Below are positions 1 through 64,000 of a stretch of DNA of 64,000 nucleotides, one piece after another. Position 1 is the first letter of the stretch. Each line of letters opens with the position of its first letter. The DNA lies in NCBI GenBank assembly GCA_047285805.1, contig JBJBCN010000003.1, positions 352,001 through 416,000 of the forward strand, given 5' to 3'. A program made the translations under genes and the position numbers. The notes under the pieces were generated by a model. That model did no database searches and was not told the DNA's origin. It saw only the letters and a program-made list of their open reading frames with translations. Source of the stretch: Synechococcus sp. Its GTDB lineage: Bacteria > Cyanobacteriota > Cyanobacteriia > PCC-6307 > Cyanobiaceae.

Positions 1-1
1 T

Positions 2-1297
2 CTCATTGGCTGCTTAGTTGGGTCAACCCTAGTATTTTCTTACTTAATAGTAGATGCGCGGGAATCTTCATTTGGGCTTAAGGCTTTAATATTATTAAGC
101 TGGTTTATATGTCTTTGGCTATGCCGAGAATATTTAAGTCATAGCTTTTCAATGTTTCCAACACTTGTTTTATCCTTAATCTGCGGGTTGGTCTCCGTGA
201 AGGCCAGTTGGTTCGACAAGCTGAGTACACCAGATGCAGCAGCAAGCGTAAGAATTAAGGAGCAAAGCAAGGTTGCAAGCCTTGGCATGTTACTAGGTCT
301 GTCATTATGGTTTAGAACCAGCAATATTATCCTGGGCCTTCCAATAGTAGTAAGCCTGCTTTTTTGCCCCCGCGACTCTAATTCAGAGGCGCTGGAAAGA
401 GAGCGATGCACAATTATGGGGCGATTAAAGAATTTCTGGCATGAAAGAAGACTTTTACTCCGAAGACTCTTGCCTGTAGCTAGTGGCTTCATCATAGGCT
501 TAATGCCGTTGCTGACCACTAATTTTATAATCAGCGGGAATATCTTATTCTCTAATTACCCTTCCTACGATAGGACAGCCGCTAACTCTATATGGTCTAT
601 TTACGGCAATCTTGAGACATTATTTCTGCGGAGTGGGCCTGATTCGCTGCTTCTTGTACTTGCAATTGTTGTGCTTGCAATATGTGAGATGCGCAGCAGC
701 TCAATAGGGTTTAGGTATGCATCTGACTACTGGAAGCTGGCCATTATTATTCTTATCTGTAGCGCACTCTTGATTTCACTGAAAACTGTAATTGCGTCTT
801 ATTATGTGTCCTCTGTCGCTTTTTTCTACCTAGCACATAGTCTCACTTGGCTCATTGATTCACTCGTTTGCAAGAAGAAAAGGGGGCCTGCTGCAAATAT
901 CATTTGCGGACTTGTATTTGCAGTAAGCATCATCACCATCGGTCCATATATTACCTCTATATCGCGTGCTATAGATAATCAAGTTACTCGAGAGGAAAGA
1001 CCTTTACTGGAAAGCCTGAGATCCGATGATATCGTAGTATGGTCAGATGAAGAGTCTGGTTACCTGTATTATAGATTCGGGATCCTGGGCTTAAGACATA
1101 CTCGAATGAGTAGTGCGTTGTCACAATCTATTATGTGTAGTCTGAATCGCAATGGATACAAGCAATACCTTGAGGGCTCAATTGGTCAAAGAAAACTTCC
1201 AGGCGATCACAATCTATATGATTTAGGCAAGCCAATTAGTAAAGGGGCGACAGAAGTGCGTGAAATCATTCCGAAGGTTGACCTTTGCCCGGGATAA
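2..1297 (+). CDS. Polytopic membrane protein, probable GT-C fold glycosyltransferase (5' end outside the window)
   Basis: The frame of track ORF 152..1297 is open back to position 2 (LIGCLVGSTLVFSYL...). Many hydrophobic segments followed by a soluble C-terminal domain. AT-rich (20/60 GC in line 61-120). Adjacent to GT genes. Confidence 0.55.
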   Translation, partial: LIGCLVGSTLVFSYLIVDARESSFGLKALILLSWFICLWLCREYLSHSFSMFPTLVLSLICGLVSVKASWFDKLSTPDAAASVRIKEQSKVASLGMLLGLSLWFRTSNIILGLPIVVSLLFCPRDSNSEALERERCTIMGRLKNFWHERRLLLRRLLPVASGFIIGLMPLLTTNFIISGNILFSNYPSYDRTAANSIWSIYGNLETLFLRSGPDSLLLVLAIVVLAICEMRSSSIGFRYASDYWKLAIIILICSALLISLKTVIASYYVSSVAFFYLAHSLTWLIDSLVCKKKRGPAANIICGLVFAVSIITIGPYITSISRAIDNQVTREERPLLESLRSDDIVVWSDEESGYLYYRFGILGLRHTRMSSALSQSIMCSLNRNGYKQYLEGSIGQRKLPGDHNLYDLGKPISKGATEVREIIPKVDLCPG

Positions 1298-2330
1298 GAG
1301 CCTTCTCCGCAATGACTTCAGATAATTTCTTTGAGGTATTGGTCCAACTGAAGCGACGTGCATGTTCAGTACCTCTAAGGTGCAGATTAAATTGCTCATA
1401 TTCTGACGATAAGATTTTAGTTATTGAGTCGACGAGGTCAGATACTGAATACGGATCAATTAATATTGCAGCCTTGCTAGCTACTTCTTGAGTGCCTGAT
1501 CCATAGCTCGTTATTACAGGACAACCACAAGCCATTGCTTCAAGGATCGGGAGGCCAAAACCCTCCCAAAGGCTCGGATAAACAAAAGCACAAGCTCCTC
1601 TGTACCAGTTGGGAAGGTCTGCATAGGGTACGTAGCTCTTGAAAATTACCCTGTCCAACAGATTTAATTCGGCAACCAACTCTTGGAGTCGGATGGTCTC
1701 TGAGTGATGAGGCTTACCCAACAAAAGCAAGTCGACATATGGGAATCTGTGCGCAATTGAATTAAAAGCCTGTATTAAGCGCTTTAGATTTTTATGAGGA
1801 TAGGCCTGCCCAACATGCAGTAGATAGGGACGGTGGTGAAGACGCTGAAAGGACTCTGTAAAATAAAAATGCTCAGAATCGTAACCAAGGGGTGTAACGC
1901 TAATCTTATCTTCTGATACACCTATGCACCGGTTTATTTCAGCTGCAGTAAAATAAGAATTGGTGAGTATGTGGGTACACTGTCTTAGGAGTGGTGGAAC
2001 CCAGCTTTTGAAATAAAGCGTTTGCATTGAGCACTCCGGGTGAATTAAAGGTCTTAAGTCATGGACCATTAGGATCTGAGGAATAGCCTGATCGCCAAGA
2101 TAGCCCTCAGGAGCAGGGGTGAATATAAGATCGGCCTTATATTTCCTGGCCAGCATTGGTAGCTGCATTTGAGTCCAGGCCAAGCGCATCAAACGCTGTT
2201 TACTGGCTCCACAGCCGCCACCAGGAACAAGAATATGCTCGAACTTCTGAAGCGTCGGCAAGACAGCATTGGCGTAAACACCAATTCCTGTAGGCTGATG
2301 CAAGACGGGCTTGTAATTCAGAAGAAGCAT
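1266..2330 (-). CDS. GT4 (GT-B) glycosyltransferase, mannosyltransferase-like
   Basis: TGIGVY N-terminus, HDL motif, PHKNL, YPSLWEGFGLPILEAMACGCPV signature. Confidence 0.9.
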   Translation of the reverse strand: MLLLNYKPVLHQPTGIGVYANAVLPTLQKFEHILVPGGGCGASKQRLMRLAWTQMQLPMLARKYKADLIFTPAPEGYLGDQAIPQILMVHDLRPLIHPECSMQTLYFKSWVPPLLRQCTHILTNSYFTAAEINRCIGVSEDKISVTPLGYDSEHFYFTESFQRLHHRPYLLHVGQAYPHKNLKRLIQAFNSIAHRFPYVDLLLLGKPHHSETIRLQELVAELNLLDRVIFKSYVPYADLPNWYRGACAFVYPSLWEGFGLPILEAMACGCPVITSYGSGTQEVASKAAILIDPYSVSDLVDSITKILSSEYEQFNLHLRGTEHARRFSWTNTSKKLSEVIAEKALIPGKGQPSE

Positions 2331-2334
2331 GATT

Positions 2335-3108
2335 TCAAGTTAGGCCAATCAGGCGACGGCGACTATATTTCAACCAATTGAGAAGCCAACATGCAGCACT
2401 CCAAAAAAAGTTGAGATGGAGAGTCTGCGCACGAAACGTTTCCGCGTACACAGCACCAATCTTGGTGTGACTAACTCCCGCCTGCACGATGTTCAAGACT
2501 GAATTCGGGATATGAATTGCACGCACTGCAGGCGAGAGACGTAAAAACCATTCATAGTCGCCACATATTTTGAAACTGGGATCAAACAACCCAAATCGGT
2601 CAAACAAGTCGCGCCGCACAAGCATCCCTGGATGCGCGACATTCATCGACTCTCGCATGCGTCTCCAACGCCAGGAAGAGCCCCAGTCTCTCAAAAAACG
2701 ACCATCTGAAGAGTAATAGGAGTTTCGACATGTAATTAACTCTGCTGACGAGCTAGTCAGACCAAGCAAGTGCTGCAAAATCTCGGAGCTCACAAAGGTG
2801 TCATCAGCACCGATGAAACACAAATAAGTTCCTCGCGCCAACTTGACCCCTCGATTCCACGCGTCATAGATCCCAACATCAGGCTGAGAACTGCAGCGAA
2901 TCAGGTGATGAGGATGTGCTTCTTGATAATCCCGCACCAGTTGAAATAGACCATCAGAAGAACAATTGTCGAGAATCAACAACTCCCAATCACCTGACCC
3001 TTGCTTCTCGAGACTCCTGAAAAAATTGGCTAATAAGGGAGCACAATTCCAGGTTGCCATCAAGATTGAAATCTTGGGTGCGGCAACAAGCTCCTGGATC
3101 CCCGACAT
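2335..3108 (-). CDS. GT2 glycosyltransferase
   Basis: ISILMATWN, DNCSSDG, GIYDAWNRG, FIGADD, CGDYEW motifs; ATG at 3108 just after the hisS stop (alternative TTG at 3114). Confidence 0.88.
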   Translation of the reverse strand: MSGIQELVAAPKISILMATWNCAPLLANFFRSLEKQGSGDWELLILDNCSSDGLFQLVRDYQEAHPHHLIRCSSQPDVGIYDAWNRGVKLARGTYLCFIGADDTFVSSEILQHLLGLTSSSAELITCRNSYYSSDGRFLRDWGSSWRWRRMRESMNVAHPGMLVRRDLFDRFGLFDPSFKICGDYEWFLRLSPAVRAIHIPNSVLNIVQAGVSHTKIGAVYAETFRAQTLHLNFFWSAACWLLNWLKYSRRRLIGLT

Positions 3109-3110
3109 GT

Positions 3111-4379
3111 TCAAACGGAGAGGATGCTCACCAGCTGATCAATCTCAGTTAACTTAAGGGTCTGCTCCTTCTGCAGTTCCGTGTCCTGACGAAGAGCCTT
3201 CAAGGTCACGATTCCCTGCTCTACCTCGCCATCACCAAGCACACCAGCCCAAGCTGAACCGCTTCGATCAGCTCGCTTGAACTGCTTGCCAAAGGCTGAA
3301 CCCGACGAATCCAACTCCACCCTCAATCCGCGTTGCCTCAGCTTTCTCGCCAGAGCAAGCGCAGACCATTGCGCCTGTACACCCCGATTCACGAGATACA
3401 GATCGGGAGCTTCACTAGCCACTGGAGCTAACTGCGAAAGCAAAAGCACCAAACGCTCTAACCCAATAGCCCAGCCAATGGCGGGAGTCGATGCCCCACC
3501 GAGCTGCTCCACTAGACCGTCGTAGCGACCACCGCCACACACCGTGGCCTGAGCCCCGAGCTGATCACTGGTGATTTCAAAGGCAGTGTGGCTGTAGTAA
3601 TCCAAACCACGTACCAGCCGAGAATTCAAGGCAAAAGGAATTCCAAGAGCTCTCAAGCCAGAGCACACCTGAGCAAAGCGCTCCTGACTCTCTTGGGACA
3701 ATGCACCGGCAAGCATGGGGGCATCCGCCAATAAGGCTTGGGTGTCCTTGTTCTTGCTGTCGAGAATGCGCAGGGGATTGGTACTCAAGCGAGCCTGAGA
3801 ATCCTCATCCAATTGGGTCTCGCGAGCTGACAGCCAAGCCACGAGTTCATCGCGATAGCGAGCGCGATCTGACGCACTGCCGAGGGAATTGAGCTCCAGC
3901 ACCAAATCTTGGACACCCAAGTCCTGGAGCAGATCCCAAGCTGTCGCAATCGCCTCAACGTCCGAACGCGCCGAGTCAAAGCCAAGCATTTCAAGGCCAA
4001 TCTGGTGAAACTGGCGCTGCCGTCCAGCCTGGGGACGCTCATAGCGGAACATCGGACCGCCGTACCAGAGCCGTTGTGGGCCCTGGCTCAGCAATCCGTG
4101 CTGAATCGCTGCTCGGACCACGGAAGCGGTGCCCTCTGGCCTCAATGTGCAACTGCGATCCCCACGGTCGCTGAAGGTGTACATCTCCTTGCCGACCACG
4201 TCGGTGGCTTCACCGATGCCACGAGCAAATAACTCGGTGGTTTCCAGAACGGGCGTTCGAATCTCCGCGACACCCGCTCGAGCGAAGTGGTAACGGGCCG
4301 TGGCTTCCACCTGCTGCCAGAGGCCGATTTGCTCGGGCAACAGATCGACCATGCCCCGCAGACTCTGCAGCTTCGCCAC
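3111..4379 (-). CDS. hisS: Histidine--tRNA ligase
   Basis: [12 protein letters not shown] start, [37 protein letters not shown] motifs; start moved to GTG 4379. Confidence 0.97.
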
Positions 4380-4437
4380 CACCACTCCTGAACTGAGGCC
4401 AGTTTGGAGGATCAACGGAAAAGACGACAATGCGGGA

Positions 4438-5655
4438 GTGACTGGACAAACCCACACCTCGCGGCGGCAAGCTGCAGCACTGCTACTGGGCTCAGTGGCC
4501 TTCTCAGTGGCGGCCTTGGAGTTGGGCTGTCGCCTCCTTGGCATAGAGGCCCCCAGGCTTTACCGAACTGATCCCGATCGCGGCTGGACCCTCAAAGCCA
4601 ACGTGCGCACCCACTGGAGTCAGGAGGGATCCGCTCCAGTGCGCACCAATTCCCAGGGCTATCGAGACAGGGAATGGGCATTGGTGAAGAAGCCGGGCGT
4701 TTTGCGCATTGCCGTCCTTGGCGATTCCTTCACCGAAGCCCTACAGGTGCCACTGGAGCAAACCTGGGTGAATCAACTGCCCGCGGCGATGACAGCGGTA
4801 CCGGAATGTCGCCTACTGAAAGGATTTCCTGAAGGCGCTGAAACCCTGAATTTCGGAGTCGGCGGTTACGGAACAGGGCAGAGCTGGCTGACCTGGGAAA
4901 AGGACGCTCAGCGGTTTCAACCGCAAGTGATCCTTCACGCCGTCTACTTCGAAAATGATCTCAGGGACAACATTCAGAGTGAACGGGGGAGTGGCTCCGG
5001 ACCAACGTTTTCACTCAATCAAGGCACCCTGAGTCGCAGCGACGCCTTCCGCAGCAGCCCGGAATATCGCTTCAGACAGTCCTTAGCCGGACAACTCAGT
5101 GACTGGGTCCTGAGCTGGAGCCGTCTCGCCCAATTGATCAACCAACTCAAAAATCTGCGTAACTCCCGGGCTGGAGAAGAGTGCGCTGCAGCTGGCTGCA
5201 CTTTTTTCCCACTGGGTCCGGATGGCACGAAACTCTATGGTCCGGATCCGGAAGATCTCCCAAGGAACTGGGAGATCTTCCGGAGCATCCTTCGTCAATG
5301 GAATCAAGAATCAGAGAACAGGGGAAGTCGACTGGTTGTCACGAGCGTGACCACGCCTCCGCAACTGTGGCCGAATCGCCGAGAACGTGACCAAAAAGTC
5401 AAAGACCAGCACCTGGACTGGTTCAAACCCGAAACGCAGCTCGCTGCACTCCTCAAACAGGATGGAATTCCCTACCTGCCTCTTGCCCCAGAGCTGCAGC
5501 GACAGGCGGATGAACAAGGCTTAATTGCCCACGGTTTCGTCGGGCAAAAACCCGGACCTGGCTACGGCCATTGGAACCGAGAGGGGCACAAAGCAGCCGC
5601 AACCGCTCTTGCTCAAAAGCTCTGCTCCCTGGACCCACCCCGGATCAGTGGTTGA
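4438..5655 (+). CDS. Membrane-anchored SGNH/GDSL-family protein (SxtL/AlgJ-like)
   Basis: N-terminal hydrophobic anchor ([18 protein letters not shown]), GDSF nucleophile motif, [20 protein letters not shown]; start moved to GTG 4438 to avoid overlap with hisS. Confidence 0.8.
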
Positions 5656-5685
5656 ATCCAACACAACGCGGAGCACCAGAGCCCC

Positions 5686-6726
5686 TTGGCACAACTGCTG
5701 ATCACTGGCGGAGCAGGCTTTATTGGCAGCCACACCTGCCTGGTGTTGCTGGAGGCTGGTCACGATCTCGTGGTGCTGGATGACTTCAGCAACAGCTCAC
5801 CCGAATCGCTCAGGCGCGTCCGCCAACTCGCAAATCTGGGGAGCAGCTCCGCGCGACTCCAGGTTGTGGAAGGAGACATCAGAAGCAAGAGCGACCTTCG
5901 AAAAGCCTTCCAGACAGGGACATGCATCGACGCAGTCATCCACTTCGCCGGCCTCAAGGCTGTGGGCGAGTCCGTGCGTGAGCCCCTGCGCTACTGGGAT
6001 GTGAATGTCGCCGGCAGTCAATCCCTGCTCTCTGTCATGCCGGAGGAGAACTGCCGCACTCTCGCCTTCAGCAGCAGCGCCACCCTCTACGGCTTGCCCG
6101 AGCGTATCCCCGTTACTGAAGACGATCCGGTCCAGCCCATCAACCCATACGGCTTCACCAAGGCGGCTGTGGAGCAAATGCTGAAGGACCTCAGCAGCAG
6201 CGAACCGGGTTGGCGCATCGCACGTTTGCGCTACTTCAACCCCGTCGGCGCCCACCCCAGCGGCCAGATCGGAGAAGACCCCAACGGCATTCCCAACAAC
6301 CTCTTCCCCTTCGTCTCTCAAGTGGCGGTTGGACGGCGCCAAGAGCTCCAAATCTTTGGGAGCGACTGGCCAACCCCCGATGGCACAGGCGTCCGGGACT
6401 ACATCCACGTCATGGACCTGGCCGAGGGGCACCTCGCCGCCATTCAGCACCTCATGGAGCAAGGACCCCAGTTGCTCACCGTGAACCTGGGCAGCGGACA
6501 AGGGCATTCCGTCTTGGAGGTGGTCCAAGCCTTTGAGCAAGCCTCGGACAGACCCGTGGCTTACCGACTCGTGGAGCGCCGCCCTGGAGACGCGGCAACC
6601 ACTGTGGCGGATCCGTCCTTGGCGAATCGCGTGCTGGGGTGGCGTACGAAGCGGTCGCTGGAAGAGATCTGCCGCGATGGCTGGTCCTGGCAGTCCCAAA
6701 ACCCAGAGGGTTACAGCGACAGCTGA
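5686..6726 (+). CDS. galE: UDP-glucose 4-epimerase
   Basis: TGGAGFIGSH, HFAGLKAVGES, YGFTK, LRYFNPVGAH, DGTGVRDYIHV. Confidence 0.96.
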   Translation: MAQLLITGGAGFIGSHTCLVLLEAGHDLVVLDDFSNSSPESLRRVRQLANLGSSSARLQVVEGDIRSKSDLRKAFQTGTCIDAVIHFAGLKAVGESVREPLRYWDVNVAGSQSLLSVMPEENCRTLAFSSSATLYGLPERIPVTEDDPVQPINPYGFTKAAVEQMLKDLSSSEPGWRIARLRYFNPVGAHPSGQIGEDPNGIPNNLFPFVSQVAVGRRQELQIFGSDWPTPDGTGVRDYIHVMDLAEGHLAAIQHLMEQGPQLLTVNLGSGQGHSVLEVVQAFEQASDRPVAYRLVERRPGDAATTVADPSLANRVLGWRTKRSLEEICRDGWSWQSQNPEGYSDS

Positions 6727-7949
6727 TCCAGCGCTGCAAGACGCAAAGCCTTAAGCCGAGCACCGAGTTTCGGACCAGGTCTTAACCCCTCCTCCTGCAT
6801 CAAGGCCTGCGCAGAAATCGGTGAACGCACATGCCGCCATCGGCCCCACCAACGCAGCATTGAATGCCAATGGAGACCACCCAACGTGATAGCCAAAGCC
6901 ACTGCCTCAGGACCGAGCCCAGGCGCTTCCAAAAACTGAGCCCACCACGAGGGCAGCAGTGCATCGGTCGGGACTGAGTTGAGTCGGTTCTTCAATTCCT
7001 GGAGTTGCACCAAGAGCTTGTGCTGACGGTGCGGCAACTGAAGCCGTTCCGCTAAACCCAAAGGATCAGTAGCCCCTGCCACCAGCGCCGGCAACAAAGG
7101 CACTGCCAAGCGCTGAGCCCAGTGGAGACGACGGGCCCATGAAGTGTCCTGCTGCAACTGGGTATCGAGCAGAGCCAATCCGCCTGTCTGCTGAAGCACC
7201 TGGACTGCCTCCGGCCAAGGCTCCCGCTCAAACAGCAGTTCCAGCTCCATACGCAGACGCGTCCCCAAAGCCGGCGGGGCTTGGCCTGGATCATCACCAG
7301 GGCGCCAACGCCAGGGCCACTGACCCAGGGTGCTCAGGGCTTGTTGCTGAGCAGCTGTCGAAAACTGAAAGCCCAGCCGCGCCGCGTAGCGAGCCCCGCG
7401 GACCCAGCGCGTGGGGTCATCCCTGAGGCTGCTGGGGTGCAACAAGTTCAGCTGACGTGCTGACATGTCGGCTTGGCCGTAGTGCACATCAAGCAGCTCC
7501 CCACTGGCGAGATCCAAGGCCATGGCATTCACAGTGAAGTCACGGCGAGCCAAGTCATCCCGCAGGCTTCCAAGACGAACTGTGGGGTTCTCTCCTGGTT
7601 GGGGATACGTCTCCTGGCGGGCAGAGGCCACATCCAAGAGCCAGGTGCCACCGAATGCAGCGGGAAGCTCCAGCTCCAACTCGAAGGTGCCAAACGCTCC
7701 GTGCTCTTGAAGGCTGAGGGGGATAGAGAAGCCGAACTGGCACTCCAGCGCATGGGGGAGACGCTGCACCAGATAAGCCGCGCGCCCCTCAACGACGACG
7801 TCCAAATCGGGCAGGCCGCGCCAGGGATCTTCGTGATGGCGGTGCAACAGGAGATCACGAACCACACCTCCGACAAGGGCGCAGCGCTCGCCTGCGGCCG
7901 CCTGAGTCAACGCCTCCAGTAGGGGCTTGGGGACATCAGGAATCTCCAT
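6711..7949 (-). CDS. cca: tRNA nucleotidyltransferase (CCA/polyA-polymerase family)
   Basis: VGGVVRDLLL...DLDVVV, RRDFTVNAMA, DDPTR motifs. Confidence 0.88.
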   Translation of the reverse strand: MEIPDVPKPLLEALTQAAAGERCALVGGVVRDLLLHRHHEDPWRGLPDLDVVVEGRAAYLVQRLPHALECQFGFSIPLSLQEHGAFGTFELELELPAAFGGTWLLDVASARQETYPQPGENPTVRLGSLRDDLARRDFTVNAMALDLASGELLDVHYGQADMSARQLNLLHPSSLRDDPTRWVRGARYAARLGFQFSTAAQQQALSTLGQWPWRWRPGDDPGQAPPALGTRLRMELELLFEREPWPEAVQVLQQTGGLALLDTQLQQDTSWARRLHWAQRLAVPLLPALVAGATDPLGLAERLQLPHRQHKLLVQLQELKNRLNSVPTDALLPSWWAQFLEAPGLGPEAVALAITLGGLHWHSMLRWWGRWRHVRSPISAQALMQEEGLRPGPKLGARLKALRLAALDQLSL

Positions 7950-7960
7950 CGCCGGCCTAC

Positions 7961-10339
7961 CTACAAGGGCTCGATCGGAGCGAGGCGCGGATCAAGGATC
8001 TTCGGCCCCATGCCCTCGAACTTGACCGCCAACGAGATCTTTTCGCCGCTACCAAACAAGTGCGTGACCTGACCTTCCCCAAAGGAGCTGTGCCGCACAC
8101 GGTCGCCGACGGACCAGGTCCGGGCAGGAGCACGCCGACGGACGGCATTCGCAGGCTGTGATGAAGCAAAACCTGAACCCAGACGGTCGACGCGGGTGAG
8201 GCGATCCAGTCGCTGTTCCCTGCGGATAGCAGCACCACCGCTTCGGGGAATATCCCCTTGCACCAAGGCCTCCGGTAGCTCAGAGAGGAAGACGGACGGT
8301 ACAGCCGGTTCCCTCATGCCGCCCCAGAGACGTCGCTCGCTTGCATGGGATAAGAACAGCCGCTCTTTCGCACGCGTAATGCCGACATAGCAGAGGCGGC
8401 GCTCCTCCTCCATCGCCGCAGGATCTTCCAAGGAGCGGTAGCTGGGGAACAGGCCCTGCTCCATGCCGACCAAAAAGACCACGGGAAACTCCAGACCTTT
8501 GCTGGCGTGCAAGGTCATCAACGTGACCCTGTCCTGCTCGGTGTCCTTGCTGTCCGCGTCACTGGCCAGGGCGGCGGACGCCAGGAACTCCTCGAGGGAG
8601 CCCTCTTCGTTTTCCTCTTGGTACTGGAGTGCCGCGTTGACCAGTTCGTTCAGGTTGCGGCGCCGGTCTTCAGCCTCATCGGTCCCGGCAGCGATCAGCT
8701 CGGCGACATAACCGCTCTTCTCCATGGCGAGTTGAACCAGTTCCGAAGGAGCCGCATCTTCCGAGCGGTCTTTCAAGTGGTTGATCAACTCACAGAACTG
8801 CAACAGTCCCTTTGCGGAACGTCCACCCAGAGAACGAACCGCCTCGGGGTCACTGACCACATCCCAGAGCGGAATATCCAGTTGATTCGCGGCATCCGTC
8901 AGCCGTTCAATCGTGGTCTTACCAATCCCGCGCTTTGGTGTATTCAGGACCCGAAGCAAGCTCACCGTATCGGCAGGATTCACCAACAATTTGAGATACG
9001 CCAGCATGTCTTTGATTTCACGCCGGTCGTAAAAGCGAAGACCGCCCACCACCACATAAGGAATGCCCCAACGCACCAGGGATTCCTCCATCGCACGGGA
9101 CTGGGCATTGGTCCGGTACAACACCGCCATATCGCCCCAGCTCAAGTCGGGGTGTGCCGCATCAAGCATTCGCATGCGGTGAACCACCGCTTCTGCCTCG
9201 GCAATCTCGTCATCACAGCGGGTCAAGGTGAGCAGCTCTCCCTCACCTCGGGTGGGCCGCAAGACCTTGTCGATGCGCTCGCTGTTGTTGGCAATCAGAA
9301 CGTTTGCAGCCTCAAGAATGGTGGCCGTAGAGCGATAGTTTTCCTCCAACTTGACCATGGTCTGGGTGGCTTCATCGGGGGCACCGTCGCCAAAGTCATC
9401 CTGAAAACCCATCAGGATCGTGAAGTCAGCGGCCCGGAAGCTGTAGATGCTCTGATCGGCATCACCCACCACAAACACCGAGCGACCAGCCCAGTCTTCA
9501 AAGGCTTCAGGGTCCCGGCCATCGGTCACCAGAAGCTTGATCAGTTCATATTGTGTGCGGTTGGTGTCTTGGTACTCATCCACCAGCACATGTCGAAAAC
9601 GCCGGTGCCAATAGTTGCGAACCTGCTCGTTCTGGCGCAGCAATTGCACTGGAAGCAGAAGCAGATCGTCGAAATCCAACGCGTTGTTCGCGGCTAACGC
9701 ACGCCGATAACGCCGATAGGTTTCAGCCATCAACTTGCCGCGCTGCCCGCCCGTGTCAGCTTCAAGCTGCTCTGGCATCCAACCCTGGTTCTTGGCGTTA
9801 CTGATAGCCCAGCGCACCTTCTTGGGCTCAAAACGCTTGGGGTCCAGCCCCAGCTCCTGGGTGACAATCTCCTTAACCAGACTCTGGGTATCCCCCTCGT
9901 CGTAGATCGAGAACTGACGCGTCCAGGTCAGGCCCTCTGGATCGCGGAACTTGTCGATGTCAAACCGGAGCAACCGCGCGAAGAGAGCATGGAAAGTGCC
10001 AATCCAGAGGTCTTTGATGACCTCGCGGTAGATCCGCGAGCGCAACTGCCGCTGATCAACGGCGGCCAAGGTGCTCCAAGGCTGTCCGAACTGACTCTGC
10101 GCGAGCTTCTGAGCCAGAAGCAGCTCAAGCCGCTCCTTCATCTCGCGAGCCGCCTTATTCGTGAAGGTGACCGCCAGCAACTCCGCTGGATCAACGCCGT
10201 GCTGCCCAATCATGTGGGCGATGCGGTGGGTTAGAGCGCGGGTTTTACCGCTGCCCGCACCCGCCACCACCAGCAATGGACCCTCATGGTGGTCCACCGC
10301 CTTGCGCTGGGCGTCATTCAGACCAGCCAGAAAACTCAT
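7961..10339 (-). CDS. pcrA: ATP-dependent DNA helicase PcrA/UvrD
   Basis: AGAGSGKT, TFTNKAAREM, VDEYQDTN, GDADQSIYSFR, TLHASKGLEF, EEERRLCYVGITRA, C-terminal Tudor-like domain. Confidence 0.96.
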   Translation of the reverse strand: MSFLAGLNDAQRKAVDHHEGPLLVVAGAGSGKTRALTHRIAHMIGQHGVDPAELLAVTFTNKAAREMKERLELLLAQKLAQSQFGQPWSTLAAVDQRQLRSRIYREVIKDLWIGTFHALFARLLRFDIDKFRDPEGLTWTRQFSIYDEGDTQSLVKEIVTQELGLDPKRFEPKKVRWAISNAKNQGWMPEQLEADTGGQRGKLMAETYRRYRRALAANNALDFDDLLLLPVQLLRQNEQVRNYWHRRFRHVLVDEYQDTNRTQYELIKLLVTDGRDPEAFEDWAGRSVFVVGDADQSIYSFRAADFTILMGFQDDFGDGAPDEATQTMVKLEENYRSTATILEAANVLIANNSERIDKVLRPTRGEGELLTLTRCDDEIAEAEAVVHRMRMLDAAHPDLSWGDMAVLYRTNAQSRAMEESLVRWGIPYVVVGGLRFYDRREIKDMLAYLKLLVNPADTVSLLRVLNTPKRGIGKTTIERLTDAANQLDIPLWDVVSDPEAVRSLGGRSAKGLLQFCELINHLKDRSEDAAPSELVQLAMEKSGYVAELIAAGTDEAEDRRRNLNELVNAALQYQEENEEGSLEEFLASAALASDADSKDTEQDRVTLMTLHASKGLEFPVVFLVGMEQGLFPSYRSLEDPAAMEEERRLCYVGITRAKERLFLSHASERRLWGGMREPAVPSVFLSELPEALVQGDIPRSGGAAIRREQRLDRLTRVDRLGSGFASSQPANAVRRRAPARTWSVGDRVRHSSFGEGQVTHLFGSGEKISLAVKFEGMGPKILDPRLAPIEPL

Positions 10340-12165
10340 GAAGCCGCCTGTTGCTGCTCAAGCATGGCTAGCTCTCGGAAGCTCTCAGACCGCTCCTTCA
10401 GTTCGGTGTAGCTGCCGTAGGCCTTCACGCTGCCGTTATAGAACTCGTAGATGCGATCGCACCGCTGAACCGTACTGAGCCTGTGGGCGATGACGACCGT
10501 GGTGCAACGGCGTCCGATCACCTCGAGGGCTTCGATCACCTCTGACTCCGTGCGGTTATCCAAGGCGCTTGTGGCCTCATCAAGAACCAAGAAGCTGGCC
10601 TGCCGGTAGAAGGCCCTCGCAAGGGCAAGACGTTGCCGCTGGCCGCCGGAGAGGCGCAAACCATTCTCCCCCACCTGGGTATGCAGCCCATAGGGAAGTT
10701 CAGCCACAAAGTCTTGGAGCTGTGCCGCCTCTAAGGCTTCCCAAACCCTGTCGGACTTGACCTGATCAATCGGCTCACCAAATGCGACGTTCTCGAGAAC
10801 ACTGCCGTTGAGCAAATTGATCGACTGGGGAACTTGGGCGCAGTTGGCCTGCCAGGCAGGAACATCTAGACCTTCGACTGGGATCCCATCGAGGTCCAAA
10901 GCTCCGCGATTGGGATGCAGCAATCCCAAGAGGATGTTTGCGGTTGTGGTTTTGCCGCTACCGGTGCTGCCGACCAGAGCAATGCGCGAGCCGACCGGAA
11001 TCGACAGGTTGACTCCCTTGAGCACCCAGTCATCGGAGTGGGGGTAGCGGTACCAGACGTCGTGCAGGCGAATGGTGTTCCGCGGAAACACACCTGCAGC
11101 AGAAGGCACACCGGGGGTGCGCTGGGTCGGCCGATCAGCTGACAAATCCAGCAATGCCAAAGCCCCATCCAGCAGAGGAAGCCCTCCTCTCAATTGGGTC
11201 AAGGAGCGAAACGCATCCTGCAGGGGTGGCGTTAGGCGAAGGGCCGCGACTGCGATGGTGGCCAGAAACGGAAGTATCGCCCTGACTTCGTTCTGATTGC
11301 CACTCAGGAGAGCGGGCAGGGCTCCGACCGCAAAAATCATGGTGATCCCGAAGGGCTCGATCAAGCCGCGGGGCAGATCTGGGAGCCACTCGGTCAACCA
11401 GGCGTAGCGGCGCGCCTTCTCTCCAGAAACTTGAAATTGACGCTCAAAGTAAGGCTCAGATCCGCTGAGTTGGATATCGCGAATCGACCCAAGTGACTCA
11501 AACAGGATATTCGTGGATTCCGCCTCAAGACGCATCTTTTGACGGAAGCCATGGCGCAGTCTGGGGGTCACGCTGCCGGAGATGACGCTGTAGGCTAAAA
11601 CCAAGCTGACGACTAGAACAACAGCAAGCCAACGACCGACGAACAAAATGCCGATCGACAAGAGCACGATCGACACAGATGCACTAAGGATTTGCAGAAT
11701 CGGCGTGACAACATTGATCGCAACACGATTGAGGTTGCTCAGTAACTGAGAACTCAGATCAGCCGTACTTTTGCCGAGGTGATATTCAAAGGGCTGCTGA
11801 AGCAGTCTGGAGTGGACCTCATTCGAGATATCTCTCCAAATTCCAGCCGAAAGACGTTGCTGAAAAAACTTCAGCGAAATCTTGGACAGTGAGGCACCCC
11901 AAGCCAAGAGAATGAAGACCAGGATCATCCAGACGCTCTGGTTGATGCTGTCTCCGCCAAAGACATGAATCCCTGGCAGCCGATCCTCAAGATCGGAGTC
12001 CACCAAAGAACCCGTCAGACGGGCGATCACCGCGACGGAGGCCAAATCGATCACGCCGGGGACCACCGAGAGGGGCACCAACATCCACAACGCCGAACGC
12101 CGCCGCCGCGGCAGGTGATTCAGCAGGTGGCGTAGCTGATCGAGGGTTCGGCTGCGCATGGCCAC
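10336..12165 (-). CDS. ABC exporter, fused TMD-NBD (HepA/PglK-like, possible glycolipid flippase)
   Basis: N-terminal TM helices, GSTGSGKTT Walker A, LSGGQRQR, LDEATSALD. Confidence 0.88.
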   Translation of the reverse strand: MAMRSRTLDQLRHLLNHLPRRRRSALWMLVPLSVVPGVIDLASVAVIARLTGSLVDSDLEDRLPGIHVFGGDSINQSVWMILVFILLAWGASLSKISLKFFQQRLSAGIWRDISNEVHSRLLQQPFEYHLGKSTADLSSQLLSNLNRVAINVVTPILQILSASVSIVLLSIGILFVGRWLAVVLVVSLVLAYSVISGSVTPRLRHGFRQKMRLEAESTNILFESLGSIRDIQLSGSEPYFERQFQVSGEKARRYAWLTEWLPDLPRGLIEPFGITMIFAVGALPALLSGNQNEVRAILPFLATIAVAALRLTPPLQDAFRSLTQLRGGLPLLDGALALLDLSADRPTQRTPGVPSAAGVFPRNTIRLHDVWYRYPHSDDWVLKGVNLSIPVGSRIALVGSTGSGKTTTANILLGLLHPNRGALDLDGIPVEGLDVPAWQANCAQVPQSINLLNGSVLENVAFGEPIDQVKSDRVWEALEAAQLQDFVAELPYGLHTQVGENGLRLSGGQRQRLALARAFYRQASFLVLDEATSALDNRTESEVIEALEVIGRRCTTVVIAHRLSTVQRCDRIYEFYNGSVKAYGSYTELKERSESFRELAMLEQQQAAS

Positions 12166-12188
12166 AAACTATGGCTCTGAGCCAGGTG

Positions 12189-13226
12189 CTACGGCTTCAA
12201 ACGGCCAGCCAGCGAACCGATTGGCCTGAGTTTTGTTTTCAGCTGAAGCCACCACCGTGCTTGAGCCTTCAGCGCAGGTTCCCCAGCAAGAATCCGGTCC
12301 CAGTGCTGATTGACCGCCTCGAGCGCCTGCCGCCAACGCGTCAGGAGCTCCGCCTCGCTGGCCGATGCCAAAAGAGCTGTCAGAGCTGCTTGATCGGGTC
12401 TCCATGCTGCGGGATCTCGAACCGCAGCGCTGATCGCCTCGAGATCTGCCGCCAACGTGCCCGATCCCAGCTGGTGCCCTATTCGTCCTGGATCCAAGGT
12501 GTCGGCCAATGCGTGGTTGAAGCTGCTGAACACCACGCAGCCGCAGGCAAGGGCCTCTAAGGGGGGTAGACCAAAACCCTCAGTGACTCCGCGACCGCGC
12601 CAGTAGTCCGCCGAGTCATAGAGCACCACCTTGGCGTTGTTGAAGAGATCCACCAGGTCATCGACCCATCCAGACTGAACCTCAACACGGAAGCCCCGGG
12701 CCTGCAACGCGGGAACCAACTGCTTCAGGACATAGGCGCTGTTCTTACGCAGCTGGACAAGGACATCGATGCTGCGCTCGCCCGCTCCATTGCGCTGTCC
12801 CCGCTGGAGCCATTCGGGGCTGAGGGCATTGGGGACCAGCCAAAGCGGATTGCGAGGTACCCGATCACCCCAGTACCCCAGGGTGTTGCGACTCACCGCC
12901 AGGACAGGCACGCCAGGAGACAGCGAAAAGCCATAGCCACTGCTGTGGGCGTGATAAGCACAGGCACGGCCTTTGAGTTGCCGCAGCAACCAAGGAACGT
13001 CAAAACCCCAGCTCACGATCCACAGGGCGGGACTGACTCCGCCTGGAAGGGGGTCATCGCGCAACAAATCTGGCAAAAAGGGACGACCGTCCTCTCGCTG
13101 GCGATACGTCACCACTTCAACCGGACACAGACCTGACAACATCCGGGCGGTTTGAAGCTCAACTAAGAGCCCTCCGCAACGAAAGCGACCCGTCGTCCCG
13201 GGAACTAAGAAGCGAAGGGGGCGCAA
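12189..13226 (-). CDS. GT-B glycosyltransferase
   Basis: CGGLLVE N-terminal motif, TEGFGLPPLEALACGC signature. Confidence 0.82.
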   Translation of the reverse strand: MRPLRFLVPGTTGRFRCGGLLVELQTARMLSGLCPVEVVTYRQREDGRPFLPDLLRDDPLPGGVSPALWIVSWGFDVPWLLRQLKGRACAYHAHSSGYGFSLSPGVPVLAVSRNTLGYWGDRVPRNPLWLVPNALSPEWLQRGQRNGAGERSIDVLVQLRKNSAYVLKQLVPALQARGFRVEVQSGWVDDLVDLFNNAKVVLYDSADYWRGRGVTEGFGLPPLEALACGCVVFSSFNHALADTLDPGRIGHQLGSGTLAADLEAISAAVRDPAAWRPDQAALTALLASASEAELLTRWRQALEAVNQHWDRILAGEPALKAQARWWLQLKTKLRPIGSLAGRLKP

Positions 13227-13236
13227 ATCGAAGCGA

Positions 13237-13950
13237 CTAGGCGGCCACAGTCTCCGTGCTGCCGGTGCGCTGACGACGTGTCAGGAAGCCGAAGAGCACC
13301 TTGCCGATAGCAGCAACGAGGTTGCCCTCCAGCTCCTTGAACATATTCATGTTCAGATGGAACGCCTCATTGGCCTCCTCAACGATCCGATCGGCCATGG
13401 GTTGATCGATCGGCAGGGTGTCCATGGCGGAGCGATAGGTGCCCTTGAAGGCCTTCTCGTCTGAGATGGCATCGAACTCATAGAAGTGGAGACCGTCATC
13501 CCCAACGAGGTTCATCGCCTTCTGGGCGATGTTCTTGAGGATCTGACCACCGGAGAGGTCGCCGAGGTAGCGGGTGTAGTGGTGACCGACAAGCAACTCG
13601 GGTGAGTCCTTAGCCACCTGATGAATGCGCTCGACGTAGACGGTGGCCGAAGGTGACGGCTGAATGTTCTGCTTCCACTCTGCACCGAAGTAATAAGCAA
13701 GGTCCTTCTCAAGGGCCTCACGGCGGTTCAGCTGTTCAAAAGCGATTGGGGCGAGGACCGGGTTGTCTTTCAAGCGGGCGAACTCGTCCTCCATGGCCCC
13801 GTAGACGAAGTAGAGGTCAGCCACCAGCTTGCGGTAGCTCGCCTTGTCCACGACGCCCTTGAGGAAGCAGCTCACGAACCCGGTGTTCTCCGCCATGGTG
13901 TGGGATTTCTTAGTCCCTTCACGCAACTGGGCAGCAAGAGCGACAGACAT
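13237..13950 (-). CDS. ho1: Heme oxygenase (biliverdin-producing)
   Basis: MSVALAAQLREGTKKSHTMAENTGF start (ATG 13950), HHYTRYLGDLSGGQIL. Confidence 0.97.
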   Translation of the reverse strand: MSVALAAQLREGTKKSHTMAENTGFVSCFLKGVVDKASYRKLVADLYFVYGAMEDEFARLKDNPVLAPIAFEQLNRREALEKDLAYYFGAEWKQNIQPSPSATVYVERIHQVAKDSPELLVGHHYTRYLGDLSGGQILKNIAQKAMNLVGDDGLHFYEFDAISDEKAFKGTYRSAMDTLPIDQPMADRIVEEANEAFHLNMNMFKELEGNLVAAIGKVLFGFLTRRQRTGSTETVAA

Positions 13951-14041
13951 GTCCTTGAAATCGTGGTCGTGCCGTGGAGCACGGTCAGGAGAATCAAAGT
14001 AAGGGGAAGGTTGACGTGGATGAGCACAAGGTTGCGAAGGG

Positions 14042-14485
14042 TTACGCCACGTCGGCTTCGCTTGCTCCTGGCTCAAAGAGGTAAAAGAGCTCAACGCAGA
14101 ACTGCTTGAGCTTGAGGGCAACGGACTCAACCGGCGGATGGGTCCCGGAGGGGAGCCACTCCCCCAGGGTGGTGAGCCTCCAACGTTCACTCTCGTAGGT
14201 CAAACCTCGAATGGTGACCCCCAGAAGTCTTGGTTTGGCCTCCGTCACCCGACCCGAAAGGCTCAGCTGGAGCAAGAACGAGCGGCACTGGCTGCGGGGG
14301 CTCCAGCCGGGTAGATGGAACGACAGATCAAGGGTCTGCTGGTCCTCAAAGGCGCGGGTTTGGGGGTCATCCCGCCAAGGCCGCAAATTAGGCCGTGCAT
14401 CAGGGAAGTGATGGCGAAACAACGCGGCAACAGCAGCGATCAGCTGAGCGAGCTCCAGCGATCGAGCCTGGTCGCCTGCATTCAT
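14042..14485 (-). CDS. Conserved cyanobacterial hypothetical protein
   Basis: 147 aa ORF filling the ho1-icd gap; PWRDDP and FHLPGWSPR..RSFLLQL look like a conserved family. Confidence 0.7.
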   Translation of the reverse strand: MNAGDQARSLELAQLIAAVAALFRHHFPDARPNLRPWRDDPQTRAFEDQQTLDLSFHLPGWSPRSQCRSFLLQLSLSGRVTEAKPRLLGVTIRGLTYESERWRLTTLGEWLPSGTHPPVESVALKLKQFCVELFYLFEPGASEADVA

Positions 14486-14553
14486 GCGTGCCTCCGGCTG
14501 CAGAACCCTGTTTGGCCAAAACCTAGGCTCATCTTCAGTGTTTTGCCGCAGCC

Positions 14554-15984
<1,431 letters not shown>

Positions 15985-15989
15985 ACATT

Positions 15990-16019
15990 AAAAAGCCCGG
16001 TCCTGACAGGCCGGGCTTT
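15990..16019. terminator. Intrinsic terminator between convergent icd and sxtK-like genes (better U-tract on the minus strand)
   Basis: AAAAAGCCCGG-TCCTGACAGG-CCGGGCTTT hairpin. Confidence 0.8.
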
Positions 16020-16043
16020 CGATAGTGGAGCAAGGGGAAAGCT

Positions 16044-16205
16044 CTAGAAGATTGAATAGATAAAGGGTGCAACAACAGATCCCTGGGTGAACACCAACAG
16101 AGCTCCCATCAGAACAATTGTGATGATCAGAGGAGCTAGCCAATACTTCTTCCGGACCTTTAGGAAGTCAAAGACGTCGTTGAGCAGATCAAGAAATGGT
16201 CCCAT
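16044..16205 (-). CDS. 53-aa single-pass membrane peptide, SxtK/DUF5989 family (absent from the ORF track)
   Basis: Translated by hand: MGPFLDLLNDVFDFLKVRKKYWLAPLIITIVLMGALLVFTQGSVVAPFIYSIF*. ATG lies 7 bp after the sxtJ-like stop. RKKYWLAP and APFIY motifs are typical of the family. Confidence 0.9.
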   Translation of the reverse strand: MGPFLDLLNDVFDFLKVRKKYWLAPLIITIVLMGALLVFTQGSVVAPFIYSIF

Positions 16206-16212
16206 TGTGTAA

Positions 16213-16611
16213 TCAGAAGATACGGGTTAGATCGACAGACTTGTGCTTGGCCAGCTCGCGGTAGGACTCAAGCCCAGTACGCTTACGTTTTAAAGGATCG
16301 TAACCGGTCAAACGCATCACGTAGGCGATTGGTTGAAGCACAAAGACGAAGACCGCTCCAAGAATCAAGTGACTGTTAATCCAGCCCAAGATGTGACCAA
16401 GCTTCATCCAGCCTTGGTAAGGCCATTGAAGTGCTCGGGGAGCAAGCACAGCTAAAGCCAGACTGGGCACTCCGATCAGAAAAGGCCAAAGAGGTTGGTA
16501 ATGGCCTTTAAGAGCCGGGATTAACCAACCAAAGACAACAGGAAAGACGATTCCAAGCAGAATTCCGAACTCACGGAGCTGTTTCTTGGATGGATGCGAT
16601 GACTGAGACAT
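16213..16611 (-). CDS. SxtJ-family membrane protein
   Basis: KQLREFG, WMKLGHILGWINSHLIL, GYDPL motifs; starts 2 bp after the carbamoyltransferase stop. Confidence 0.85.
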   Translation of the reverse strand: MSQSSHPSKKQLREFGILLGIVFPVVFGWLIPALKGHYQPLWPFLIGVPSLALAVLAPRALQWPYQGWMKLGHILGWINSHLILGAVFVFVLQPIAYVMRLTGYDPLKRKRTGLESYRELAKHKSVDLTRIF

Positions 16612-16613
16612 GA

Positions 16614-18449
16614 TTAATCGAGCTCAAACTCCTGTTTCCAACTTTCGTCAGCCTCCTCTTGCGGCTGCTCTTCCTTCAACAACAACTGATTTTGAAGCAC
16701 CAACACATCCATCTCCGTCCGCATAAAACAGCGGTAAGCATCCTGGGGATTACAAACGATGGGCTCACCACGAACGTTGAAGGATGTATTCACTAGGGTC
16801 GGACAACCCGTTCTACGCTGGAAGGACTTGATCAGATTGAAGTAGCGAGGATTGGTTCGATCCGAAACAGTCTGGACGCGTGCTGAGTAATCGACATGCG
16901 TAATGGCTGGCAGAGATGAACGCGGAACATTGAGTTTTTCAATTCCAAAAAGCTTTTCCTGTTCTGCTGTCATGGACTGGCAAAGCTCTTTCTTCACCGG
17001 CGCAACCAAAAGCATGTAAGGGCTTTTGGCATTGAGCTCAAACTGATTCGAGACTTCCTGTTCAAGAACTGATGGAGCAAAAGGGCGGAAGCTTTCGCGG
17101 TACTTAATTTTCAAGTTCATCACGCTCTGCATCTGCTGATTGCGCGGATCTCCGATGATTGAACGTGCACCTAGAGCACGCGGTCCAAATTCCATCCTGC
17201 CGTTGAACCAGCCAACCACTTTTCCTTGGTCCAAAAGCTCGGCCAACCGATCAAAGAGGAGCGGGTCCTCAAGGGCATGGAATGGAGCCTTGATACTGGT
17301 GAGGTAATCGCGGATTTCGGAATTCGAAAAGGCCGGACCCAGATAAGTCCCCTTCATTGCATCGCCAGCTACCGGTTGGCGGCTGGCTTTGAAGTGCTGG
17401 TGCCAAGCCACCAGTGCAGCACCAAGGGCTGAGCCGGCATCGCCACTGGCCGGCTGAATCCAGACCTGATCAAAGATGCCCTCTCGGAGCAACTTCCCAT
17501 TCGCCACGCAATTGAGTGCAACACCTCCTGACAAACAAAGAACTGTCGCGCCCGTTTCCTGCTGGAGGGCCTGGGCCAACTTTATAACAACCTCTTCAGT
17601 GACCACCTGAATGGAGGCAGCCAAGTCCATATGGAATTGACTGAGCTCAGTTTCTCCTCTGCGCGGGGGGCGACCAAACAATTTGTGGAACTTGCGGCCG
17701 GTCATACGAAAGCCGCGATGAAACTTGAAGTAACTCAGATCGAGACGGAATGTCCCATCTGGCTTTATATCAATCAGGCGGGATTTTATTTGATCGACAT
17801 AACGCGGCTTACCGTAGGGAGCCAAGCCCATTAACTTGTACTCACCTGAATTAACCTTGAAGCCGCAGTAGTAGGTAAACGCCGAGTAGAGCAGCCCCAA
17901 CGAGTGGGGGAAATTGATCTCCCATAGTGGACTGAGTTCGGAGCCATCACCCAGCCATGCCGAAGTAGTCGCCCATTCACCGACACCATCCATGCAGAGG
18001 ACTGCCGCCTTCTCAAACGGGCTGGGATAAAAAGCTGCTCCAGCATGGGAAAGGTGGTGCTCACTGAAGAGCAGCTCGGGCTGCTTGGCATCAGGCTCAC
18101 CGAGGGCCGCCACTTGTTTTTTCAGCTCAGTCTTGAGAAAGAGCTTTTGTTTCAACCAGATCTGCATCGCGGCCACAAACGAGCGCCCGCCGCGGGGAGC
18201 CGCACCCAAATAGGTCTCAAGCAAGCGCTCAAACGTCAGCAGTGGCTTTTCGTAGTAGACGACTGCCGCGATATCGCTCAGCTTCAGACCCTGAGACTCC
18301 AGGCAATAACGAGCTGCTGAAGCAGGAAAGGAGGAATCGTGCTTTTTTCGGGTGAAGCGCTCTTCTTGGGCGGCTGCAACAACTTCGCCATCAACTAGCA
18401 GGGCAGCGGCACTGTCGTGGTAGTAAGCGGAAATTCCCAGGATGCGCAT
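16614..18449 (-). CDS. O-carbamoyltransferase (NodU/CmcH/TobZ/SxtI family)
   Basis: MRILGISAYYHDSAA start (ATG 18449), EERFTRKKH, EHHLSHA, GEYKLMGLAPYG, GGVALNCVANG, EFGPRALGARS, NTSFNVRGEP. Confidence 0.95.
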   Translation of the reverse strand: MRILGISAYYHDSAAALLVDGEVVAAAQEERFTRKKHDSSFPASAARYCLESQGLKLSDIAAVVYYEKPLLTFERLLETYLGAAPRGGRSFVAAMQIWLKQKLFLKTELKKQVAALGEPDAKQPELLFSEHHLSHAGAAFYPSPFEKAAVLCMDGVGEWATTSAWLGDGSELSPLWEINFPHSLGLLYSAFTYYCGFKVNSGEYKLMGLAPYGKPRYVDQIKSRLIDIKPDGTFRLDLSYFKFHRGFRMTGRKFHKLFGRPPRRGETELSQFHMDLAASIQVVTEEVVIKLAQALQQETGATVLCLSGGVALNCVANGKLLREGIFDQVWIQPASGDAGSALGAALVAWHQHFKASRQPVAGDAMKGTYLGPAFSNSEIRDYLTSIKAPFHALEDPLLFDRLAELLDQGKVVGWFNGRMEFGPRALGARSIIGDPRNQQMQSVMNLKIKYRESFRPFAPSVLEQEVSNQFELNAKSPYMLLVAPVKKELCQSMTAEQEKLFGIEKLNVPRSSLPAITHVDYSARVQTVSDRTNPRYFNLIKSFQRRTGCPTLVNTSFNVRGEPIVCNPQDAYRCFMRTEMDVLVLQNQLLLKEEQPQEEADESWKQEFELD

Positions 18450-18527
18450 GGGTTGATCAAAACTCCGCCCGCCAAATCCTGTCATGAAGCAGCCACCTCT
18501 AGGTCGTTGGAGGGCAAAGTACGTGGC

Positions 18528-19826
18528 ATGGCCGAGCCCCTGATCCACAGCACCGATCCCTGCGTTCACTGCGGGTTTTGCCTGCCCACCTGTGCCAGCT
18601 ACCGGGTCCTCGGTAATGAAATGGACTCCCCACGCGGGCGGATCCACACCCTCAAAGCAATTGAACGCGGAGAGATCGCGTTCGATCCCACGGTGGCCTC
18701 ACATTTCGACACCTGCCTGGGCTGCCTCGCCTGCGTCAGCGCCTGTCCATCGGGAGTGCGCTACGACGAACTGATCCAAGCAACCCGGCCCAAGCTGAAC
18801 GCTCCGGAACTCAGAAGTCCATGGCAGCGGAGTTTCCGGAAGCTGTTGTTCTCCCTATTGCCGTACCCCAACCGGCTGCGGCCACTGCTCTTGCTGCTGC
18901 GGAGCTACAGCGGCTCTGGTCTTCAAAGGTGGGTCAGGCGCAACCGCCTGCTGCGCGTGCTGGGGCCAGAACTCGAAGCTATGGACAGATTGCTGCCAGA
19001 GCTGCCCAAGACCTCAGAAGCGGTGCCATTCCCCGCCGTCGTGGCTGCCCAAGGACCCAAACGAGGACGGGTGGCCTTGGTGCTTGGCTGCGTTCAACGG
19101 GTGTTTGACCCTGATGTGAACCAAGCCACCGTTGATGTTCTCAGCGCCAATGGCTTTGAAGTGGTCATCCCTCAGCAACAGGGCTGCTGTGGAGCGGCCA
19201 CCCATCACCAAGGAGAACTCGAGCAGACAAAAACCTTGGCGCGCGATCTGATTCAGGCGTTCAAGACAAGCGAACCCGTAGACGCCGTCCTGATAGCCGC
19301 CTCAGGCTGCGGCCACACCCTGAAGCAGTACGGCCAAATCCTCGCTGGAGAAGCCACGCCCTCCTTTGATGCACCCGTCAAAGACGTCCACGAATTCCTT
19401 AGCGAAGTGGGCCTGGCGCCCTCCTTTACAGAGCAACTCACGCCCCTGGCCCATGCCGATGGATCACCTGCCAGTGCCGAGCGACCGTTGGCGGTGGCCT
19501 TCCATGACGCCTGCCACATGATCCACGGGCAAGGGATCAAGGCCCAACCCAGACAGCTCCTGAAGGCCATCCCCCATCTCGCTCTCAAAGAAGCGTTTGA
19601 TGCAGGGGTCTGCTGCGGCAGCGCCGGCATCTACAACCTCGTGCAACCCGAGGCAGCCGCCGAATTGGGTCGAATGAAAGTCACTGATTTGGCGCAAACC
19701 GGGGCGAGCCTGGCCGCCAGCTCCAACATCGGCTGCACCCTTCAACTGCGTCAGCACGCCCCAGCAACGCTTCAAGTGCTGCACCCGATGCAGCTGCTCA
19801 GCCGCAGTTTTCGGGCAAGCCCTTGA
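18528..19826 (+). CDS. glcF: Glycolate dehydrogenase iron-sulfur subunit
   Basis: CVHCGFCLPTC and CLGCLACVSACPSGV ferredoxin motifs, two CCG domains; start ATG 18528. Confidence 0.9.
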   Translation: MAEPLIHSTDPCVHCGFCLPTCASYRVLGNEMDSPRGRIHTLKAIERGEIAFDPTVASHFDTCLGCLACVSACPSGVRYDELIQATRPKLNAPELRSPWQRSFRKLLFSLLPYPNRLRPLLLLLRSYSGSGLQRWVRRNRLLRVLGPELEAMDRLLPELPKTSEAVPFPAVVAAQGPKRGRVALVLGCVQRVFDPDVNQATVDVLSANGFEVVIPQQQGCCGAATHHQGELEQTKTLARDLIQAFKTSEPVDAVLIAASGCGHTLKQYGQILAGEATPSFDAPVKDVHEFLSEVGLAPSFTEQLTPLAHADGSPASAERPLAVAFHDACHMIHGQGIKAQPRQLLKAIPHLALKEAFDAGVCCGSAGIYNLVQPEAAAELGRMKVTDLAQTGASLAASSNIGCTLQLRQHAPATLQVLHPMQLLSRSFRASP

Positions 19827-20985
19827 GCTGTTTCAGCACCTGCCCCACCAACTGCTGAGGATGGGGCAATTGATCCATCCGCGGGCTGCCAACCGCCGAG
19901 GAGGTGCAGAGCTCCGCAATGGCCTGGGCGAAATCAGCCGCATCACCACTGCGATGGACCCGACCCCGCTCAGAGGGTTCCACGAGATCAACAGATGAAC
20001 CCACCTTGTCGCTGCAAATCACATTCAGCCCAAATTGCTGTGCCTCATTGACCACCAATCCCCAGGTCTCACCTTGAATCGAGGGCAGCACCAAGGTGTC
20101 CGCTAGGGCATAGAAACGTCCAAGTTGCTGCTGATTTTGAAAGCCCATCCCGCGCCAACGACCAGGGAGCACGTCCTCCAGCTCAGCCTCCAGAGCTGCT
20201 CGCAACTCGCCGTCGCCAACCACGACCACCACAATCAAATTCAATCGAGGGTCGGCTTTCAAGTGGGCCAGGGCCTGGGGCAAAAGCAAAGGATTTTTGA
20301 CCGGGCTGATCTTGCCGACATACAGCAACACATGGTCCCCGGGCTGAATCTGCAAGTCGCGCCGGAGTTGCTGACGCTGCGGCGTCCATTGGGCCACCTG
20401 TGACGCGAAGAAATCAACATCGACCGCATAGCGAGCCAGGCTCTGCTTCTCGAGGGGTATGCCTAAGCGCAGGTAGTGCTGCTGTGAGCGGGTGCCGATT
20501 GGGAAGACGTGGCTAAAGAGTCCATACCAATGCCTCAAGACCCGATCACGCAAGAAGCGCTTCAGCCCCGAGCGCTCGAGGGCATGGTCTGTCGTTTCAG
20601 CTCGCAGCCAAAGCGTCTGTTCTGCCTGGGCTAACAGCAGGGTGGTGAACTGAATGAACCGCGGGGAGTAGCTGAAGACCAACACCGAATCAGGCTGAAA
20701 CGCCTGAATCTGCGCGGCCGCCTGGCGGGCAATGGGCCAGGCACCGCTGGTGGAGCTCAAGGCCTGCAGGGGTGCCCTGCTGGCAAAGCTTGAGGGAAAG
20801 CCTTCGATCGGATTGCTATCCCAGGCAAACGTCACCCTGAAATCAGGGTCAGCGCTGGCCTGTAAACCGTGGTCACAGCCATAAACCACCAGAAACTCCA
20901 CCTCTGGGTCCGCAGCCAAGCCTTGAAAGATCGGCTTGAAGTACTGAATGGGATGGGTGACCAGCGCCGCGAGTCGACGCTTCAT
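19798..20985 (-). CDS. GT4 glycosyltransferase
   Basis: THPIQY, VGKISPVKN, LPSIQGETWGLVVNEA; ATG coupled (TAATG) to the upstream stop. Confidence 0.88.
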   Translation of the reverse strand: MKRRLAALVTHPIQYFKPIFQGLAADPEVEFLVVYGCDHGLQASADPDFRVTFAWDSNPIEGFPSSFASRAPLQALSSTSGAWPIARQAAAQIQAFQPDSVLVFSYSPRFIQFTTLLLAQAEQTLWLRAETTDHALERSGLKRFLRDRVLRHWYGLFSHVFPIGTRSQQHYLRLGIPLEKQSLARYAVDVDFFASQVAQWTPQRQQLRRDLQIQPGDHVLLYVGKISPVKNPLLLPQALAHLKADPRLNLIVVVVVGDGELRAALEAELEDVLPGRWRGMGFQNQQQLGRFYALADTLVLPSIQGETWGLVVNEAQQFGLNVICSDKVGSSVDLVEPSERGRVHRSGDAADFAQAIAELCTSSAVGSPRMDQLPHPQQLVGQVLKQLKGLPENCG

Positions 20986-22253
20986 TACCGCCATTGGATA
21001 AAGCCCAGCAGAGATTTCGCAAACAAGCTGCAACCCGCTCGCAGCAGGATCCAGAGATCCAGGGGCGCCGATCCCCGGGCCAGGTAATACAGATCGCGGC
21101 CCAACTCCCAACGCAAGGCATCGACCTCCTGGGGTGCTGGGCCCGAGATGCGACCCCAGCCGGTCATCCCAGGCTTGATCAAAAGTCTGAGCTCAAAACT
21201 CTCGTCCAAGTCACGCAAATGGTTCTGCTGCTCGGGGCTCACCGGCCTCGGGCCCACAAGACTCATCTCACCCCCCAGCACGTTGAGAACTTGAGGGAGG
21301 GCCGCCAGTCCCGTGCGCTCCAGCCAGCGGGACCCGCCAAAGCGCCACTGACCGAAGACCTGGCCATCAATACCAGCGCACGGTGACTGCACCATCGCGA
21401 CCTTGGAGCTCAGACGGGTGAGAACCAGAAGCGTGGTAAGAGCGGGCAAGGCTGCGCTCGCCAAAAGAAGGTCCACCAAACGCTTGAGCCGAAAGCGCTG
21501 GGGTGAACGCGGACCGGACAAGCGCTCCAGCTGTTCCGTCCAATCCAACTGTTGAAGCAGACCAGGCGGGTAGCGCTTCAAGTGGTGCAGAGCCCAATCC
21601 GCCAGGGGACGAATCACCACCCCCTGGCGTTGCCAGAGCAAGAGCACCTCTTGGTCCTCAGCGATCACCGAGCCGCGGCCGACGGCGACGCCTTGGAGCT
21701 TGAGCAGCTCAGGCAGGAAATCAGGAATTGGGGCTGCACCAGACAGGGGCCGCCATTCCACCGCCGCTGGCACATCGCAGCCTCCCTGCTCCAGCTCCTG
21801 GGACAACACCCGTCGTTCTTGTTTCTCGGCTAACACCAACCAACGCTGCTGGGGCTGCCAAAAATGACTACTACCTTGCAGGCCATGCAACAGCAAGAGG
21901 CTGCAGCCGCCACTCAACAATACGGGAACCAGGAAGCCGCGGCCAATGGACGCATCCAGGCTGAGGCCCGACACCACGTAGCTGACCACAAGGATCAAAA
22001 CCACGGCGACGCACGCGGAGAGATATCGGTTGAAGTGGTCTTGAAGCGTCAGAGTGCGGCGGGCGAGGCCGGCATAGGCGCCAAGTAACCACTGCAGAAA
22101 AACCAAGAGGGGAATGACAATCAGCGGCCCTTTGCTGATCGCCGGCTCGACGCCAAAGCGAAGGTGGTGTAGACCCACCCAAAGGGCGACGATCAAGCCG
22201 GCGTCCAGGCCAGCCCACGCCAGCGGTTTCGGCAGCTGCACTCTGCTTGGCAT
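20985..22253 (-). CDS. WcaJ/WbaP-like sugar transferase homologue with degenerate catalytic motif
   Basis: N-terminal TM helices, KRLVDLL, LPQVLNVLGGEMSLVGPRP, KPGMTGW, DLYY..LDLWIL. Confidence 0.8.
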   Translation of the reverse strand: MPSRVQLPKPLAWAGLDAGLIVALWVGLHHLRFGVEPAISKGPLIVIPLLVFLQWLLGAYAGLARRTLTLQDHFNRYLSACVAVVLILVVSYVVSGLSLDASIGRGFLVPVLLSGGCSLLLLHGLQGSSHFWQPQQRWLVLAEKQERRVLSQELEQGGCDVPAAVEWRPLSGAAPIPDFLPELLKLQGVAVGRGSVIAEDQEVLLLWQRQGVVIRPLADWALHHLKRYPPGLLQQLDWTEQLERLSGPRSPQRFRLKRLVDLLLASAALPALTTLLVLTRLSSKVAMVQSPCAGIDGQVFGQWRFGGSRWLERTGLAALPQVLNVLGGEMSLVGPRPVSPEQQNHLRDLDESFELRLLIKPGMTGWGRISGPAPQEVDALRWELGRDLYYLARGSAPLDLWILLRAGCSLFAKSLLGFIQWR

Positions 22254-22364
22254 GGCCGGATCCTAGGTGCGTTGCCAAGCCAGGTTTTCTTGACGGTTGC
22301 TGGATCTGGTCCACATTGAAAGCAGGGCGTTGGTCAGCATGGTCCGGGCCATAGGTATTGAGGT

Positions 22365-23672
22365 TTGAACGATTCCGGCCGCCTGCTCAAAGTGCTTGGC
22401 GTGGGCTTTGGGCTTGCGGGCTCCGTTGGCGGAACCATTGGTGCAGGCATCCTGCGGGTCCCTGGATTAGTAGCGGATCAACTGCCATCCCAGCCGCTGA
22501 TCTTCTGGATTTGGGTACTGGGAGCGTCCTACGCCCTGCTGGGAGCCGTCTGTGTGGCTGAGCTCGCGGCGGCCATGCCGAGAGCAGGGGGCTGGTACGT
22601 CTACGCCGAAGAAGCGTTTGGGCGTCGGGCGGGGTTTCTGGTGGGCTGGAGCGACTGGATCGCCCATTGCATCGGCCTGGCCTGGGTGGTCACGACCCTG
22701 GGGGACTACCTCGCTCCCCTTTTGCCCGTTGGCAGCGCTTGGATCGCTGTTGGGATCTTGGCGCTCTTCACCCTGATCCAATGGCCCGGCGTGCGCTCGG
22801 GCGGCGCCAGCCAAGAGTTCCTGAGCCTGGCCAAAGCGCTGATCTTTGCGGCCTTGGTGGTGGCGTGCTTCGCTCTGCCGCTACCGAATCGCGTGGAAGC
22901 ACCCGCGAGATTCATCCCCCCAGATGTGAACTTGTTCGTACCAGTGGTGCTGGCCCTACAAGCCGTAATAACGACCTACGACGGCTGGGCCTGCCCGATT
23001 TACTTCGCTGAAGAATTCAGCAAACCCAGCCGGGACTTACCGCGCTCACTCATCGGGGGTGTACTGGCCGTAGCGGGGCTCTATTTACTGATCAATTCCG
23101 CACTGCTCCATGTGCTGCCGATCCCAGTACTGGCGGAATCGAGCCTGCCCGCCGCCACAGCCGCCGAACGACTCGTGGGGCCATTGGGCGGGACAGTGAT
23201 CACCGCTGTGGCCTTGATCTCCCTGCTGGGGGTGACCAACACCGTGGCCATGGCCGCACCACGCATCCTGTTTGGCCTAGGTCGCGATGGGCTCATGCCC
23301 TCCTTCACCGCCGAGGTAAATGCTGGAGGGACCCCCATTAATGCCCTTCTGATCACCTCCCTGTGCAGCGCCCTGCTGGTGGTCAGTGGTTCCTTTGAAA
23401 GTCTGCTGGGGATGGGTGCATTCCTCTACGTGGGATTACCCCTCTGCGGATTCATCACCTTGATGGTGTTGCGGCAAAAGCAACCCGAGCTGGATCGGCC
23501 CTTTCGCTGCTGGGCCTACCCGCTGACGCCGATCCTGGTGGCAACCGTGTCGCTGGCGTTTTTGCTCGCAGCGCTCTGGAGCGATTCCGTCAACAGCCTC
23601 TGGGCGCTTGCACTGGTCGCCGGCGGCGGCATGGCCTCAGAAGCCAGCCAAAGGCTCAAGGCTGCTGCATGA
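22365..23672 (+). CDS. APC-family amino acid permease
   Basis: GGTIGAGI, AELAAAMPRAGGWYVY, YDGW, AEE..P.RDLPR, about 12 TM segments. Confidence 0.88.
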   Translation: MNDSGRLLKVLGVGFGLAGSVGGTIGAGILRVPGLVADQLPSQPLIFWIWVLGASYALLGAVCVAELAAAMPRAGGWYVYAEEAFGRRAGFLVGWSDWIAHCIGLAWVVTTLGDYLAPLLPVGSAWIAVGILALFTLIQWPGVRSGGASQEFLSLAKALIFAALVVACFALPLPNRVEAPARFIPPDVNLFVPVVLALQAVITTYDGWACPIYFAEEFSKPSRDLPRSLIGGVLAVAGLYLLINSALLHVLPIPVLAESSLPAATAAERLVGPLGGTVITAVALISLLGVTNTVAMAAPRILFGLGRDGLMPSFTAEVNAGGTPINALLITSLCSALLVVSGSFESLLGMGAFLYVGLPLCGFITLMVLRQKQPELDRPFRCWAYPLTPILVATVSLAFLLAALWSDSVNSLWALALVAGGGMASEASQRLKAAA

Positions 23673-24999
23673 TCTTCCAGGCCTGACGCAAGCTCAAGGA
23701 GTCACCCAAATTCCCGGGGAAGGTGATCACCGGCAAACCACCAGGGGTCAGCACAAGCGATAGACCAGCGAACAGCTGACCCTGAAGCTCAACCCAAGGG
23801 GCCTGCAAACCCGACTCCAGCAGCGTGTGGGTCGTGATTCCCCCTTTGCTGATCACATACCCCAGTTGGTGGACCAAGGCTGCTGCCAATCGGGCCATGA
23901 GCTCAGCCAGAGCAATCCCAAGCTCCCGGCGTTCTACAGCGCTAGAACAATGGAGCTCGCCGCGGCTGGTGAAGACAACGGGAGTCAGGCCCTCATTGAT
24001 CACCGTTTCGATCTGCTGCCGCCAGGACTGCTCCAGGCTGAACAGCAATCGAGCCGGTTCAGGCCCGCTGATGACGCGGGCAACCTTGCGGACATCGAGT
24101 TCAATTCCCACACAGGCCGGCTCAGCTAAAAGGGTGGTCAGTTGTGCATCGGCCAGGGGGACATGGGAGCCCACCAGCACCAAGCCAGGCATCCAATCGC
24201 CTCTGGGCTGTCGCCGCCTAAGTCCAGCCAATCCAGACACATCTAGCGGCTGGGGAGGCAGCGGCACGAGCCCATTAATCAAGCTGGCGGCAGACTGCAA
24301 GGCGAAACGCTGCCCCTGACGTGCACAAGCCCAGATGGCCTCGCCGAGCGCCATCAGCTGCTCGGGCTGCTCCGCATCAACACAGGCCATCGCTGCCGGA
24401 GGTAAAGCAGCAAGCTGTGCTTGCAAGGCATCAGGACCAGCCTCCAAGTCCGAGAGGCCGATGCGCTCCACCGCCTCGGCTGGGATCTGGCCGGTGGTTT
24501 TCTCCTCCACCCAATCCGGCAGATAACTGCTGGAAAAGCCGAAGAGACGATCCTGAGCAAAGGCTGTGGCGTGGACCGGTTCCCCATGCAACAAGTGCAT
24601 GCCGTCCTTGGTGGTGCGCCCCCCAGGCAAAAACGCAGGAGCCAGCAAGGTGGCGGAGAAAGGACCCAGCTCTTGCTCGATCACCTGAAGCTCCAGCGGA
24701 AAGTGACCACGCAGGGTGGAGTCGCCGCGACTGACAACCAACCAGCGATCCATCATTCCCGCCGCCTGCGCTTCCGCCAAAGCAGGTTTGAGAGCCTGAC
24801 AAAGGCTGACAACGCGCTCCTCAGCCGCCCTGGGATCCAACGCCCGTGTGTTGGCGAGCAGAAAGATCACCGGTGAGGGGTGTGCCAATCCATGATGCAG
24901 GCTGTCCTCGTCCCACCGCAGCAGCAAGGGACAGCTATGCACCGTCTGCGATCCGGTCGGATCGTCATCTAGGACCAGAACCTTGATCCGCTCAGCCAT
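23656..24999 (-). CDS. Four-carbon acid sugar kinase family protein (DUF1537)
   Basis: VLDDDPTGSQTVH, SRGDSTLRGH, GSHV, SKGGITT, FPGNLG. Confidence 0.88.
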   Translation of the reverse strand: MAERIKVLVLDDDPTGSQTVHSCPLLLRWDEDSLHHGLAHPSPVIFLLANTRALDPRAAEERVVSLCQALKPALAEAQAAGMMDRWLVVSRGDSTLRGHFPLELQVIEQELGPFSATLLAPAFLPGGRTTKDGMHLLHGEPVHATAFAQDRLFGFSSSYLPDWVEEKTTGQIPAEAVERIGLSDLEAGPDALQAQLAALPPAAMACVDAEQPEQLMALGEAIWACARQGQRFALQSAASLINGLVPLPPQPLDVSGLAGLRRRQPRGDWMPGLVLVGSHVPLADAQLTTLLAEPACVGIELDVRKVARVISGPEPARLLFSLEQSWRQQIETVINEGLTPVVFTSRGELHCSSAVERRELGIALAELMARLAAALVHQLGYVISKGGITTHTLLESGLQAPWVELQGQLFAGLSLVLTPGGLPVITFPGNLGDSLSLRQAWKIMQQP

Positions 25000-25013
25000 G
25001 GCACCATCGTGCC

Positions 25014-26159
25014 GTGATCAGCCCTGAACGCAGCGAACTCCAAGATCTGGTGCTTCAGTGGCATCAGCAGGCCCTGCCATGGACTCCGGCGGGGGCAGGC
25101 ACCAGGCTGCATTGGGGAGCACCGCTCGAGCAGCCGCAGCTCTTGAGCACCAACAAACTGAACCGGCTGCTGCATCACTCCAGCGGCGACTTCACCGTGA
25201 CCGTTGAAGCCGGTCTACCCCTGATCGAACTGCAGGTCGCCCTGGCAGAAAGCAAGCAGTGGCTCGCAGTCGACTGGCCCTGGGGCAGCGGAACCGATGG
25301 ATCCCAAGGCGGAACGATAGGTGGGCTTGTCGCCCGTGGCATGGCCGGTGGCTTTCGCCAGCGCTACCTGGGGATCCGCGATCAAGTGATCGGTCTGGAG
25401 GTGATGCGAGCGGACGGCACCGAGGCCAAGGCGGGTGGCCAGGTGGTCAAAAACGTGGCCGGCTACGACTTGATGCGGCTCTTTTGCGGTAGTTGGGGCA
25501 GCCTCGGACTGATCACCAAAGTGACCCTCCGCACCTTCCCCAAACAGCCCCACCGCGCTGGCTTGCTGTTCCAGGGAGACCTGAAGGCTTTGGAGGCGAT
25601 GCGACAGGCCTGCCTGCGGGCCGATCTGATGCCGCAACGGCTGGATTGGAGGACTACAGAAGGACAACCCAGCCTCCTATTGGGGCTAGTGAGCATCAGC
25701 CGAAACGCTGTGAGTGCACAACTGGACGAGCTCCGCAGGCACACGATGACCCTCGGACTCGAAGGGATAAGCCTTGACGCCGATTCACTCCAGGAGCTCG
25801 AGTGCACAGGCCGTGCTGCCAAGGCGCCGCTCAAGAAGGAACGCTGGCTAATGCGCATTGGCCTGCCGCCGGCTCAGGCGCACGCCTTGATGGATGAGTC
25901 CGAGATCCATCTCAACCTGGCCGCAGGGATTGGCCAAGGCATGGGCTGGGCTAATCGCGAAGACCTTCCGTCTCACAAAGTCACTGCCCTCAGTGCGCGC
26001 TGCCAATACTTGGGTGGTCAGCTGACCCTCCTGCAGCAACCAACCGCAAACGGCCTCAAGCCCTGGCCCACACGGGCGAACCACGGGTTGGTTGCGGCAA
26101 TGAAGCGGGAGTTTGATCCACTGCAACAGCTCGCCCGAGGGCGACTACCTGGGGTCTGA
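25014..26159 (+). CDS. glcE: Glycolate dehydrogenase FAD-binding subunit
   Basis: DFTVTVEAG, GTIGG, KAGGQVVKNVAGYDLMRLFCGSWGSLGLI, KREFDP. Confidence 0.88.
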   Translation: MISPERSELQDLVLQWHQQALPWTPAGAGTRLHWGAPLEQPQLLSTNKLNRLLHHSSGDFTVTVEAGLPLIELQVALAESKQWLAVDWPWGSGTDGSQGGTIGGLVARGMAGGFRQRYLGIRDQVIGLEVMRADGTEAKAGGQVVKNVAGYDLMRLFCGSWGSLGLITKVTLRTFPKQPHRAGLLFQGDLKALEAMRQACLRADLMPQRLDWRTTEGQPSLLLGLVSISRNAVSAQLDELRRHTMTLGLEGISLDADSLQELECTGRAAKAPLKKERWLMRIGLPPAQAHALMDESEIHLNLAAGIGQGMGWANREDLPSHKVTALSARCQYLGGQLTLLQQPTANGLKPWPTRANHGLVAAMKREFDPLQQLARGRLPGV

Positions 26160-26981
26160 GCAGACGTAACGGCAACGCAATTGGATCGCCTGTCCAGACT
26201 CGAGCTCCAGACGACGATCACCGGTCGCTAGTGAACCTCGCGGTGCTGTCCAAGGCTCGAGGCAAACCATCGGGCGGGGTGGTTCAGTCCAAACCACCGC
26301 CAAATCCATGGGAGCGGTGAGTTCAAGGGTGATGGTCTGGCCAGTACCGGCATCTACCAGCCGGACTGCGTCACCCGTGGGATCAGCGAGGATATCCACC
26401 CCCTCCGAGAGTTTGGCTAGCTGATCGGCCATTGACGAGCAAGTCATCTGGTGGTGGTCCAAACAGGTCTCGGGTAAGCCGACCAAGCTGGTGGCCTGCA
26501 GCGAACTAACGGCGAAATAGGGGTGCAATCCAAGCGAGAACGGCATGGAACCTTCGCTGTCATGCACGTGTTCAACCGTGGCCAGAATCTCAAGGGCCGA
26601 AGGTTCCAGCCGATAATCCAGACTCAAACGAAACGCGAAGGGAAACGCCTCAAGCGTTTGGGGATTGGACTCCAACACCAAACGAATCCCTGACCCATCG
26701 CTCAACGGCTGCAATTGCCAAGGCAGATCCCTGGCGAAACCATGTTGCGGAAGCGTGTAACTGCCTTGCGGGAGATCGAGCCGGTTGCCAGGGAGATTCC
26801 CGCAGATCGGAAACAGCACAGGAATACCACCACGGACACTTTTACTGGGATCTGCGAAGCGATCTGAATCGAAGTAAAGAAGTTCTTGGCCATTGCACAC
26901 CCAACTCGTCAACAAGCCACCACGTTCAGGAACAACCCGAAGCTGATCACCATGAGGGGCCTTAAAGAGATACATGGGCAT
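26145..26981 (-). CDS. Aldose 1-epimerase / galactose mutarotase-like protein
   Basis: VPERGG, RGGIPVLFP, QHGFAR, GLHPYF, CLEPW. Confidence 0.9.
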   Translation of the reverse strand: MPMYLFKAPHGDQLRVVPERGGLLTSWVCNGQELLYFDSDRFADPSKSVRGGIPVLFPICGNLPGNRLDLPQGSYTLPQHGFARDLPWQLQPLSDGSGIRLVLESNPQTLEAFPFAFRLSLDYRLEPSALEILATVEHVHDSEGSMPFSLGLHPYFAVSSLQATSLVGLPETCLDHHQMTCSSMADQLAKLSEGVDILADPTGDAVRLVDAGTGQTITLELTAPMDLAVVWTEPPRPMVCLEPWTAPRGSLATGDRRLELESGQAIQLRCRYVCSDPR

Positions 26982-27041
26982 GTTTGAAAAAACAAATGCT
27001 GACAGGCGCCACGGAGACGAATCAGTGGAGCTGCACGAGAA

Positions 27042-28190
27042 CTAGACTAATTTGCCTAAATAAAACATCCTAGCCATCACAACCGAAAGAGCCATAAGCG
27101 GAACAGACGCCACAAGAATCACCTTGCGCGGCAAATAACTACCGGCCAAGACGAAAACTGGCGCAAGCAAGGCTTCTTGGCGATAAAAAGAAACACTATC
27201 GCCAATCAAATGCGGAAGAATCCAGCACGCCCATCCCATGATCAAAAAACAAAGGCTTAATGATGCGTTCTGATCCGAAATATGCCGTACGATTATAGTG
27301 GTCGCCAAAATCATGAGAATAAAGACTGTGGCTGTCTGAAGAAATACAGGATTCTTCCAGAAGTAGCGCACCGAAGAGCGAAGCACTGTAAACCCGAGAC
27401 TCCATGAATGGCCGTATCTAGCTTGGGTCAATGAATAAGCAGAGACGATGCCTGAAGCGTGATCAATCCATGCTCTCGCAGCGAAATGTCCAAAGAGGGG
27501 GGCTGTAACAGGAAGAATACGTAATACTTGAGATTGAACACTTTGGGAAACATTTCGCTTCACCAAAAAAGGAGTCAGCGCAACCGCAAGAATTACAGAG
27601 CTTGGATATGCAAAGGCAGCCAAAAAAGCGCTCACCGCTGACTCTACCAAGAAGGAATAGAGAAACAACCAAATTGCTAATAAATCTAAGGCCGTCGTCA
27701 GTGAAACTGGAAAAGCTGCAACGTGATAGATGCCACCAGGCAAAATAAGAAAAGCAGCGGCAACAAAAACTGGAGACCAACGCCTCTGAATCAAACGAGA
27801 GAGAATTTCAGACGCGACCAAAAGCGATGAGACCGTGGCCACCAAGGCAGCCCAGGAAATTGAGAGGCCCAGTCTTTCGAAGGCTCGGATAATCCATGGA
27901 AACAATGGGAACCAGCCGGTGTTCCCACAGATAAATTGACCACAAGGCTCAGCAGAATATCCGTCCCTCGCAATAGATAAATAGTGAAAAGAATCCCAGC
28001 GAAGCCATGCTGCAGGCTCAGAGAATAAACCTGAAGGCATTCGAAACTCACCTGCACCTAGCCTAGGCGAAAGAACCAGGAACAATAACAGTGTAAACAG
28101 AGAGACTGGGAGTACAACAGACAACACATAACGCGTAGCCATCTTAAGAGACTGTTTAAGTGTCGCATCCAGATTCTTCACACGCACCAC
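27042..28190 (-). CDS. GT-C integral membrane glycosyltransferase (PIG-V/mannosyltransferase-like; GtrC role)
   Basis: RWDSFHYLSIARDGY and WFPLFP motifs in the first external loop, many TMs, AT-rich. Confidence 0.75.
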   Translation of the reverse strand: MVRVKNLDATLKQSLKMATRYVLSVVLPVSLFTLLLFLVLSPRLGAGEFRMPSGLFSEPAAWLRWDSFHYLSIARDGYSAEPCGQFICGNTGWFPLFPWIIRAFERLGLSISWAALVATVSSLLVASEILSRLIQRRWSPVFVAAAFLILPGGIYHVAAFPVSLTTALDLLAIWLFLYSFLVESAVSAFLAAFAYPSSVILAVALTPFLVKRNVSQSVQSQVLRILPVTAPLFGHFAARAWIDHASGIVSAYSLTQARYGHSWSLGFTVLRSSVRYFWKNPVFLQTATVFILMILATTIIVRHISDQNASLSLCFLIMGWACWILPHLIGDSVSFYRQEALLAPVFVLAGSYLPRKVILVASVPLMALSVVMARMFYLGKLV

Positions 28191-28223
28191 TGTCTACAAT
28201 CACCAATTAGAAAGTGAGGTCGC

Positions 28224-28937
28224 CTAATTATGGGCAAGAATATTATATTTCAAAATGCACCAAACCGCGCGCACTCCATCTTTCCAGCCAATCTTCTTGC
28301 CCTCGTCGTAAGTACGGCCATAGTAAGAAATGCCAACCTCGTAAATCCTGCAACGACGCTTTGCGACTTTGGCGGTAATCTCAGGCTCAAAGCCAAAACG
28401 CTTTTCACATATCGGTATCGACTGAATAATCTCTGTCCGAAAAGCCTTGTAACATGTTTCCATGTCAGTCAGATTTAGATCAGTAAACATATTGCTCATC
28501 AGTGTCAGGAATCCATTCCCCATACGGTGCCAGAAATAAACAACGCGGTGGGGAGCCGCTCCTTGAAAGCGACTGCCAAATACGACATCTGCTTTCCCTT
28601 CAACAATCGGTCCGATGACCAGAGGGAATTCATTCGGGTCATATTCCAGATCGGCATCTTGGACGATGCAAATGTCACCCTCTGCCGCTGCAAAACCTGT
28701 CGCCAAAGCAGCTCCCTTGCCTTGATTCCTCTCATGCATAAGGATTGTTAGGTCCGGTGCATCGAGACGACTCAACAACTCCCTGGTCCCATCACTCGAA
28801 CCGTCATCTACAACGATGAGCTGTTTTGAGGGCACAGGCGCCTGACGAACACGCTCAATCAGATCAAGAATAGTTGAGGCTTCGTTAAAGCAGGGAATGA
28901 TCACCGAAAGGAGTGGGCGGCTTCCTGCCGAGACCAT
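28224..28937 (-). CDS. GT2 polyprenyl-phosphate glycosyltransferase (DPM1/GtrB-like)
   Basis: IIPCFNE, VDDGSSDGT, NQGKGAA, QDADLEYDP, VFGSRF, TDMETCYK, FGFEPE. Confidence 0.92.
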   Translation of the reverse strand: MVSAGSRPLLSVIIPCFNEASTILDLIERVRQAPVPSKQLIVVDDGSSDGTRELLSRLDAPDLTILMHERNQGKGAALATGFAAAEGDICIVQDADLEYDPNEFPLVIGPIVEGKADVVFGSRFQGAAPHRVVYFWHRMGNGFLTLMSNMFTDLNLTDMETCYKAFRTEIIQSIPICEKRFGFEPEITAKVAKRRCRIYEVGISYYGRTYDEGKKIGWKDGVRAVWCILKYNILAHN

Positions 28938-28982
28938 GGGGTGCGTACCTAACTGGGACTAGTCCAGCACACTCAGCCACGC

Positions 28983-29354
28983 TTACTGGCGGAAAATCAC
29001 CAGCTTTTGAACCGCGTAGGAAAGAGCTGCCAGTACGGGGATCAACATCAGAGCCGCCAGGTTTCTAGTGAGGCCCAAGCGGGCTAACCAATCAATGCCT
29101 GCCCAGTTGCACCACCAAAGGAAGAGGGCCATCAGCGCATAGGAAAGCGCCGAGCGTTTCTGCAGGCGCGCCACCCGAAACACCCGCTTGCCATACAGAA
29201 CAAATCCCAGCCCCACGTTCAGGAACTGACTGAGGAAAGTGGCCAAGCCCGTGCCCATCACCAACAACAGGCCCTGCAGCGCAACGTTCGTCGCCAAGAC
29301 GTTCAGAGCGCCGTAGCCCAAAAAGCGCCGCTTCCGTCCCGAACCCTTGAGCAT
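28983..29354 (-). CDS. GtrA-family flippase
   Basis: 123 aa, four hydrophobic segments, RFLGYG, YGKRVF, SYAVQKLVIF pattern. Confidence 0.82.
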   Translation of the reverse strand: MLKGSGRKRRFLGYGALNVLATNVALQGLLLVMGTGLATFLSQFLNVGLGFVLYGKRVFRVARLQKRSALSYALMALFLWWCNWAGIDWLARLGLTRNLAALMLIPVLAALSYAVQKLVIFRQ

Positions 29355-29363
29355 CGCGGCAGG

Positions 29364-30239
29364 CTAAAGGAGCTGCTCCAACCACTCCAACAGGGCGGCA
29401 TTGACCTGGCGTGGGACCTCGTCATGGGGACAGTGGCCGGCCTGCAGCACCACCTCCTGGGTTCCCTGCGGGGCGTGGCGCTGGAACGCGCCCCGGCGAC
29501 CGGCCGCGTTGATCCAGGGATCACGGATGCCCCAAAGCAGCAGCAACGGCGACTGAAGGTCGGAAAAGAGCTCATCAAGGGGCTGGCCCCGAGGAATATC
29601 AAAGACCGTTCGAAAGACCCCGAAGGCTCCAGGATCCCTGGACGGAGCCAGGATCGATTCCACCAGTTCATCATCGACGTTGGTCCGATCGATATAGACC
29701 TGATTCAAGGTGCGGCGCACGTTCCCTGGGCGACGCATGTTTTCAAACAACAGACGCTGGAGGATGGGACTCTTCAAAAGCGCTGAGCCAACAGTGCGGC
29801 GGGCAATCGCCCCCCAACTCTTGGCCTCACCCTGCTCATCAGAGAAGGGGCCGGCCGCGTTCAGGAGAACCACCCCCGCACTGTCCTGCCCCAAAGCAGC
29901 ACCTGCCGCGAGGGCCGCGTAGCCACCGAGTGAATTACCAACGGTCACCGTCGGCCGACCAATCCGCTCCCTGACATAGCTCACCAACTGGTCGCGCCAG
30001 AGGGCACCGCCGTACTTGGGGCCGACCGGCTTGGCGCTGCGCCCAAATCCCAGGAGATCGAGGGCATGGACCTCGTAGTACTCCTGGAGGGCAGGGATGT
30101 TGAAGCGCCAGTGATCCGTTGAGGCCCCGAAGCCGTGCACCAAGAGCAGCGCCGGTCTCTCTGTGGCGGTGGGCTGAAGCGGACCCTTTTGCAGGCAATG
30201 AATGGGGTACCCATGAAAGTGCCAGGTCGAAGCAGTCAC
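29364..30239 (-). CDS. Alpha/beta fold hydrolase
   Basis: HGFGAS, DLLGFGRS, GNSLGG, AGHCPHDE. Confidence 0.9.
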   Translation of the reverse strand: MTASTWHFHGYPIHCLQKGPLQPTATERPALLLVHGFGASTDHWRFNIPALQEYYEVHALDLLGFGRSAKPVGPKYGGALWRDQLVSYVRERIGRPTVTVGNSLGGYAALAAGAALGQDSAGVVLLNAAGPFSDEQGEAKSWGAIARRTVGSALLKSPILQRLLFENMRRPGNVRRTLNQVYIDRTNVDDELVESILAPSRDPGAFGVFRTVFDIPRGQPLDELFSDLQSPLLLLWGIRDPWINAAGRRGAFQRHAPQGTQEVVLQAGHCPHDEVPRQVNAALLEWLEQLL

Positions 30240-30296
30240 GGGGGTCAGCTTGAGAAACGCGATGCTAAGGAGATCCTCTGCTCCGGTTGCGCTCTC

Positions 30297-30578
30297 GTGA
30301 TCCCCGACTGGCTACTCACGAGTTGGAGCCTATGGCTTCCGGGAACGGCCCTCTGGGCCGTTAGTGCCTACATCTCCCTGAGTGGACGGCTACTGGATGA
30401 AGACGATGCAACCGGCGTCGCCAGCCTCAAGCTCAGCGGCTGCATTGCCCTGGCCTTGGTGATGGGCTTTGGCATGAACCTTGGCCTGAGCTTGAGCCTG
30501 GGCCCCAGCTGGGGCACAAGTCTTGGCGTCGTCACTGCCCTCTACGCCCTGTTTTGGGGCGTAATCGCCCAGGACTAA
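30297..30578 (+). CDS. Small hypothetical membrane protein
   Basis: Three hydrophobic segments, SLGPSWGTSLG motif; GTG 30297 chosen. Confidence 0.6.
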   Translation: MIPDWLLTSWSLWLPGTALWAVSAYISLSGRLLDEDDATGVASLKLSGCIALALVMGFGMNLGLSLSLGPSWGTSLGVVTALYALFWGVIAQD

Positions 30579-31030
30579 TCGCGTTGGTAGCTGCTGCGGC
30601 GACGGCGGGTCCTGCCTTCGCCAAAGGAGTCGTTTTGATTCCCGTAGCTGCGGTCTTCCCACCCCTGAGCGCCCGAGGGGCGATCGACCCGGGGAGCGGG
30701 TGCGGGGTTGCTCTCATAACCGCCGCCATAGTTGGAGCTGCCACCTCCATAGCCACCGACGCGGCGGGGTGCACCACCACCGCCGCCAGATCGGGGTTCG
30801 GCTTTGTTGATGCGGAGGGGACGGCCCATCAGCTCAGCGCCTTGCAGGGCTTCGATCGCGCGATCTTCGCTGTCAGGGTCGGCGAGTTCGACAAAGGCGA
30901 ATCCGCGCTTGCGACCGGTGTCCCGCTCTAAAGGAAGGGCGCAATTGGCGACGTCGCCAAAGGGGGCAAACAACTCGGCGACGTCCTCTTGCTCTGCGCG
31001 AAAAGGGAGGTTGCCAACAAAGATGCTCAC
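30575..31030 (-). CDS. rbp: RRM RNA-binding protein with Gly-rich tail
   Basis: SIFVGNLPF (RNP2), RGFAFVE (RNP1), GRPLRINKAEPR; GTG 31030. Confidence 0.93.
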   Translation of the reverse strand: MSIFVGNLPFRAEQEDVAELFAPFGDVANCALPLERDTGRKRGFAFVELADPDSEDRAIEALQGAELMGRPLRINKAEPRSGGGGGAPRRVGGYGGGSSNYGGGYESNPAPAPRVDRPSGAQGWEDRSYGNQNDSFGEGRTRRRRSSYQRD

Positions 31031-31105
31031 AAGCCGTCTGGGCCGATTCGGCGTGAATTCAGCAATCAAACCCTAGACCGGCTGAAGCGATTTGAACCGG
31101 TTTGC

Positions 31106-32500
31106 TCACTGCGGGAGTCGTGCTTTTGCTCGCTCCAGTTGAAGCCGAACCTGATCAAAGGCTGTCCCACCTTCACTGCGGCGGGCCGCCACCACCTGAC
31201 GGGGATGAATGGCATCAAAGATGTCGGATTCAAAGGCGGCGTGAAGCTCCTGCCAACGCTCCAGCGGCAACTCACGCAAGAGGATCCGCTTCTGCAAACA
31301 GGTTTTGACCAGGCCGCCCACCAATTGATAGGCCTCCCGGAAGGGGACGCCCTTTCCAACCAAGTAGTCCGCCACATCCGTGGCGTTAGAGAAGTCACTC
31401 TCCACCGCCTGCTCCAGACGCTGCGGACGAAACTCCAACCCCTCCTCAAACAAGATCGCCATCGCCTCCAGGCAGGCCAGGGTCGTGGTCACGGCATCAA
31501 ACAGGGCCTCTTTGTCCTCCTGGAAATCTTTGTTGTAGGCCAGAGGCAAGCCCTTGATCATCACCAGCAGTCCCTGCAGGTGACCGAAGACGCGCCCGCA
31601 CTTCCCCCGCACCAACTCCGGAACATCGGGGTTTTTCTTTTGGGGCATCAGGCTGCTGCCGGTGGCGCAGCGATCCGTGAGGCTGACGAAGCGAAACTCC
31701 TCGCTGGCCCAAAGGATCACCTCCTCACTGAGGCGGCTCAGGTGCACCATCACCAGGCTGGCCGCCGCGCTGAACTCCACCGCGAAATCGCGGTCACTCA
31801 CCGCGTCAAGGCTGTTGGAATAGACCTCGTCGAAACCCAGGGCCGCCGCCGTCTGACGCCGATCAATCGGCACCGGGGTCCCCGCCAGGGCTGCGGCGCC
31901 TAAGGGGCAAATGTTGACCCGTTTGCGTAGGTCCTGCAGACGAGCCCGATCCCGCTCCGCCATCTCCACGTAAGCCAGTAGGTGATGGGCAAGACAGATC
32001 GGCTGGGCCCGCTGCAGGTGGGTGTAACCCGGGATCATCACCTCCGCGTGGGCATCGGCCTGGGCAAGCAGCGCCCGCTCGAAGCGGACTAAGGCGCCAT
32101 CGATCGCGTCGATCTGCCCCCGTAGCCAGAGCCGCAAATCCGTGCACACCTGGTCATTGCGGGAGCGCCCGGTATGGAGCTTTTTGCCCAAGGGCCCCAG
32201 GATCGCGATCAGCCTTCGCTCCACAGCGAAGTGCACGTCCTCGTCTTCGAGACCAGGGTTGAACTGACCCTCGGCGGCCTCTGCTCGTACCTGCTCCAGG
32301 CCACCCACCAGCTGCTCAGCCTCCTCGGCCGTGATCACCCCGGTGCTGCCCAACATCCGGGCATGAGCAATTGATCCATCCAGGTCCTGCTGCAGCAGGG
32401 TGATGTCAAAACCGATCGAGGCGTTGAAACGCTCAATCGCGGGATGCAGACCCTGCTCAAAGCGCTGACTCCAGGTGGAGGAAGAGGAATCAACGGCCAT
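31106..32500 (-). CDS. argH: Argininosuccinate lyase
   Basis: [41 protein letters not shown]. Confidence 0.98.
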
Positions 32501-32524
32501 CGGGCCCGGTATCGCTGTTAAATC

Positions 32525-33925
32525 TCAGCTTGACAGGCGACTACTCAAGCTCGGCAGGGTCACTTCCTCGCGCACCTTCAAGACCACCATCGAGGCGTCG
32601 TCATCGAGGGGGCGATCAGGCCCAACGAAGCGATCGAGACGAGCAAACAACTGATCCAAAATCCCCTGGGCAGAGCCCCCAGAACGGCAGGCCGTTTGCA
32701 GGGCCTGAACCAGACGCTCTTCGTCAAAGCGCTCGCCGTTGAGCCCAGAAGCTTCCGTGACGCCGTCGGTGTAACAGAGCAGGACATCGCCCGGCTCCAG
32801 CACAATCTGCTCGCAGCCGTACTGGGCTTCGCTCTGCAGGCCTATCAGCAGCCCCGGGGCATCCAGGCGCTCCACCGCATGGCGAATCCGACGCCAAATC
32901 AGGGGCGGGTTGTGGGCCGCGTTGGCGTAACGCAGCAGGCGTGTACGGGGGTCGAAGTCGGAATAGAAAAGCGTGACAAAGCGATGGGACTGGGCCAGAT
33001 CTTCCTGAGCCAATTGGTTGAGGTCATGGAGGATCTGATCGGGGGGCAAGCCGCTCGACACCTCTGCCCGGAGCATGCCCCTCAGCAGAGTCATCAGCAG
33101 ACCCGCCGGGACCCCCTTGCCCATCACATCGCCAATCACCAGGGCCCAACGCCCCTGCTCCCGTTGGCGGCCAATCAACTGTGGCCGGGTCGGGATAAAA
33201 TCGAAATAATCCCCGCCCACTTCAAAAGCAGGGCGACAGCGCGCGGCCAATTCGACCCCCTCGATTACGGGGCAGTGATCCGGCAGCAACTGGGCCTGGA
33301 TTTCACCGCCGGTCGAGAGCTGGCGATCGAGGCGCTCATGGCGCCGGGCCTCCTGCAGCAACTGATCGCCTTCCACCGCTACGCCGGCCAGGTCCGCCAC
33401 CAATTGGACGTGGCGACGGTGACTCTCGCTCCAACTCAGGCCCTTCTTGGAGCCAAACACGTACAAGCGGCCACGGACGCGGCTGCGGGCTGACAGGGAG
33501 GTGGCGACCAAGGGCCGATCCGCTAGATGCCGGCGCACCAGCCCATCCAGCAGCTGGGCCGCCGCCGCCTCTCCTGAGGCCTGCTGCAGCGCCTCATCCG
33601 AGAGTGTTGCTAATTGGCGCAGCAATTCGGGGTGACTGCCATGGAGCTGCTCCCGCCAAAGACGCCCATCGGGGTGGAAGACCACCAGCGCCGCCCCTTC
33701 GGCCTCGATGAGGCGGGTGGCCAACAGGGGCACCAACTCCAGAAAACGCTCGAGGTTGGTGAAGCTGCGCAGTGCAAACGCCAGCGAAGCCAACAACTCC
33801 TGGTTGCGGCGCTGCTCCTTCCCCAGGCTGTCGAGCAGTTGGCGCAGCGAGGCAACGGCGGATGACGGCTTCAGAGAGCCCACTCCACCGGGATGCGAAT
33901 GATGGGCAGGCGGCGAGGTGCTCAC
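32525..33925 (-). CDS. GAF + SpoIIE/PP2C serine phosphatase (RsbU-like)
   Basis: VGGDYFD, IGDVMGKGVPA, NAAHNPP, YTDGVTEA, DDDASMVV; start approximate (GTG 33925). Confidence 0.88.
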   Translation of the reverse strand: MSTSPPAHHSHPGGVGSLKPSSAVASLRQLLDSLGKEQRRNQELLASLAFALRSFTNLERFLELVPLLATRLIEAEGAALVVFHPDGRLWREQLHGSHPELLRQLATLSDEALQQASGEAAAAQLLDGLVRRHLADRPLVATSLSARSRVRGRLYVFGSKKGLSWSESHRRHVQLVADLAGVAVEGDQLLQEARRHERLDRQLSTGGEIQAQLLPDHCPVIEGVELAARCRPAFEVGGDYFDFIPTRPQLIGRQREQGRWALVIGDVMGKGVPAGLLMTLLRGMLRAEVSSGLPPDQILHDLNQLAQEDLAQSHRFVTLFYSDFDPRTRLLRYANAAHNPPLIWRRIRHAVERLDAPGLLIGLQSEAQYGCEQIVLEPGDVLLCYTDGVTEASGLNGERFDEERLVQALQTACRSGGSAQGILDQLFARLDRFVGPDRPLDDDASMVVLKVREEVTLPSLSSRLSS

Positions 33926-33956
33926 GTGCGCGCAAGATAGCCGCGAATTTTTTGGC

Positions 33957-35447
33957 TTACTTGGCGAGGAGTGCTTCGACGAACTCGAAGCTATTGAAGG
34001 GCCGCAGGTCGCGAATCCCTTCGCCCGCACCGATGAAGCGAATCGGCAGCCCGGCTTCCGAAGAAACCGCCAGGGCAACGCCACCGCGAGAGCTGCCATC
34101 TAGCTTCGTCAGGACCACGCCCGTCAGACCAGCGGCCTGGGCAAAGGCCATGGCCTGCTTCAGGCCGTTCTGCCCCTGGCTGGCGTCCAGCACCAAGAGC
34201 GACTGGACCTCAGCATCCGGAGCTAGCTTGTCAACGATGCGGCGCACCTTGGAGAGCTCCTCCATCAGGTTGTGCTTGGTCTGCAGGCGCCCAGCAGTGT
34301 CCACCAGAACCAAGTCAGTGCCCTTGGCCTGGGCCGCACCGATCGCGTCGTAGACCACGGCAGCGGGGTCCGCATTGGCGGAGGGGTTCGAGACCACGGT
34401 GACGCCGCTGCGTTCACCCCAAACCTGAACTTGTTGCACCGCCGCGGCCCGGAATGTATCCGCTGCAGCGATCAGACAGCTATAGCCGCTTCGAATCGCC
34501 AGGTTGGCCAGCTTGCCGAGGGTCGTGGTTTTACCCACGCCGTTCACACCGACCATCAGCCAAACGTTCAGGCGACCGCGCTCTGGAGCTAGCAACGCGG
34601 TGCCGCTGGCCTGGATGGGCTGATCGAGCAGACCCTTCAGCTGGTCTTTGAGGAAACGAATCCCCTCTTCGGGCTCGACGACTTCCTCGTTGAGGCGCTT
34701 GCGCAGGGCCTCCAGGACTTGGTCGGTGGCCTGAACCCCGACATCCGCCCGAAGCAACAACGATTCAAGGTCATCGAGGACCTCAGGGGTCAGCGGGTCA
34801 TCGCCGAGGGTGTCGAGCAGCTGCGTGACGAAGCCCTGGCGGGTCTTCTCCATGCCCCGGCGCAGCCGCCCGAGCCAATCGATTTCCTCCAAGGAAATGT
34901 CGGAGAGTTGGCGGCCTTGGGCGGCCAACACCTCTGCCGACCAGGTGAAGTCCTCGTCGAATTCGCCCAGGCTCGGGGTTCCTTCATCCGGCGCCGCTGT
35001 AGTCGGTTCAACGGGAGCGTCCGGGGTCTCGATGGCCCGGTCGAGCTGCTCCTGTTGGCGCTGGGCCCGCTGGGCTGCGGCCTGCTCCAGCAAGGACAAG
35101 CCAGTCGCCGGTTCGGGGATCTGAACGGGTTGTACGGGATCCGATGCCGAGGTGGTCTCAGGCTCTGGGGTTGGCTCCGCTGGGGGAGCTGGCTCAGGTT
35201 GTGGCTCAGCAGCCGCGGCCGCTTCCTGCTTTTGCGCTTCCTGCTGGGCCTTAAGGCGGGCGTAGGCCTGGCGCGCCCAATCGAGAGCATCCTGATCGAT
35301 ATCCGAGGATTCTTGAACGGGCTCCGCAGCTGCAGGAGTGGGGGCTACCGGGGGCTCTTCTTGGGCATGGGAATCAGTGGCCTGTTCCGGCAGGGGATCC
35401 TGGGGGTTCTGAGGGGCCGCGCTGCGATTGAACCAGTCGTAAACCAT
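33957..35447 (-). CDS. ftsY: SRP receptor FtsY
   Basis: Acidic/Pro-rich N-terminus, GVNGVGKTTTLGKLA, DTFRAAA, DTAGRL, TKLDGSSRGG. Confidence 0.97.
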   Translation of the reverse strand: MVYDWFNRSAAPQNPQDPLPEQATDSHAQEEPPVAPTPAAAEPVQESSDIDQDALDWARQAYARLKAQQEAQKQEAAAAAEPQPEPAPPAEPTPEPETTSASDPVQPVQIPEPATGLSLLEQAAAQRAQRQQEQLDRAIETPDAPVEPTTAAPDEGTPSLGEFDEDFTWSAEVLAAQGRQLSDISLEEIDWLGRLRRGMEKTRQGFVTQLLDTLGDDPLTPEVLDDLESLLLRADVGVQATDQVLEALRKRLNEEVVEPEEGIRFLKDQLKGLLDQPIQASGTALLAPERGRLNVWLMVGVNGVGKTTTLGKLANLAIRSGYSCLIAAADTFRAAAVQQVQVWGERSGVTVVSNPSANADPAAVVYDAIGAAQAKGTDLVLVDTAGRLQTKHNLMEELSKVRRIVDKLAPDAEVQSLLVLDASQGQNGLKQAMAFAQAAGLTGVVLTKLDGSSRGGVALAVSSEAGLPIRFIGAGEGIRDLRPFNSFEFVEALLAK

Positions 35448-35455
35448 GCCGTCTC

Positions 35456-36082
35456 TCAGCTCTTGGCGGGGGCGTTGGTGAAACGACGCAGCACGCCGTT
35501 GATCATGCGGCGGCCCTGCTCATCGCTGTAGCAGTTGGCCAGCTCAACAGCCTCATTGCAGGCCACCGGAGGGGGAGTATTGAACTGCTCGATGTCCACT
35601 GCTGCAAGACGCAGAATGTCCCGGTCGATCCGAGGGAGCCTGGTCAGGCGCCAACCCTCCATCACCGCATCCAAGCGCTGATCCAAATCGGCACGACCCG
35701 ACAGGACTGCACGGGCCCGATCGATGGCTCCGCGGCGGATCTCCTCTTGATCGGAGAGCATCAACAGACGGGGCAGCTCCAGGCTTGCGGACAGGCGGTT
35801 CAAACCATTCTCAGCGTGCTCGAGGCCGTCCTGCAGGTGCTGGCGAATGCGGGGCAACTGGCCGACAGCGCCCTGGTCCTGCAGTTCGCTGTCCAAGAGC
35901 TGCTGTTGGGCGGCCTGCAGTTCAGTCGCGGCCTGATCAAGGGCCTCCCGCACGTGTTGGCTTAGGGAAGCCAGGGCCTGCTGCAGCAGGGTGTCGAGGG
36001 AGGTGTCTGCGTTGGGTTGACGGTCACTGACCTGCCCCAGCATCAGCAGGGCCAGTTCGCGGGCTACGGAGCGGCTCTGCAT
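35456..36082 (-). CDS. nusB: Transcription antitermination factor NusB
   Basis: RSVARELAL, WRLTRLPRIDRDILRLA, NEAVELA, INGVLR. Confidence 0.95.
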   Translation of the reverse strand: MQSRSVARELALLMLGQVSDRQPNADTSLDTLLQQALASLSQHVREALDQAATELQAAQQQLLDSELQDQGAVGQLPRIRQHLQDGLEHAENGLNRLSASLELPRLLMLSDQEEIRRGAIDRARAVLSGRADLDQRLDAVMEGWRLTRLPRIDRDILRLAAVDIEQFNTPPPVACNEAVELANCYSDEQGRRMINGVLRRFTNAPAKS

Positions 36083-36831
36083 CAGGCCTTGTTGGAGGGA
36101 AGTGGGGAGTAGGCGGGGGCCCGCAGCTGGGCGAGAAGGCTGGAAAAGCTTCGGCTGGCCGGGGTCTCTCGCTCATCGGGATTGACGATGCCCGCCGAGA
36201 TGATCGTGCGGAACGCATCTTCCACGGAGAGATCCAGATCCTGAACCGAGGACTCCGGAACCACCGCATACCAACCGGTGGTGGGGTTCGGGGCCGTCGG
36301 GATAAAGACGCTCAGCATCGGCTTTTCAAAGCCAGCCGACAGGGTCGCCCCCAGGACACCAGTGACAAAGCCCAAGGCGTAGAGCCCCTCACGGGGATAT
36401 TCCACCAGGACCACGCGGCGGAAACGGCTGGAGTTATCCCGTAGGAACGTCTCCAGCAATTGCTTGAGGGTCTTGTAGACCGACCCAGCCACGGGAATCC
36501 GCTGCAGGGTGCCCTCACCAAACTCCAACAACCAGCGGCCAACGATGTTACGAGCCATCAGACCGATCAACAGGATCCCGAGTAGCGGAACCAGCAGACC
36601 CAAGCCCAGGTTGATCAACTCCTGAAGAACCGGGTTCAGGGTGTTGAACGGGTTGAGCTGCTTAGGAATCGACGTCAGGAACGCCAGAACGAAACGGCTC
36701 ACCGTCGTGGCGAGCCAGATGGTGGTAGCGAGGGGAATCACCACCAACAGACCTGCAATCAGGTCGTTCTTGAGGTCCTGCTGGAGGCGATCGCCCAGCG
36801 GTTGCTCAGGTCTGGGGCTGGATTGCACCAC
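36082..36831 (-). CDS. DUF502 membrane protein
   Basis: AGLLVVIPLATT, VLVEYPR, FIPTAPNPTTG. Confidence 0.9.
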   Translation of the reverse strand: MVQSSPRPEQPLGDRLQQDLKNDLIAGLLVVIPLATTIWLATTVSRFVLAFLTSIPKQLNPFNTLNPVLQELINLGLGLLVPLLGILLIGLMARNIVGRWLLEFGEGTLQRIPVAGSVYKTLKQLLETFLRDNSSRFRRVVLVEYPREGLYALGFVTGVLGATLSAGFEKPMLSVFIPTAPNPTTGWYAVVPESSVQDLDLSVEDAFRTIISAGIVNPDERETPASRSFSSLLAQLRAPAYSPLPSNKA

Positions 36832-36899
36832 TGAATTGCGTCGCTCGACTGGCCGGAATTCCGGTCACAAAGGGCCAGCCTGCAACTTAGCCAGTCGCC

Positions 36900-37550
36900 C
36901 TACATAACAGCCGCCAGAGCGAGCAGCGCAAAGGCGATCACGAGGACCACGGCGGTGCCCGTACCACCAATCCGGCGCTGGTTCAGCGCCAGGTCGCGGC
37001 GGGTCTCAGCCTGTTTGATCTGGTTTGCGGCCTGCTGCAACTGGCTTTCCATGAAGGCGCGGGCCGCATTCTTTTTCTCCTCATCGCTTGCCGCCTCGAG
37101 GATTTGACCGTTCTGCACCCCCTGGTCGATCACCTGCTCCAGCACCTTGGGGTTATCGAGCTGGGCCTTGGCGAGCTCCAGCTGACGACGCTGGGTTTGC
37201 AGGGACTGGTTGGTCTGATCGCTCAGGCTCTGGTCACCACTGATGGTGGCGGGAACCGTGAACAACAGGGTCAACGCCAGAACACCGCTGATGACGCAAA
37301 CCGTCCAACGCAGGGGGGTCGGACCAGACTGGGGATCCTCGAGACGCGCGCCGAGAAGCATCAAGAGCATGCCCACCAGGGCCATCGGCGACTGGGTGAT
37401 CAGGGTGGAGCTGAGCAGCTGGCGGAAGCTCTCCTCACCCCAACCGTTGACCGAGAGCACAGCCAAGAGCTGCAACGCCAGCAGCACCACCAGGGTGATC
37501 CCCAGCCAGCGCAACAGACTGGGGAAACGTCCTGCAACAACTGAACTCAC
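36900..37550 (-). CDS. HpsJ-family membrane protein
   Basis: TM-TM-TM, coiled coil, TM layout; QSPMALVG motif; position beside DUF502/queG; start approximate. Confidence 0.7.
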   Translation of the reverse strand: MSSVVAGRFPSLLRWLGITLVVLLALQLLAVLSVNGWGEESFRQLLSSTLITQSPMALVGMLLMLLGARLEDPQSGPTPLRWTVCVISGVLALTLLFTVPATISGDQSLSDQTNQSLQTQRRQLELAKAQLDNPKVLEQVIDQGVQNGQILEAASDEEKKNAARAFMESQLQQAANQIKQAETRRDLALNQRRIGGTGTAVVLVIAFALLALAAVM

Positions 37551-37567
37551 AGGGAGGGTCTTGGAAG

Positions 37568-38536
37568 TTGGGCAAGCGTAGGGGCGATCAACCCAAGCCA
37601 CAGCCCGTTCCGGCTGAGGATCTGGCCAGAGCACTCAAGGCCCAGGCTTTGGAGTTGGGCTTCAGCCTCGTGGGGATTGCCTCAGCTGGGGGCAGTGAGC
37701 GACTACGCCTGCGAACCGCCGCACTACAGCGCTGGCTCAAGGCGGACCATCACGGGGAGATGGCCTGGATGCAGGACCCCAGACGCCAAACGATTGAGGC
37801 ACTGTTGCCAGGGGTCCGCAGTGTTGTCGCTGTCGGCCTCAACTATTACGTCGATGCCCAGCCTGCGCCCGGCAGCTTGAAGGTTGCTCGGTACGGCTGG
37901 GGCAGGGACTACCACCGAGTCATCGATGGGCGCTTGCGGGCCCTGGGACGTTGGCTTGAGAGCCAGCACCCGCAGGGGCGATGGCGCGCCTGCGTCGACA
38001 GCTCGCCACTCCTAGACAAAGCCTGGGCGGAGGAAGCCGGCCTGGGCTGGATCGGCAAACACAGCAACCTGATCAACCGCGACTGGGGGTCGTGGCTACT
38101 GATCGGGCACCTGCTCACCGACGTGGACCTTCCTGTGGACGAGCCCGCCACGCCCCACTGCGGAGCCTGCCGCGCCTGCTTAGACGCCTGCCCGACAGAC
38201 GCCATCCGCGAACCGTTTGTGGTCGATGCCCGCCGCTGCCTGACCTTTCACACGATCGAGAACCGCGCGGCGGAGCTACCGCCCGAAATCGCCAGCGGCT
38301 TGAACGGTTGGGTGGCCGGCTGCGACATCTGCCAGGACGTTTGCCCCTGGAACCAGGGGGAACTAGTCTCCAGCTGCGATCCCGATCTGCAGCCCCGTCC
38401 CTGGTGGCTGGACCTCCAAGGGCCTGATGCCCTCTGCTGGAGCGATGCGGACTGGGATGACAAATTGCGGGCCTCAGCCCTGCGGCGGATCAAACCCGCG
38501 ATGTGGAGGCGAAACATTGCAGCAGCCCTAGGCTGA
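37568..38536 (+). CDS. queG: Epoxyqueuosine reductase
   Basis: ARYGWGRDYH, GLGWIGK, CGACRACLDACPT, GCDICQDVCPWN. Confidence 0.95.
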   Translation: MGKRRGDQPKPQPVPAEDLARALKAQALELGFSLVGIASAGGSERLRLRTAALQRWLKADHHGEMAWMQDPRRQTIEALLPGVRSVVAVGLNYYVDAQPAPGSLKVARYGWGRDYHRVIDGRLRALGRWLESQHPQGRWRACVDSSPLLDKAWAEEAGLGWIGKHSNLINRDWGSWLLIGHLLTDVDLPVDEPATPHCGACRACLDACPTDAIREPFVVDARRCLTFHTIENRAAELPPEIASGLNGWVAGCDICQDVCPWNQGELVSSCDPDLQPRPWWLDLQGPDALCWSDADWDDKLRASALRRIKPAMWRRNIAAALG

Positions 38537-38557
38537 GCATTCGATCGCTCTGCATCG

Positions 38558-39445
38558 ATGGCTGCGCGCTGGTTGAAGGTTCTCGCCGCAGCGCCCATGA
38601 TGCTGGCCAGCCTCACTGGGGGCCCCGCCAAGGCTCTGGTGCCCTACGTGGTGCTGCCCAGCGAGCGCAACCTTGATGCTGGCGGCCTGGGCATTGCCCA
38701 AGCCGCCAGCCAACTTTTGAAGCTGGGTCAGGCCGAGGAAGCCGCCAGCCTGGCGGCCCTGACGGTTCAACTCATCCCGACAGATGCTCGGGGCTGGCTC
38801 CTGCTGGCGGAAGCTCAATTGCGCAGTGGCGAGGACACCAAAGCCTCTGCATCGCTCGAGCAGGCGCGCAACCTCGATCCCCGCAACGCTGGGATCCTTT
38901 TTGCCCAGGGCTCTCTTGCCCTGAAGGCCAACGAACCGGCCCACGCGATTGAGCTGATCCGCGAGGGGCAGCGCATCGACGACAAGAACGCCGGCTCATA
39001 CTTCGATCTCGGCAATGGCTACATCCTGCTAGGGGAATCAAAGGCCGCGCTATCGGCCTTTGAGCGAGCCTCAAAGCTGCGCAGCGATTTCTGGGAAGCG
39101 ATCAACAACCAATCCCTGGTGCTCTACGAGCAACGCAAGGACGCCGAAGCCATCCAACGCTGGCGATCCGTGTTGACGATTCGGCCCACGGCAGCCGAGC
39201 CGATGTTGGCTTTGGCAGCAGCGCTCAATGCACAGGACCCGGGCAATGGCGAAAGCCTGGACTTAGCCAAGCGGGCCCTGGCCGGCGATCCCAACTACGT
39301 CCTCAGCAGTTATCAGCAAGAGCAGCTCTGGGGCAGTCGCCTACGCCAAGCCACAAGCGTCCTGCTGGCGAACACCAACCTGAAGGGCGATGTGGAGCGA
39401 GCCCTGGCCAATGCGGATGCTGAGCCCGTTGAAGAACCTCGGTAG
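38558..39445 (+). CDS. TPR-repeat protein with signal peptide
   Basis: N-terminal signal-like segment and repeated TPR-like helices (YFDLGNGY, WEAINNQSLV). Confidence 0.85.
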   Translation: MAARWLKVLAAAPMMLASLTGGPAKALVPYVVLPSERNLDAGGLGIAQAASQLLKLGQAEEAASLAALTVQLIPTDARGWLLLAEAQLRSGEDTKASASLEQARNLDPRNAGILFAQGSLALKANEPAHAIELIREGQRIDDKNAGSYFDLGNGYILLGESKAALSAFERASKLRSDFWEAINNQSLVLYEQRKDAEAIQRWRSVLTIRPTAAEPMLALAAALNAQDPGNGESLDLAKRALAGDPNYVLSSYQQEQLWGSRLRQATSVLLANTNLKGDVERALANADAEPVEEPR

Positions 39446-39470
39446 GCTGGACCGCACTTTCTGACCTCGG

Positions 39471-41963
39471 ATGCCCAAGGCGCGCCCCGAACAGCCGCTG
39501 CCCGACCCATCCGACGAGCGTCGTATTCAGCCGATTGCGCTGCATCAGGAGATGCAGCGCTCGTACCTGGAATACGCCATGAGCGTGATCGTGGGACGGG
39601 CGTTGCCCGATGCCCGTGATGGCCTCAAACCTGTTCAGCGGCGCATCCTGTTTGCCATGCATGAGCTGGGGCTGACCCCAGATCGCCCCTACCGCAAATG
39701 CGCCCGCGTCGTCGGCGACGTGCTGGGCAAGTACCACCCCCACGGCGATCAGGCGGTCTACGACGCCCTGGTCCGACTGGTACAGACCTTCGCCAGCCGG
39801 AATCCACTGCTTGATGGCCACGGCAACTTCGGCTCGGTGGATGACGACCCACCGGCGGCCATGCGTTACACCGAAACGCGTCTAGCCCCGATCGCCAATG
39901 AGGCGATGCTCGATGAAATCGGAAGGGACACGGTCGATTTCGCGAACAACTTCGATGGCTCCCAGCAGGAGCCGACCGTGCTCCCGGCCCAGCTGCCCTT
40001 CCTGCTGCTGAACGGCTGCACCGGCATCGCCGTCGGGATGGCCACCAACATTCCTCCCCACAACCTGGGGGAGGTAGTGGATGCCCTGATCGCCCTGGTG
40101 CGCAACCCGGAACTCAGCGACGAGAAGCTCCTAGAACTCGTGCCAGGCCCGGACTTTCCCACAGGCGGTGAGGTGCTCACCGGCAGCGGCCTGAGGGACA
40201 CCTATCTCTGTGGCCGCGGAAGCATCCCGATGCGGGGGGTAGCGCACATTGAGGAAATTCAGCCCGGCAAGGGGCGCCACAAGCGCGGAGCGGTCGTGAT
40301 CACGGAGCTGCCCTATCAGCTGAGCAAAGCAGGCTGGATTGAAAAGCTGGCTGAGCAGGTCAACGACGGAAAGATCAATGGCATCGCCGACATCCGCGAC
40401 GAGTCAGATCGCGAAGGCATGCGGGTAGTGGTCGAGCTGCGCCGGGACGCCGAACCGGACAAAGTCCTCGCGGACCTGCAGCGGCGCACTGCGCTACAGA
40501 GCAATTACGGCGCGATCCTGCTGGCCCTCGTTCGCGGCAAGCCGATCCAACTGAGGCTACGCGAGCTCTTGCAGGAGTTCCTGGACTACAGAGAGCTGAC
40601 GATCATTCGGCGGACCAAACACGCCCTAAAGCGTGCGGAAGATCGCCTCGAAGTCGTCGAAGGCTTGATCACCGCCCTCAATGATCTGCAACGAGTGATC
40701 GACATGATCACAGCAGCGCGCGATGCCTCCAGTGCCAAGGCCAGCCTGCAGGTGCACCTCGACATCAATGAGCGCCAAGCCGATTCCGTGCTGGCGATGC
40801 CCCTACGCCGACTTACCGGGCTCGAGCAGGAAAGCCTGCGGAAGGAAGCGGACGATCTGCGTCAAGAACGAGCCCGCCTACAGCACCTGTTGGATGAACG
40901 GCCGGCGCTGCTGGAGACGATGGTGGCGGAATTCAAGGCGCTGCAGAAGCGCTTTGCCACTCCCAGGCGCACACGCCTCGTGGAAGGCGGCGATGAGCTG
41001 ATGGCCCAGCGGACCGCGGCACAACGGCCTAACACCGAACTTCTGCGGCAGCGCGCCTTCGAAGGTCTCCCAAGCGACGCTCGCTTGCTGATCCAGGCCG
41101 ATGGGCAGGTGAAGGTGGTGAGCCCCCAACTGCTGGGTCGGCTTCACCTAGATGAGCCGGCGCCTCTAGGCGACAACACCTCACCCGCCCGCCTGATAAT
41201 GCCGATAAGCAGCCGTCCTGCCCTGTTGGCCTTCACGGATGCTGGCCGTGTGGCCTTGCTGCGCTGGGAGTTTGCAGGTCAAAACCCTGGGACCCTTGAA
41301 AAGTTTCTGCCCGAAGGCATGAGTGGTGAGCGGATCGTGCAGCTGCTGCCCCTACCACAAGAAGCTGAGGGGAAAAGCATCGGCCTACTCAGCAGTGACG
41401 GTCGGTTCAAGCGCCTGCCCCTAGCTGACTTCCAAGATCTATCCGGTCGGGCAACTTCGGTGCTCAAGCTCAAGGAAGGGGTAAGCCTCAAGCGTGTAGT
41501 TCTATGTCGAGACGGGACGGATTTACTGGTTTATACAAATGCAGGCCGTTGTTTACGCCTACAGATGAACGACGAGAACTTGCCGGTAATGGGCCGCAAT
41601 GCGCAGGGTGTGTCGATTGTCCGGTTGCTACCCGGAGAAGAGGCAATTGGAGCGCAGTCAGTAGACAGAAACGGCTATGTATGGCTTGCGTCGCGTCACG
41701 GAAGGATCAGCAGAGTCGAGATGAAGGATTTACGACCTGTCAGCAGAGGTGGAATTGGAGAAGTTGCAGTGACTTTTAGCTCCAAAGATGATCGACTCGT
41801 AGAAGCCCTCAATCAAGACTCGAAGCTATTTGCATTAGTCATGAATAATGGTCAGACACAGCGCCTCTCTCAACCAGATGGCACTACCACTGAGGTCATT
41901 GATAAGAACGACACAGCCAATGAAGTAGCAGAAGTCATAGAATTAATCAGCAAGGAAAGTTGA
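39471..41963 (+). CDS. gyrA: Type II topoisomerase subunit A (GyrA/ParC-like paralogue)
   Basis: [42 protein letters not shown] catalytic Tyr, divergent C-terminal pinwheel. Confidence 0.92.
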
Positions 41964-42004
41964 CTTGTGCATGATGCGGAGCCAAGCCAGAGAACGCAAA
42001 TGGC

Positions 42005-43054
42005 CTACACCTCCTGAGCAGTCTCGTAATCAGAATGCCTACCCACATCAAGCCACAACTCATGTAGAGGAAAGACATGCAGATTCATCTGTTGGTCAAG
42101 GCCACGAAGAAAAAGATCTGTCATGTCGCAAGAACATCCAGGCTTAAGTAGTGAAAGGAGACGTGGTGTGACAACATAGATTCCGGCATTAACCTGAGCC
42201 CTAACGATTGGCTTCTCTTCAAGACCTGTGAATTGGGTCCCAATGCTGCGAACCACACCAAACGGATTTTGCCACTCTTGCGGACGCACAGCCATTAGAG
42301 CATCCGCAGAGTCACGAATACACTGGTCAATGAGGTCTGCAAAGGAAACATCTGTAACTACGTCGCAGTTGACCACAAGAAGATGCTGGCTCAGGAGTGA
42401 AGGATTAAGGAGGGACAGAGAGCCCGCAGTACCAAGCGGTGATGACTCATGCAGGTAGGTGATGTGAGTACTAAAACGCGAACCGTCGCCGAAATGGTCG
42501 AGAATAATTTGTGATAGATAATTAACGGAAATGGCGATATTCTTAAAGCCTTCACAAGACAACTTCTCAATAAGATGTTCAAGCATGGGCTTACCCTTAA
42601 CTGGAAGCATGGGCTTAGGCATTTCGGCCGTAAGAGGCATAAGCCTCTGACCGCGACCACCAGCCATGATGACGACAGTTTCACTCCGCTCTGGCGGACT
42701 AAAAAGGTGCTCAGCGACGTGGAGGCCTACAAGTTGTCCTGCTGGATTCACAACAGGTAGGTGGAAGAAGTGATTAATACGCATAAGATTATGAGCCTCA
42801 GCCTCTCCCATACACGGGGAAACAACTATCGGAACTCGATTCATAACAGAATCAACTTTTTGCTCTAGAGAAAGACCGTTAAGCAATGCTTTTCTAATAT
42901 CACTATCCGCAATCATTCCAAGCAGCTTGCAAGAATCATCGACAACAAGAGCAAGCTGGTAACCAACATCGCTCATGACCCTCAGCGCGTCGGTGAGAGT
43001 GCTTCCAGATTGAACGGTTGTATTAACCCAGTCTTTGACAAGAGTGGTCTTCAT
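42005..43054 (-). CDS. CBS-domain sugar-phosphate nucleotidyltransferase (PtmE/LgaF-like)
   Basis: N-terminal CBS pair (DSDIRKALL), MAGGRGQRLMPLT..PKPML, LGTAGSL, WLDVG. Confidence 0.9.
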   Translation of the reverse strand: MKTTLVKDWVNTTVQSGSTLTDALRVMSDVGYQLALVVDDSCKLLGMIADSDIRKALLNGLSLEQKVDSVMNRVPIVVSPCMGEAEAHNLMRINHFFHLPVVNPAGQLVGLHVAEHLFSPPERSETVVIMAGGRGQRLMPLTAEMPKPMLPVKGKPMLEHLIEKLSCEGFKNIAISVNYLSQIILDHFGDGSRFSTHITYLHESSPLGTAGSLSLLNPSLLSQHLLVVNCDVVTDVSFADLIDQCIRDSADALMAVRPQEWQNPFGVVRSIGTQFTGLEEKPIVRAQVNAGIYVVTPRLLSLLKPGCSCDMTDLFLRGLDQQMNLHVFPLHELWLDVGRHSDYETAQEV

Positions 43055-44484
43055 GATGGGATAATAGATAAGACTGCCTGAGCAAGGATTTCGAGTCCTT
43101 TTGAACCACTACGCTCGGGATGAAACTGGAATCCAATGATGTTGTTATAGCGAACGGTGGCAGCAAAGGTTTCGCCTCCATAACAAGACATGTGGGTCAC
43201 GTACTCAGGCGAGATATTGATGGCGGCATAGCTATGGACAAAGTATTGATAGACACACTCGTCTTCACAAGAACGTGAAGAACCACTTGGGATGAGCTTA
43301 TTCCATCCAACATGAGGCAGTAAGACTCTGTGACCGAAGGCATCACAGGAGGGAAGGCAACTTACATTACCTGGGATAAAATCTAGGCCTGGGGTAACGG
43401 AATATTCATCACTTTGTGAGAAAAGCATCTGCATACCGAGACAGATGCCGAGGAGAGCCTTTCCTTGAGAGACCCACTCCGTAAGAAATGGAGCCAAACA
43501 AAGCCGGTCTAGGGCAGCCATTCCTGCAGGGAATGAACCAACGCCGGGTAAGGCTAAAAGGTCGCAAGCATCGAAGTCATGGTATTGGCTCGAGATAGCC
43601 ACAGAAGCACCTAATGATCTAAATGCATTGAGTAAACTATGAGTGTTACCCATACCGTAGTCGATGATGCCTATTTTCAGGCCGGAGAGAGGATTGCCGT
43701 AGGAAGGGAGAGGGTTGCATAAATGGCGTAGATTAAGCTCCGGGGATAAAGAGGCTTTGGTCTTATAACGCGCAAAATCTAGAGAGTTTGAGTGAAGCGC
43801 AGCTCCAACGCTGACGCCCGAAACGCAAGAATTGGAAAGCATGGAGGTGATTTGAACATCAGTTGAAATCCCTCCGCCGAAGATTAAGGGAACTGAGACT
43901 AGGTCTTGAACAGCACTCAATAACTCAGTATCCGGGGATGTGCATGTTCCGTCCCTATCTACGGAAGTTAGTAAGATCTCACCAGCACCTGCTTCTTGAG
44001 CCTTCTGAATCCAAGTCAAAACGTCTAGACCTGACTTTTCTCTACCCGCTTCGGTCATAGCTTCCCAGTTCCCACTGGAGGTCTGACGAGCTTGCACCGA
44101 TACGACAACGCACTGTTTGCCGAAAGCTTGTGCAAGCTCTGTGATCAGCTCAGGACGTTTAATGGCAGCTGTGTTGATAGCAATTTTGTCAGCTCCAGAT
44201 GCCAAAAGGGACTTGGCATCTGTGACGCTTCGAACTCCGCCTCCGGCTGTTATAGGAATAAAGACCTGCTCGCAGTTTTTACGAAGAAGATCCAAGAGGC
44301 TATTTCTACCGTAGAGGCTTGCGACGGCATCAACATAAAGAAGCTCATCAGCACCGGACTGACAGTACTTTATAGCTGCTTCACTGGGGTCCCCAATGAC
44401 GCGGAGACCTTCAAACCGAACACCCTTAATGAGACGACTACCTTTGATATCGAGACGAGCTATCAGTCGTTTAGTTAAACCCAT
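43051..44484 (-). CDS. HisF-like/HisH-like fusion (WbuZ-WbuY type glutaminase module)
   Basis: N-terminal KRLIARLDIK, GGGVRS, GAGEILLTSVDRDGT; C-terminal IIDYGMGN, LPGVGSF, GICLGMQ, YFVHSY, QFHPERS; one uninterrupted frame. Confidence 0.88.
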   Translation of the reverse strand: MGLTKRLIARLDIKGSRLIKGVRFEGLRVIGDPSEAAIKYCQSGADELLYVDAVASLYGRNSLLDLLRKNCEQVFIPITAGGGVRSVTDAKSLLASGADKIAINTAAIKRPELITELAQAFGKQCVVVSVQARQTSSGNWEAMTEAGREKSGLDVLTWIQKAQEAGAGEILLTSVDRDGTCTSPDTELLSAVQDLVSVPLIFGGGISTDVQITSMLSNSCVSGVSVGAALHSNSLDFARYKTKASLSPELNLRHLCNPLPSYGNPLSGLKIGIIDYGMGNTHSLLNAFRSLGASVAISSQYHDFDACDLLALPGVGSFPAGMAALDRLCLAPFLTEWVSQGKALLGICLGMQMLFSQSDEYSVTPGLDFIPGNVSCLPSCDAFGHRVLLPHVGWNKLIPSGSSRSCEDECVYQYFVHSYAAINISPEYVTHMSCYGGETFAATVRYNNIIGFQFHPERSGSKGLEILAQAVLSIIPS

Positions 44485-44485
44485 A

Positions 44486-45850
44486 CTAATGAGGAGAATT
44501 ACCGATCCATTCAGATGCGGTGAGCTGTTGATGAGATGCTACATCGTCAAAAACCGTACGACGTAGCTTCCATTGGTTATCGTCAGTGAAGGTCCACAAG
44601 TGTGGCGATCGAAATTTGTCAGCCAATAGATTGTAATAGCTGTGATCGAATGCAGGGCTTTCGAAGGCTTTTGATGCAACTGGGAACTGATCTGGAGGAA
44701 GAGAAAGATAGTCAAAGATCTCCTGGGCCCAGCGATCAGGGAATTCACCATCATATTTTTGAACTAGAGCGACACCCTCTTCTCGAGTAATATCTCCCGA
44801 GCGTATCTCCTGGGCTGCATCATATGTAGACCTTCCGATGCCGAACTTAATCCATGTCGTATGGTAATGGAAGTCATCGATACGATCATCAATTGAATTA
44901 TAGGTGCTGTAAGTACCTGCAGTTCGCTCTGGAGCACTCTCAAAACCTCCGTGCTCGATGGCGTAATAGTATGCACTTTGCGGATGCCATTTTTCATAAT
45001 AGCCAAGATAATGAACTTCTATTTTCTTATCAGTGAGTCTATGCGGATCAATCGGCATATATGGTTCCCAGTCTACTGGCTGCAAACCAAGCTCCCGTAG
45101 ATTAGAGAGCGAAGTGCCTCCTAGGAAGATTTCGTCTTCTGATGATGAAGAGAAGTATTCCCAGCTTCGCACGGCTGAGTTCATATCAGCTTGAGGGTTG
45201 CCATATTCTGCTTCATTTTCACCATAGAAGATGAGAGGTATATCATAGAGCGCTGCTATCTTGGGAGCGAGATTTTTTTGGCCGAGGATAAAGGGTTGAA
45301 ACGGGTGAAAGAGATTCTCTACCGCCAGACGAGTAATAAGCCTATGAATTTTACCATTAGGAGTAAAAAGGATATTGTCAAATCCAGCGTGAATCCAGGC
45401 CTGATGATTTCTCCAGCCCCAATCTGTATAAATATGAGGGGCCCATGTACATGTTAATGGGTGCATCCCATATTTGTACTTTAGTAGGTGGGCTTGCATG
45501 AAACTGTCTTTGCCCCCGCTCCCTGGGACTAAGCAGTCATAAGAACCATCTGTCCGACGATAGCGATCGCAGAGATCACGAAGTTCAAGTTCGCGTGTGT
45601 TCCAGTCAATGCTATTTTTTTGCTCTTTTACTCGGCATGCGTCACAGACACCTGATTCATCGAAGTGAATCGCTTGCTTAGGTTTTGTTCCGTCATTCTT
45701 GAACTCAGCTGTGCTAGAAGGTCGCTGGTTGCTGATGACGCAGGAGCGACAGAACTTTATCTCAAGAGGAAGGCCATAAAAGGCCACTTCTGGCTGGGAA
45801 GACCTAAAGGCTGTCTTGTCGATAGGCTGTGGGAAAGGAAAAAAGACCAT
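44486..45850 (-). CDS. N-acetyl sugar amidotransferase (WbuX/PseA/WbpG family)
   Basis: CRSC..NQRP and GVCDAC Cys motifs, PP-loop SGGKDS, YGENEAEYG, KFGIGR, IRSGDITREE. Confidence 0.9.
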   Translation of the reverse strand: MVFFPFPQPIDKTAFRSSQPEVAFYGLPLEIKFCRSCVISNQRPSSTAEFKNDGTKPKQAIHFDESGVCDACRVKEQKNSIDWNTRELELRDLCDRYRRTDGSYDCLVPGSGGKDSFMQAHLLKYKYGMHPLTCTWAPHIYTDWGWRNHQAWIHAGFDNILFTPNGKIHRLITRLAVENLFHPFQPFILGQKNLAPKIAALYDIPLIFYGENEAEYGNPQADMNSAVRSWEYFSSSSEDEIFLGGTSLSNLRELGLQPVDWEPYMPIDPHRLTDKKIEVHYLGYYEKWHPQSAYYYAIEHGGFESAPERTAGTYSTYNSIDDRIDDFHYHTTWIKFGIGRSTYDAAQEIRSGDITREEGVALVQKYDGEFPDRWAQEIFDYLSLPPDQFPVASKAFESPAFDHSYYNLLADKFRSPHLWTFTDDNQWKLRRTVFDDVASHQQLTASEWIGNSPH

Positions 45851-45877
45851 GCCGGCGCTTCGACTCGAATTACAATC

Positions 45878-47017
45878 CTATCGCCATTGCTGGTTTTGCA
45901 GCCATTCCATGATCGCAGATGTGGGTGTCTTAGTAGGCTTAGGGCACTTTCGGGGCCAAAGCACGCGTTGACCGGCTTGAAGGGCATTCTGCAGGGCTGA
46001 GCTGACAGAGTCGATTTCTGGAGTTGCATCAAAAACATCGGGTCCAAATCTGAGACGTCCTTGCTGGCGAGCGCCGATATTCAGAACAGGCATACCGACA
46101 ATTGGTGCTTCGATGATTCCACTTGAAGAATTTCCACCCATAGCTTCAAACAAATGAAGAGCAGCGAGGTATCGTTCATGACCCAAAGATGGGATACACC
46201 ATGCTCGATGCGAGTATGTTTCGACAAAGCGATGCAAAAGACTCAAAAGATCATCACTTCCATCGTCGGCATTCGGGTATGTAAAAAGAACATGTATATC
46301 CAGCCGCTCTAAGACATTAAGCAGGACTTGAAACCCCTTAATTCCTCGATCTTCGTCAAGAGTTTCAGGGTGATATGTCACAAGCAAGTTGGAATCGCCA
46401 AAACGATAGCCAGTCAGGCGCTCAAAGTCGGAACGGCTAGGTTCAGGCGACCTTAAAATTCCATCCAGCACTAATGGTCCGACTGTAAAGACGCTCTGAG
46501 GCGAATGCCCCATCGCTATCACTCGTTTGCTATATAGTTCTGCAGCTGTAAAATGCCAAGTGCTCAGTTGGGTAATCGCATGTCGAAGTTTGTTATCCAA
46601 AGCACCTTCGGTTGTTTCACCTCCATGCAAGTGTACAATTGGTATACCAGTAAGATGGCTCGCCGCTGCACATGCAAATGCCTCATAACGATCACCCAGG
46701 ATAATAATTAGCTCAGGTTGGGAGCTAACTAAGCAAGCTGCGATCCCTGACAAAGCAGCCGAAGTAAGCTCGGCCATGGACGGCCGGGGGGTTCGCTCTA
46801 GAGCGAGGGGTACAAAATGAGTTGGCTTGAGGCCATCCGATTCAATCTCAGTGACTGTCGAACCAAAAGTTGAGCTAAGGTGGCTACCACTAACAATCAT
46901 TTGGAGCTCGAAACGGACATCAGAATTGATCTCTATCAACAGATGCCGCAACAGACCATACTCTGATCGACTACCGGTGAAGGCTGCAATTTTTATAGGC
47001 AGATTATGTTCAACCAT
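45878..47017 (-). CDS. neuC: Hydrolysing NDP-sugar 2-epimerase (NeuC/LegG)
   Basis: TGSRSEYG, GSHLS, LGDRYE, HLHGGE, RHAITQL, NSSSGIIEAP. Confidence 0.92.
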   Translation of the reverse strand: MVEHNLPIKIAAFTGSRSEYGLLRHLLIEINSDVRFELQMIVSGSHLSSTFGSTVTEIESDGLKPTHFVPLALERTPRPSMAELTSAALSGIAACLVSSQPELIIILGDRYEAFACAAASHLTGIPIVHLHGGETTEGALDNKLRHAITQLSTWHFTAAELYSKRVIAMGHSPQSVFTVGPLVLDGILRSPEPSRSDFERLTGYRFGDSNLLVTYHPETLDEDRGIKGFQVLLNVLERLDIHVLFTYPNADDGSDDLLSLLHRFVETYSHRAWCIPSLGHERYLAALHLFEAMGGNSSSGIIEAPIVGMPVLNIGARQQGRLRFGPDVFDATPEIDSVSSALQNALQAGQRVLWPRKCPKPTKTPTSAIMEWLQNQQWR

Positions 47018-48020
47018 CGATAGCTTCACCAACGTCATAATTACGACGGGCAGGTTTTCCGATTATCTGGAAGTAAGACATAGGACTGAGGCCATCGGCT
47101 GGGCGTTGGCACACCAAATCATCAGGTGTTAACAGCTGTCCGGTTGAGATTGGCCGCGCCGCCCTCAAACTGCGTCGTGCAACGGTGAGTGTGTTCTGTT
47201 CTGAAGGCTGTGGACGCTTGAAGCCATCACCGAGAATCTTCTCGCAACTACGTATGGCGAGAACCATTTGCTCGAACGATGAAGGCTCAAGACTTGCTTT
47301 GTGATCGGGACCTGGTAAAGAAGTATCCAGTGTTAGATGCTTTTCAAGAACGACAGCACCTAAAGCCACAGCTGCTACTGGAGCCACTATGCCAGTGGTG
47401 TGGTCTGAGTAACCAACAGGACAGCCAAAGGCTGAATGCATAGATGTGAGGGCATAAAGATTGACCTCATCTTCTGGTGCTGGGTATGCGCTTAGACAGT
47501 GGAGAAGAGTGACCCGATCTCTCGGTAGTCCAGCATCAAGAAAGACTTGAAGCGCTTCTTCTACCTCGCCCAGGCGACTCATACCTGTAGAAAGATATAC
47601 AGGTAAGTTATATGTGAGAGCCGCTTGAGCCATAGCCTGGAGCAATGGGAGATGGGTTATCTCTCCAGATGGAACCTTAATCGCATTAATGCCAACCTCA
47701 AGGAGCATCTGTAGTTCTGGTATACCAAAAGCAGTGGACAAGAAAGAAATACCTATGTCGCGACAGTAATCAGCCAACTCGAAATGTTGACAAACGCTTA
47801 ATTCGAGATTATTAAGCATCTGACGTTGGCTACCGGCGCCGTCATTTTGAGTCTGGTAGTCAGCCTTGGGTGCGTTGGTAGTGACAAGCGAGGAAGAGGT
47901 GAATGTCTGAAATTTGACGGCATCGGCGCCTGCATCAGCAGCGGCCCTGACCAACTGCTTAGCCATGGCGAAGTCGCCGTTGTGATTGACACCAGCCTCG
48001 GCGATTACAAAAGTGGCCAT
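47010..48020 (-). CDS. neuB: Nonulosonic acid synthase (NeuB/LegI)
   Basis: IAEAGVNHNG, AVKFQTF, LSTGMS, GYSDHT, EKHLTLD..LPGPDH, C-terminal SAF domain. Confidence 0.95.
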   Translation of the reverse strand: MATFVIAEAGVNHNGDFAMAKQLVRAAADAGADAVKFQTFTSSSLVTTNAPKADYQTQNDGAGSQRQMLNNLELSVCQHFELADYCRDIGISFLSTAFGIPELQMLLEVGINAIKVPSGEITHLPLLQAMAQAALTYNLPVYLSTGMSRLGEVEEALQVFLDAGLPRDRVTLLHCLSAYPAPEDEVNLYALTSMHSAFGCPVGYSDHTTGIVAPVAAVALGAVVLEKHLTLDTSLPGPDHKASLEPSSFEQMVLAIRSCEKILGDGFKRPQPSEQNTLTVARRSLRAARPISTGQLLTPDDLVCQRPADGLSPMSYFQIIGKPARRNYDVGEAIDG

Positions 48021-48598
48021 CCCATCACCCGTTTGCCGGCACTAATTACAGTACGTTCAGGAATCTCTAGTCCCTCCCGAAGAACACTGCCGCTGCCAAT
48101 AAAACATTCTGAGCCAAGCCTAACGCCTCCATTAATCACGGCTCCGGTACTGACATGGCAATGGTCCCCGATTTGGACGTCATGCTCTATGAGGCATCTA
48201 GTGTTGAGGGTGCAATGTGATCCGATTACAGCACCCGCATTGATAATCGAGCCATGGCCGACAGTCGTACCCCTTCCTAATGTCGCGTGACGACTAACAA
48301 TAGCGTGTGGAGAAACCACTAAAGGTATTTCAAAACCAAGTTCTTCCAGTAATGAAGCCAAACGTATACGCAAACGAGCATCTGGAAGCTGCCCAACCGC
48401 CAAAACCGCGGCTTTGCAGGTCAATGAAAGCTGCGGGAGATCAGAGTCAGAAGATATAACAGTATACCCAAGCACTTTTGTCCCTACCTGCTCCGGAAGA
48501 CCAACAAGACCTTCGATCTTCCATCGACCCGCTTCCTCAACAATATCGATCAATGAGCGCGCATGTCCGCCACAGCCAATGAGGAGCAAAGAAGTCAA
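48005..48598 (-). CDS. NeuD/PglD-family hexapeptide acetyltransferase
   Basis: LIGCGGHA, left-handed beta-helix repeats, IEHD; TTG 48598 overlaps the upstream TGA. Confidence 0.88.
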   Translation of the reverse strand: MTSLLLIGCGGHARSLIDIVEEAGRWKIEGLVGLPEQVGTKVLGYTVISSDSDLPQLSLTCKAAVLAVGQLPDARLRIRLASLLEELGFEIPLVVSPHAIVSRHATLGRGTTVGHGSIINAGAVIGSHCTLNTRCLIEHDVQIGDHCHVSTGAVINGGVRLGSECFIGSGSVLREGLEIPERTVISAGKRVMGWPLL

Positions 48599-49791
48599 TT
48601 TGCCAAACCCTCCAACAACTGTGGACTGCTCGGTAGATTCAGGAGACGACAGGCTTGATCTTCTGCGATTGAAAGAGGTCCGCGTGGAGAGTCGGTATAC
48701 ATAGGTTGTTGGTTTAGTAGTTGCCACACAGGACGCAACAGGATGCCCTCAGCATGAGCACACTCGATAATGTTTAGACGAACTACTCTTGCTTGACGAG
48801 AATCATCCGAAAGAAATCTCAAAGAAACTAGCCAGTGATTGCTGCTACATCCCGGCTGCTCCGAAAGAATCTCTACCCCTGGAATAGAAGCAAAGAGATT
48901 TGTGTATCTGTCAAAGAGTTTCTTTTTTAGCCTAAGACGGCGATCAAGATCCTCGATCTGAGCAACTCCCAGTGCTGCATTGAGATTTGGCAAACGATCG
49001 TTCCACCCAACTAAATCATGCTTGAACTCCCAAGGGTGCGGAATTTTTGCTGTTGTGGAAAGATGCCGTGCGAGATTAGCTAGTTCGGTATTGTTTGTGA
49101 TAACTGCACCACCCCCACCGGTGGTAATTAGCTTATTTCCATTGAAGCTTAGTATTCCTAAAGAACCAATTAAACCACAGTGCTCTTCTGCAACCCAGCT
49201 TCCGAGTGCTTCCGCAGCATCTTCAATTAAGGGCAAACCCCATTCATCTGAAACAGATCGTAGCTGATTGATTAGAGCTGGACGACCAAAGACATGAACT
49301 GGGAGTACGGCAGACAACCTACGTCCTGATTCGCGATTGTAGATCTGACCGCCGCGTCTCTCAGCAATTGCGTCTAGACGTTCTGCTAAAGAACTAGGGC
49401 TCATTCCTAAGGAACAAGGTTCAATGTCAACAAAATGAGGAACTGCTCCTAGATGTGAAACTGCGTTAGCAGTTGCAATAAAACTCAGAGGAGGCAAAAG
49501 AACTTCATCCCCAGGACGCACTCCCGCAACGTAGAGGCTTAGGCGAAGAGCAACGGTGCCATTGCTCACAGCTATTGCATGTTTGGCTCCAGTAAAGTGG
49601 CATAGAGACTGTTCAAACTGACTAACCCACTGTCCTGCTGTACTTACCCACCCAGTATCTAGACAATCCTTTACGTACTGCCAGGCATTGGTACCGCTAA
49701 AATCTGGCTCATGAAGTGCAATAGGATATGAGTTGGAAGACTGTCCACAAACATCCCTCAAAACAGCCAATATGTCCGAAGTTTGACTCAT
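48595..49791 (-). CDS. legC: LegC-family PLP aminotransferase
   Basis: IALHEP, TGWVST, EDAAEALGS, SFNGNKLITTGGGG, LSTTAK.PHPW. Confidence 0.92.
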   Translation of the reverse strand: MSQTSDILAVLRDVCGQSSNSYPIALHEPDFSGTNAWQYVKDCLDTGWVSTAGQWVSQFEQSLCHFTGAKHAIAVSNGTVALRLSLYVAGVRPGDEVLLPPLSFIATANAVSHLGAVPHFVDIEPCSLGMSPSSLAERLDAIAERRGGQIYNRESGRRLSAVLPVHVFGRPALINQLRSVSDEWGLPLIEDAAEALGSWVAEEHCGLIGSLGILSFNGNKLITTGGGGAVITNNTELANLARHLSTTAKIPHPWEFKHDLVGWNDRLPNLNAALGVAQIEDLDRRLRLKKKLFDRYTNLFASIPGVEILSEQPGCSSNHWLVSLRFLSDDSRQARVVRLNIIECAHAEGILLRPVWQLLNQQPMYTDSPRGPLSIAEDQACRLLNLPSSPQLLEGLAN

Positions 49792-50786
49792 ACGGAATAC
49801 AGACCCGGCCTATACATCGCTAAGTTATGAGCGTCTAGGAACCAATCCACGGTTTCTTTCAAACCACACCTGAATCCTTCAATCCCTGCATAGCGAGGCT
49901 GCCAATCCGTCAGTTGCTTGAGACGCGTATTATCGCCAAAAAGGCGATTAACTTCTGACCCTGGCGGCCGAAGACGGTCTTGATCTGTCAAGATTTCCAC
50001 TTCCCTGCCCATAACCTCAGCAATAAGCTGGACAGTGGACCCGATTGAAATCTCAAAGTTGCTGGCTGCATTCACGACCAGACCAAGGGCGGAGTCACAT
50101 TGAGAAACCGAGAGAAAAGCTGCCGCTGTATCCAAAACAAAGTTAAAGTCTCTCGTAGGAGTAAGCGCACCAAGAGAGATCGCGGTGCGTCCAGAGGCGA
50201 TTTGCGTAATTACTGTAGGGATAATAGCTCTAGCACTTTGGCGAGGACCGTAAGTATTGAACGGGCGCAATACAGTGACGGGGGTTTCGAAGCTTCTCCA
50301 ATAACTCAAAGCTATTTGATCTGCACCTATTTTGGTAGCGGCGTAAGGTGACTGACCAACAAGCGGATGATCCTCAGTAATAGGTACAAACTGAGCAGTC
50401 CCATAGGTTTCAGAGGTAGATGTATGAATAACTCTTTGAACACCAAGATCTCGAGCAGCCTGAACAACATTCAAGGTTCCATGGATATTTGTATCTACAT
50501 AACTAGAGGGGGCAATATAACTATAAGGGATGGCGATTAGCGCTGCCAGATGAAATACTTGGTCACAGCCGCGCATGGCTTCGCGTACGCAGATAGGGTC
50601 GCGAATATCACCTAGTACTACATCGATATCTGCCTTAATAGAATCTGGTAGTGAATCAAGCCAACCCCAACTACCAATAGAGTTGTATTGACAAAAAGCT
50701 CTGACGCTATAGCCAGATTTGAGTAGTGTCTCGGTAAGATGGGATCCTATAAATCCATCGGCACCTGTTACGAGAGCAAGAGTCAT
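49788..50786 (-). CDS. legB: NAD-dependent 4,6-dehydratase LegB
   Basis: VTGADGFIGSHL, YNSIGSWGWLD, LAALIAIPYSY, TSTSETYG, YAATK, RPFNTYGPRQS. Confidence 0.92.
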   Translation of the reverse strand: MTLALVTGADGFIGSHLTETLLKSGYSVRAFCQYNSIGSWGWLDSLPDSIKADIDVVLGDIRDPICVREAMRGCDQVFHLAALIAIPYSYIAPSSYVDTNIHGTLNVVQAARDLGVQRVIHTSTSETYGTAQFVPITEDHPLVGQSPYAATKIGADQIALSYWRSFETPVTVLRPFNTYGPRQSARAIIPTVITQIASGRTAISLGALTPTRDFNFVLDTAAAFLSVSQCDSALGLVVNAASNFEISIGSTVQLIAEVMGREVEILTDQDRLRPPGSEVNRLFGDNTRLKQLTDWQPRYAGIEGFRCGLKETVDWFLDAHNLAMYRPGLYSV

Positions 50787-51488
50787 TCAATCACTGATCA
50801 TGTCTGACATCATAAGCTCGACCAGGCGAAAGTCGACCATATCGTCAATGTCTATAGAACGCTCTCTAGGCATTTCGTGAAATCGAAGACCATTCTGCCA
50901 AATACCTTTGGCCAAGGACTCCAGCGTCCAGCAATAGATAGATGCATTCATCGCATAAACAGGCGGTGCCTGCTGACGAGAAACAGGTGAATCAGAAAAG
51001 GGTAAAGTCTTTGAGAGGCAAACAGAGCCATCCCAATTCTTCTCAACCATATTGAAGTAAGGATTCTTGTCTGACTTATAACCCGTTATCACGGCAGGCG
51101 CACCCTGATCAAGTAAGTTCAGACAATGAGTAATATCACTACTGTTCCTAAGAGGTGAGGTCGGGTCTAGATCAACGATCCGATCAACCAAGCCATCGTT
51201 TTTTATGATCCAGTCAACGAGGTGTCGTACTACTGGTAATTTAGCAGCGTCATCAGTAGCCAAACTTTGTGGGCGGATAAAAGGTACACATGCTCCTGTA
51301 TTTTCTGCAATGTTCGCAATCGATTCGCAGTCGGTAGAAACATAGACTTTGTCAATCGCTGGATGAGACAAAGCTTGGTCAATGGTCCAGCAAATAAGGG
51401 GTTTTCCGTGTATCTCACGGACATTTTTTCCTGGAACACCCTTGGAACCTCCACGAGCACAGATTGTCGCAATGGTTAGATTTGACAT
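50787..51488 (-). CDS. neuA: CMP-nonulosonate synthetase (NeuA/LegF/PtmB)
   Basis: ARGGSKGVPGKN, VSTD, DPTSPLR, SIDIDD. Confidence 0.93.
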   Translation of the reverse strand: MSNLTIATICARGGSKGVPGKNVREIHGKPLICWTIDQALSHPAIDKVYVSTDCESIANIAENTGACVPFIRPQSLATDDAAKLPVVRHLVDWIIKNDGLVDRIVDLDPTSPLRNSSDITHCLNLLDQGAPAVITGYKSDKNPYFNMVEKNWDGSVCLSKTLPFSDSPVSRQQAPPVYAMNASIYCWTLESLAKGIWQNGLRFHEMPRERSIDIDDMVDFRLVELMMSDMISD

Positions 51489-52474
51489 GCCATCTCCTTG
51501 AGTTGAATCGCTAGAGCGCTTGTTTCTAGACCTTCAGTCAGCGGTTGTACACACGGTAAGTCATTAAACAAGGAGTCGAGAAAGGATGTCCATGCTGTCC
51601 CGTATGTACTCGATATATCAAAATGATTGGTTCCTGATGACAACACATATTTGTTGGTAGCCGTTTTTAGTGTAAGCGCTTTAAGCGAGAGATCCCAGGT
51701 CAAGGTTCCTTTATCTCCTACCGCCTGGTAGCGTCGAATAGGCGTTCTCGCAACATAATCCAAATTAATACTAATAATTGCATTTTTCTGGCTGACTAGA
51801 GTAGCTGATGCAACAGCTTCGGAATGAATCTCTAGACTAGGCACATAAGATTTGGTGCATGAGATTGGTTTAATACTACCAAAGATCCATCTGGCAATAT
51901 CAATCTCATGGATGAGGTCAAGTAAAACACCACCCCCTTGGTCAGGATTCGCACTATAACTGTCTTTATAATTTGTCGCAGGACGCCAATCAGGTAACCA
52001 CTGTCCAACTTCAAAAGAAGCCCTGGCAATATGACCAATTAAACCTTCATCTATGACCTCCTTAAATCTCCTTATTGATGGAAGAAACCTTAGATTACAT
52101 CCAACCTGCGTACAAGGAAGCGGATGAGAAGCTTTCATGGCACCAGATATAGCCGAGAGCTGCTCGTGGTTAATGGCCACAGGCTTTTCTACATAGAAAG
52201 GAATTGATGCTTGCAGGGCCTGTTGAATTGCTTCGGTATGAAGAAAAGATGGGTTAGAAATGACCAGAAAATGAGGTCTTTTGATCAGAGCTTGACGGAC
52301 TGAAGAAACGAGTAAGGCTTCTTTGTCTAGAGACAATTGGTTATGAGCTGTATTCTCACGCACAAATGTCCAATTGACACGACCTACCAACTTCTCAATT
52401 TCAGATATATGACGCTTCCCAATAGCTCCTGTACCAGCGACTGCAATGTTGAGTTCAGTTAATGACACGGACAT
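51476..52474 (-). CDS. Gfo/Idh/MocA oxidoreductase (PtmF/ElaA-like)
   Basis: GTGAIGKRH, VEKP, GQWLPDWRP, GGGVLLDLIHEID. Confidence 0.88.
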   Translation of the reverse strand: MSVSLTELNIAVAGTGAIGKRHISEIEKLVGRVNWTFVRENTAHNQLSLDKEALLVSSVRQALIKRPHFLVISNPSFLHTEAIQQALQASIPFYVEKPVAINHEQLSAISGAMKASHPLPCTQVGCNLRFLPSIRRFKEVIDEGLIGHIARASFEVGQWLPDWRPATNYKDSYSANPDQGGGVLLDLIHEIDIARWIFGSIKPISCTKSYVPSLEIHSEAVASATLVSQKNAIISINLDYVARTPIRRYQAVGDKGTLTWDLSLKALTLKTATNKYVLSSGTNHFDISSTYGTAWTSFLDSLFNDLPCVQPLTEGLETSALAIQLKEMACQI

Positions 52475-52497
52475 TCTATTCTACAGGCCAGTACGGT

Positions 52498-53286
52498 TCA
52501 AGGAGTGGTAGATATTTTGTTCCAATTGCTAAGATTTACTCCTTTAGTAATAAGATATTGTCGTGCGTCAGGGAGGGCTTCTCCGATGAAATTGAATAGA
52601 TTGGCGGTTGATGCTCCATCAATAGAGTTGGTCTCCAGGGCATTAAGTAAATGATCTTTATTGCCAGCTCCACCAGATATAATAACAGGAATACTAGAGA
52701 TATTGCTAACAACTTGAAGAATATCTAGACAATACCCTTGTCCCGTTCCATCAAAATCAATCGAGTTTAGATATAGTTCTCCTACTCCAAGTGAAATCAC
52801 ATGCTGCAAATATTCTACTAGCGACATGTCAACCTCTGTCGCTCCTTGATCAACATAGACTTTCCATGTGCCGTCAACTAACTTGAAGTCAATAGATGCG
52901 ACAATAGCCTGGCTTCCATATTTCGAGACCAAATCCTTGATTAGCTTTGGGTTTCTGTATATAGACGTATTGATAATCAACTTGTCTGCTCCGTTGCTAA
53001 TCATTAAATCGGCATCTTGAAGAGAGTTTATGTGACCTCCAAGGCCTAGAGGTATAAAACAGTTAAGGCTTACTTCTTCTACCGCAGCAATAAATTCTCT
53101 TGCATTTGCTCCGTTGCGGTCTACATTTAGGATTATCAGTTCGTCAAGAGACTGTGCTACATGCTCGAAGTTATAGTTAGACCTCAACCAAGAAGTATCT
53201 CCAACTCGCTGGAGACGAAAGTTACGACTCAGCCAAAAGTATCCTTCTTGATAGAGAAGCGTAAAGACTAGCCGTTTTCTTGCCAT
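52498..53286 (-). CDS. Second HisF-like TIM-barrel subunit (WbuZ-like)
   Basis: GADKLIIN, YGSQAIVASID, GVGELYLNSIDFDGTGQG, PVIISGGAG; ATG 53286 coupled (TAATG) to the upstream stop. Confidence 0.85.
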   Translation of the reverse strand: MARKRLVFTLLYQEGYFWLSRNFRLQRVGDTSWLRSNYNFEHVAQSLDELIILNVDRNGANAREFIAAVEEVSLNCFIPLGLGGHINSLQDADLMISNGADKLIINTSIYRNPKLIKDLVSKYGSQAIVASIDFKLVDGTWKVYVDQGATEVDMSLVEYLQHVISLGVGELYLNSIDFDGTGQGYCLDILQVVSNISSIPVIISGGAGNKDHLLNALETNSIDGASTANLFNFIGEALPDARQYLITKGVNLSNWNKISTTP

Positions 53287-53918
53287 TAGTACTGGGTAAG
53301 AAAGTTTTTTAGGACAGCAAGACCATTGGACTGACTTTTTTCGGGATGAAACTGGGTTCCAAAGACGCACCCATCTTCAACAGCTGAGGCAAAGGAATAA
53401 CCGTACGAAGTTGTTCCAATAACATGGGATTCATTCAGGCAGTTAAAATGATAACTATGAATAAAATAAAAGTCGTTCTGGTTGTTTCCCGACGAAATAA
53501 GGCCTCTAAATAGTTTGGAACTGCACCTTGGGGAAACATGGTTGAATCCGATGTGTGGTATTTTATATCCGTTACTAATGAGATCATTCGTAAAGCGATT
53601 AACAGTTCCTGGAATCAGGCCAAGTCCTTTGCTATGACCATCTTCATCTCCACTATCTGCTAAAAGCTGCATCCCCAAACAAATTCCTAAAAGCGGAATT
53701 CCATCTGAAACCTGTTGATATATAGCCTTGTCAAGGCCTTTCTGTCGAATAGATTGCATGGACATCTTAAAAGATCCAACACCAGGCAATAGATAGTGTG
53801 AACAGCCGCGCATTTGTTCTGGTTCAGACACGATCGAGGTGTCCGCACCTAAATATCTTAACGCTGATGCAACAGAACGTAGGTTACCAGCTCCATAGTC
53901 AATGATTCCAACTTTCAT
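53286..53918 (-). CDS. Second HisH-like class I glutaminase (WbuY-like)
   Basis: MKVGIIDYGAGN, LPGVGSF, GICLGMQ, YFIHSY, QFHPEKS. Confidence 0.92.
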   Translation of the reverse strand: MKVGIIDYGAGNLRSVASALRYLGADTSIVSEPEQMRGCSHYLLPGVGSFKMSMQSIRQKGLDKAIYQQVSDGIPLLGICLGMQLLADSGDEDGHSKGLGLIPGTVNRFTNDLISNGYKIPHIGFNHVSPRCSSKLFRGLISSGNNQNDFYFIHSYHFNCLNESHVIGTTSYGYSFASAVEDGCVFGTQFHPEKSQSNGLAVLKNFLTQY

Positions 53919-53953
53919 GATTCTCAAATCACTTTTCGCCGTAGAACCTTGTA

Positions 53954-54772
53954 TCACCAGGTACTCCAGCCTCCGTCGACAATGATATTTTGACCTGTGA
54001 CCCATCCTGACATATCGGTAGCCAGGTAGACAATTGCTCCAATAAGATCTTCCTCTTTCCCCATCCTCTTCATAGGGGTTTTCTGAATATATTTATCAAC
54101 AAAGGATGATGGTTGATTTCGATATATTCCCCCAGGTGAAATTGCGTTAACCCTGATTGAGGGTGCAAGGGTGGTAGACATCCATCTTGTAAGTTGCAAC
54201 AAGCCTCCCTTGCTTGCTGCATATGCGGCTGGATTGTTCATATTTGTACCTTCATATAAGGATAGATCAGGTCCGCATATGCCGTAAATAGATGAGATAT
54301 TAATAATGCTTGACTTATTAGACTGTAAAAGCTTCAAGCAGGCTTGAGTCAGTGCGAATGGTGCCATGAGATTAACATCCATTGCCCGTTGCCAAGTGTT
54401 TATAGTTTGCTGCGGGAAAGGCACTGACCAGCCTTCCAAATTCGACGTACCGACAAATGCAGCATTATTTACAAGAACATCAAGCCTACCAAACTCTTTT
54501 TCAATAAGGCTAGGAATACAATTAAAATGATCTGGTTTCTCTAGATCCAAATCTACAGTTAAAACTGCGCGATTAAACTTTGTCTCTAATGATTCTTTGA
54601 CGGCTAATAGGTTGTCATTGTTTACGTCAATTAGAACTATAGTAGAACCAAGCTCGGCAAGTGCTGAAGCTATTACACTGCCAATTTTACCGGCACCACC
54701 GGTCACCAAAGAAACCCTGCCTTCCAGAGACATTAACTCGGAAACTGATCTAGAAAATAGATCTGAAGACAT
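53954..54772 (-). CDS. SDR oxidoreductase (PtmA/ElaC-like)
   Basis: TGGAGKIG, NNAA, SSIYG, YAASKGG, NAISPGG, VDGGW. Confidence 0.9.
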   Translation of the reverse strand: MSSDLFSRSVSELMSLEGRVSLVTGGAGKIGSVIASALAELGSTIVLIDVNNDNLLAVKESLETKFNRAVLTVDLDLEKPDHFNCIPSLIEKEFGRLDVLVNNAAFVGTSNLEGWSVPFPQQTINTWQRAMDVNLMAPFALTQACLKLLQSNKSSIINISSIYGICGPDLSLYEGTNMNNPAAYAASKGGLLQLTRWMSTTLAPSIRVNAISPGGIYRNQPSSFVDKYIQKTPMKRMGKEEDLIGAIVYLATDMSGWVTGQNIIVDGGWSTW

Positions 54773-54775
54773 AAA

Positions 54776-57745
54776 TTAGGCGCTCACCTTATTTTGCAGA
54801 GCCGGAATTGATGGATGCTGCTCCAGTACCACCTTGAGATAGCGCCCCGTATGGGAGACAGGATGCTCAGCGACTTGCTCCGGGGTTCCTGTCACGACGA
54901 CCTCTCCACCCTTGTCACCCCCCTCGGGACCGAGGTCGATAATCCAGTCGGAACAGCGGATCACGTCGAGGTTGTGCTCGATCACCAAGATCGAATTTCC
55001 CTTATCAACGAGACGCTGCATCACATCCATCAACTTGTGGACGTCGTAGAAACTCAGGCCGGTTGTGGGCTCATCGATCAGATAGAGAGTCTTCCCTGTA
55101 GCCCGCTTTGAAAGTTCAGTCGCCAACTTGACGCGCTGGGCTTCACCACCGGAGAGGGTTGGTGCGGGTTGGCCCAGCTTGACGTAACCCAAGCCCACAT
55201 CCACCAAGGTGCGCAAACGATCAGCAGCCTGAGGAATCGCTGAAAACACCTCGCAGGCCTGCTCCACCGTCATCTGCAGGACATCGGCGATGGTGTGGCC
55301 CTTGTACTTGACCTGCAACGTCTCGCGGTTGTAGCGAGCGCCCTTGCAGACATCGCACTGGACGTAGACGTCAGGCAAGAAGTTCATCTCAATGACATTC
55401 ACACCCTGGCCGCTGCAGGCTTCGCAGCGACCACCCTTGACATTGAAGCTGAACTGTCCGACGGCGTAACCGCGGGCCTTGGCCTCCACCGTGGCCGCAA
55501 AGACCTGACGGATCGGATCAAAGGCCCCGGTATAGGTCGCAGGGTTGGAGCGAGGCGTACGGCCTATCGGCGATTGGTCGATCACGATCACCTTGTCGAT
55601 CGCCTTGATCCCTTTAAGGTCATCAACCCCAGCCGGGAAGGGCACTTTCATCCCAAGCTTGTGCTCCAGCGCAGGGTGCAGGAGCTCATTGACCATGGTG
55701 CTCTTGCCGCTACCACTCACCCCGGTCACACAGACCAAGCGGCCCAAGGGGAACTCCACGTCGAAGCCGCTTAGGTTGTTACGGGCGCAGCCCACCAAGG
55801 TGAGCTTGCGTGAACCATTGGCTCGGCGTTCTGCAGGTGTCGGAATGGCACGGCGGCCGCTCAAGTAAGCACCGGTCAACGACTCCTCGGCCGCCAGCAG
55901 GGTCTCGAAATCACCCTCGGCAACGATATTGCCGCCATGGACCCCAGCTCCAGGTCCGATATCGACGATGTAGTCGGCGGCACGAATCGTGTCCTCGTCG
56001 TGCTCCACCACGATCAAGGTATTGCCCAGATCCCTAAGCTTCACAAGGGTGTTCAGCAGCCGGTCGTTGTCGCGCTGATGCAAACCGATGCTCGGCTCGT
56101 CGAGCACGTAGAGCACACCCGTCAGACCGGCACCAATCTGGGTAGCGAGACGGATTCGCTGGGCCTCACCACCCGAGAGGGTCATAGCTGGGCGATCCAG
56201 GCTCAGGTAATCCAGTCCCACGTCCAACAGGAACTTCAGGCGCATGCGGATCTCCCGCATCACCAAATCGCCAATTTGGATTTGACGGGCATTGAGCAGG
56301 GCCGGACCCTCGATGCCCATCAGCTCTTCAATCCGGCGCAGGCTCTCGCCGACGCTGCTGTTGGTGAGCTCGTGGATGCGGTAAGGGCCCACCCGCACAG
56401 CCAGGGCTTCAGGCTTCAGGCGCAAACCATGGCAGCTGGCGCAGGGCACCAACTCCAGATATTTCTCGAGCTTCTGGCGAATCGACTCGCCACTCGCATC
56501 ACGTAATTGGCGCTCGAGGATCGGCAGTATTCCTTCGAACGGCCGCAGGTAGGTCTGGTTTTTCTTGTAGCGGCTATCGGCCTGGATGGGGATCGGTTCC
56601 CTTGACCCGTTGAGCAACACGTCCTGCTGCTCCACTGTCAGCTCATTCCAAGGCGTCTTGATCTCAAAGCCAAAGGCTTCTCCCACCGAATAGAGCAGGG
56701 AGAAGTAATAGGAGTTGTCCTTTTCAGCCCAGGGAGCAACGGCCGCGTACACCGGCAACGAAGGATCAGGGATGACCCGCTCTTTCGTGAATTGGCGCAG
56801 ATGACCAATTCCATGGCAATCCGGACAGGCGCCGTACGGACTGTTGAACGAGAAGAGCCTGGGCGAGAGCTCCTCCATCACCGCTCCATGGACGGGACAG
56901 GCGAAGTTCTCGGAATAGAGGCGCTCCTTCTCGACCTCTGGCGGCAATTCCTCTCCGGACTTCGGCACCACTTCGACGAGGGCCAAGCCATCACCGCGCT
57001 TGAGCGCCGTGCGCAGGGAATCGGTCAGGCGCTCTTGAATGCCCTCACGAGCCACCAGGCGATCCACCACCACCTCGATGTTGTGGGAGTGATTCTTGTC
57101 GAGCTCAATGTTGTCGGCGAGTTCACGCACCTCGCCGTTGATCCGCACCCGGGCAAAGCCCTCAGCCACCAAGCCGGACAGCAACTTGACGTGGGTGCCC
57201 TTCTTGCCGCGAACCACAGGGGCGAGGAGCTGGTAACGGGTCCCCTCCGGCAGGGTGAGGACCTGATCGACCATCTCGTCGATGGACTGGGGCCGAATCG
57301 AGCGGTCGCACTCGGGGCAATGGGGCTCCCCTGCTCGACCAAACAACAGACGCAGATAGTCCTGGATCTCCGTGACCGTTCCCACCGTGGAACGGGGGTT
57401 ATGGCTGGTGGATTTCTGATCAATCGAGATCGCAGGCGAGAGGCCCTCGATCGCGTCCACATCGGGCTTGTCGACCTGGCCGAGGAACTGCCGGGCGTAG
57501 GCAGAAAGACTTTCTACATAGCGGCGCTGGCCTTCCGCGAAAATCGTGTCGAAGGCCAGGGAGCTCTTGCCGCTGCCGCTGACACCGGTGAACACCACCA
57601 GCTGGTTGCGGGGAACCGTGACGTCGACATTCTTGAGGTTGTGCTGGCGGGCACCCCGCACCCGGATCACATCCTCCAAGGAGCCGCCGTTGAGGGCCTG
57701 CAACGCAGCCTTCTCGTTCACGCTTTTGGCGAGGGCGCGGGGCAT
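54776..57745 (-). CDS. uvrA: Excinuclease ABC subunit A
   Basis: RGARQHNLKN, two GVSGSGKS Walker A motifs, two LSGGEAQR signatures, Zn-finger Cys motifs. Confidence 0.98.
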   Translation of the reverse strand: MPRALAKSVNEKAALQALNGGSLEDVIRVRGARQHNLKNVDVTVPRNQLVVFTGVSGSGKSSLAFDTIFAEGQRRYVESLSAYARQFLGQVDKPDVDAIEGLSPAISIDQKSTSHNPRSTVGTVTEIQDYLRLLFGRAGEPHCPECDRSIRPQSIDEMVDQVLTLPEGTRYQLLAPVVRGKKGTHVKLLSGLVAEGFARVRINGEVRELADNIELDKNHSHNIEVVVDRLVAREGIQERLTDSLRTALKRGDGLALVEVVPKSGEELPPEVEKERLYSENFACPVHGAVMEELSPRLFSFNSPYGACPDCHGIGHLRQFTKERVIPDPSLPVYAAVAPWAEKDNSYYFSLLYSVGEAFGFEIKTPWNELTVEQQDVLLNGSREPIPIQADSRYKKNQTYLRPFEGILPILERQLRDASGESIRQKLEKYLELVPCASCHGLRLKPEALAVRVGPYRIHELTNSSVGESLRRIEELMGIEGPALLNARQIQIGDLVMREIRMRLKFLLDVGLDYLSLDRPAMTLSGGEAQRIRLATQIGAGLTGVLYVLDEPSIGLHQRDNDRLLNTLVKLRDLGNTLIVVEHDEDTIRAADYIVDIGPGAGVHGGNIVAEGDFETLLAAEESLTGAYLSGRRAIPTPAERRANGSRKLTLVGCARNNLSGFDVEFPLGRLVCVTGVSGSGKSTMVNELLHPALEHKLGMKVPFPAGVDDLKGIKAIDKVIVIDQSPIGRTPRSNPATYTGAFDPIRQVFAATVEAKARGYAVGQFSFNVKGGRCEACSGQGVNVIEMNFLPDVYVQCDVCKGARYNRETLQVKYKGHTIADVLQMTVEQACEVFSAIPQAADRLRTLVDVGLGYVKLGQPAPTLSGGEAQRVKLATELSKRATGKTLYLIDEPTTGLSFYDVHKLMDVMQRLVDKGNSILVIEHNLDVIRCSDWIIDLGPEGGDKGGEVVVTGTPEQVAEHPVSHTGRYLKVVLEQHPSIPALQNKVSA

Positions 57746-57771
57746 CCAAGCGGCTCTAAGAGGGATGGAGT

Positions 57772-59445
57772 CTAGGCAGCGCGTTTAAGCAGGCTGGCCG
57801 CGTAGCTCCTGGTCTCACCGAAATCGCCGCCGGCCAACTCAGCCAGCTCCGTCTGGCGTGCCTGAGTGTCCCGCAGTTGGGACACTCGCGTGTAGGTCGT
57901 GCCGTGCCGCACCTCCTTCGCGACCTGGAAGTGATGGTCAGCGGCGGCAGCCACCAAGGGCTGGTGGGTCACGCAAAAGACCTGTCGCTGCTGGGCCAGG
58001 CGCTGCAGCAACTCCGCCATGGCACCACTGACACGGCCACTGACACCGGTGTCAATTTCGTCGAACAGCAGGGTGACGTGCTGATCCGCCGCAGCCAAAC
58101 AGGTTTTCAGAGCCAATAGAAAGCGCGACATCTCACCGCCCGAGGCCACCTCAGCAAGGGGAGCGAGCGGCTGACCCGGGTTGGCCGAGAACCGGAACTG
58201 CACGGCGTCTGCCCCCTCTTCCCCCGGAGCCATGGGCTCAATCGCCACTTCAAAACGGACATTGGCCAGACCCATAGGCCGCAGGGCCTGCATCAGGTCC
58301 TGCTCCAGAGCCTCAGCGGCAAGGCGACGGGCCTGGGTGAGGTGGGCGTTGCAGCGATCCCGGTGCTGGCGAGCCTGGAGCTCGGCCAGCTCCAAGGCCT
58401 CGACACTGGCTTGAGCACCGCCGGACACCAGTTGATCGCGCAGATCATCACGCCAAGCGATCAGCTCAGAAAGGTCCTTGCCATGGCGTCTCTCCAGCGC
58501 CTTCAGCAAAGCGATCCGCTCCTGAAGCTGCCCGAGGCTGTCCGGATCGCTGTCCAGGCTGGACCCATAGCGATCGAGCTCGCGAATGAAGTCCTGAAGC
58601 TCCGCGAGGCCGTCGCCAAAACGGGCGTTCAACGCCGACAAACTGCCATCAAGCTGCTTCATCTGGGACAACTCCGCCTCACAGGCGGCCAGGTGGTCCA
58701 ACACCGATGGGGCTTCCTCTGCGCCATCCACTAGCCGTCCCATCAGGGTCATGACCCCTTCCTGAAGACGCACCCCATGGGCAAGCCGATTCTCTTCCTT
58801 TTCCAGACGGCTGCGCTCCGCTGGGTTCTCCAGCTTGGCCGCCTCTAGGTCATCCAACAGTTGTTGCTGCCGCTCCAAGTCGGCCTGCAGCGTTAGCCAG
58901 TCGGCCTTGGCCTGCTCCAGGGCCGCGGACGCTTGCCGCCATGAGCGATAACTGTCCTGAACGGGTGGAAGGTGCTGCTGCAGGTCAGCGGCGCCAAAAC
59001 GATCCAGCCAGCGGCGCTGCTGACCCGGCCGGGCCAACTGCTGGGTCTGCCCCTGAACCGTGAGATCCAACAGCAAAGGCCGGAGCGATTGGATCTGCTG
59101 ACGGTTGACCGCAACGCCATTGAGTCGATGGCGGCTCGTGAGTCGATCGTCCTTCTGGCGCCATTCGCGGCTCAGCAACACCTCCTCCTCGTCGCACTCC
59201 AGCTCCTGCTCGCTCAGCCACTCCTGCAAAGGAGGACTGATGGAAAAACTGGCTTCAATCACCCCTTGATGGCTGCCCTGGCGCAACAGCCGAGGCCCCT
59301 GCCCCCCCAAGAGGGCGTCGAGGGCATCCAAAAGGATGGATTTACCGGCTCCGGTCTCGCCGGTAAGCACCGTGAAGCCCTGACCAAACTCCAGCTGCAG
59401 CTCTTCAATCAGAGCGATGTTTTGGAGACGCAGACCGGTAAGCAC
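57772..59445 (-). CDS. recN: DNA repair protein RecN
   Basis: TGETGAGKSILLDAL, coiled coil, ASGGEMSR, FDEIDTGVSG, CVTHQP. Confidence 0.97.
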   Translation of the reverse strand: MLTGLRLQNIALIEELQLEFGQGFTVLTGETGAGKSILLDALDALLGGQGPRLLRQGSHQGVIEASFSISPPLQEWLSEQELECDEEEVLLSREWRQKDDRLTSRHRLNGVAVNRQQIQSLRPLLLDLTVQGQTQQLARPGQQRRWLDRFGAADLQQHLPPVQDSYRSWRQASAALEQAKADWLTLQADLERQQQLLDDLEAAKLENPAERSRLEKEENRLAHGVRLQEGVMTLMGRLVDGAEEAPSVLDHLAACEAELSQMKQLDGSLSALNARFGDGLAELQDFIRELDRYGSSLDSDPDSLGQLQERIALLKALERRHGKDLSELIAWRDDLRDQLVSGGAQASVEALELAELQARQHRDRCNAHLTQARRLAAEALEQDLMQALRPMGLANVRFEVAIEPMAPGEEGADAVQFRFSANPGQPLAPLAEVASGGEMSRFLLALKTCLAAADQHVTLLFDEIDTGVSGRVSGAMAELLQRLAQQRQVFCVTHQPLVAAAADHHFQVAKEVRHGTTYTRVSQLRDTQARQTELAELAGGDFGETRSYAASLLKRAA

Positions 59446-59503
59446 AAGCAGCCTGGTGTTGGGCCCGACCGTAGCGGCTGTCTCTTTCGTTTAGAAGGGG
59501 GTC

Positions 59504-61486
59504 ATGTCAGACACCGGCCTCACCCCTGCCGAAGCCGCGGCGGCTGCCATGCAACGCAGCGTGTTGGGTGACGACGCCGAGTCGAACACCCCTACTGAAA
59601 AGACCAAAACATTGGAGCCCCAACGCGAGGAGCTCTCCGACTTCATCGAGGCCGCTGGCCTGCTCGAGTACGACCCGGCAGCGATCAGTCGGATCTATGC
59701 CGGTGCCCCTCAACGCTTGATCCGCCGACTCTGGCAAACGCTGGTTCCAATCGGCCTCTATCTCTTTGGTGTCGGCTTCGACTGGATCACCCGCAGGCTC
59801 AAGGATCCCGACCACGCACGCGCCAGGGCGAAAGAAGCCGCTGATCTGGTGGCCTCTCTGGGTCCAGCCTTCATCAAGGCCGGCCAGGCCCTCTCCACCC
59901 GTCCAGACATCGTTCCGCCGCTGCTGCTGGAGGAGCTCGCCGGTCTACAGGACCAACTGCCCGGCTTTGATTCAGGTCTGGCCATGGCCTGCATTGAGGA
60001 AGACCTCGGTGCACCGATTTCAGCCATTTACGCCGAGTTAGAGCGCGAGCCGATCTCCGCGGCGTCCCTTGGCCAAGTCCACCGGGGTGTGTTGCTGAGC
60101 GGCGAAAAGGTGGCGGTCAAAGTCCAGCGCCCAGGACTCAGAGAACAGATCACCCTTGACCTCTACATCGTCCGCAACATCGCGGCCTGGCTGAACACCA
60201 ACATCGGCCTGATCCGCTCGGACCTTGTTGCCCTGATCGATGAGCTGGGCAAGCGGGTCTTTGAGGAGATGGACTATTGCAACGAGGCGACCAACGCCGA
60301 AACGTTCGCAGCACTCCACTCCCACAACTCCCGCATTGCGGTCCCCCGAATCTTCCGCGACGCCACAGCACGGCGCGTGCTGACGATGGAGTGGATCGAT
60401 GGGGTGAAACTCACCAACCTCGAAGCCGTTCGCGAGCTGGGGATCGACCCCGACGACATGGTCACTTTGGGGGTGAACTGCTCCCTGCAGCAGCTGCTGG
60501 AGCACGGCTTCTTCCATGCAGACCCCCATCCAGGAAACCTGCTGGCCCTACCCGATGGCCGCCTGGCCTATCTGGACTTCGGGATGATGAGCGAGGTCAG
60601 CCGTGAAAGCCGCACCGGGTTGATCCAAGCGGTTGTTCACCTGGTGAACCGCAACTTTGGAAAGCTCAGCAACGACTTCGTCAGCCTGGGTTTCCTTGCG
60701 GAAGACGTGAATCTCGAGCCCATCGTTCCGGCCTTTGAACAGGTCTTTGGCCAAGCCCTGGAGATGGGTGTGAGCCGGATGGACTTCAAGGCCGTCACCG
60801 ACGACCTCAGCGGGGTGATGTATCGCTTCCCCTTCCGTGTCCCGCCCTATTACGCCCTGATCATTCGGTCCCTGGTGACGCTGGAGGGCATCGCCTTGAG
60901 CGTCGACCCCGACTTCAAGATCTTGGGTGCGGCCTACCCCTACTTCGCCCGCCGGCTGATGGAGGACCCCGATCCGCAGCTGCGCAACAGCCTCAAAGAG
61001 ATGTTGTTCGACGGCGAGATCTTCCGTTGGCAGCGGCTCGACAACCTGATCAGCAGCGCCGCCAGCGGCAACCAATTGGACCTGGAGGGTCTGCTGGATC
61101 AAGTCCTCGACTTCCTCTTCTCCCCCAAGGCCGGACTGCTCCGCAACCAGCTAGTCGATGCCACCGTGGACCAGCTCGACGCTCTTGGCTGGCAAACCGC
61201 CATCAGGCTCAGCCAACGCCTGCCCAAGGCCCTCAGGCCACCAGGTTTGCGGGATCAAGCCACAATCACGCCGAGCGACGTGGAGTTGCTCTCGCTTGAA
61301 CCGATCCAACGGCTCCTGGCGATCCTTAGCCAACTACCGGGCTTTGACACCCAACTGCTGCTCAAACGCATTCCCAGGCTGATCCAGGAATCAGAGCTGC
61401 GCCGGATGGGATCGGACATGGCCAGGGGATTGGCGGAGCGGAGTCTTGTGCGACTCGTGCGGGACGTCCTGGTCAGTCCGGCCTAG
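59504..61486 (+). CDS. ABC1/AarF/UbiB atypical kinase
   Basis: LGPAFIKAGQALSTRPD, AASLGQVH, VAVKVQRPG, HADPHPGN, YLDFGMM. Confidence 0.93.
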   Translation: MSDTGLTPAEAAAAAMQRSVLGDDAESNTPTEKTKTLEPQREELSDFIEAAGLLEYDPAAISRIYAGAPQRLIRRLWQTLVPIGLYLFGVGFDWITRRLKDPDHARARAKEAADLVASLGPAFIKAGQALSTRPDIVPPLLLEELAGLQDQLPGFDSGLAMACIEEDLGAPISAIYAELEREPISAASLGQVHRGVLLSGEKVAVKVQRPGLREQITLDLYIVRNIAAWLNTNIGLIRSDLVALIDELGKRVFEEMDYCNEATNAETFAALHSHNSRIAVPRIFRDATARRVLTMEWIDGVKLTNLEAVRELGIDPDDMVTLGVNCSLQQLLEHGFFHADPHPGNLLALPDGRLAYLDFGMMSEVSRESRTGLIQAVVHLVNRNFGKLSNDFVSLGFLAEDVNLEPIVPAFEQVFGQALEMGVSRMDFKAVTDDLSGVMYRFPFRVPPYYALIIRSLVTLEGIALSVDPDFKILGAAYPYFARRLMEDPDPQLRNSLKEMLFDGEIFRWQRLDNLISSAASGNQLDLEGLLDQVLDFLFSPKAGLLRNQLVDATVDQLDALGWQTAIRLSQRLPKALRPPGLRDQATITPSDVELLSLEPIQRLLAILSQLPGFDTQLLLKRIPRLIQESELRRMGSDMARGLAERSLVRLVRDVLVSPA

Positions 61487-61511
61487 GGTCTCCAAACTGT
61501 TTCGAGCCCCA

Positions 61512-62084
61512 ATGCCGTCCAGCAAACGCCAGCGAATCCTTGCTGCAGCGCTTGGCTTGGGCTTGCTAGGTGGCACGCCAAGTCTCGCCGCGGAGAACGT
61601 GGTGTTTGTCACCGGAGCGTTCCGGCGCTCGATCCCAGTGGCGGACTTCGAATACTTGACCGAGACCAATCAGGCTCGGGGCCTGCTCTCGGATCTCCTC
61701 AGCTTCACCAAGATGGAGCCCAAGGAGGTCTCCAAGCTTCTCAAGGCTGAACTGACCATCCCCTTGGTGTTGACCAGCCGGCTTCTGAACACCCGTCTTG
61801 GCGAAGCGATCCTGGCCCGGGTGGCCAAGATCATTTATCCGCTGAAGGCGCGTGGTGCTGGGATTCCCGCCCTACGGGCTGGGGTGATCAATGCGCTCGT
61901 GGCCGGCGACGACAAGATCAACGCGATCGGCTTCATACAGGCGTACCCGGTCGATGAGCTGGAAGTAAGCATTCCGGCACTGATGAACGTGCTCGCGAAA
62001 GCCAAATCCATAAGCCAACTGATCTCCTTCTTTTCCGATTCACCCCTGGACGGGCTGAGGGGCGAGAACAAGGCTGCCCCGTAG
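61512..62084 (+). CDS. DUF1400-type exported protein (often annotated alpha/beta hydrolase)
   Basis: Signal-like N-terminus ending AAENV, GAFRRSIPV, ALRAG..NA, YP motif. Confidence 0.75.
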   Translation: MPSSKRQRILAAALGLGLLGGTPSLAAENVVFVTGAFRRSIPVADFEYLTETNQARGLLSDLLSFTKMEPKEVSKLLKAELTIPLVLTSRLLNTRLGEAILARVAKIIYPLKARGAGIPALRAGVINALVAGDDKINAIGFIQAYPVDELEVSIPALMNVLAKAKSISQLISFFSDSPLDGLRGENKAAP

Positions 62085-62163
62085 ATTCGGGTCCAGAGCG
62101 TCCCAGCCGACCGTGCCCCTGCTGACTTCCATCCGCCGGCGACTGGGATCCAGGAAAGCGACG

Positions 62164-63222
62164 ATGCAGGACTGGCCGGGCCTGATTGAGGCATACAGCC
62201 GCTGGTTGCCGGTCAGCGACAAAACGCCCGTCGTCACCCTGCGGGAGGGAGCAACCCCCTTGATTCCAGCGCCGTCCATTGCTGAACGGATCGGCAAAGG
62301 GGTGAAGGTCTATCTGAAATACGACGGTCTAAACCCCACTGGATCCTTCAAGGACCGGGGCATGACCATGGCCATCTCCAAGGCCAAGGAAGAGGGCTCC
62401 GAGGCGGTGATCTGCGCCAGCACCGGCAACACCTCCGCTGCAGCAGCAGCCTATGCCCGGCGCGGCGGCATGCGCGCCTTCGTCTTGATCCCTGACGGCT
62501 ACGTGGCCCAGGGCAAGCTCGCCCAAGCCCTGCTTTACGGCGCAGAAGTCCTGGCGGTGAAGGGCAACTTTGACCGGGCCCTGGCCATCGTTCGCGAAGT
62601 GGCGGATCAGTACCCCGTCACCCTGGTGAACTCCCTCAATCCCTACCGACTCCAAGGGCAGAAAACGGCAGCCTTTGAGGTGGTGGATGCCCTCGGTGAA
62701 GCACCGGATTGGCTCTGCATCCCCGTCGGCAACGCCGGCAATATCAGCGCCTACTGGATGGGCTTCAACGAGTACAAGGCCGCGGGCCACAGCCGCAAGC
62801 TGCCCCGAATGATGGGCTTCCAAGCGGCCGGCTCAGCGCCACTCGTCCTGGGCCACACCGTGGAGCAACCCGACACCATTGCGACGGCGATCCGGATCGG
62901 TAACCCTGTCAACAAGGAGAAGGCGCTGAAAGCCCGCGCTGAAAGTAACGGTGACTTCATGGCCGTCACCGATGCCGAAATCATCGAGGCCTACAAGCTG
63001 CTCGGCAGTGGCGAAGGCGTGTTCTGCGAGCCAGCCAGCGCCGCCTCCGTTGCCGGTCTGATCAAACGTCGCGACGAAGTCCCTGCAGGGGCCACGTTGG
63101 TCTGTGTCTTGACGGGCAACGGCTTGAAGGACCCGACAACGGCGATCGAGCACAACGACTCGAAGTTCCACACAGGCCTCGATGCCGACACAGCCAAGGT
63201 CGCTCAAGTGATGGGCTTCTGA
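62164..63222 (+). CDS. thrC: Threonine synthase
   Basis: MQDWPGLIEAY, NPTGSFKDRGM, CASTGNTSAA, PVGNAGN, FCEPASAAS, LTGNGLKDP; alternative GTG start at 62113. Confidence 0.97.
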   Translation: MQDWPGLIEAYSRWLPVSDKTPVVTLREGATPLIPAPSIAERIGKGVKVYLKYDGLNPTGSFKDRGMTMAISKAKEEGSEAVICASTGNTSAAAAAYARRGGMRAFVLIPDGYVAQGKLAQALLYGAEVLAVKGNFDRALAIVREVADQYPVTLVNSLNPYRLQGQKTAAFEVVDALGEAPDWLCIPVGNAGNISAYWMGFNEYKAAGHSRKLPRMMGFQAAGSAPLVLGHTVEQPDTIATAIRIGNPVNKEKALKARAESNGDFMAVTDAEIIEAYKLLGSGEGVFCEPASAASVAGLIKRRDEVPAGATLVCVLTGNGLKDPTTAIEHNDSKFHTGLDADTAKVAQVMGF

Positions 63223-63250
63223 ACCCCCTCAACACCGCGCAGACTGCTTC

Positions 63251-63275
63251 GCCCGGCCTGAAGCCGGGCTTTTTT
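63251..63275 (+). terminator. Rho-independent terminator after thrC
   Basis: GCCCGGC-CTGAA-GCCGGGC followed by TTTTTT. Confidence 0.88.
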
Positions 63276-63299
63276 GTAGCCAAACCTAAAAACCAATCC

Positions 63300-63660
63300 C
63301 AAAAGCGACTGCCCACAACTTGAGGAAAACGGCGGGGTAAGAGGCTGGAAAAAAGCCGGGTCGAAAACAGCGCCCAACCCCTTTCTTTTCCCCAGGCGCC
63401 GGAAACAGAGGAAATCGCCCCGATTGCTTGAGGTTCAAATCCAGGTTCGACAGGCCTGCGGAAATTAAAACCCTGATGTGGCTTGGATTTGGCGGGTTTC
63501 CCAAAATTTCCGCAAGGCCTACTACTTCGAGTTTGGTTTTCTTTCTTTCTGATCCTTTGATCCATTAACAGTCGCCTGGGGATTACCTGGGAACCCGATC
63601 GATCGACCCGTTGCGCTTCCGCTTGGGTTGTGGAAGCGTGGAGGTCCCTTCAGCCCCGCC
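63300..63660. promoter_or_regulatory. oriC: Probable oriC (degenerate DnaA boxes, DnaA-trio-like element, T-rich tract)
   Basis: Non-coding gap upstream of dnaN. TTTTCCACA-like boxes: TGAGGAAAA 63321, GCTGGAAAA 63344, GGTCGAAAA 63359, TTTTCCCCA 63386, TGCGGAAAT 63457, ATTTCCGCA 63506, TGTGGAAGC 63630. GGCC-TACTACTTC at 63516-63528. Confidence 0.75.
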
Positions 63661-64000
63661 ATGAAGCTGGTCTGCTCCCAGGCCGAATTGAGTTCCAGCC
63701 TTCAACTAGTGAGCAGGGCAGTTGCCGCGCGTCCCACCCATCCAGTCCTGGCAAATGTGTTGCTGACTGCAGATGCTGGAACGGGCAGGCTGAGCTTGAC
63801 CGGGTTTGATCTCAACCTTGGCATCCAGACAAGCCTGAGTGCCTCCGTCGCCACCAGCGGTGCCATCACCCTGCCAGCCCGTCTGTTCGGTGAGATTGTC
63901 TCCCGGATGCCCTCGGACAGTCCGATCACCCTCAGCTGCGAAGACGACAGCGAGCAGGTCGAACTTACAAGCGTGTCCGGCAGCTATCAAATGCGGGGCA
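63661..64000 (+). CDS. dnaN: DNA polymerase III beta clamp (3' end outside the window; absent from the ORF track)
   Basis: Translated by hand: MKLVCSQAELSSSLQLVSRAVAARPTHPVLANVLLTADAGTGRLSLTGFDLNLGIQ...GAITLPARLFGEIVSRMP. Confidence 0.97.
   Translation, partial: MKLVCSQAELSSSLQLVSRAVAARPTHPVLANVLLTADAGTGRLSLTGFDLNLGIQTSLSASVATSGAITLPARLFGEIVSRMPSDSPITLSCEDDSEQVELTSVSGSYQMRG

Follow-up and report, generated by a model that had tools for sequence, protein, structure and literature searches.

A DUF5989/SxtK microprotein with a DltX-like tail as a candidate carbamoyl carrier in a Synechococcus carbamoyltransferase operon

The DNA analyzed here (the window) is a 64,000-nucleotide stretch of a Synechococcus genome in which three genes follow one another on one strand: a NodU/TobZ-type O-carbamoyltransferase (CT), an SxtJ-family membrane protein (J), and a 53-residue microprotein (K), with gaps of 2 nt between CT and J and 7 nt between J and K (Table 1). 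The original prediction, made from the letters of the sequence, had described this peptide as the last gene of a tight operon and had given it an FIYSIF ending; exact translation returns that ending, and the gene order is as described. A terminator had been placed after the operon, and a terminator-like hairpin does stand there, but the scan gave 8 sites of this kind where shuffled sequences predict 7.3, so the hairpin is weak evidence alone. The gene for an SGNH protein (S) lies 10.4 kb from K in a separate transcription unit. Glycan genes abound in the window (GT2, GT4, GalE, a sugar transferase, and an ABC exporter), and no further sxt-like gene was found among the 30 ORFs scanned in positions 1-32,500. 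Two window ORFs of ~380 aa each (152-1297 and 27042-28190) have no Pfam match at E 0.001; the former is hydrophobic and adjoins glycosyltransferase genes. The source genome is 100% complete and carries one K, one CT, and one J. As predicted, it appears to be free of MBOAT genes: neither PF03062, a search whose control was positive in 3 of 14 genomes, nor a four-sequence HMM found one. The nearest relatives belong to Synechococcus, Vulcanococcus, and Prochlorococcus.

Table 1. Positions of the features discussed, in window coordinates unless a locus is named.
Feature	Position	Strand	Basis or remark
SxtK/DUF5989 microprotein K, 53 aa	16044..16205	-	translation, Pfam profile match
Terminal hexapeptide FIYSIF of K	16047..16064	-	Tyr50 codon 16056-16058; proposed carbamoyl carrier
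SxtJ-family membrane protein J, 132 aa	16213..16611	-	PF19588, E 1e-42
NodU/TobZ-type O-carbamoyltransferase (CT), 610 aa, start ATG at 18446	16614..18446	-	PF02543 + PF16861
Terminator-like hairpin and T run, end of CT-J-K operon	15994..16012	-	consensus match only
SGNH protein S, N-terminal TM helix 9-33, proposed final transferase	4438..5655	+	fold comparison
GalE UDP-glucose 4-epimerase, 30 nt 3' of S gene	5686..6726	+	context
GT4 glycosyltransferase and polyprenyl sugar-phosphate transferase	19798..22253	-	glycan-synthesis context
Further GT4/GT2 genes	1266-3114 and 12189-13226		context
ABC exporter	10336-12165		context
GvgB-like poly-Lys peptides	L278:4076-4162, L279:9665-9760, L280:8973-9062, L281:10216-10335		4/4 loci inspected

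K is a member of a known family and no orphan. It matches Pfam DUF5989/SxtK (PF19451) with E 1.3e-23 and 83.2 bits against a cut-off of 27, over model positions 2-49, and 2,552 cluster representatives match at E 0.001. The peptide consists of an amphipathic helix (residues 3-17), a basic KVRKK patch (16-20), one TM helix (~22-40), a linker, and the FIYSIF tail. Across 116 K sequences from three phyla, Pro25 and Tyr50 are the only invariant columns. Among the best 80 of at least 304 confirmed GTDB loci, the tyrosine is kept in all 80 and FxYxxF in 76, always at the stop codon. Such endings occur in 2 of the 39,697 stop-to-stop ORFs of the source genome. The DUF5989 match and the conserved tail lead us to reject a chance ORF. 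Lysine and arginine residues total 433 in the 10 positions before the TM helix and 3 after it when summed over the 116 peptides, a charge count that predicts a single-TM, N-in/C-out topology, as originally proposed; the tyrosine lies on average 9.3 residues past the helix. Mean column identity is 67% over the whole length of K and 65% for CT, compared with 10% for S.

The tail had been called DltX-like. The description holds for an invariant tyrosine within FxYxxF at a free C terminus, but not for descent: the DltX Pfam model was unmatched by all 116 K sequences at E values up to 10 (most matches above 0.1 were filtered out), and on this ground we reject membership of K in the DltX family. The likeness, as judged from the sequences, is one of motif and layout, with no demonstrable homology. 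Pfam DUF5976 is matched by 66 of the 116 K (best E 6e-5) and may be a sister family; a search of 221 genomes from a single Pseudomonadota family found neither DUF5976 nor the K profile. DUF5989 also occurs in 11% of the members of a 185-aa Atlas cluster (score 0.76), a lead only. Loci L139, L220, and L222 have two K copies, and the tails at L220 and L222 are divergent (FIYAGM, YIYEAR, YIYNPF) with the tyrosine retained. Apparent J-K fusions were rejected, since the 10 inspected of 120 look like stop read-through or frameshift artifacts, as was a phage origin of K, since viral contigs with K number only two (L227 and L228 of IMG/VR, where one K adjoins a CT and the other stands alone).

The window CT has no TM helix and matches solved NodU/TobZ-type structures with E values of 1e-77 to 1e-95. 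It ends in the acidic WxxEFELD sequence typical of its clade, whose members share an acidic WxxEFxLD tail (window 16614-16680) and in many cases carry a ~20-aa insertion in the C-domain (about 16930-16990 in the window). Both elements are candidates for sites where the basic patches of K and J could dock. The model of J (pLDDT 88.6) contains helices at 9-35, 42-56, and 58-102, followed by an unstructured, basic tail that carries DPL and SY motifs. No J residue is invariant; F15, P58, W68, P94, D105, and Y117 are conserved at 90% or more. A fold search returned generic helical hairpins only (best Z 6.0), with no MBOAT-like match. The proposal that SxtJ takes the place of an MBOAT as a conduit is not supported here, and we regard J as an unlikely mini-MBOAT, since this 132-aa protein showed neither an invariant histidine or other catalytic residue nor an MBOAT fold match; the same lack counts against the relay proposed below.

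The SGNH assignment of S was upheld. Its model (pLDDT 91) has an N-terminal TM helix and compares best with CgnD (Z 22.3, rmsd 3.2 over 242 residues); the next match has Z 15.2, and PatB is a distant one at Z 11.8. A sequence search against the PDB gave spurious antibody matches only. The putative catalytic residues are Ser97 (in GDS), Asn173, and His378, and among 106 S relatives the serine is invariant and the histidine kept in 104. An aspartate stands two or three residues before the histidine in 70 of those 104 and is missing from window S; this and the 10.4 kb between S and K count against the relay proposed below. Pfam assigns 65 of the 106 to GDSL_2 and 15 to the transferase-type AlgX model. 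Near K, 103 of 111 scored S proteins have an N-terminal TM helix (15 of all S matches were unscorable), and the charges flanking these 103 helices favor N-in in 63, tie in 21, and oppose it in 19, a spread that also counts against the relay. Of 100 anchored S, 68 have an even cysteine count of at least two and 25 an odd one, whereas among soluble S the even class comprises 5 of 15. Such parity would be expected for an oxidizing compartment; anchored S is predicted to face outward. The closest relatives of window S (42-43% identity) lie within ~3 kb of a CT in L004 and L051. Two weaker SGNH-like genes on contig C2 of the source genome (1148248-1149954, E 3e-21; 873406-874089, E 9e-11) may be alternative partners.

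An association among NodU-type, SxtJ, and SGNH genes had been anticipated, and it is confined to one clade of CTs. In the best 80 of at least 304 K-anchored loci, many of them on short contigs, CT is present in 71, J in 71 (72 with the window), and an SGNH-like gene in 55. As a CT-anchored control we used 140 regions of 14.5 kb, hand-picked from the listed PF16861 matches rather than sampled at random (Cyanobacteriota, 40 of 53; Pseudomonadota, 60 of 150 listed; Myxococcota, 40 of 150 listed) and balanced between long and short CT C-domains; three were dropped for short CT matches. A FastTree phylogeny of 138 CTs places 84 tips, including the window, in one clade with support of 0.92. Of the 83 loci inside this clade, 67 have J, 62 have K, 37 have SGNH, and 1 has MBOAT. 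None of the 54 loci outside it has J or K, and the 2 with SGNH have it next to an MBOAT. Neighbors of K supplied the seed of the SGNH HMM, which is biased toward detecting S there, and six SGNH candidates in non-clade loci are motif-only. At the genome level, K lies elsewhere in 17 of the 20 genomes whose clade CT has no adjacent K, and the three with no K at all are those with a TM-less SGNH. K exceeds the cut-off in 3 of 41 genomes chosen for non-clade CTs, all three with several CTs. Similarly, of 29 K genomes in which no S adjoins K, 26 have S elsewhere, against 5 of 32 genomes chosen for non-clade CTs; the other 3 of the 29 gave no S, which counts against the relay. Because kin are not independent, these counts carry no p-values. 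Neither a variable tyrosine in DUF5989 nor a lack of SGNH association, the outcomes open to computation that had been named as adverse to the original prediction, appeared.

The module is also seen on annotated plasmids. SGNH, J, K, and CT stand in this order within an exopolysaccharide cluster on an Ensifer plasmid, and the set occurs on S. meliloti and Methylosinus plasmids as well. In S. meliloti 1021 the module's SGNH, J, K, and CT correspond to SM_b20469-72 on pSymB (482210-486412; L229:9758-13960). SM_b20472, a NodU-type CT 59.5% identical to the window CT, is named ornithine carbamoyltransferase (arcB2) in PMC7268258. TnSeq in S. meliloti gave no clear common phenotype for the four genes, none of which is essential in LB. 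A Paludisphaera plasmid has CT-J-K with no annotated SGNH, and a Planktothrix plasmid (L232:9552-11391) has J-K-SGNH, lacks a CT within 10 kb, and carries a sterol desaturase, a methyltransferase, and a DMT transporter as neighbors of the set. Three to four SGNH paralogs accompany a single CT-J-K set in L091-L093, L095, L105, and L007, which suggests one carrier feeding several substrate-specific enzymes. Natural fusions join CT to J in L096 and CT to SGNH through a TM helix in L212, where the SGNH part is degenerate. L132 (8139-11393) encodes a fusion of a TM-less SGNH with a degenerate CT, and convergent to it lies a CT-J pair that is intact; its genome yielded no K.

Membrane-free versions of the module also occur. 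L203 encodes a TM-less SGNH, a CT, and a soluble 118-aa protein, Q (L203:7623-7979), that ends in SPFVYVMF. Q has 24 homologs and no Pfam match, and its tyrosine is invariant in all 25 sequences. Its first half aligns with J residues 83-132 (hhalign 83.6%, E 8e-6) and its last 15 residues with the K tail (72.6%, E 3e-5), which points to an undescribed family of soluble fusions between the J tail and the K tail. At 43 metagenome Q loci (L235-L277) CT is present in 40, SGNH in 16, MBOAT in 3, and J and K in none; one of the two patterns used in the scan is the tail itself, so its conservation is partly built in. The SGNH upstream of CT has no TM helix in any of the 13 scored. The 19 Q-linked CTs and the 15 soluble S form groups, with support of 1.0 in each case, that nest within the membrane type. 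The trees thus indicate that Q arose once, with three changes coupled in that event, and this single origin counts against the relay.

A further soluble arrangement has the gene order of the gvg cluster. In L278 a 47-aa ORF aligns with columns 74-117 of J (E 3e-5), corresponding to helix 3 and the tail of J, and a 28-aa Lys-rich ORF ending in SSIYPMF directly follows a TM-less SGNH. In L279-L281 the peptide again comes straight after SGNH, with endings SSIYPMH, SSIYPLR, and SSIYPLR, also where the oxidase gene is elsewhere; those of L280 and L281 are missing from the annotated features. A mini-J after the CT of L281 matches J at 96.3% and E 2e-9, and a mini-J-like ORF lies downstream of the CT in L282. 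These GvgB-like peptides do not match the K profile (probability 1.4%), and the terminal phenylalanine is kept in 1 of the 4; both facts count against the relay. All 116 K, 25 Q, and 4 gvg-type peptides keep the tyrosine, always fourth from the free C terminus. In L155, L158, and three further relatives the CT itself ends in THRVYTFF, and in L155 and L158 (CT at 5834-7597 in L158) it is followed by a TM-less SGNH-like gene of 700 aa and then by radical-SAM-like and NRPS-like genes, both recognized by eye. Few close sequences are available, and a CT-fused shuttle in a small-molecule cluster is a weak possibility here. Where SGNH has no membrane anchor, then, the tyrosine tail is off the membrane too, as Q or as a Lys-rich IYPxx peptide. 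The part of J retained in Q and mini-J is helix 3 with the SY tail, and its survival in membrane-free variants would fit CT docking better than a pore; J looks like a CT-docking adaptor and not a channel.

From the computed sequences, conservation, co-occurrence, folds, and fusions we infer each chemical step, the complex, and the acceptor as follows. Enzymes of the TobZ/NodU family form carbamoyl-adenylate in the cytoplasm from carbamoyl phosphate and ATP, and the window CT would do the same. The third helix and SY tail of J would dock CT at the membrane beside K, whose hydrophobic tail, ~9 residues past its TM helix, would dip back into a bilayer thinned by J to reach CT. Tyr50 would then be carbamoylated by CT as an activated aryl carbamate, a step suggested by the identity and invariance of the motif, and, by analogy with PatB, Ser97 of S would accept the group from Tyr50 and hand it on to an acceptor, which the gene context suggests is probably a surface glycan. 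No MBOAT would be required. That K is a covalent carrier in such a relay, from CT through tyrosine to the SGNH serine with SGNH outside, is in our estimate somewhat better than an even proposition; a relay from CT through tyrosine to SGNH in whatever topology is the broader claim, and we consider it probable. The soluble variants mean that the motif is by nature no membrane-crossing device, which counts against the crossing model, and the original definition of the system by membrane crossing and a surface glycan proves too narrow, given soluble forms and small-molecule clusters. A wider generalization, to which we give slightly less than even weight, is that one NodU/TobZ clade never modifies its substrate directly and instead loads the tyrosine of a carrier peptide, feeding exchangeable SGNH enzymes through carbamoyl-Tyr and carbamoyl-Ser; the route would cross the membrane with SxtJ/SxtK and stay in the cytoplasm with Q, GvgB/GvgG, or a CT-fused tail, and SxtL, GvgA, and possibly CgnD would be true transferases, not hydrolases.

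The tail of K could instead be a noncovalent docking or activating peptide, with the group passed directly within the complex or with CT alone modifying the substrate. K is conserved over its full length to the degree that CT is, at a level far from the divergence of S, as would suit a peptide that binds CT; convergence could account for FxYxxF, given that K has no DltX profile match; and other NodU-type CTs, at 54 loci, act without small partners. Phenylalanine would suit most docking roles, however, yet the tyrosine goes unreplaced in every K, Q, and gvg-type peptide, and the location of the tail tracks that of SGNH; on balance we judge docking unlikely. A second alternative is the same tyrosine relay run wholly on the cytoplasmic face, with K re-entrant and the S domain inside, acting on lipid-linked or soluble precursors before export. 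The crossing problem would disappear, soluble Q and gvg-type versions are known, the flank charges of S are nonuniform, and J has no obvious pore. This arrangement nevertheless seems improbable in the face of the charge asymmetry of K, the cysteine parity of anchored S, and the single TM helix that separates CT from SGNH in the L212 fusion, whose SGNH is, however, degenerate.

We give similarly little credence to a scheme in which J and K do no more than anchor CT, with SGNH acting as a hydrolase to remove or edit carbamoyl groups. That is the standing annotation of SxtL (PMC2679770, PMC3037375), most fold neighbors of S are esterases, and CgnD is described as hydrolyzing slowly in vitro in the portion of PMC10070186 used here. 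In the accessible text of the SxtL papers, however, the annotation is only proposed, and the gvg and pnp clusters yield no product once the SGNH gene is lost, according to the parts of the two reports consulted (bioRxiv 10.1101/080572, PMC4010436). In addition, the anchors are dispensable in Q operons, where the tyrosine tail stays, and the AlgX-type matches among S are to a transferase model. The covalent relay, if correct, would supply a mechanism for two DUF-level families across Cyanobacteria, Proteobacteria, Myxococcota, and Planctomycetes, and would broaden the tyrosine acyl-shuttle principle so that it covers a non-acyl group and MBOAT-free systems. It would also predict extracytoplasmic glycan carbamoylation in abundant marine picocyanobacteria and rhizobia, give a new assignment to SGNH genes in several natural-product clusters, and account for the tiny ORFs that FVG requires. 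Q operons offer a membrane-free system for biochemistry.

Comparison with described systems begins with the saxitoxin clusters, where sxtI, J, K, and L are adjacent; in the accessible portions of these papers the functions of J and K are given as unknown and L as a proposed, unproven decarbamoylase (PMC2684587, PMC2679770, PMC3037375, PMC5132012, bioRxiv 10.64898/2026.06.11.731795). The window holds a module of this sxtIJKL type, with a clade CT, SxtJ, and SxtK adjacent and SGNH in the same genome (10.4 kb away, outside the operon), but it has a glycan context, and its likeness to sxt is drawn from descriptions and not from sxt protein sequences. The gvg cluster of Pseudomonas fluorescens WH6 similarly has an SxtI-like CT, an SGNH, and two small essential ORFs: gvgA encodes an esterase, gvgB a Lys-rich peptide of 27 aa without a TM helix, gvgF a CT 55% identical to SxtI, and gvgG a 47-aa TM protein, and deletion of each abolishes FVG, with complementation in trans (bioRxiv 10.1101/080572, in part). 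The gvg authors already suggested that small TM proteins act with CTases through a common mechanism, and the parts of their text seen give no role to a tyrosine (bioRxiv 10.1101/080572). The gvg type differs from the window in that its SGNH and tyrosine peptide have no TM helix and its product is a small molecule. Our peptide comparison uses the relatives in L278-L281, the WH6 peptides being represented here by partial published descriptions. We know of no carbamoyl group in the final structure of FVG, and the gvg genetics thus speak for a joint need and not for transfer.

In Pantoea, insertions in the SGNH gene and in the CT gene of pnp1B/D both lose the product, as stated in the part of PMC4010436 available. 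The report on CgnD, in the passages used here, describes a slow hydrolase/protease from a cluster with a CT and notes that related clusters have a glycosyltransferase in place of the CT (PMC10070186); for the relay reading it is neutral to adverse. Stand-alone NodU, TobZ, NovN, GdmN, and WapO enzymes are the same two-domain protein as the window CT, but non-clade CTs have a J, K, or MBOAT-free SGNH neighbor at 0 of 54 loci and no acidic WxxEFxLD end. Carbamoylated LPS core is known and is assigned to WapO in the accessible text of PMC8005017. Among papers searchable in full text, a coverage that excludes most subscription papers, none ties SxtK, DUF5989, or GvgB to a tyrosine shuttle. The mechanism had been offered as undescribed, and this stands for the tyrosine relay, apparently new with respect to the literature searched, but not for the link between small TM ORFs and CTs, which is already published (bioRxiv 10.1101/080572, in part).

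The acyl shuttle motif FXYXXF is documented for DltX and for MBOAT C termini, and in PatA/PatB the PatA tyrosine is acetylated and PatB takes acetyl from O-acetyl-FIYANF (PMC12148441, in the sections used). PatA, whose tail is FIYANF, and the AlgI-type MBOATs, which end in FIYFQF-type sequences among those fetched, share with K the same tail and with its module an SGNH protein, which in the K module is the proposed final transferase; the K tail differs in being on a separate peptide, with no MBOAT or catalytic histidine. Another close parallel is DltX/DltB/DltD of teichoic acid D-alanylation, described in the same source as a single-TM, N-in/C-out microprotein with a C-terminal FXYXXF, an invariant tyrosine, and an N-terminally anchored SGNH partner (PMC12148441, in part). 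The K system differs from it in having no MBOAT and no carrier protein, an extra small protein in J, and as donor a soluble adenylating carbamoyltransferase, with carbamoyl as the likely group. By this analogy, K would work like DltX while belonging neither to the DltX family nor to an MBOAT system.
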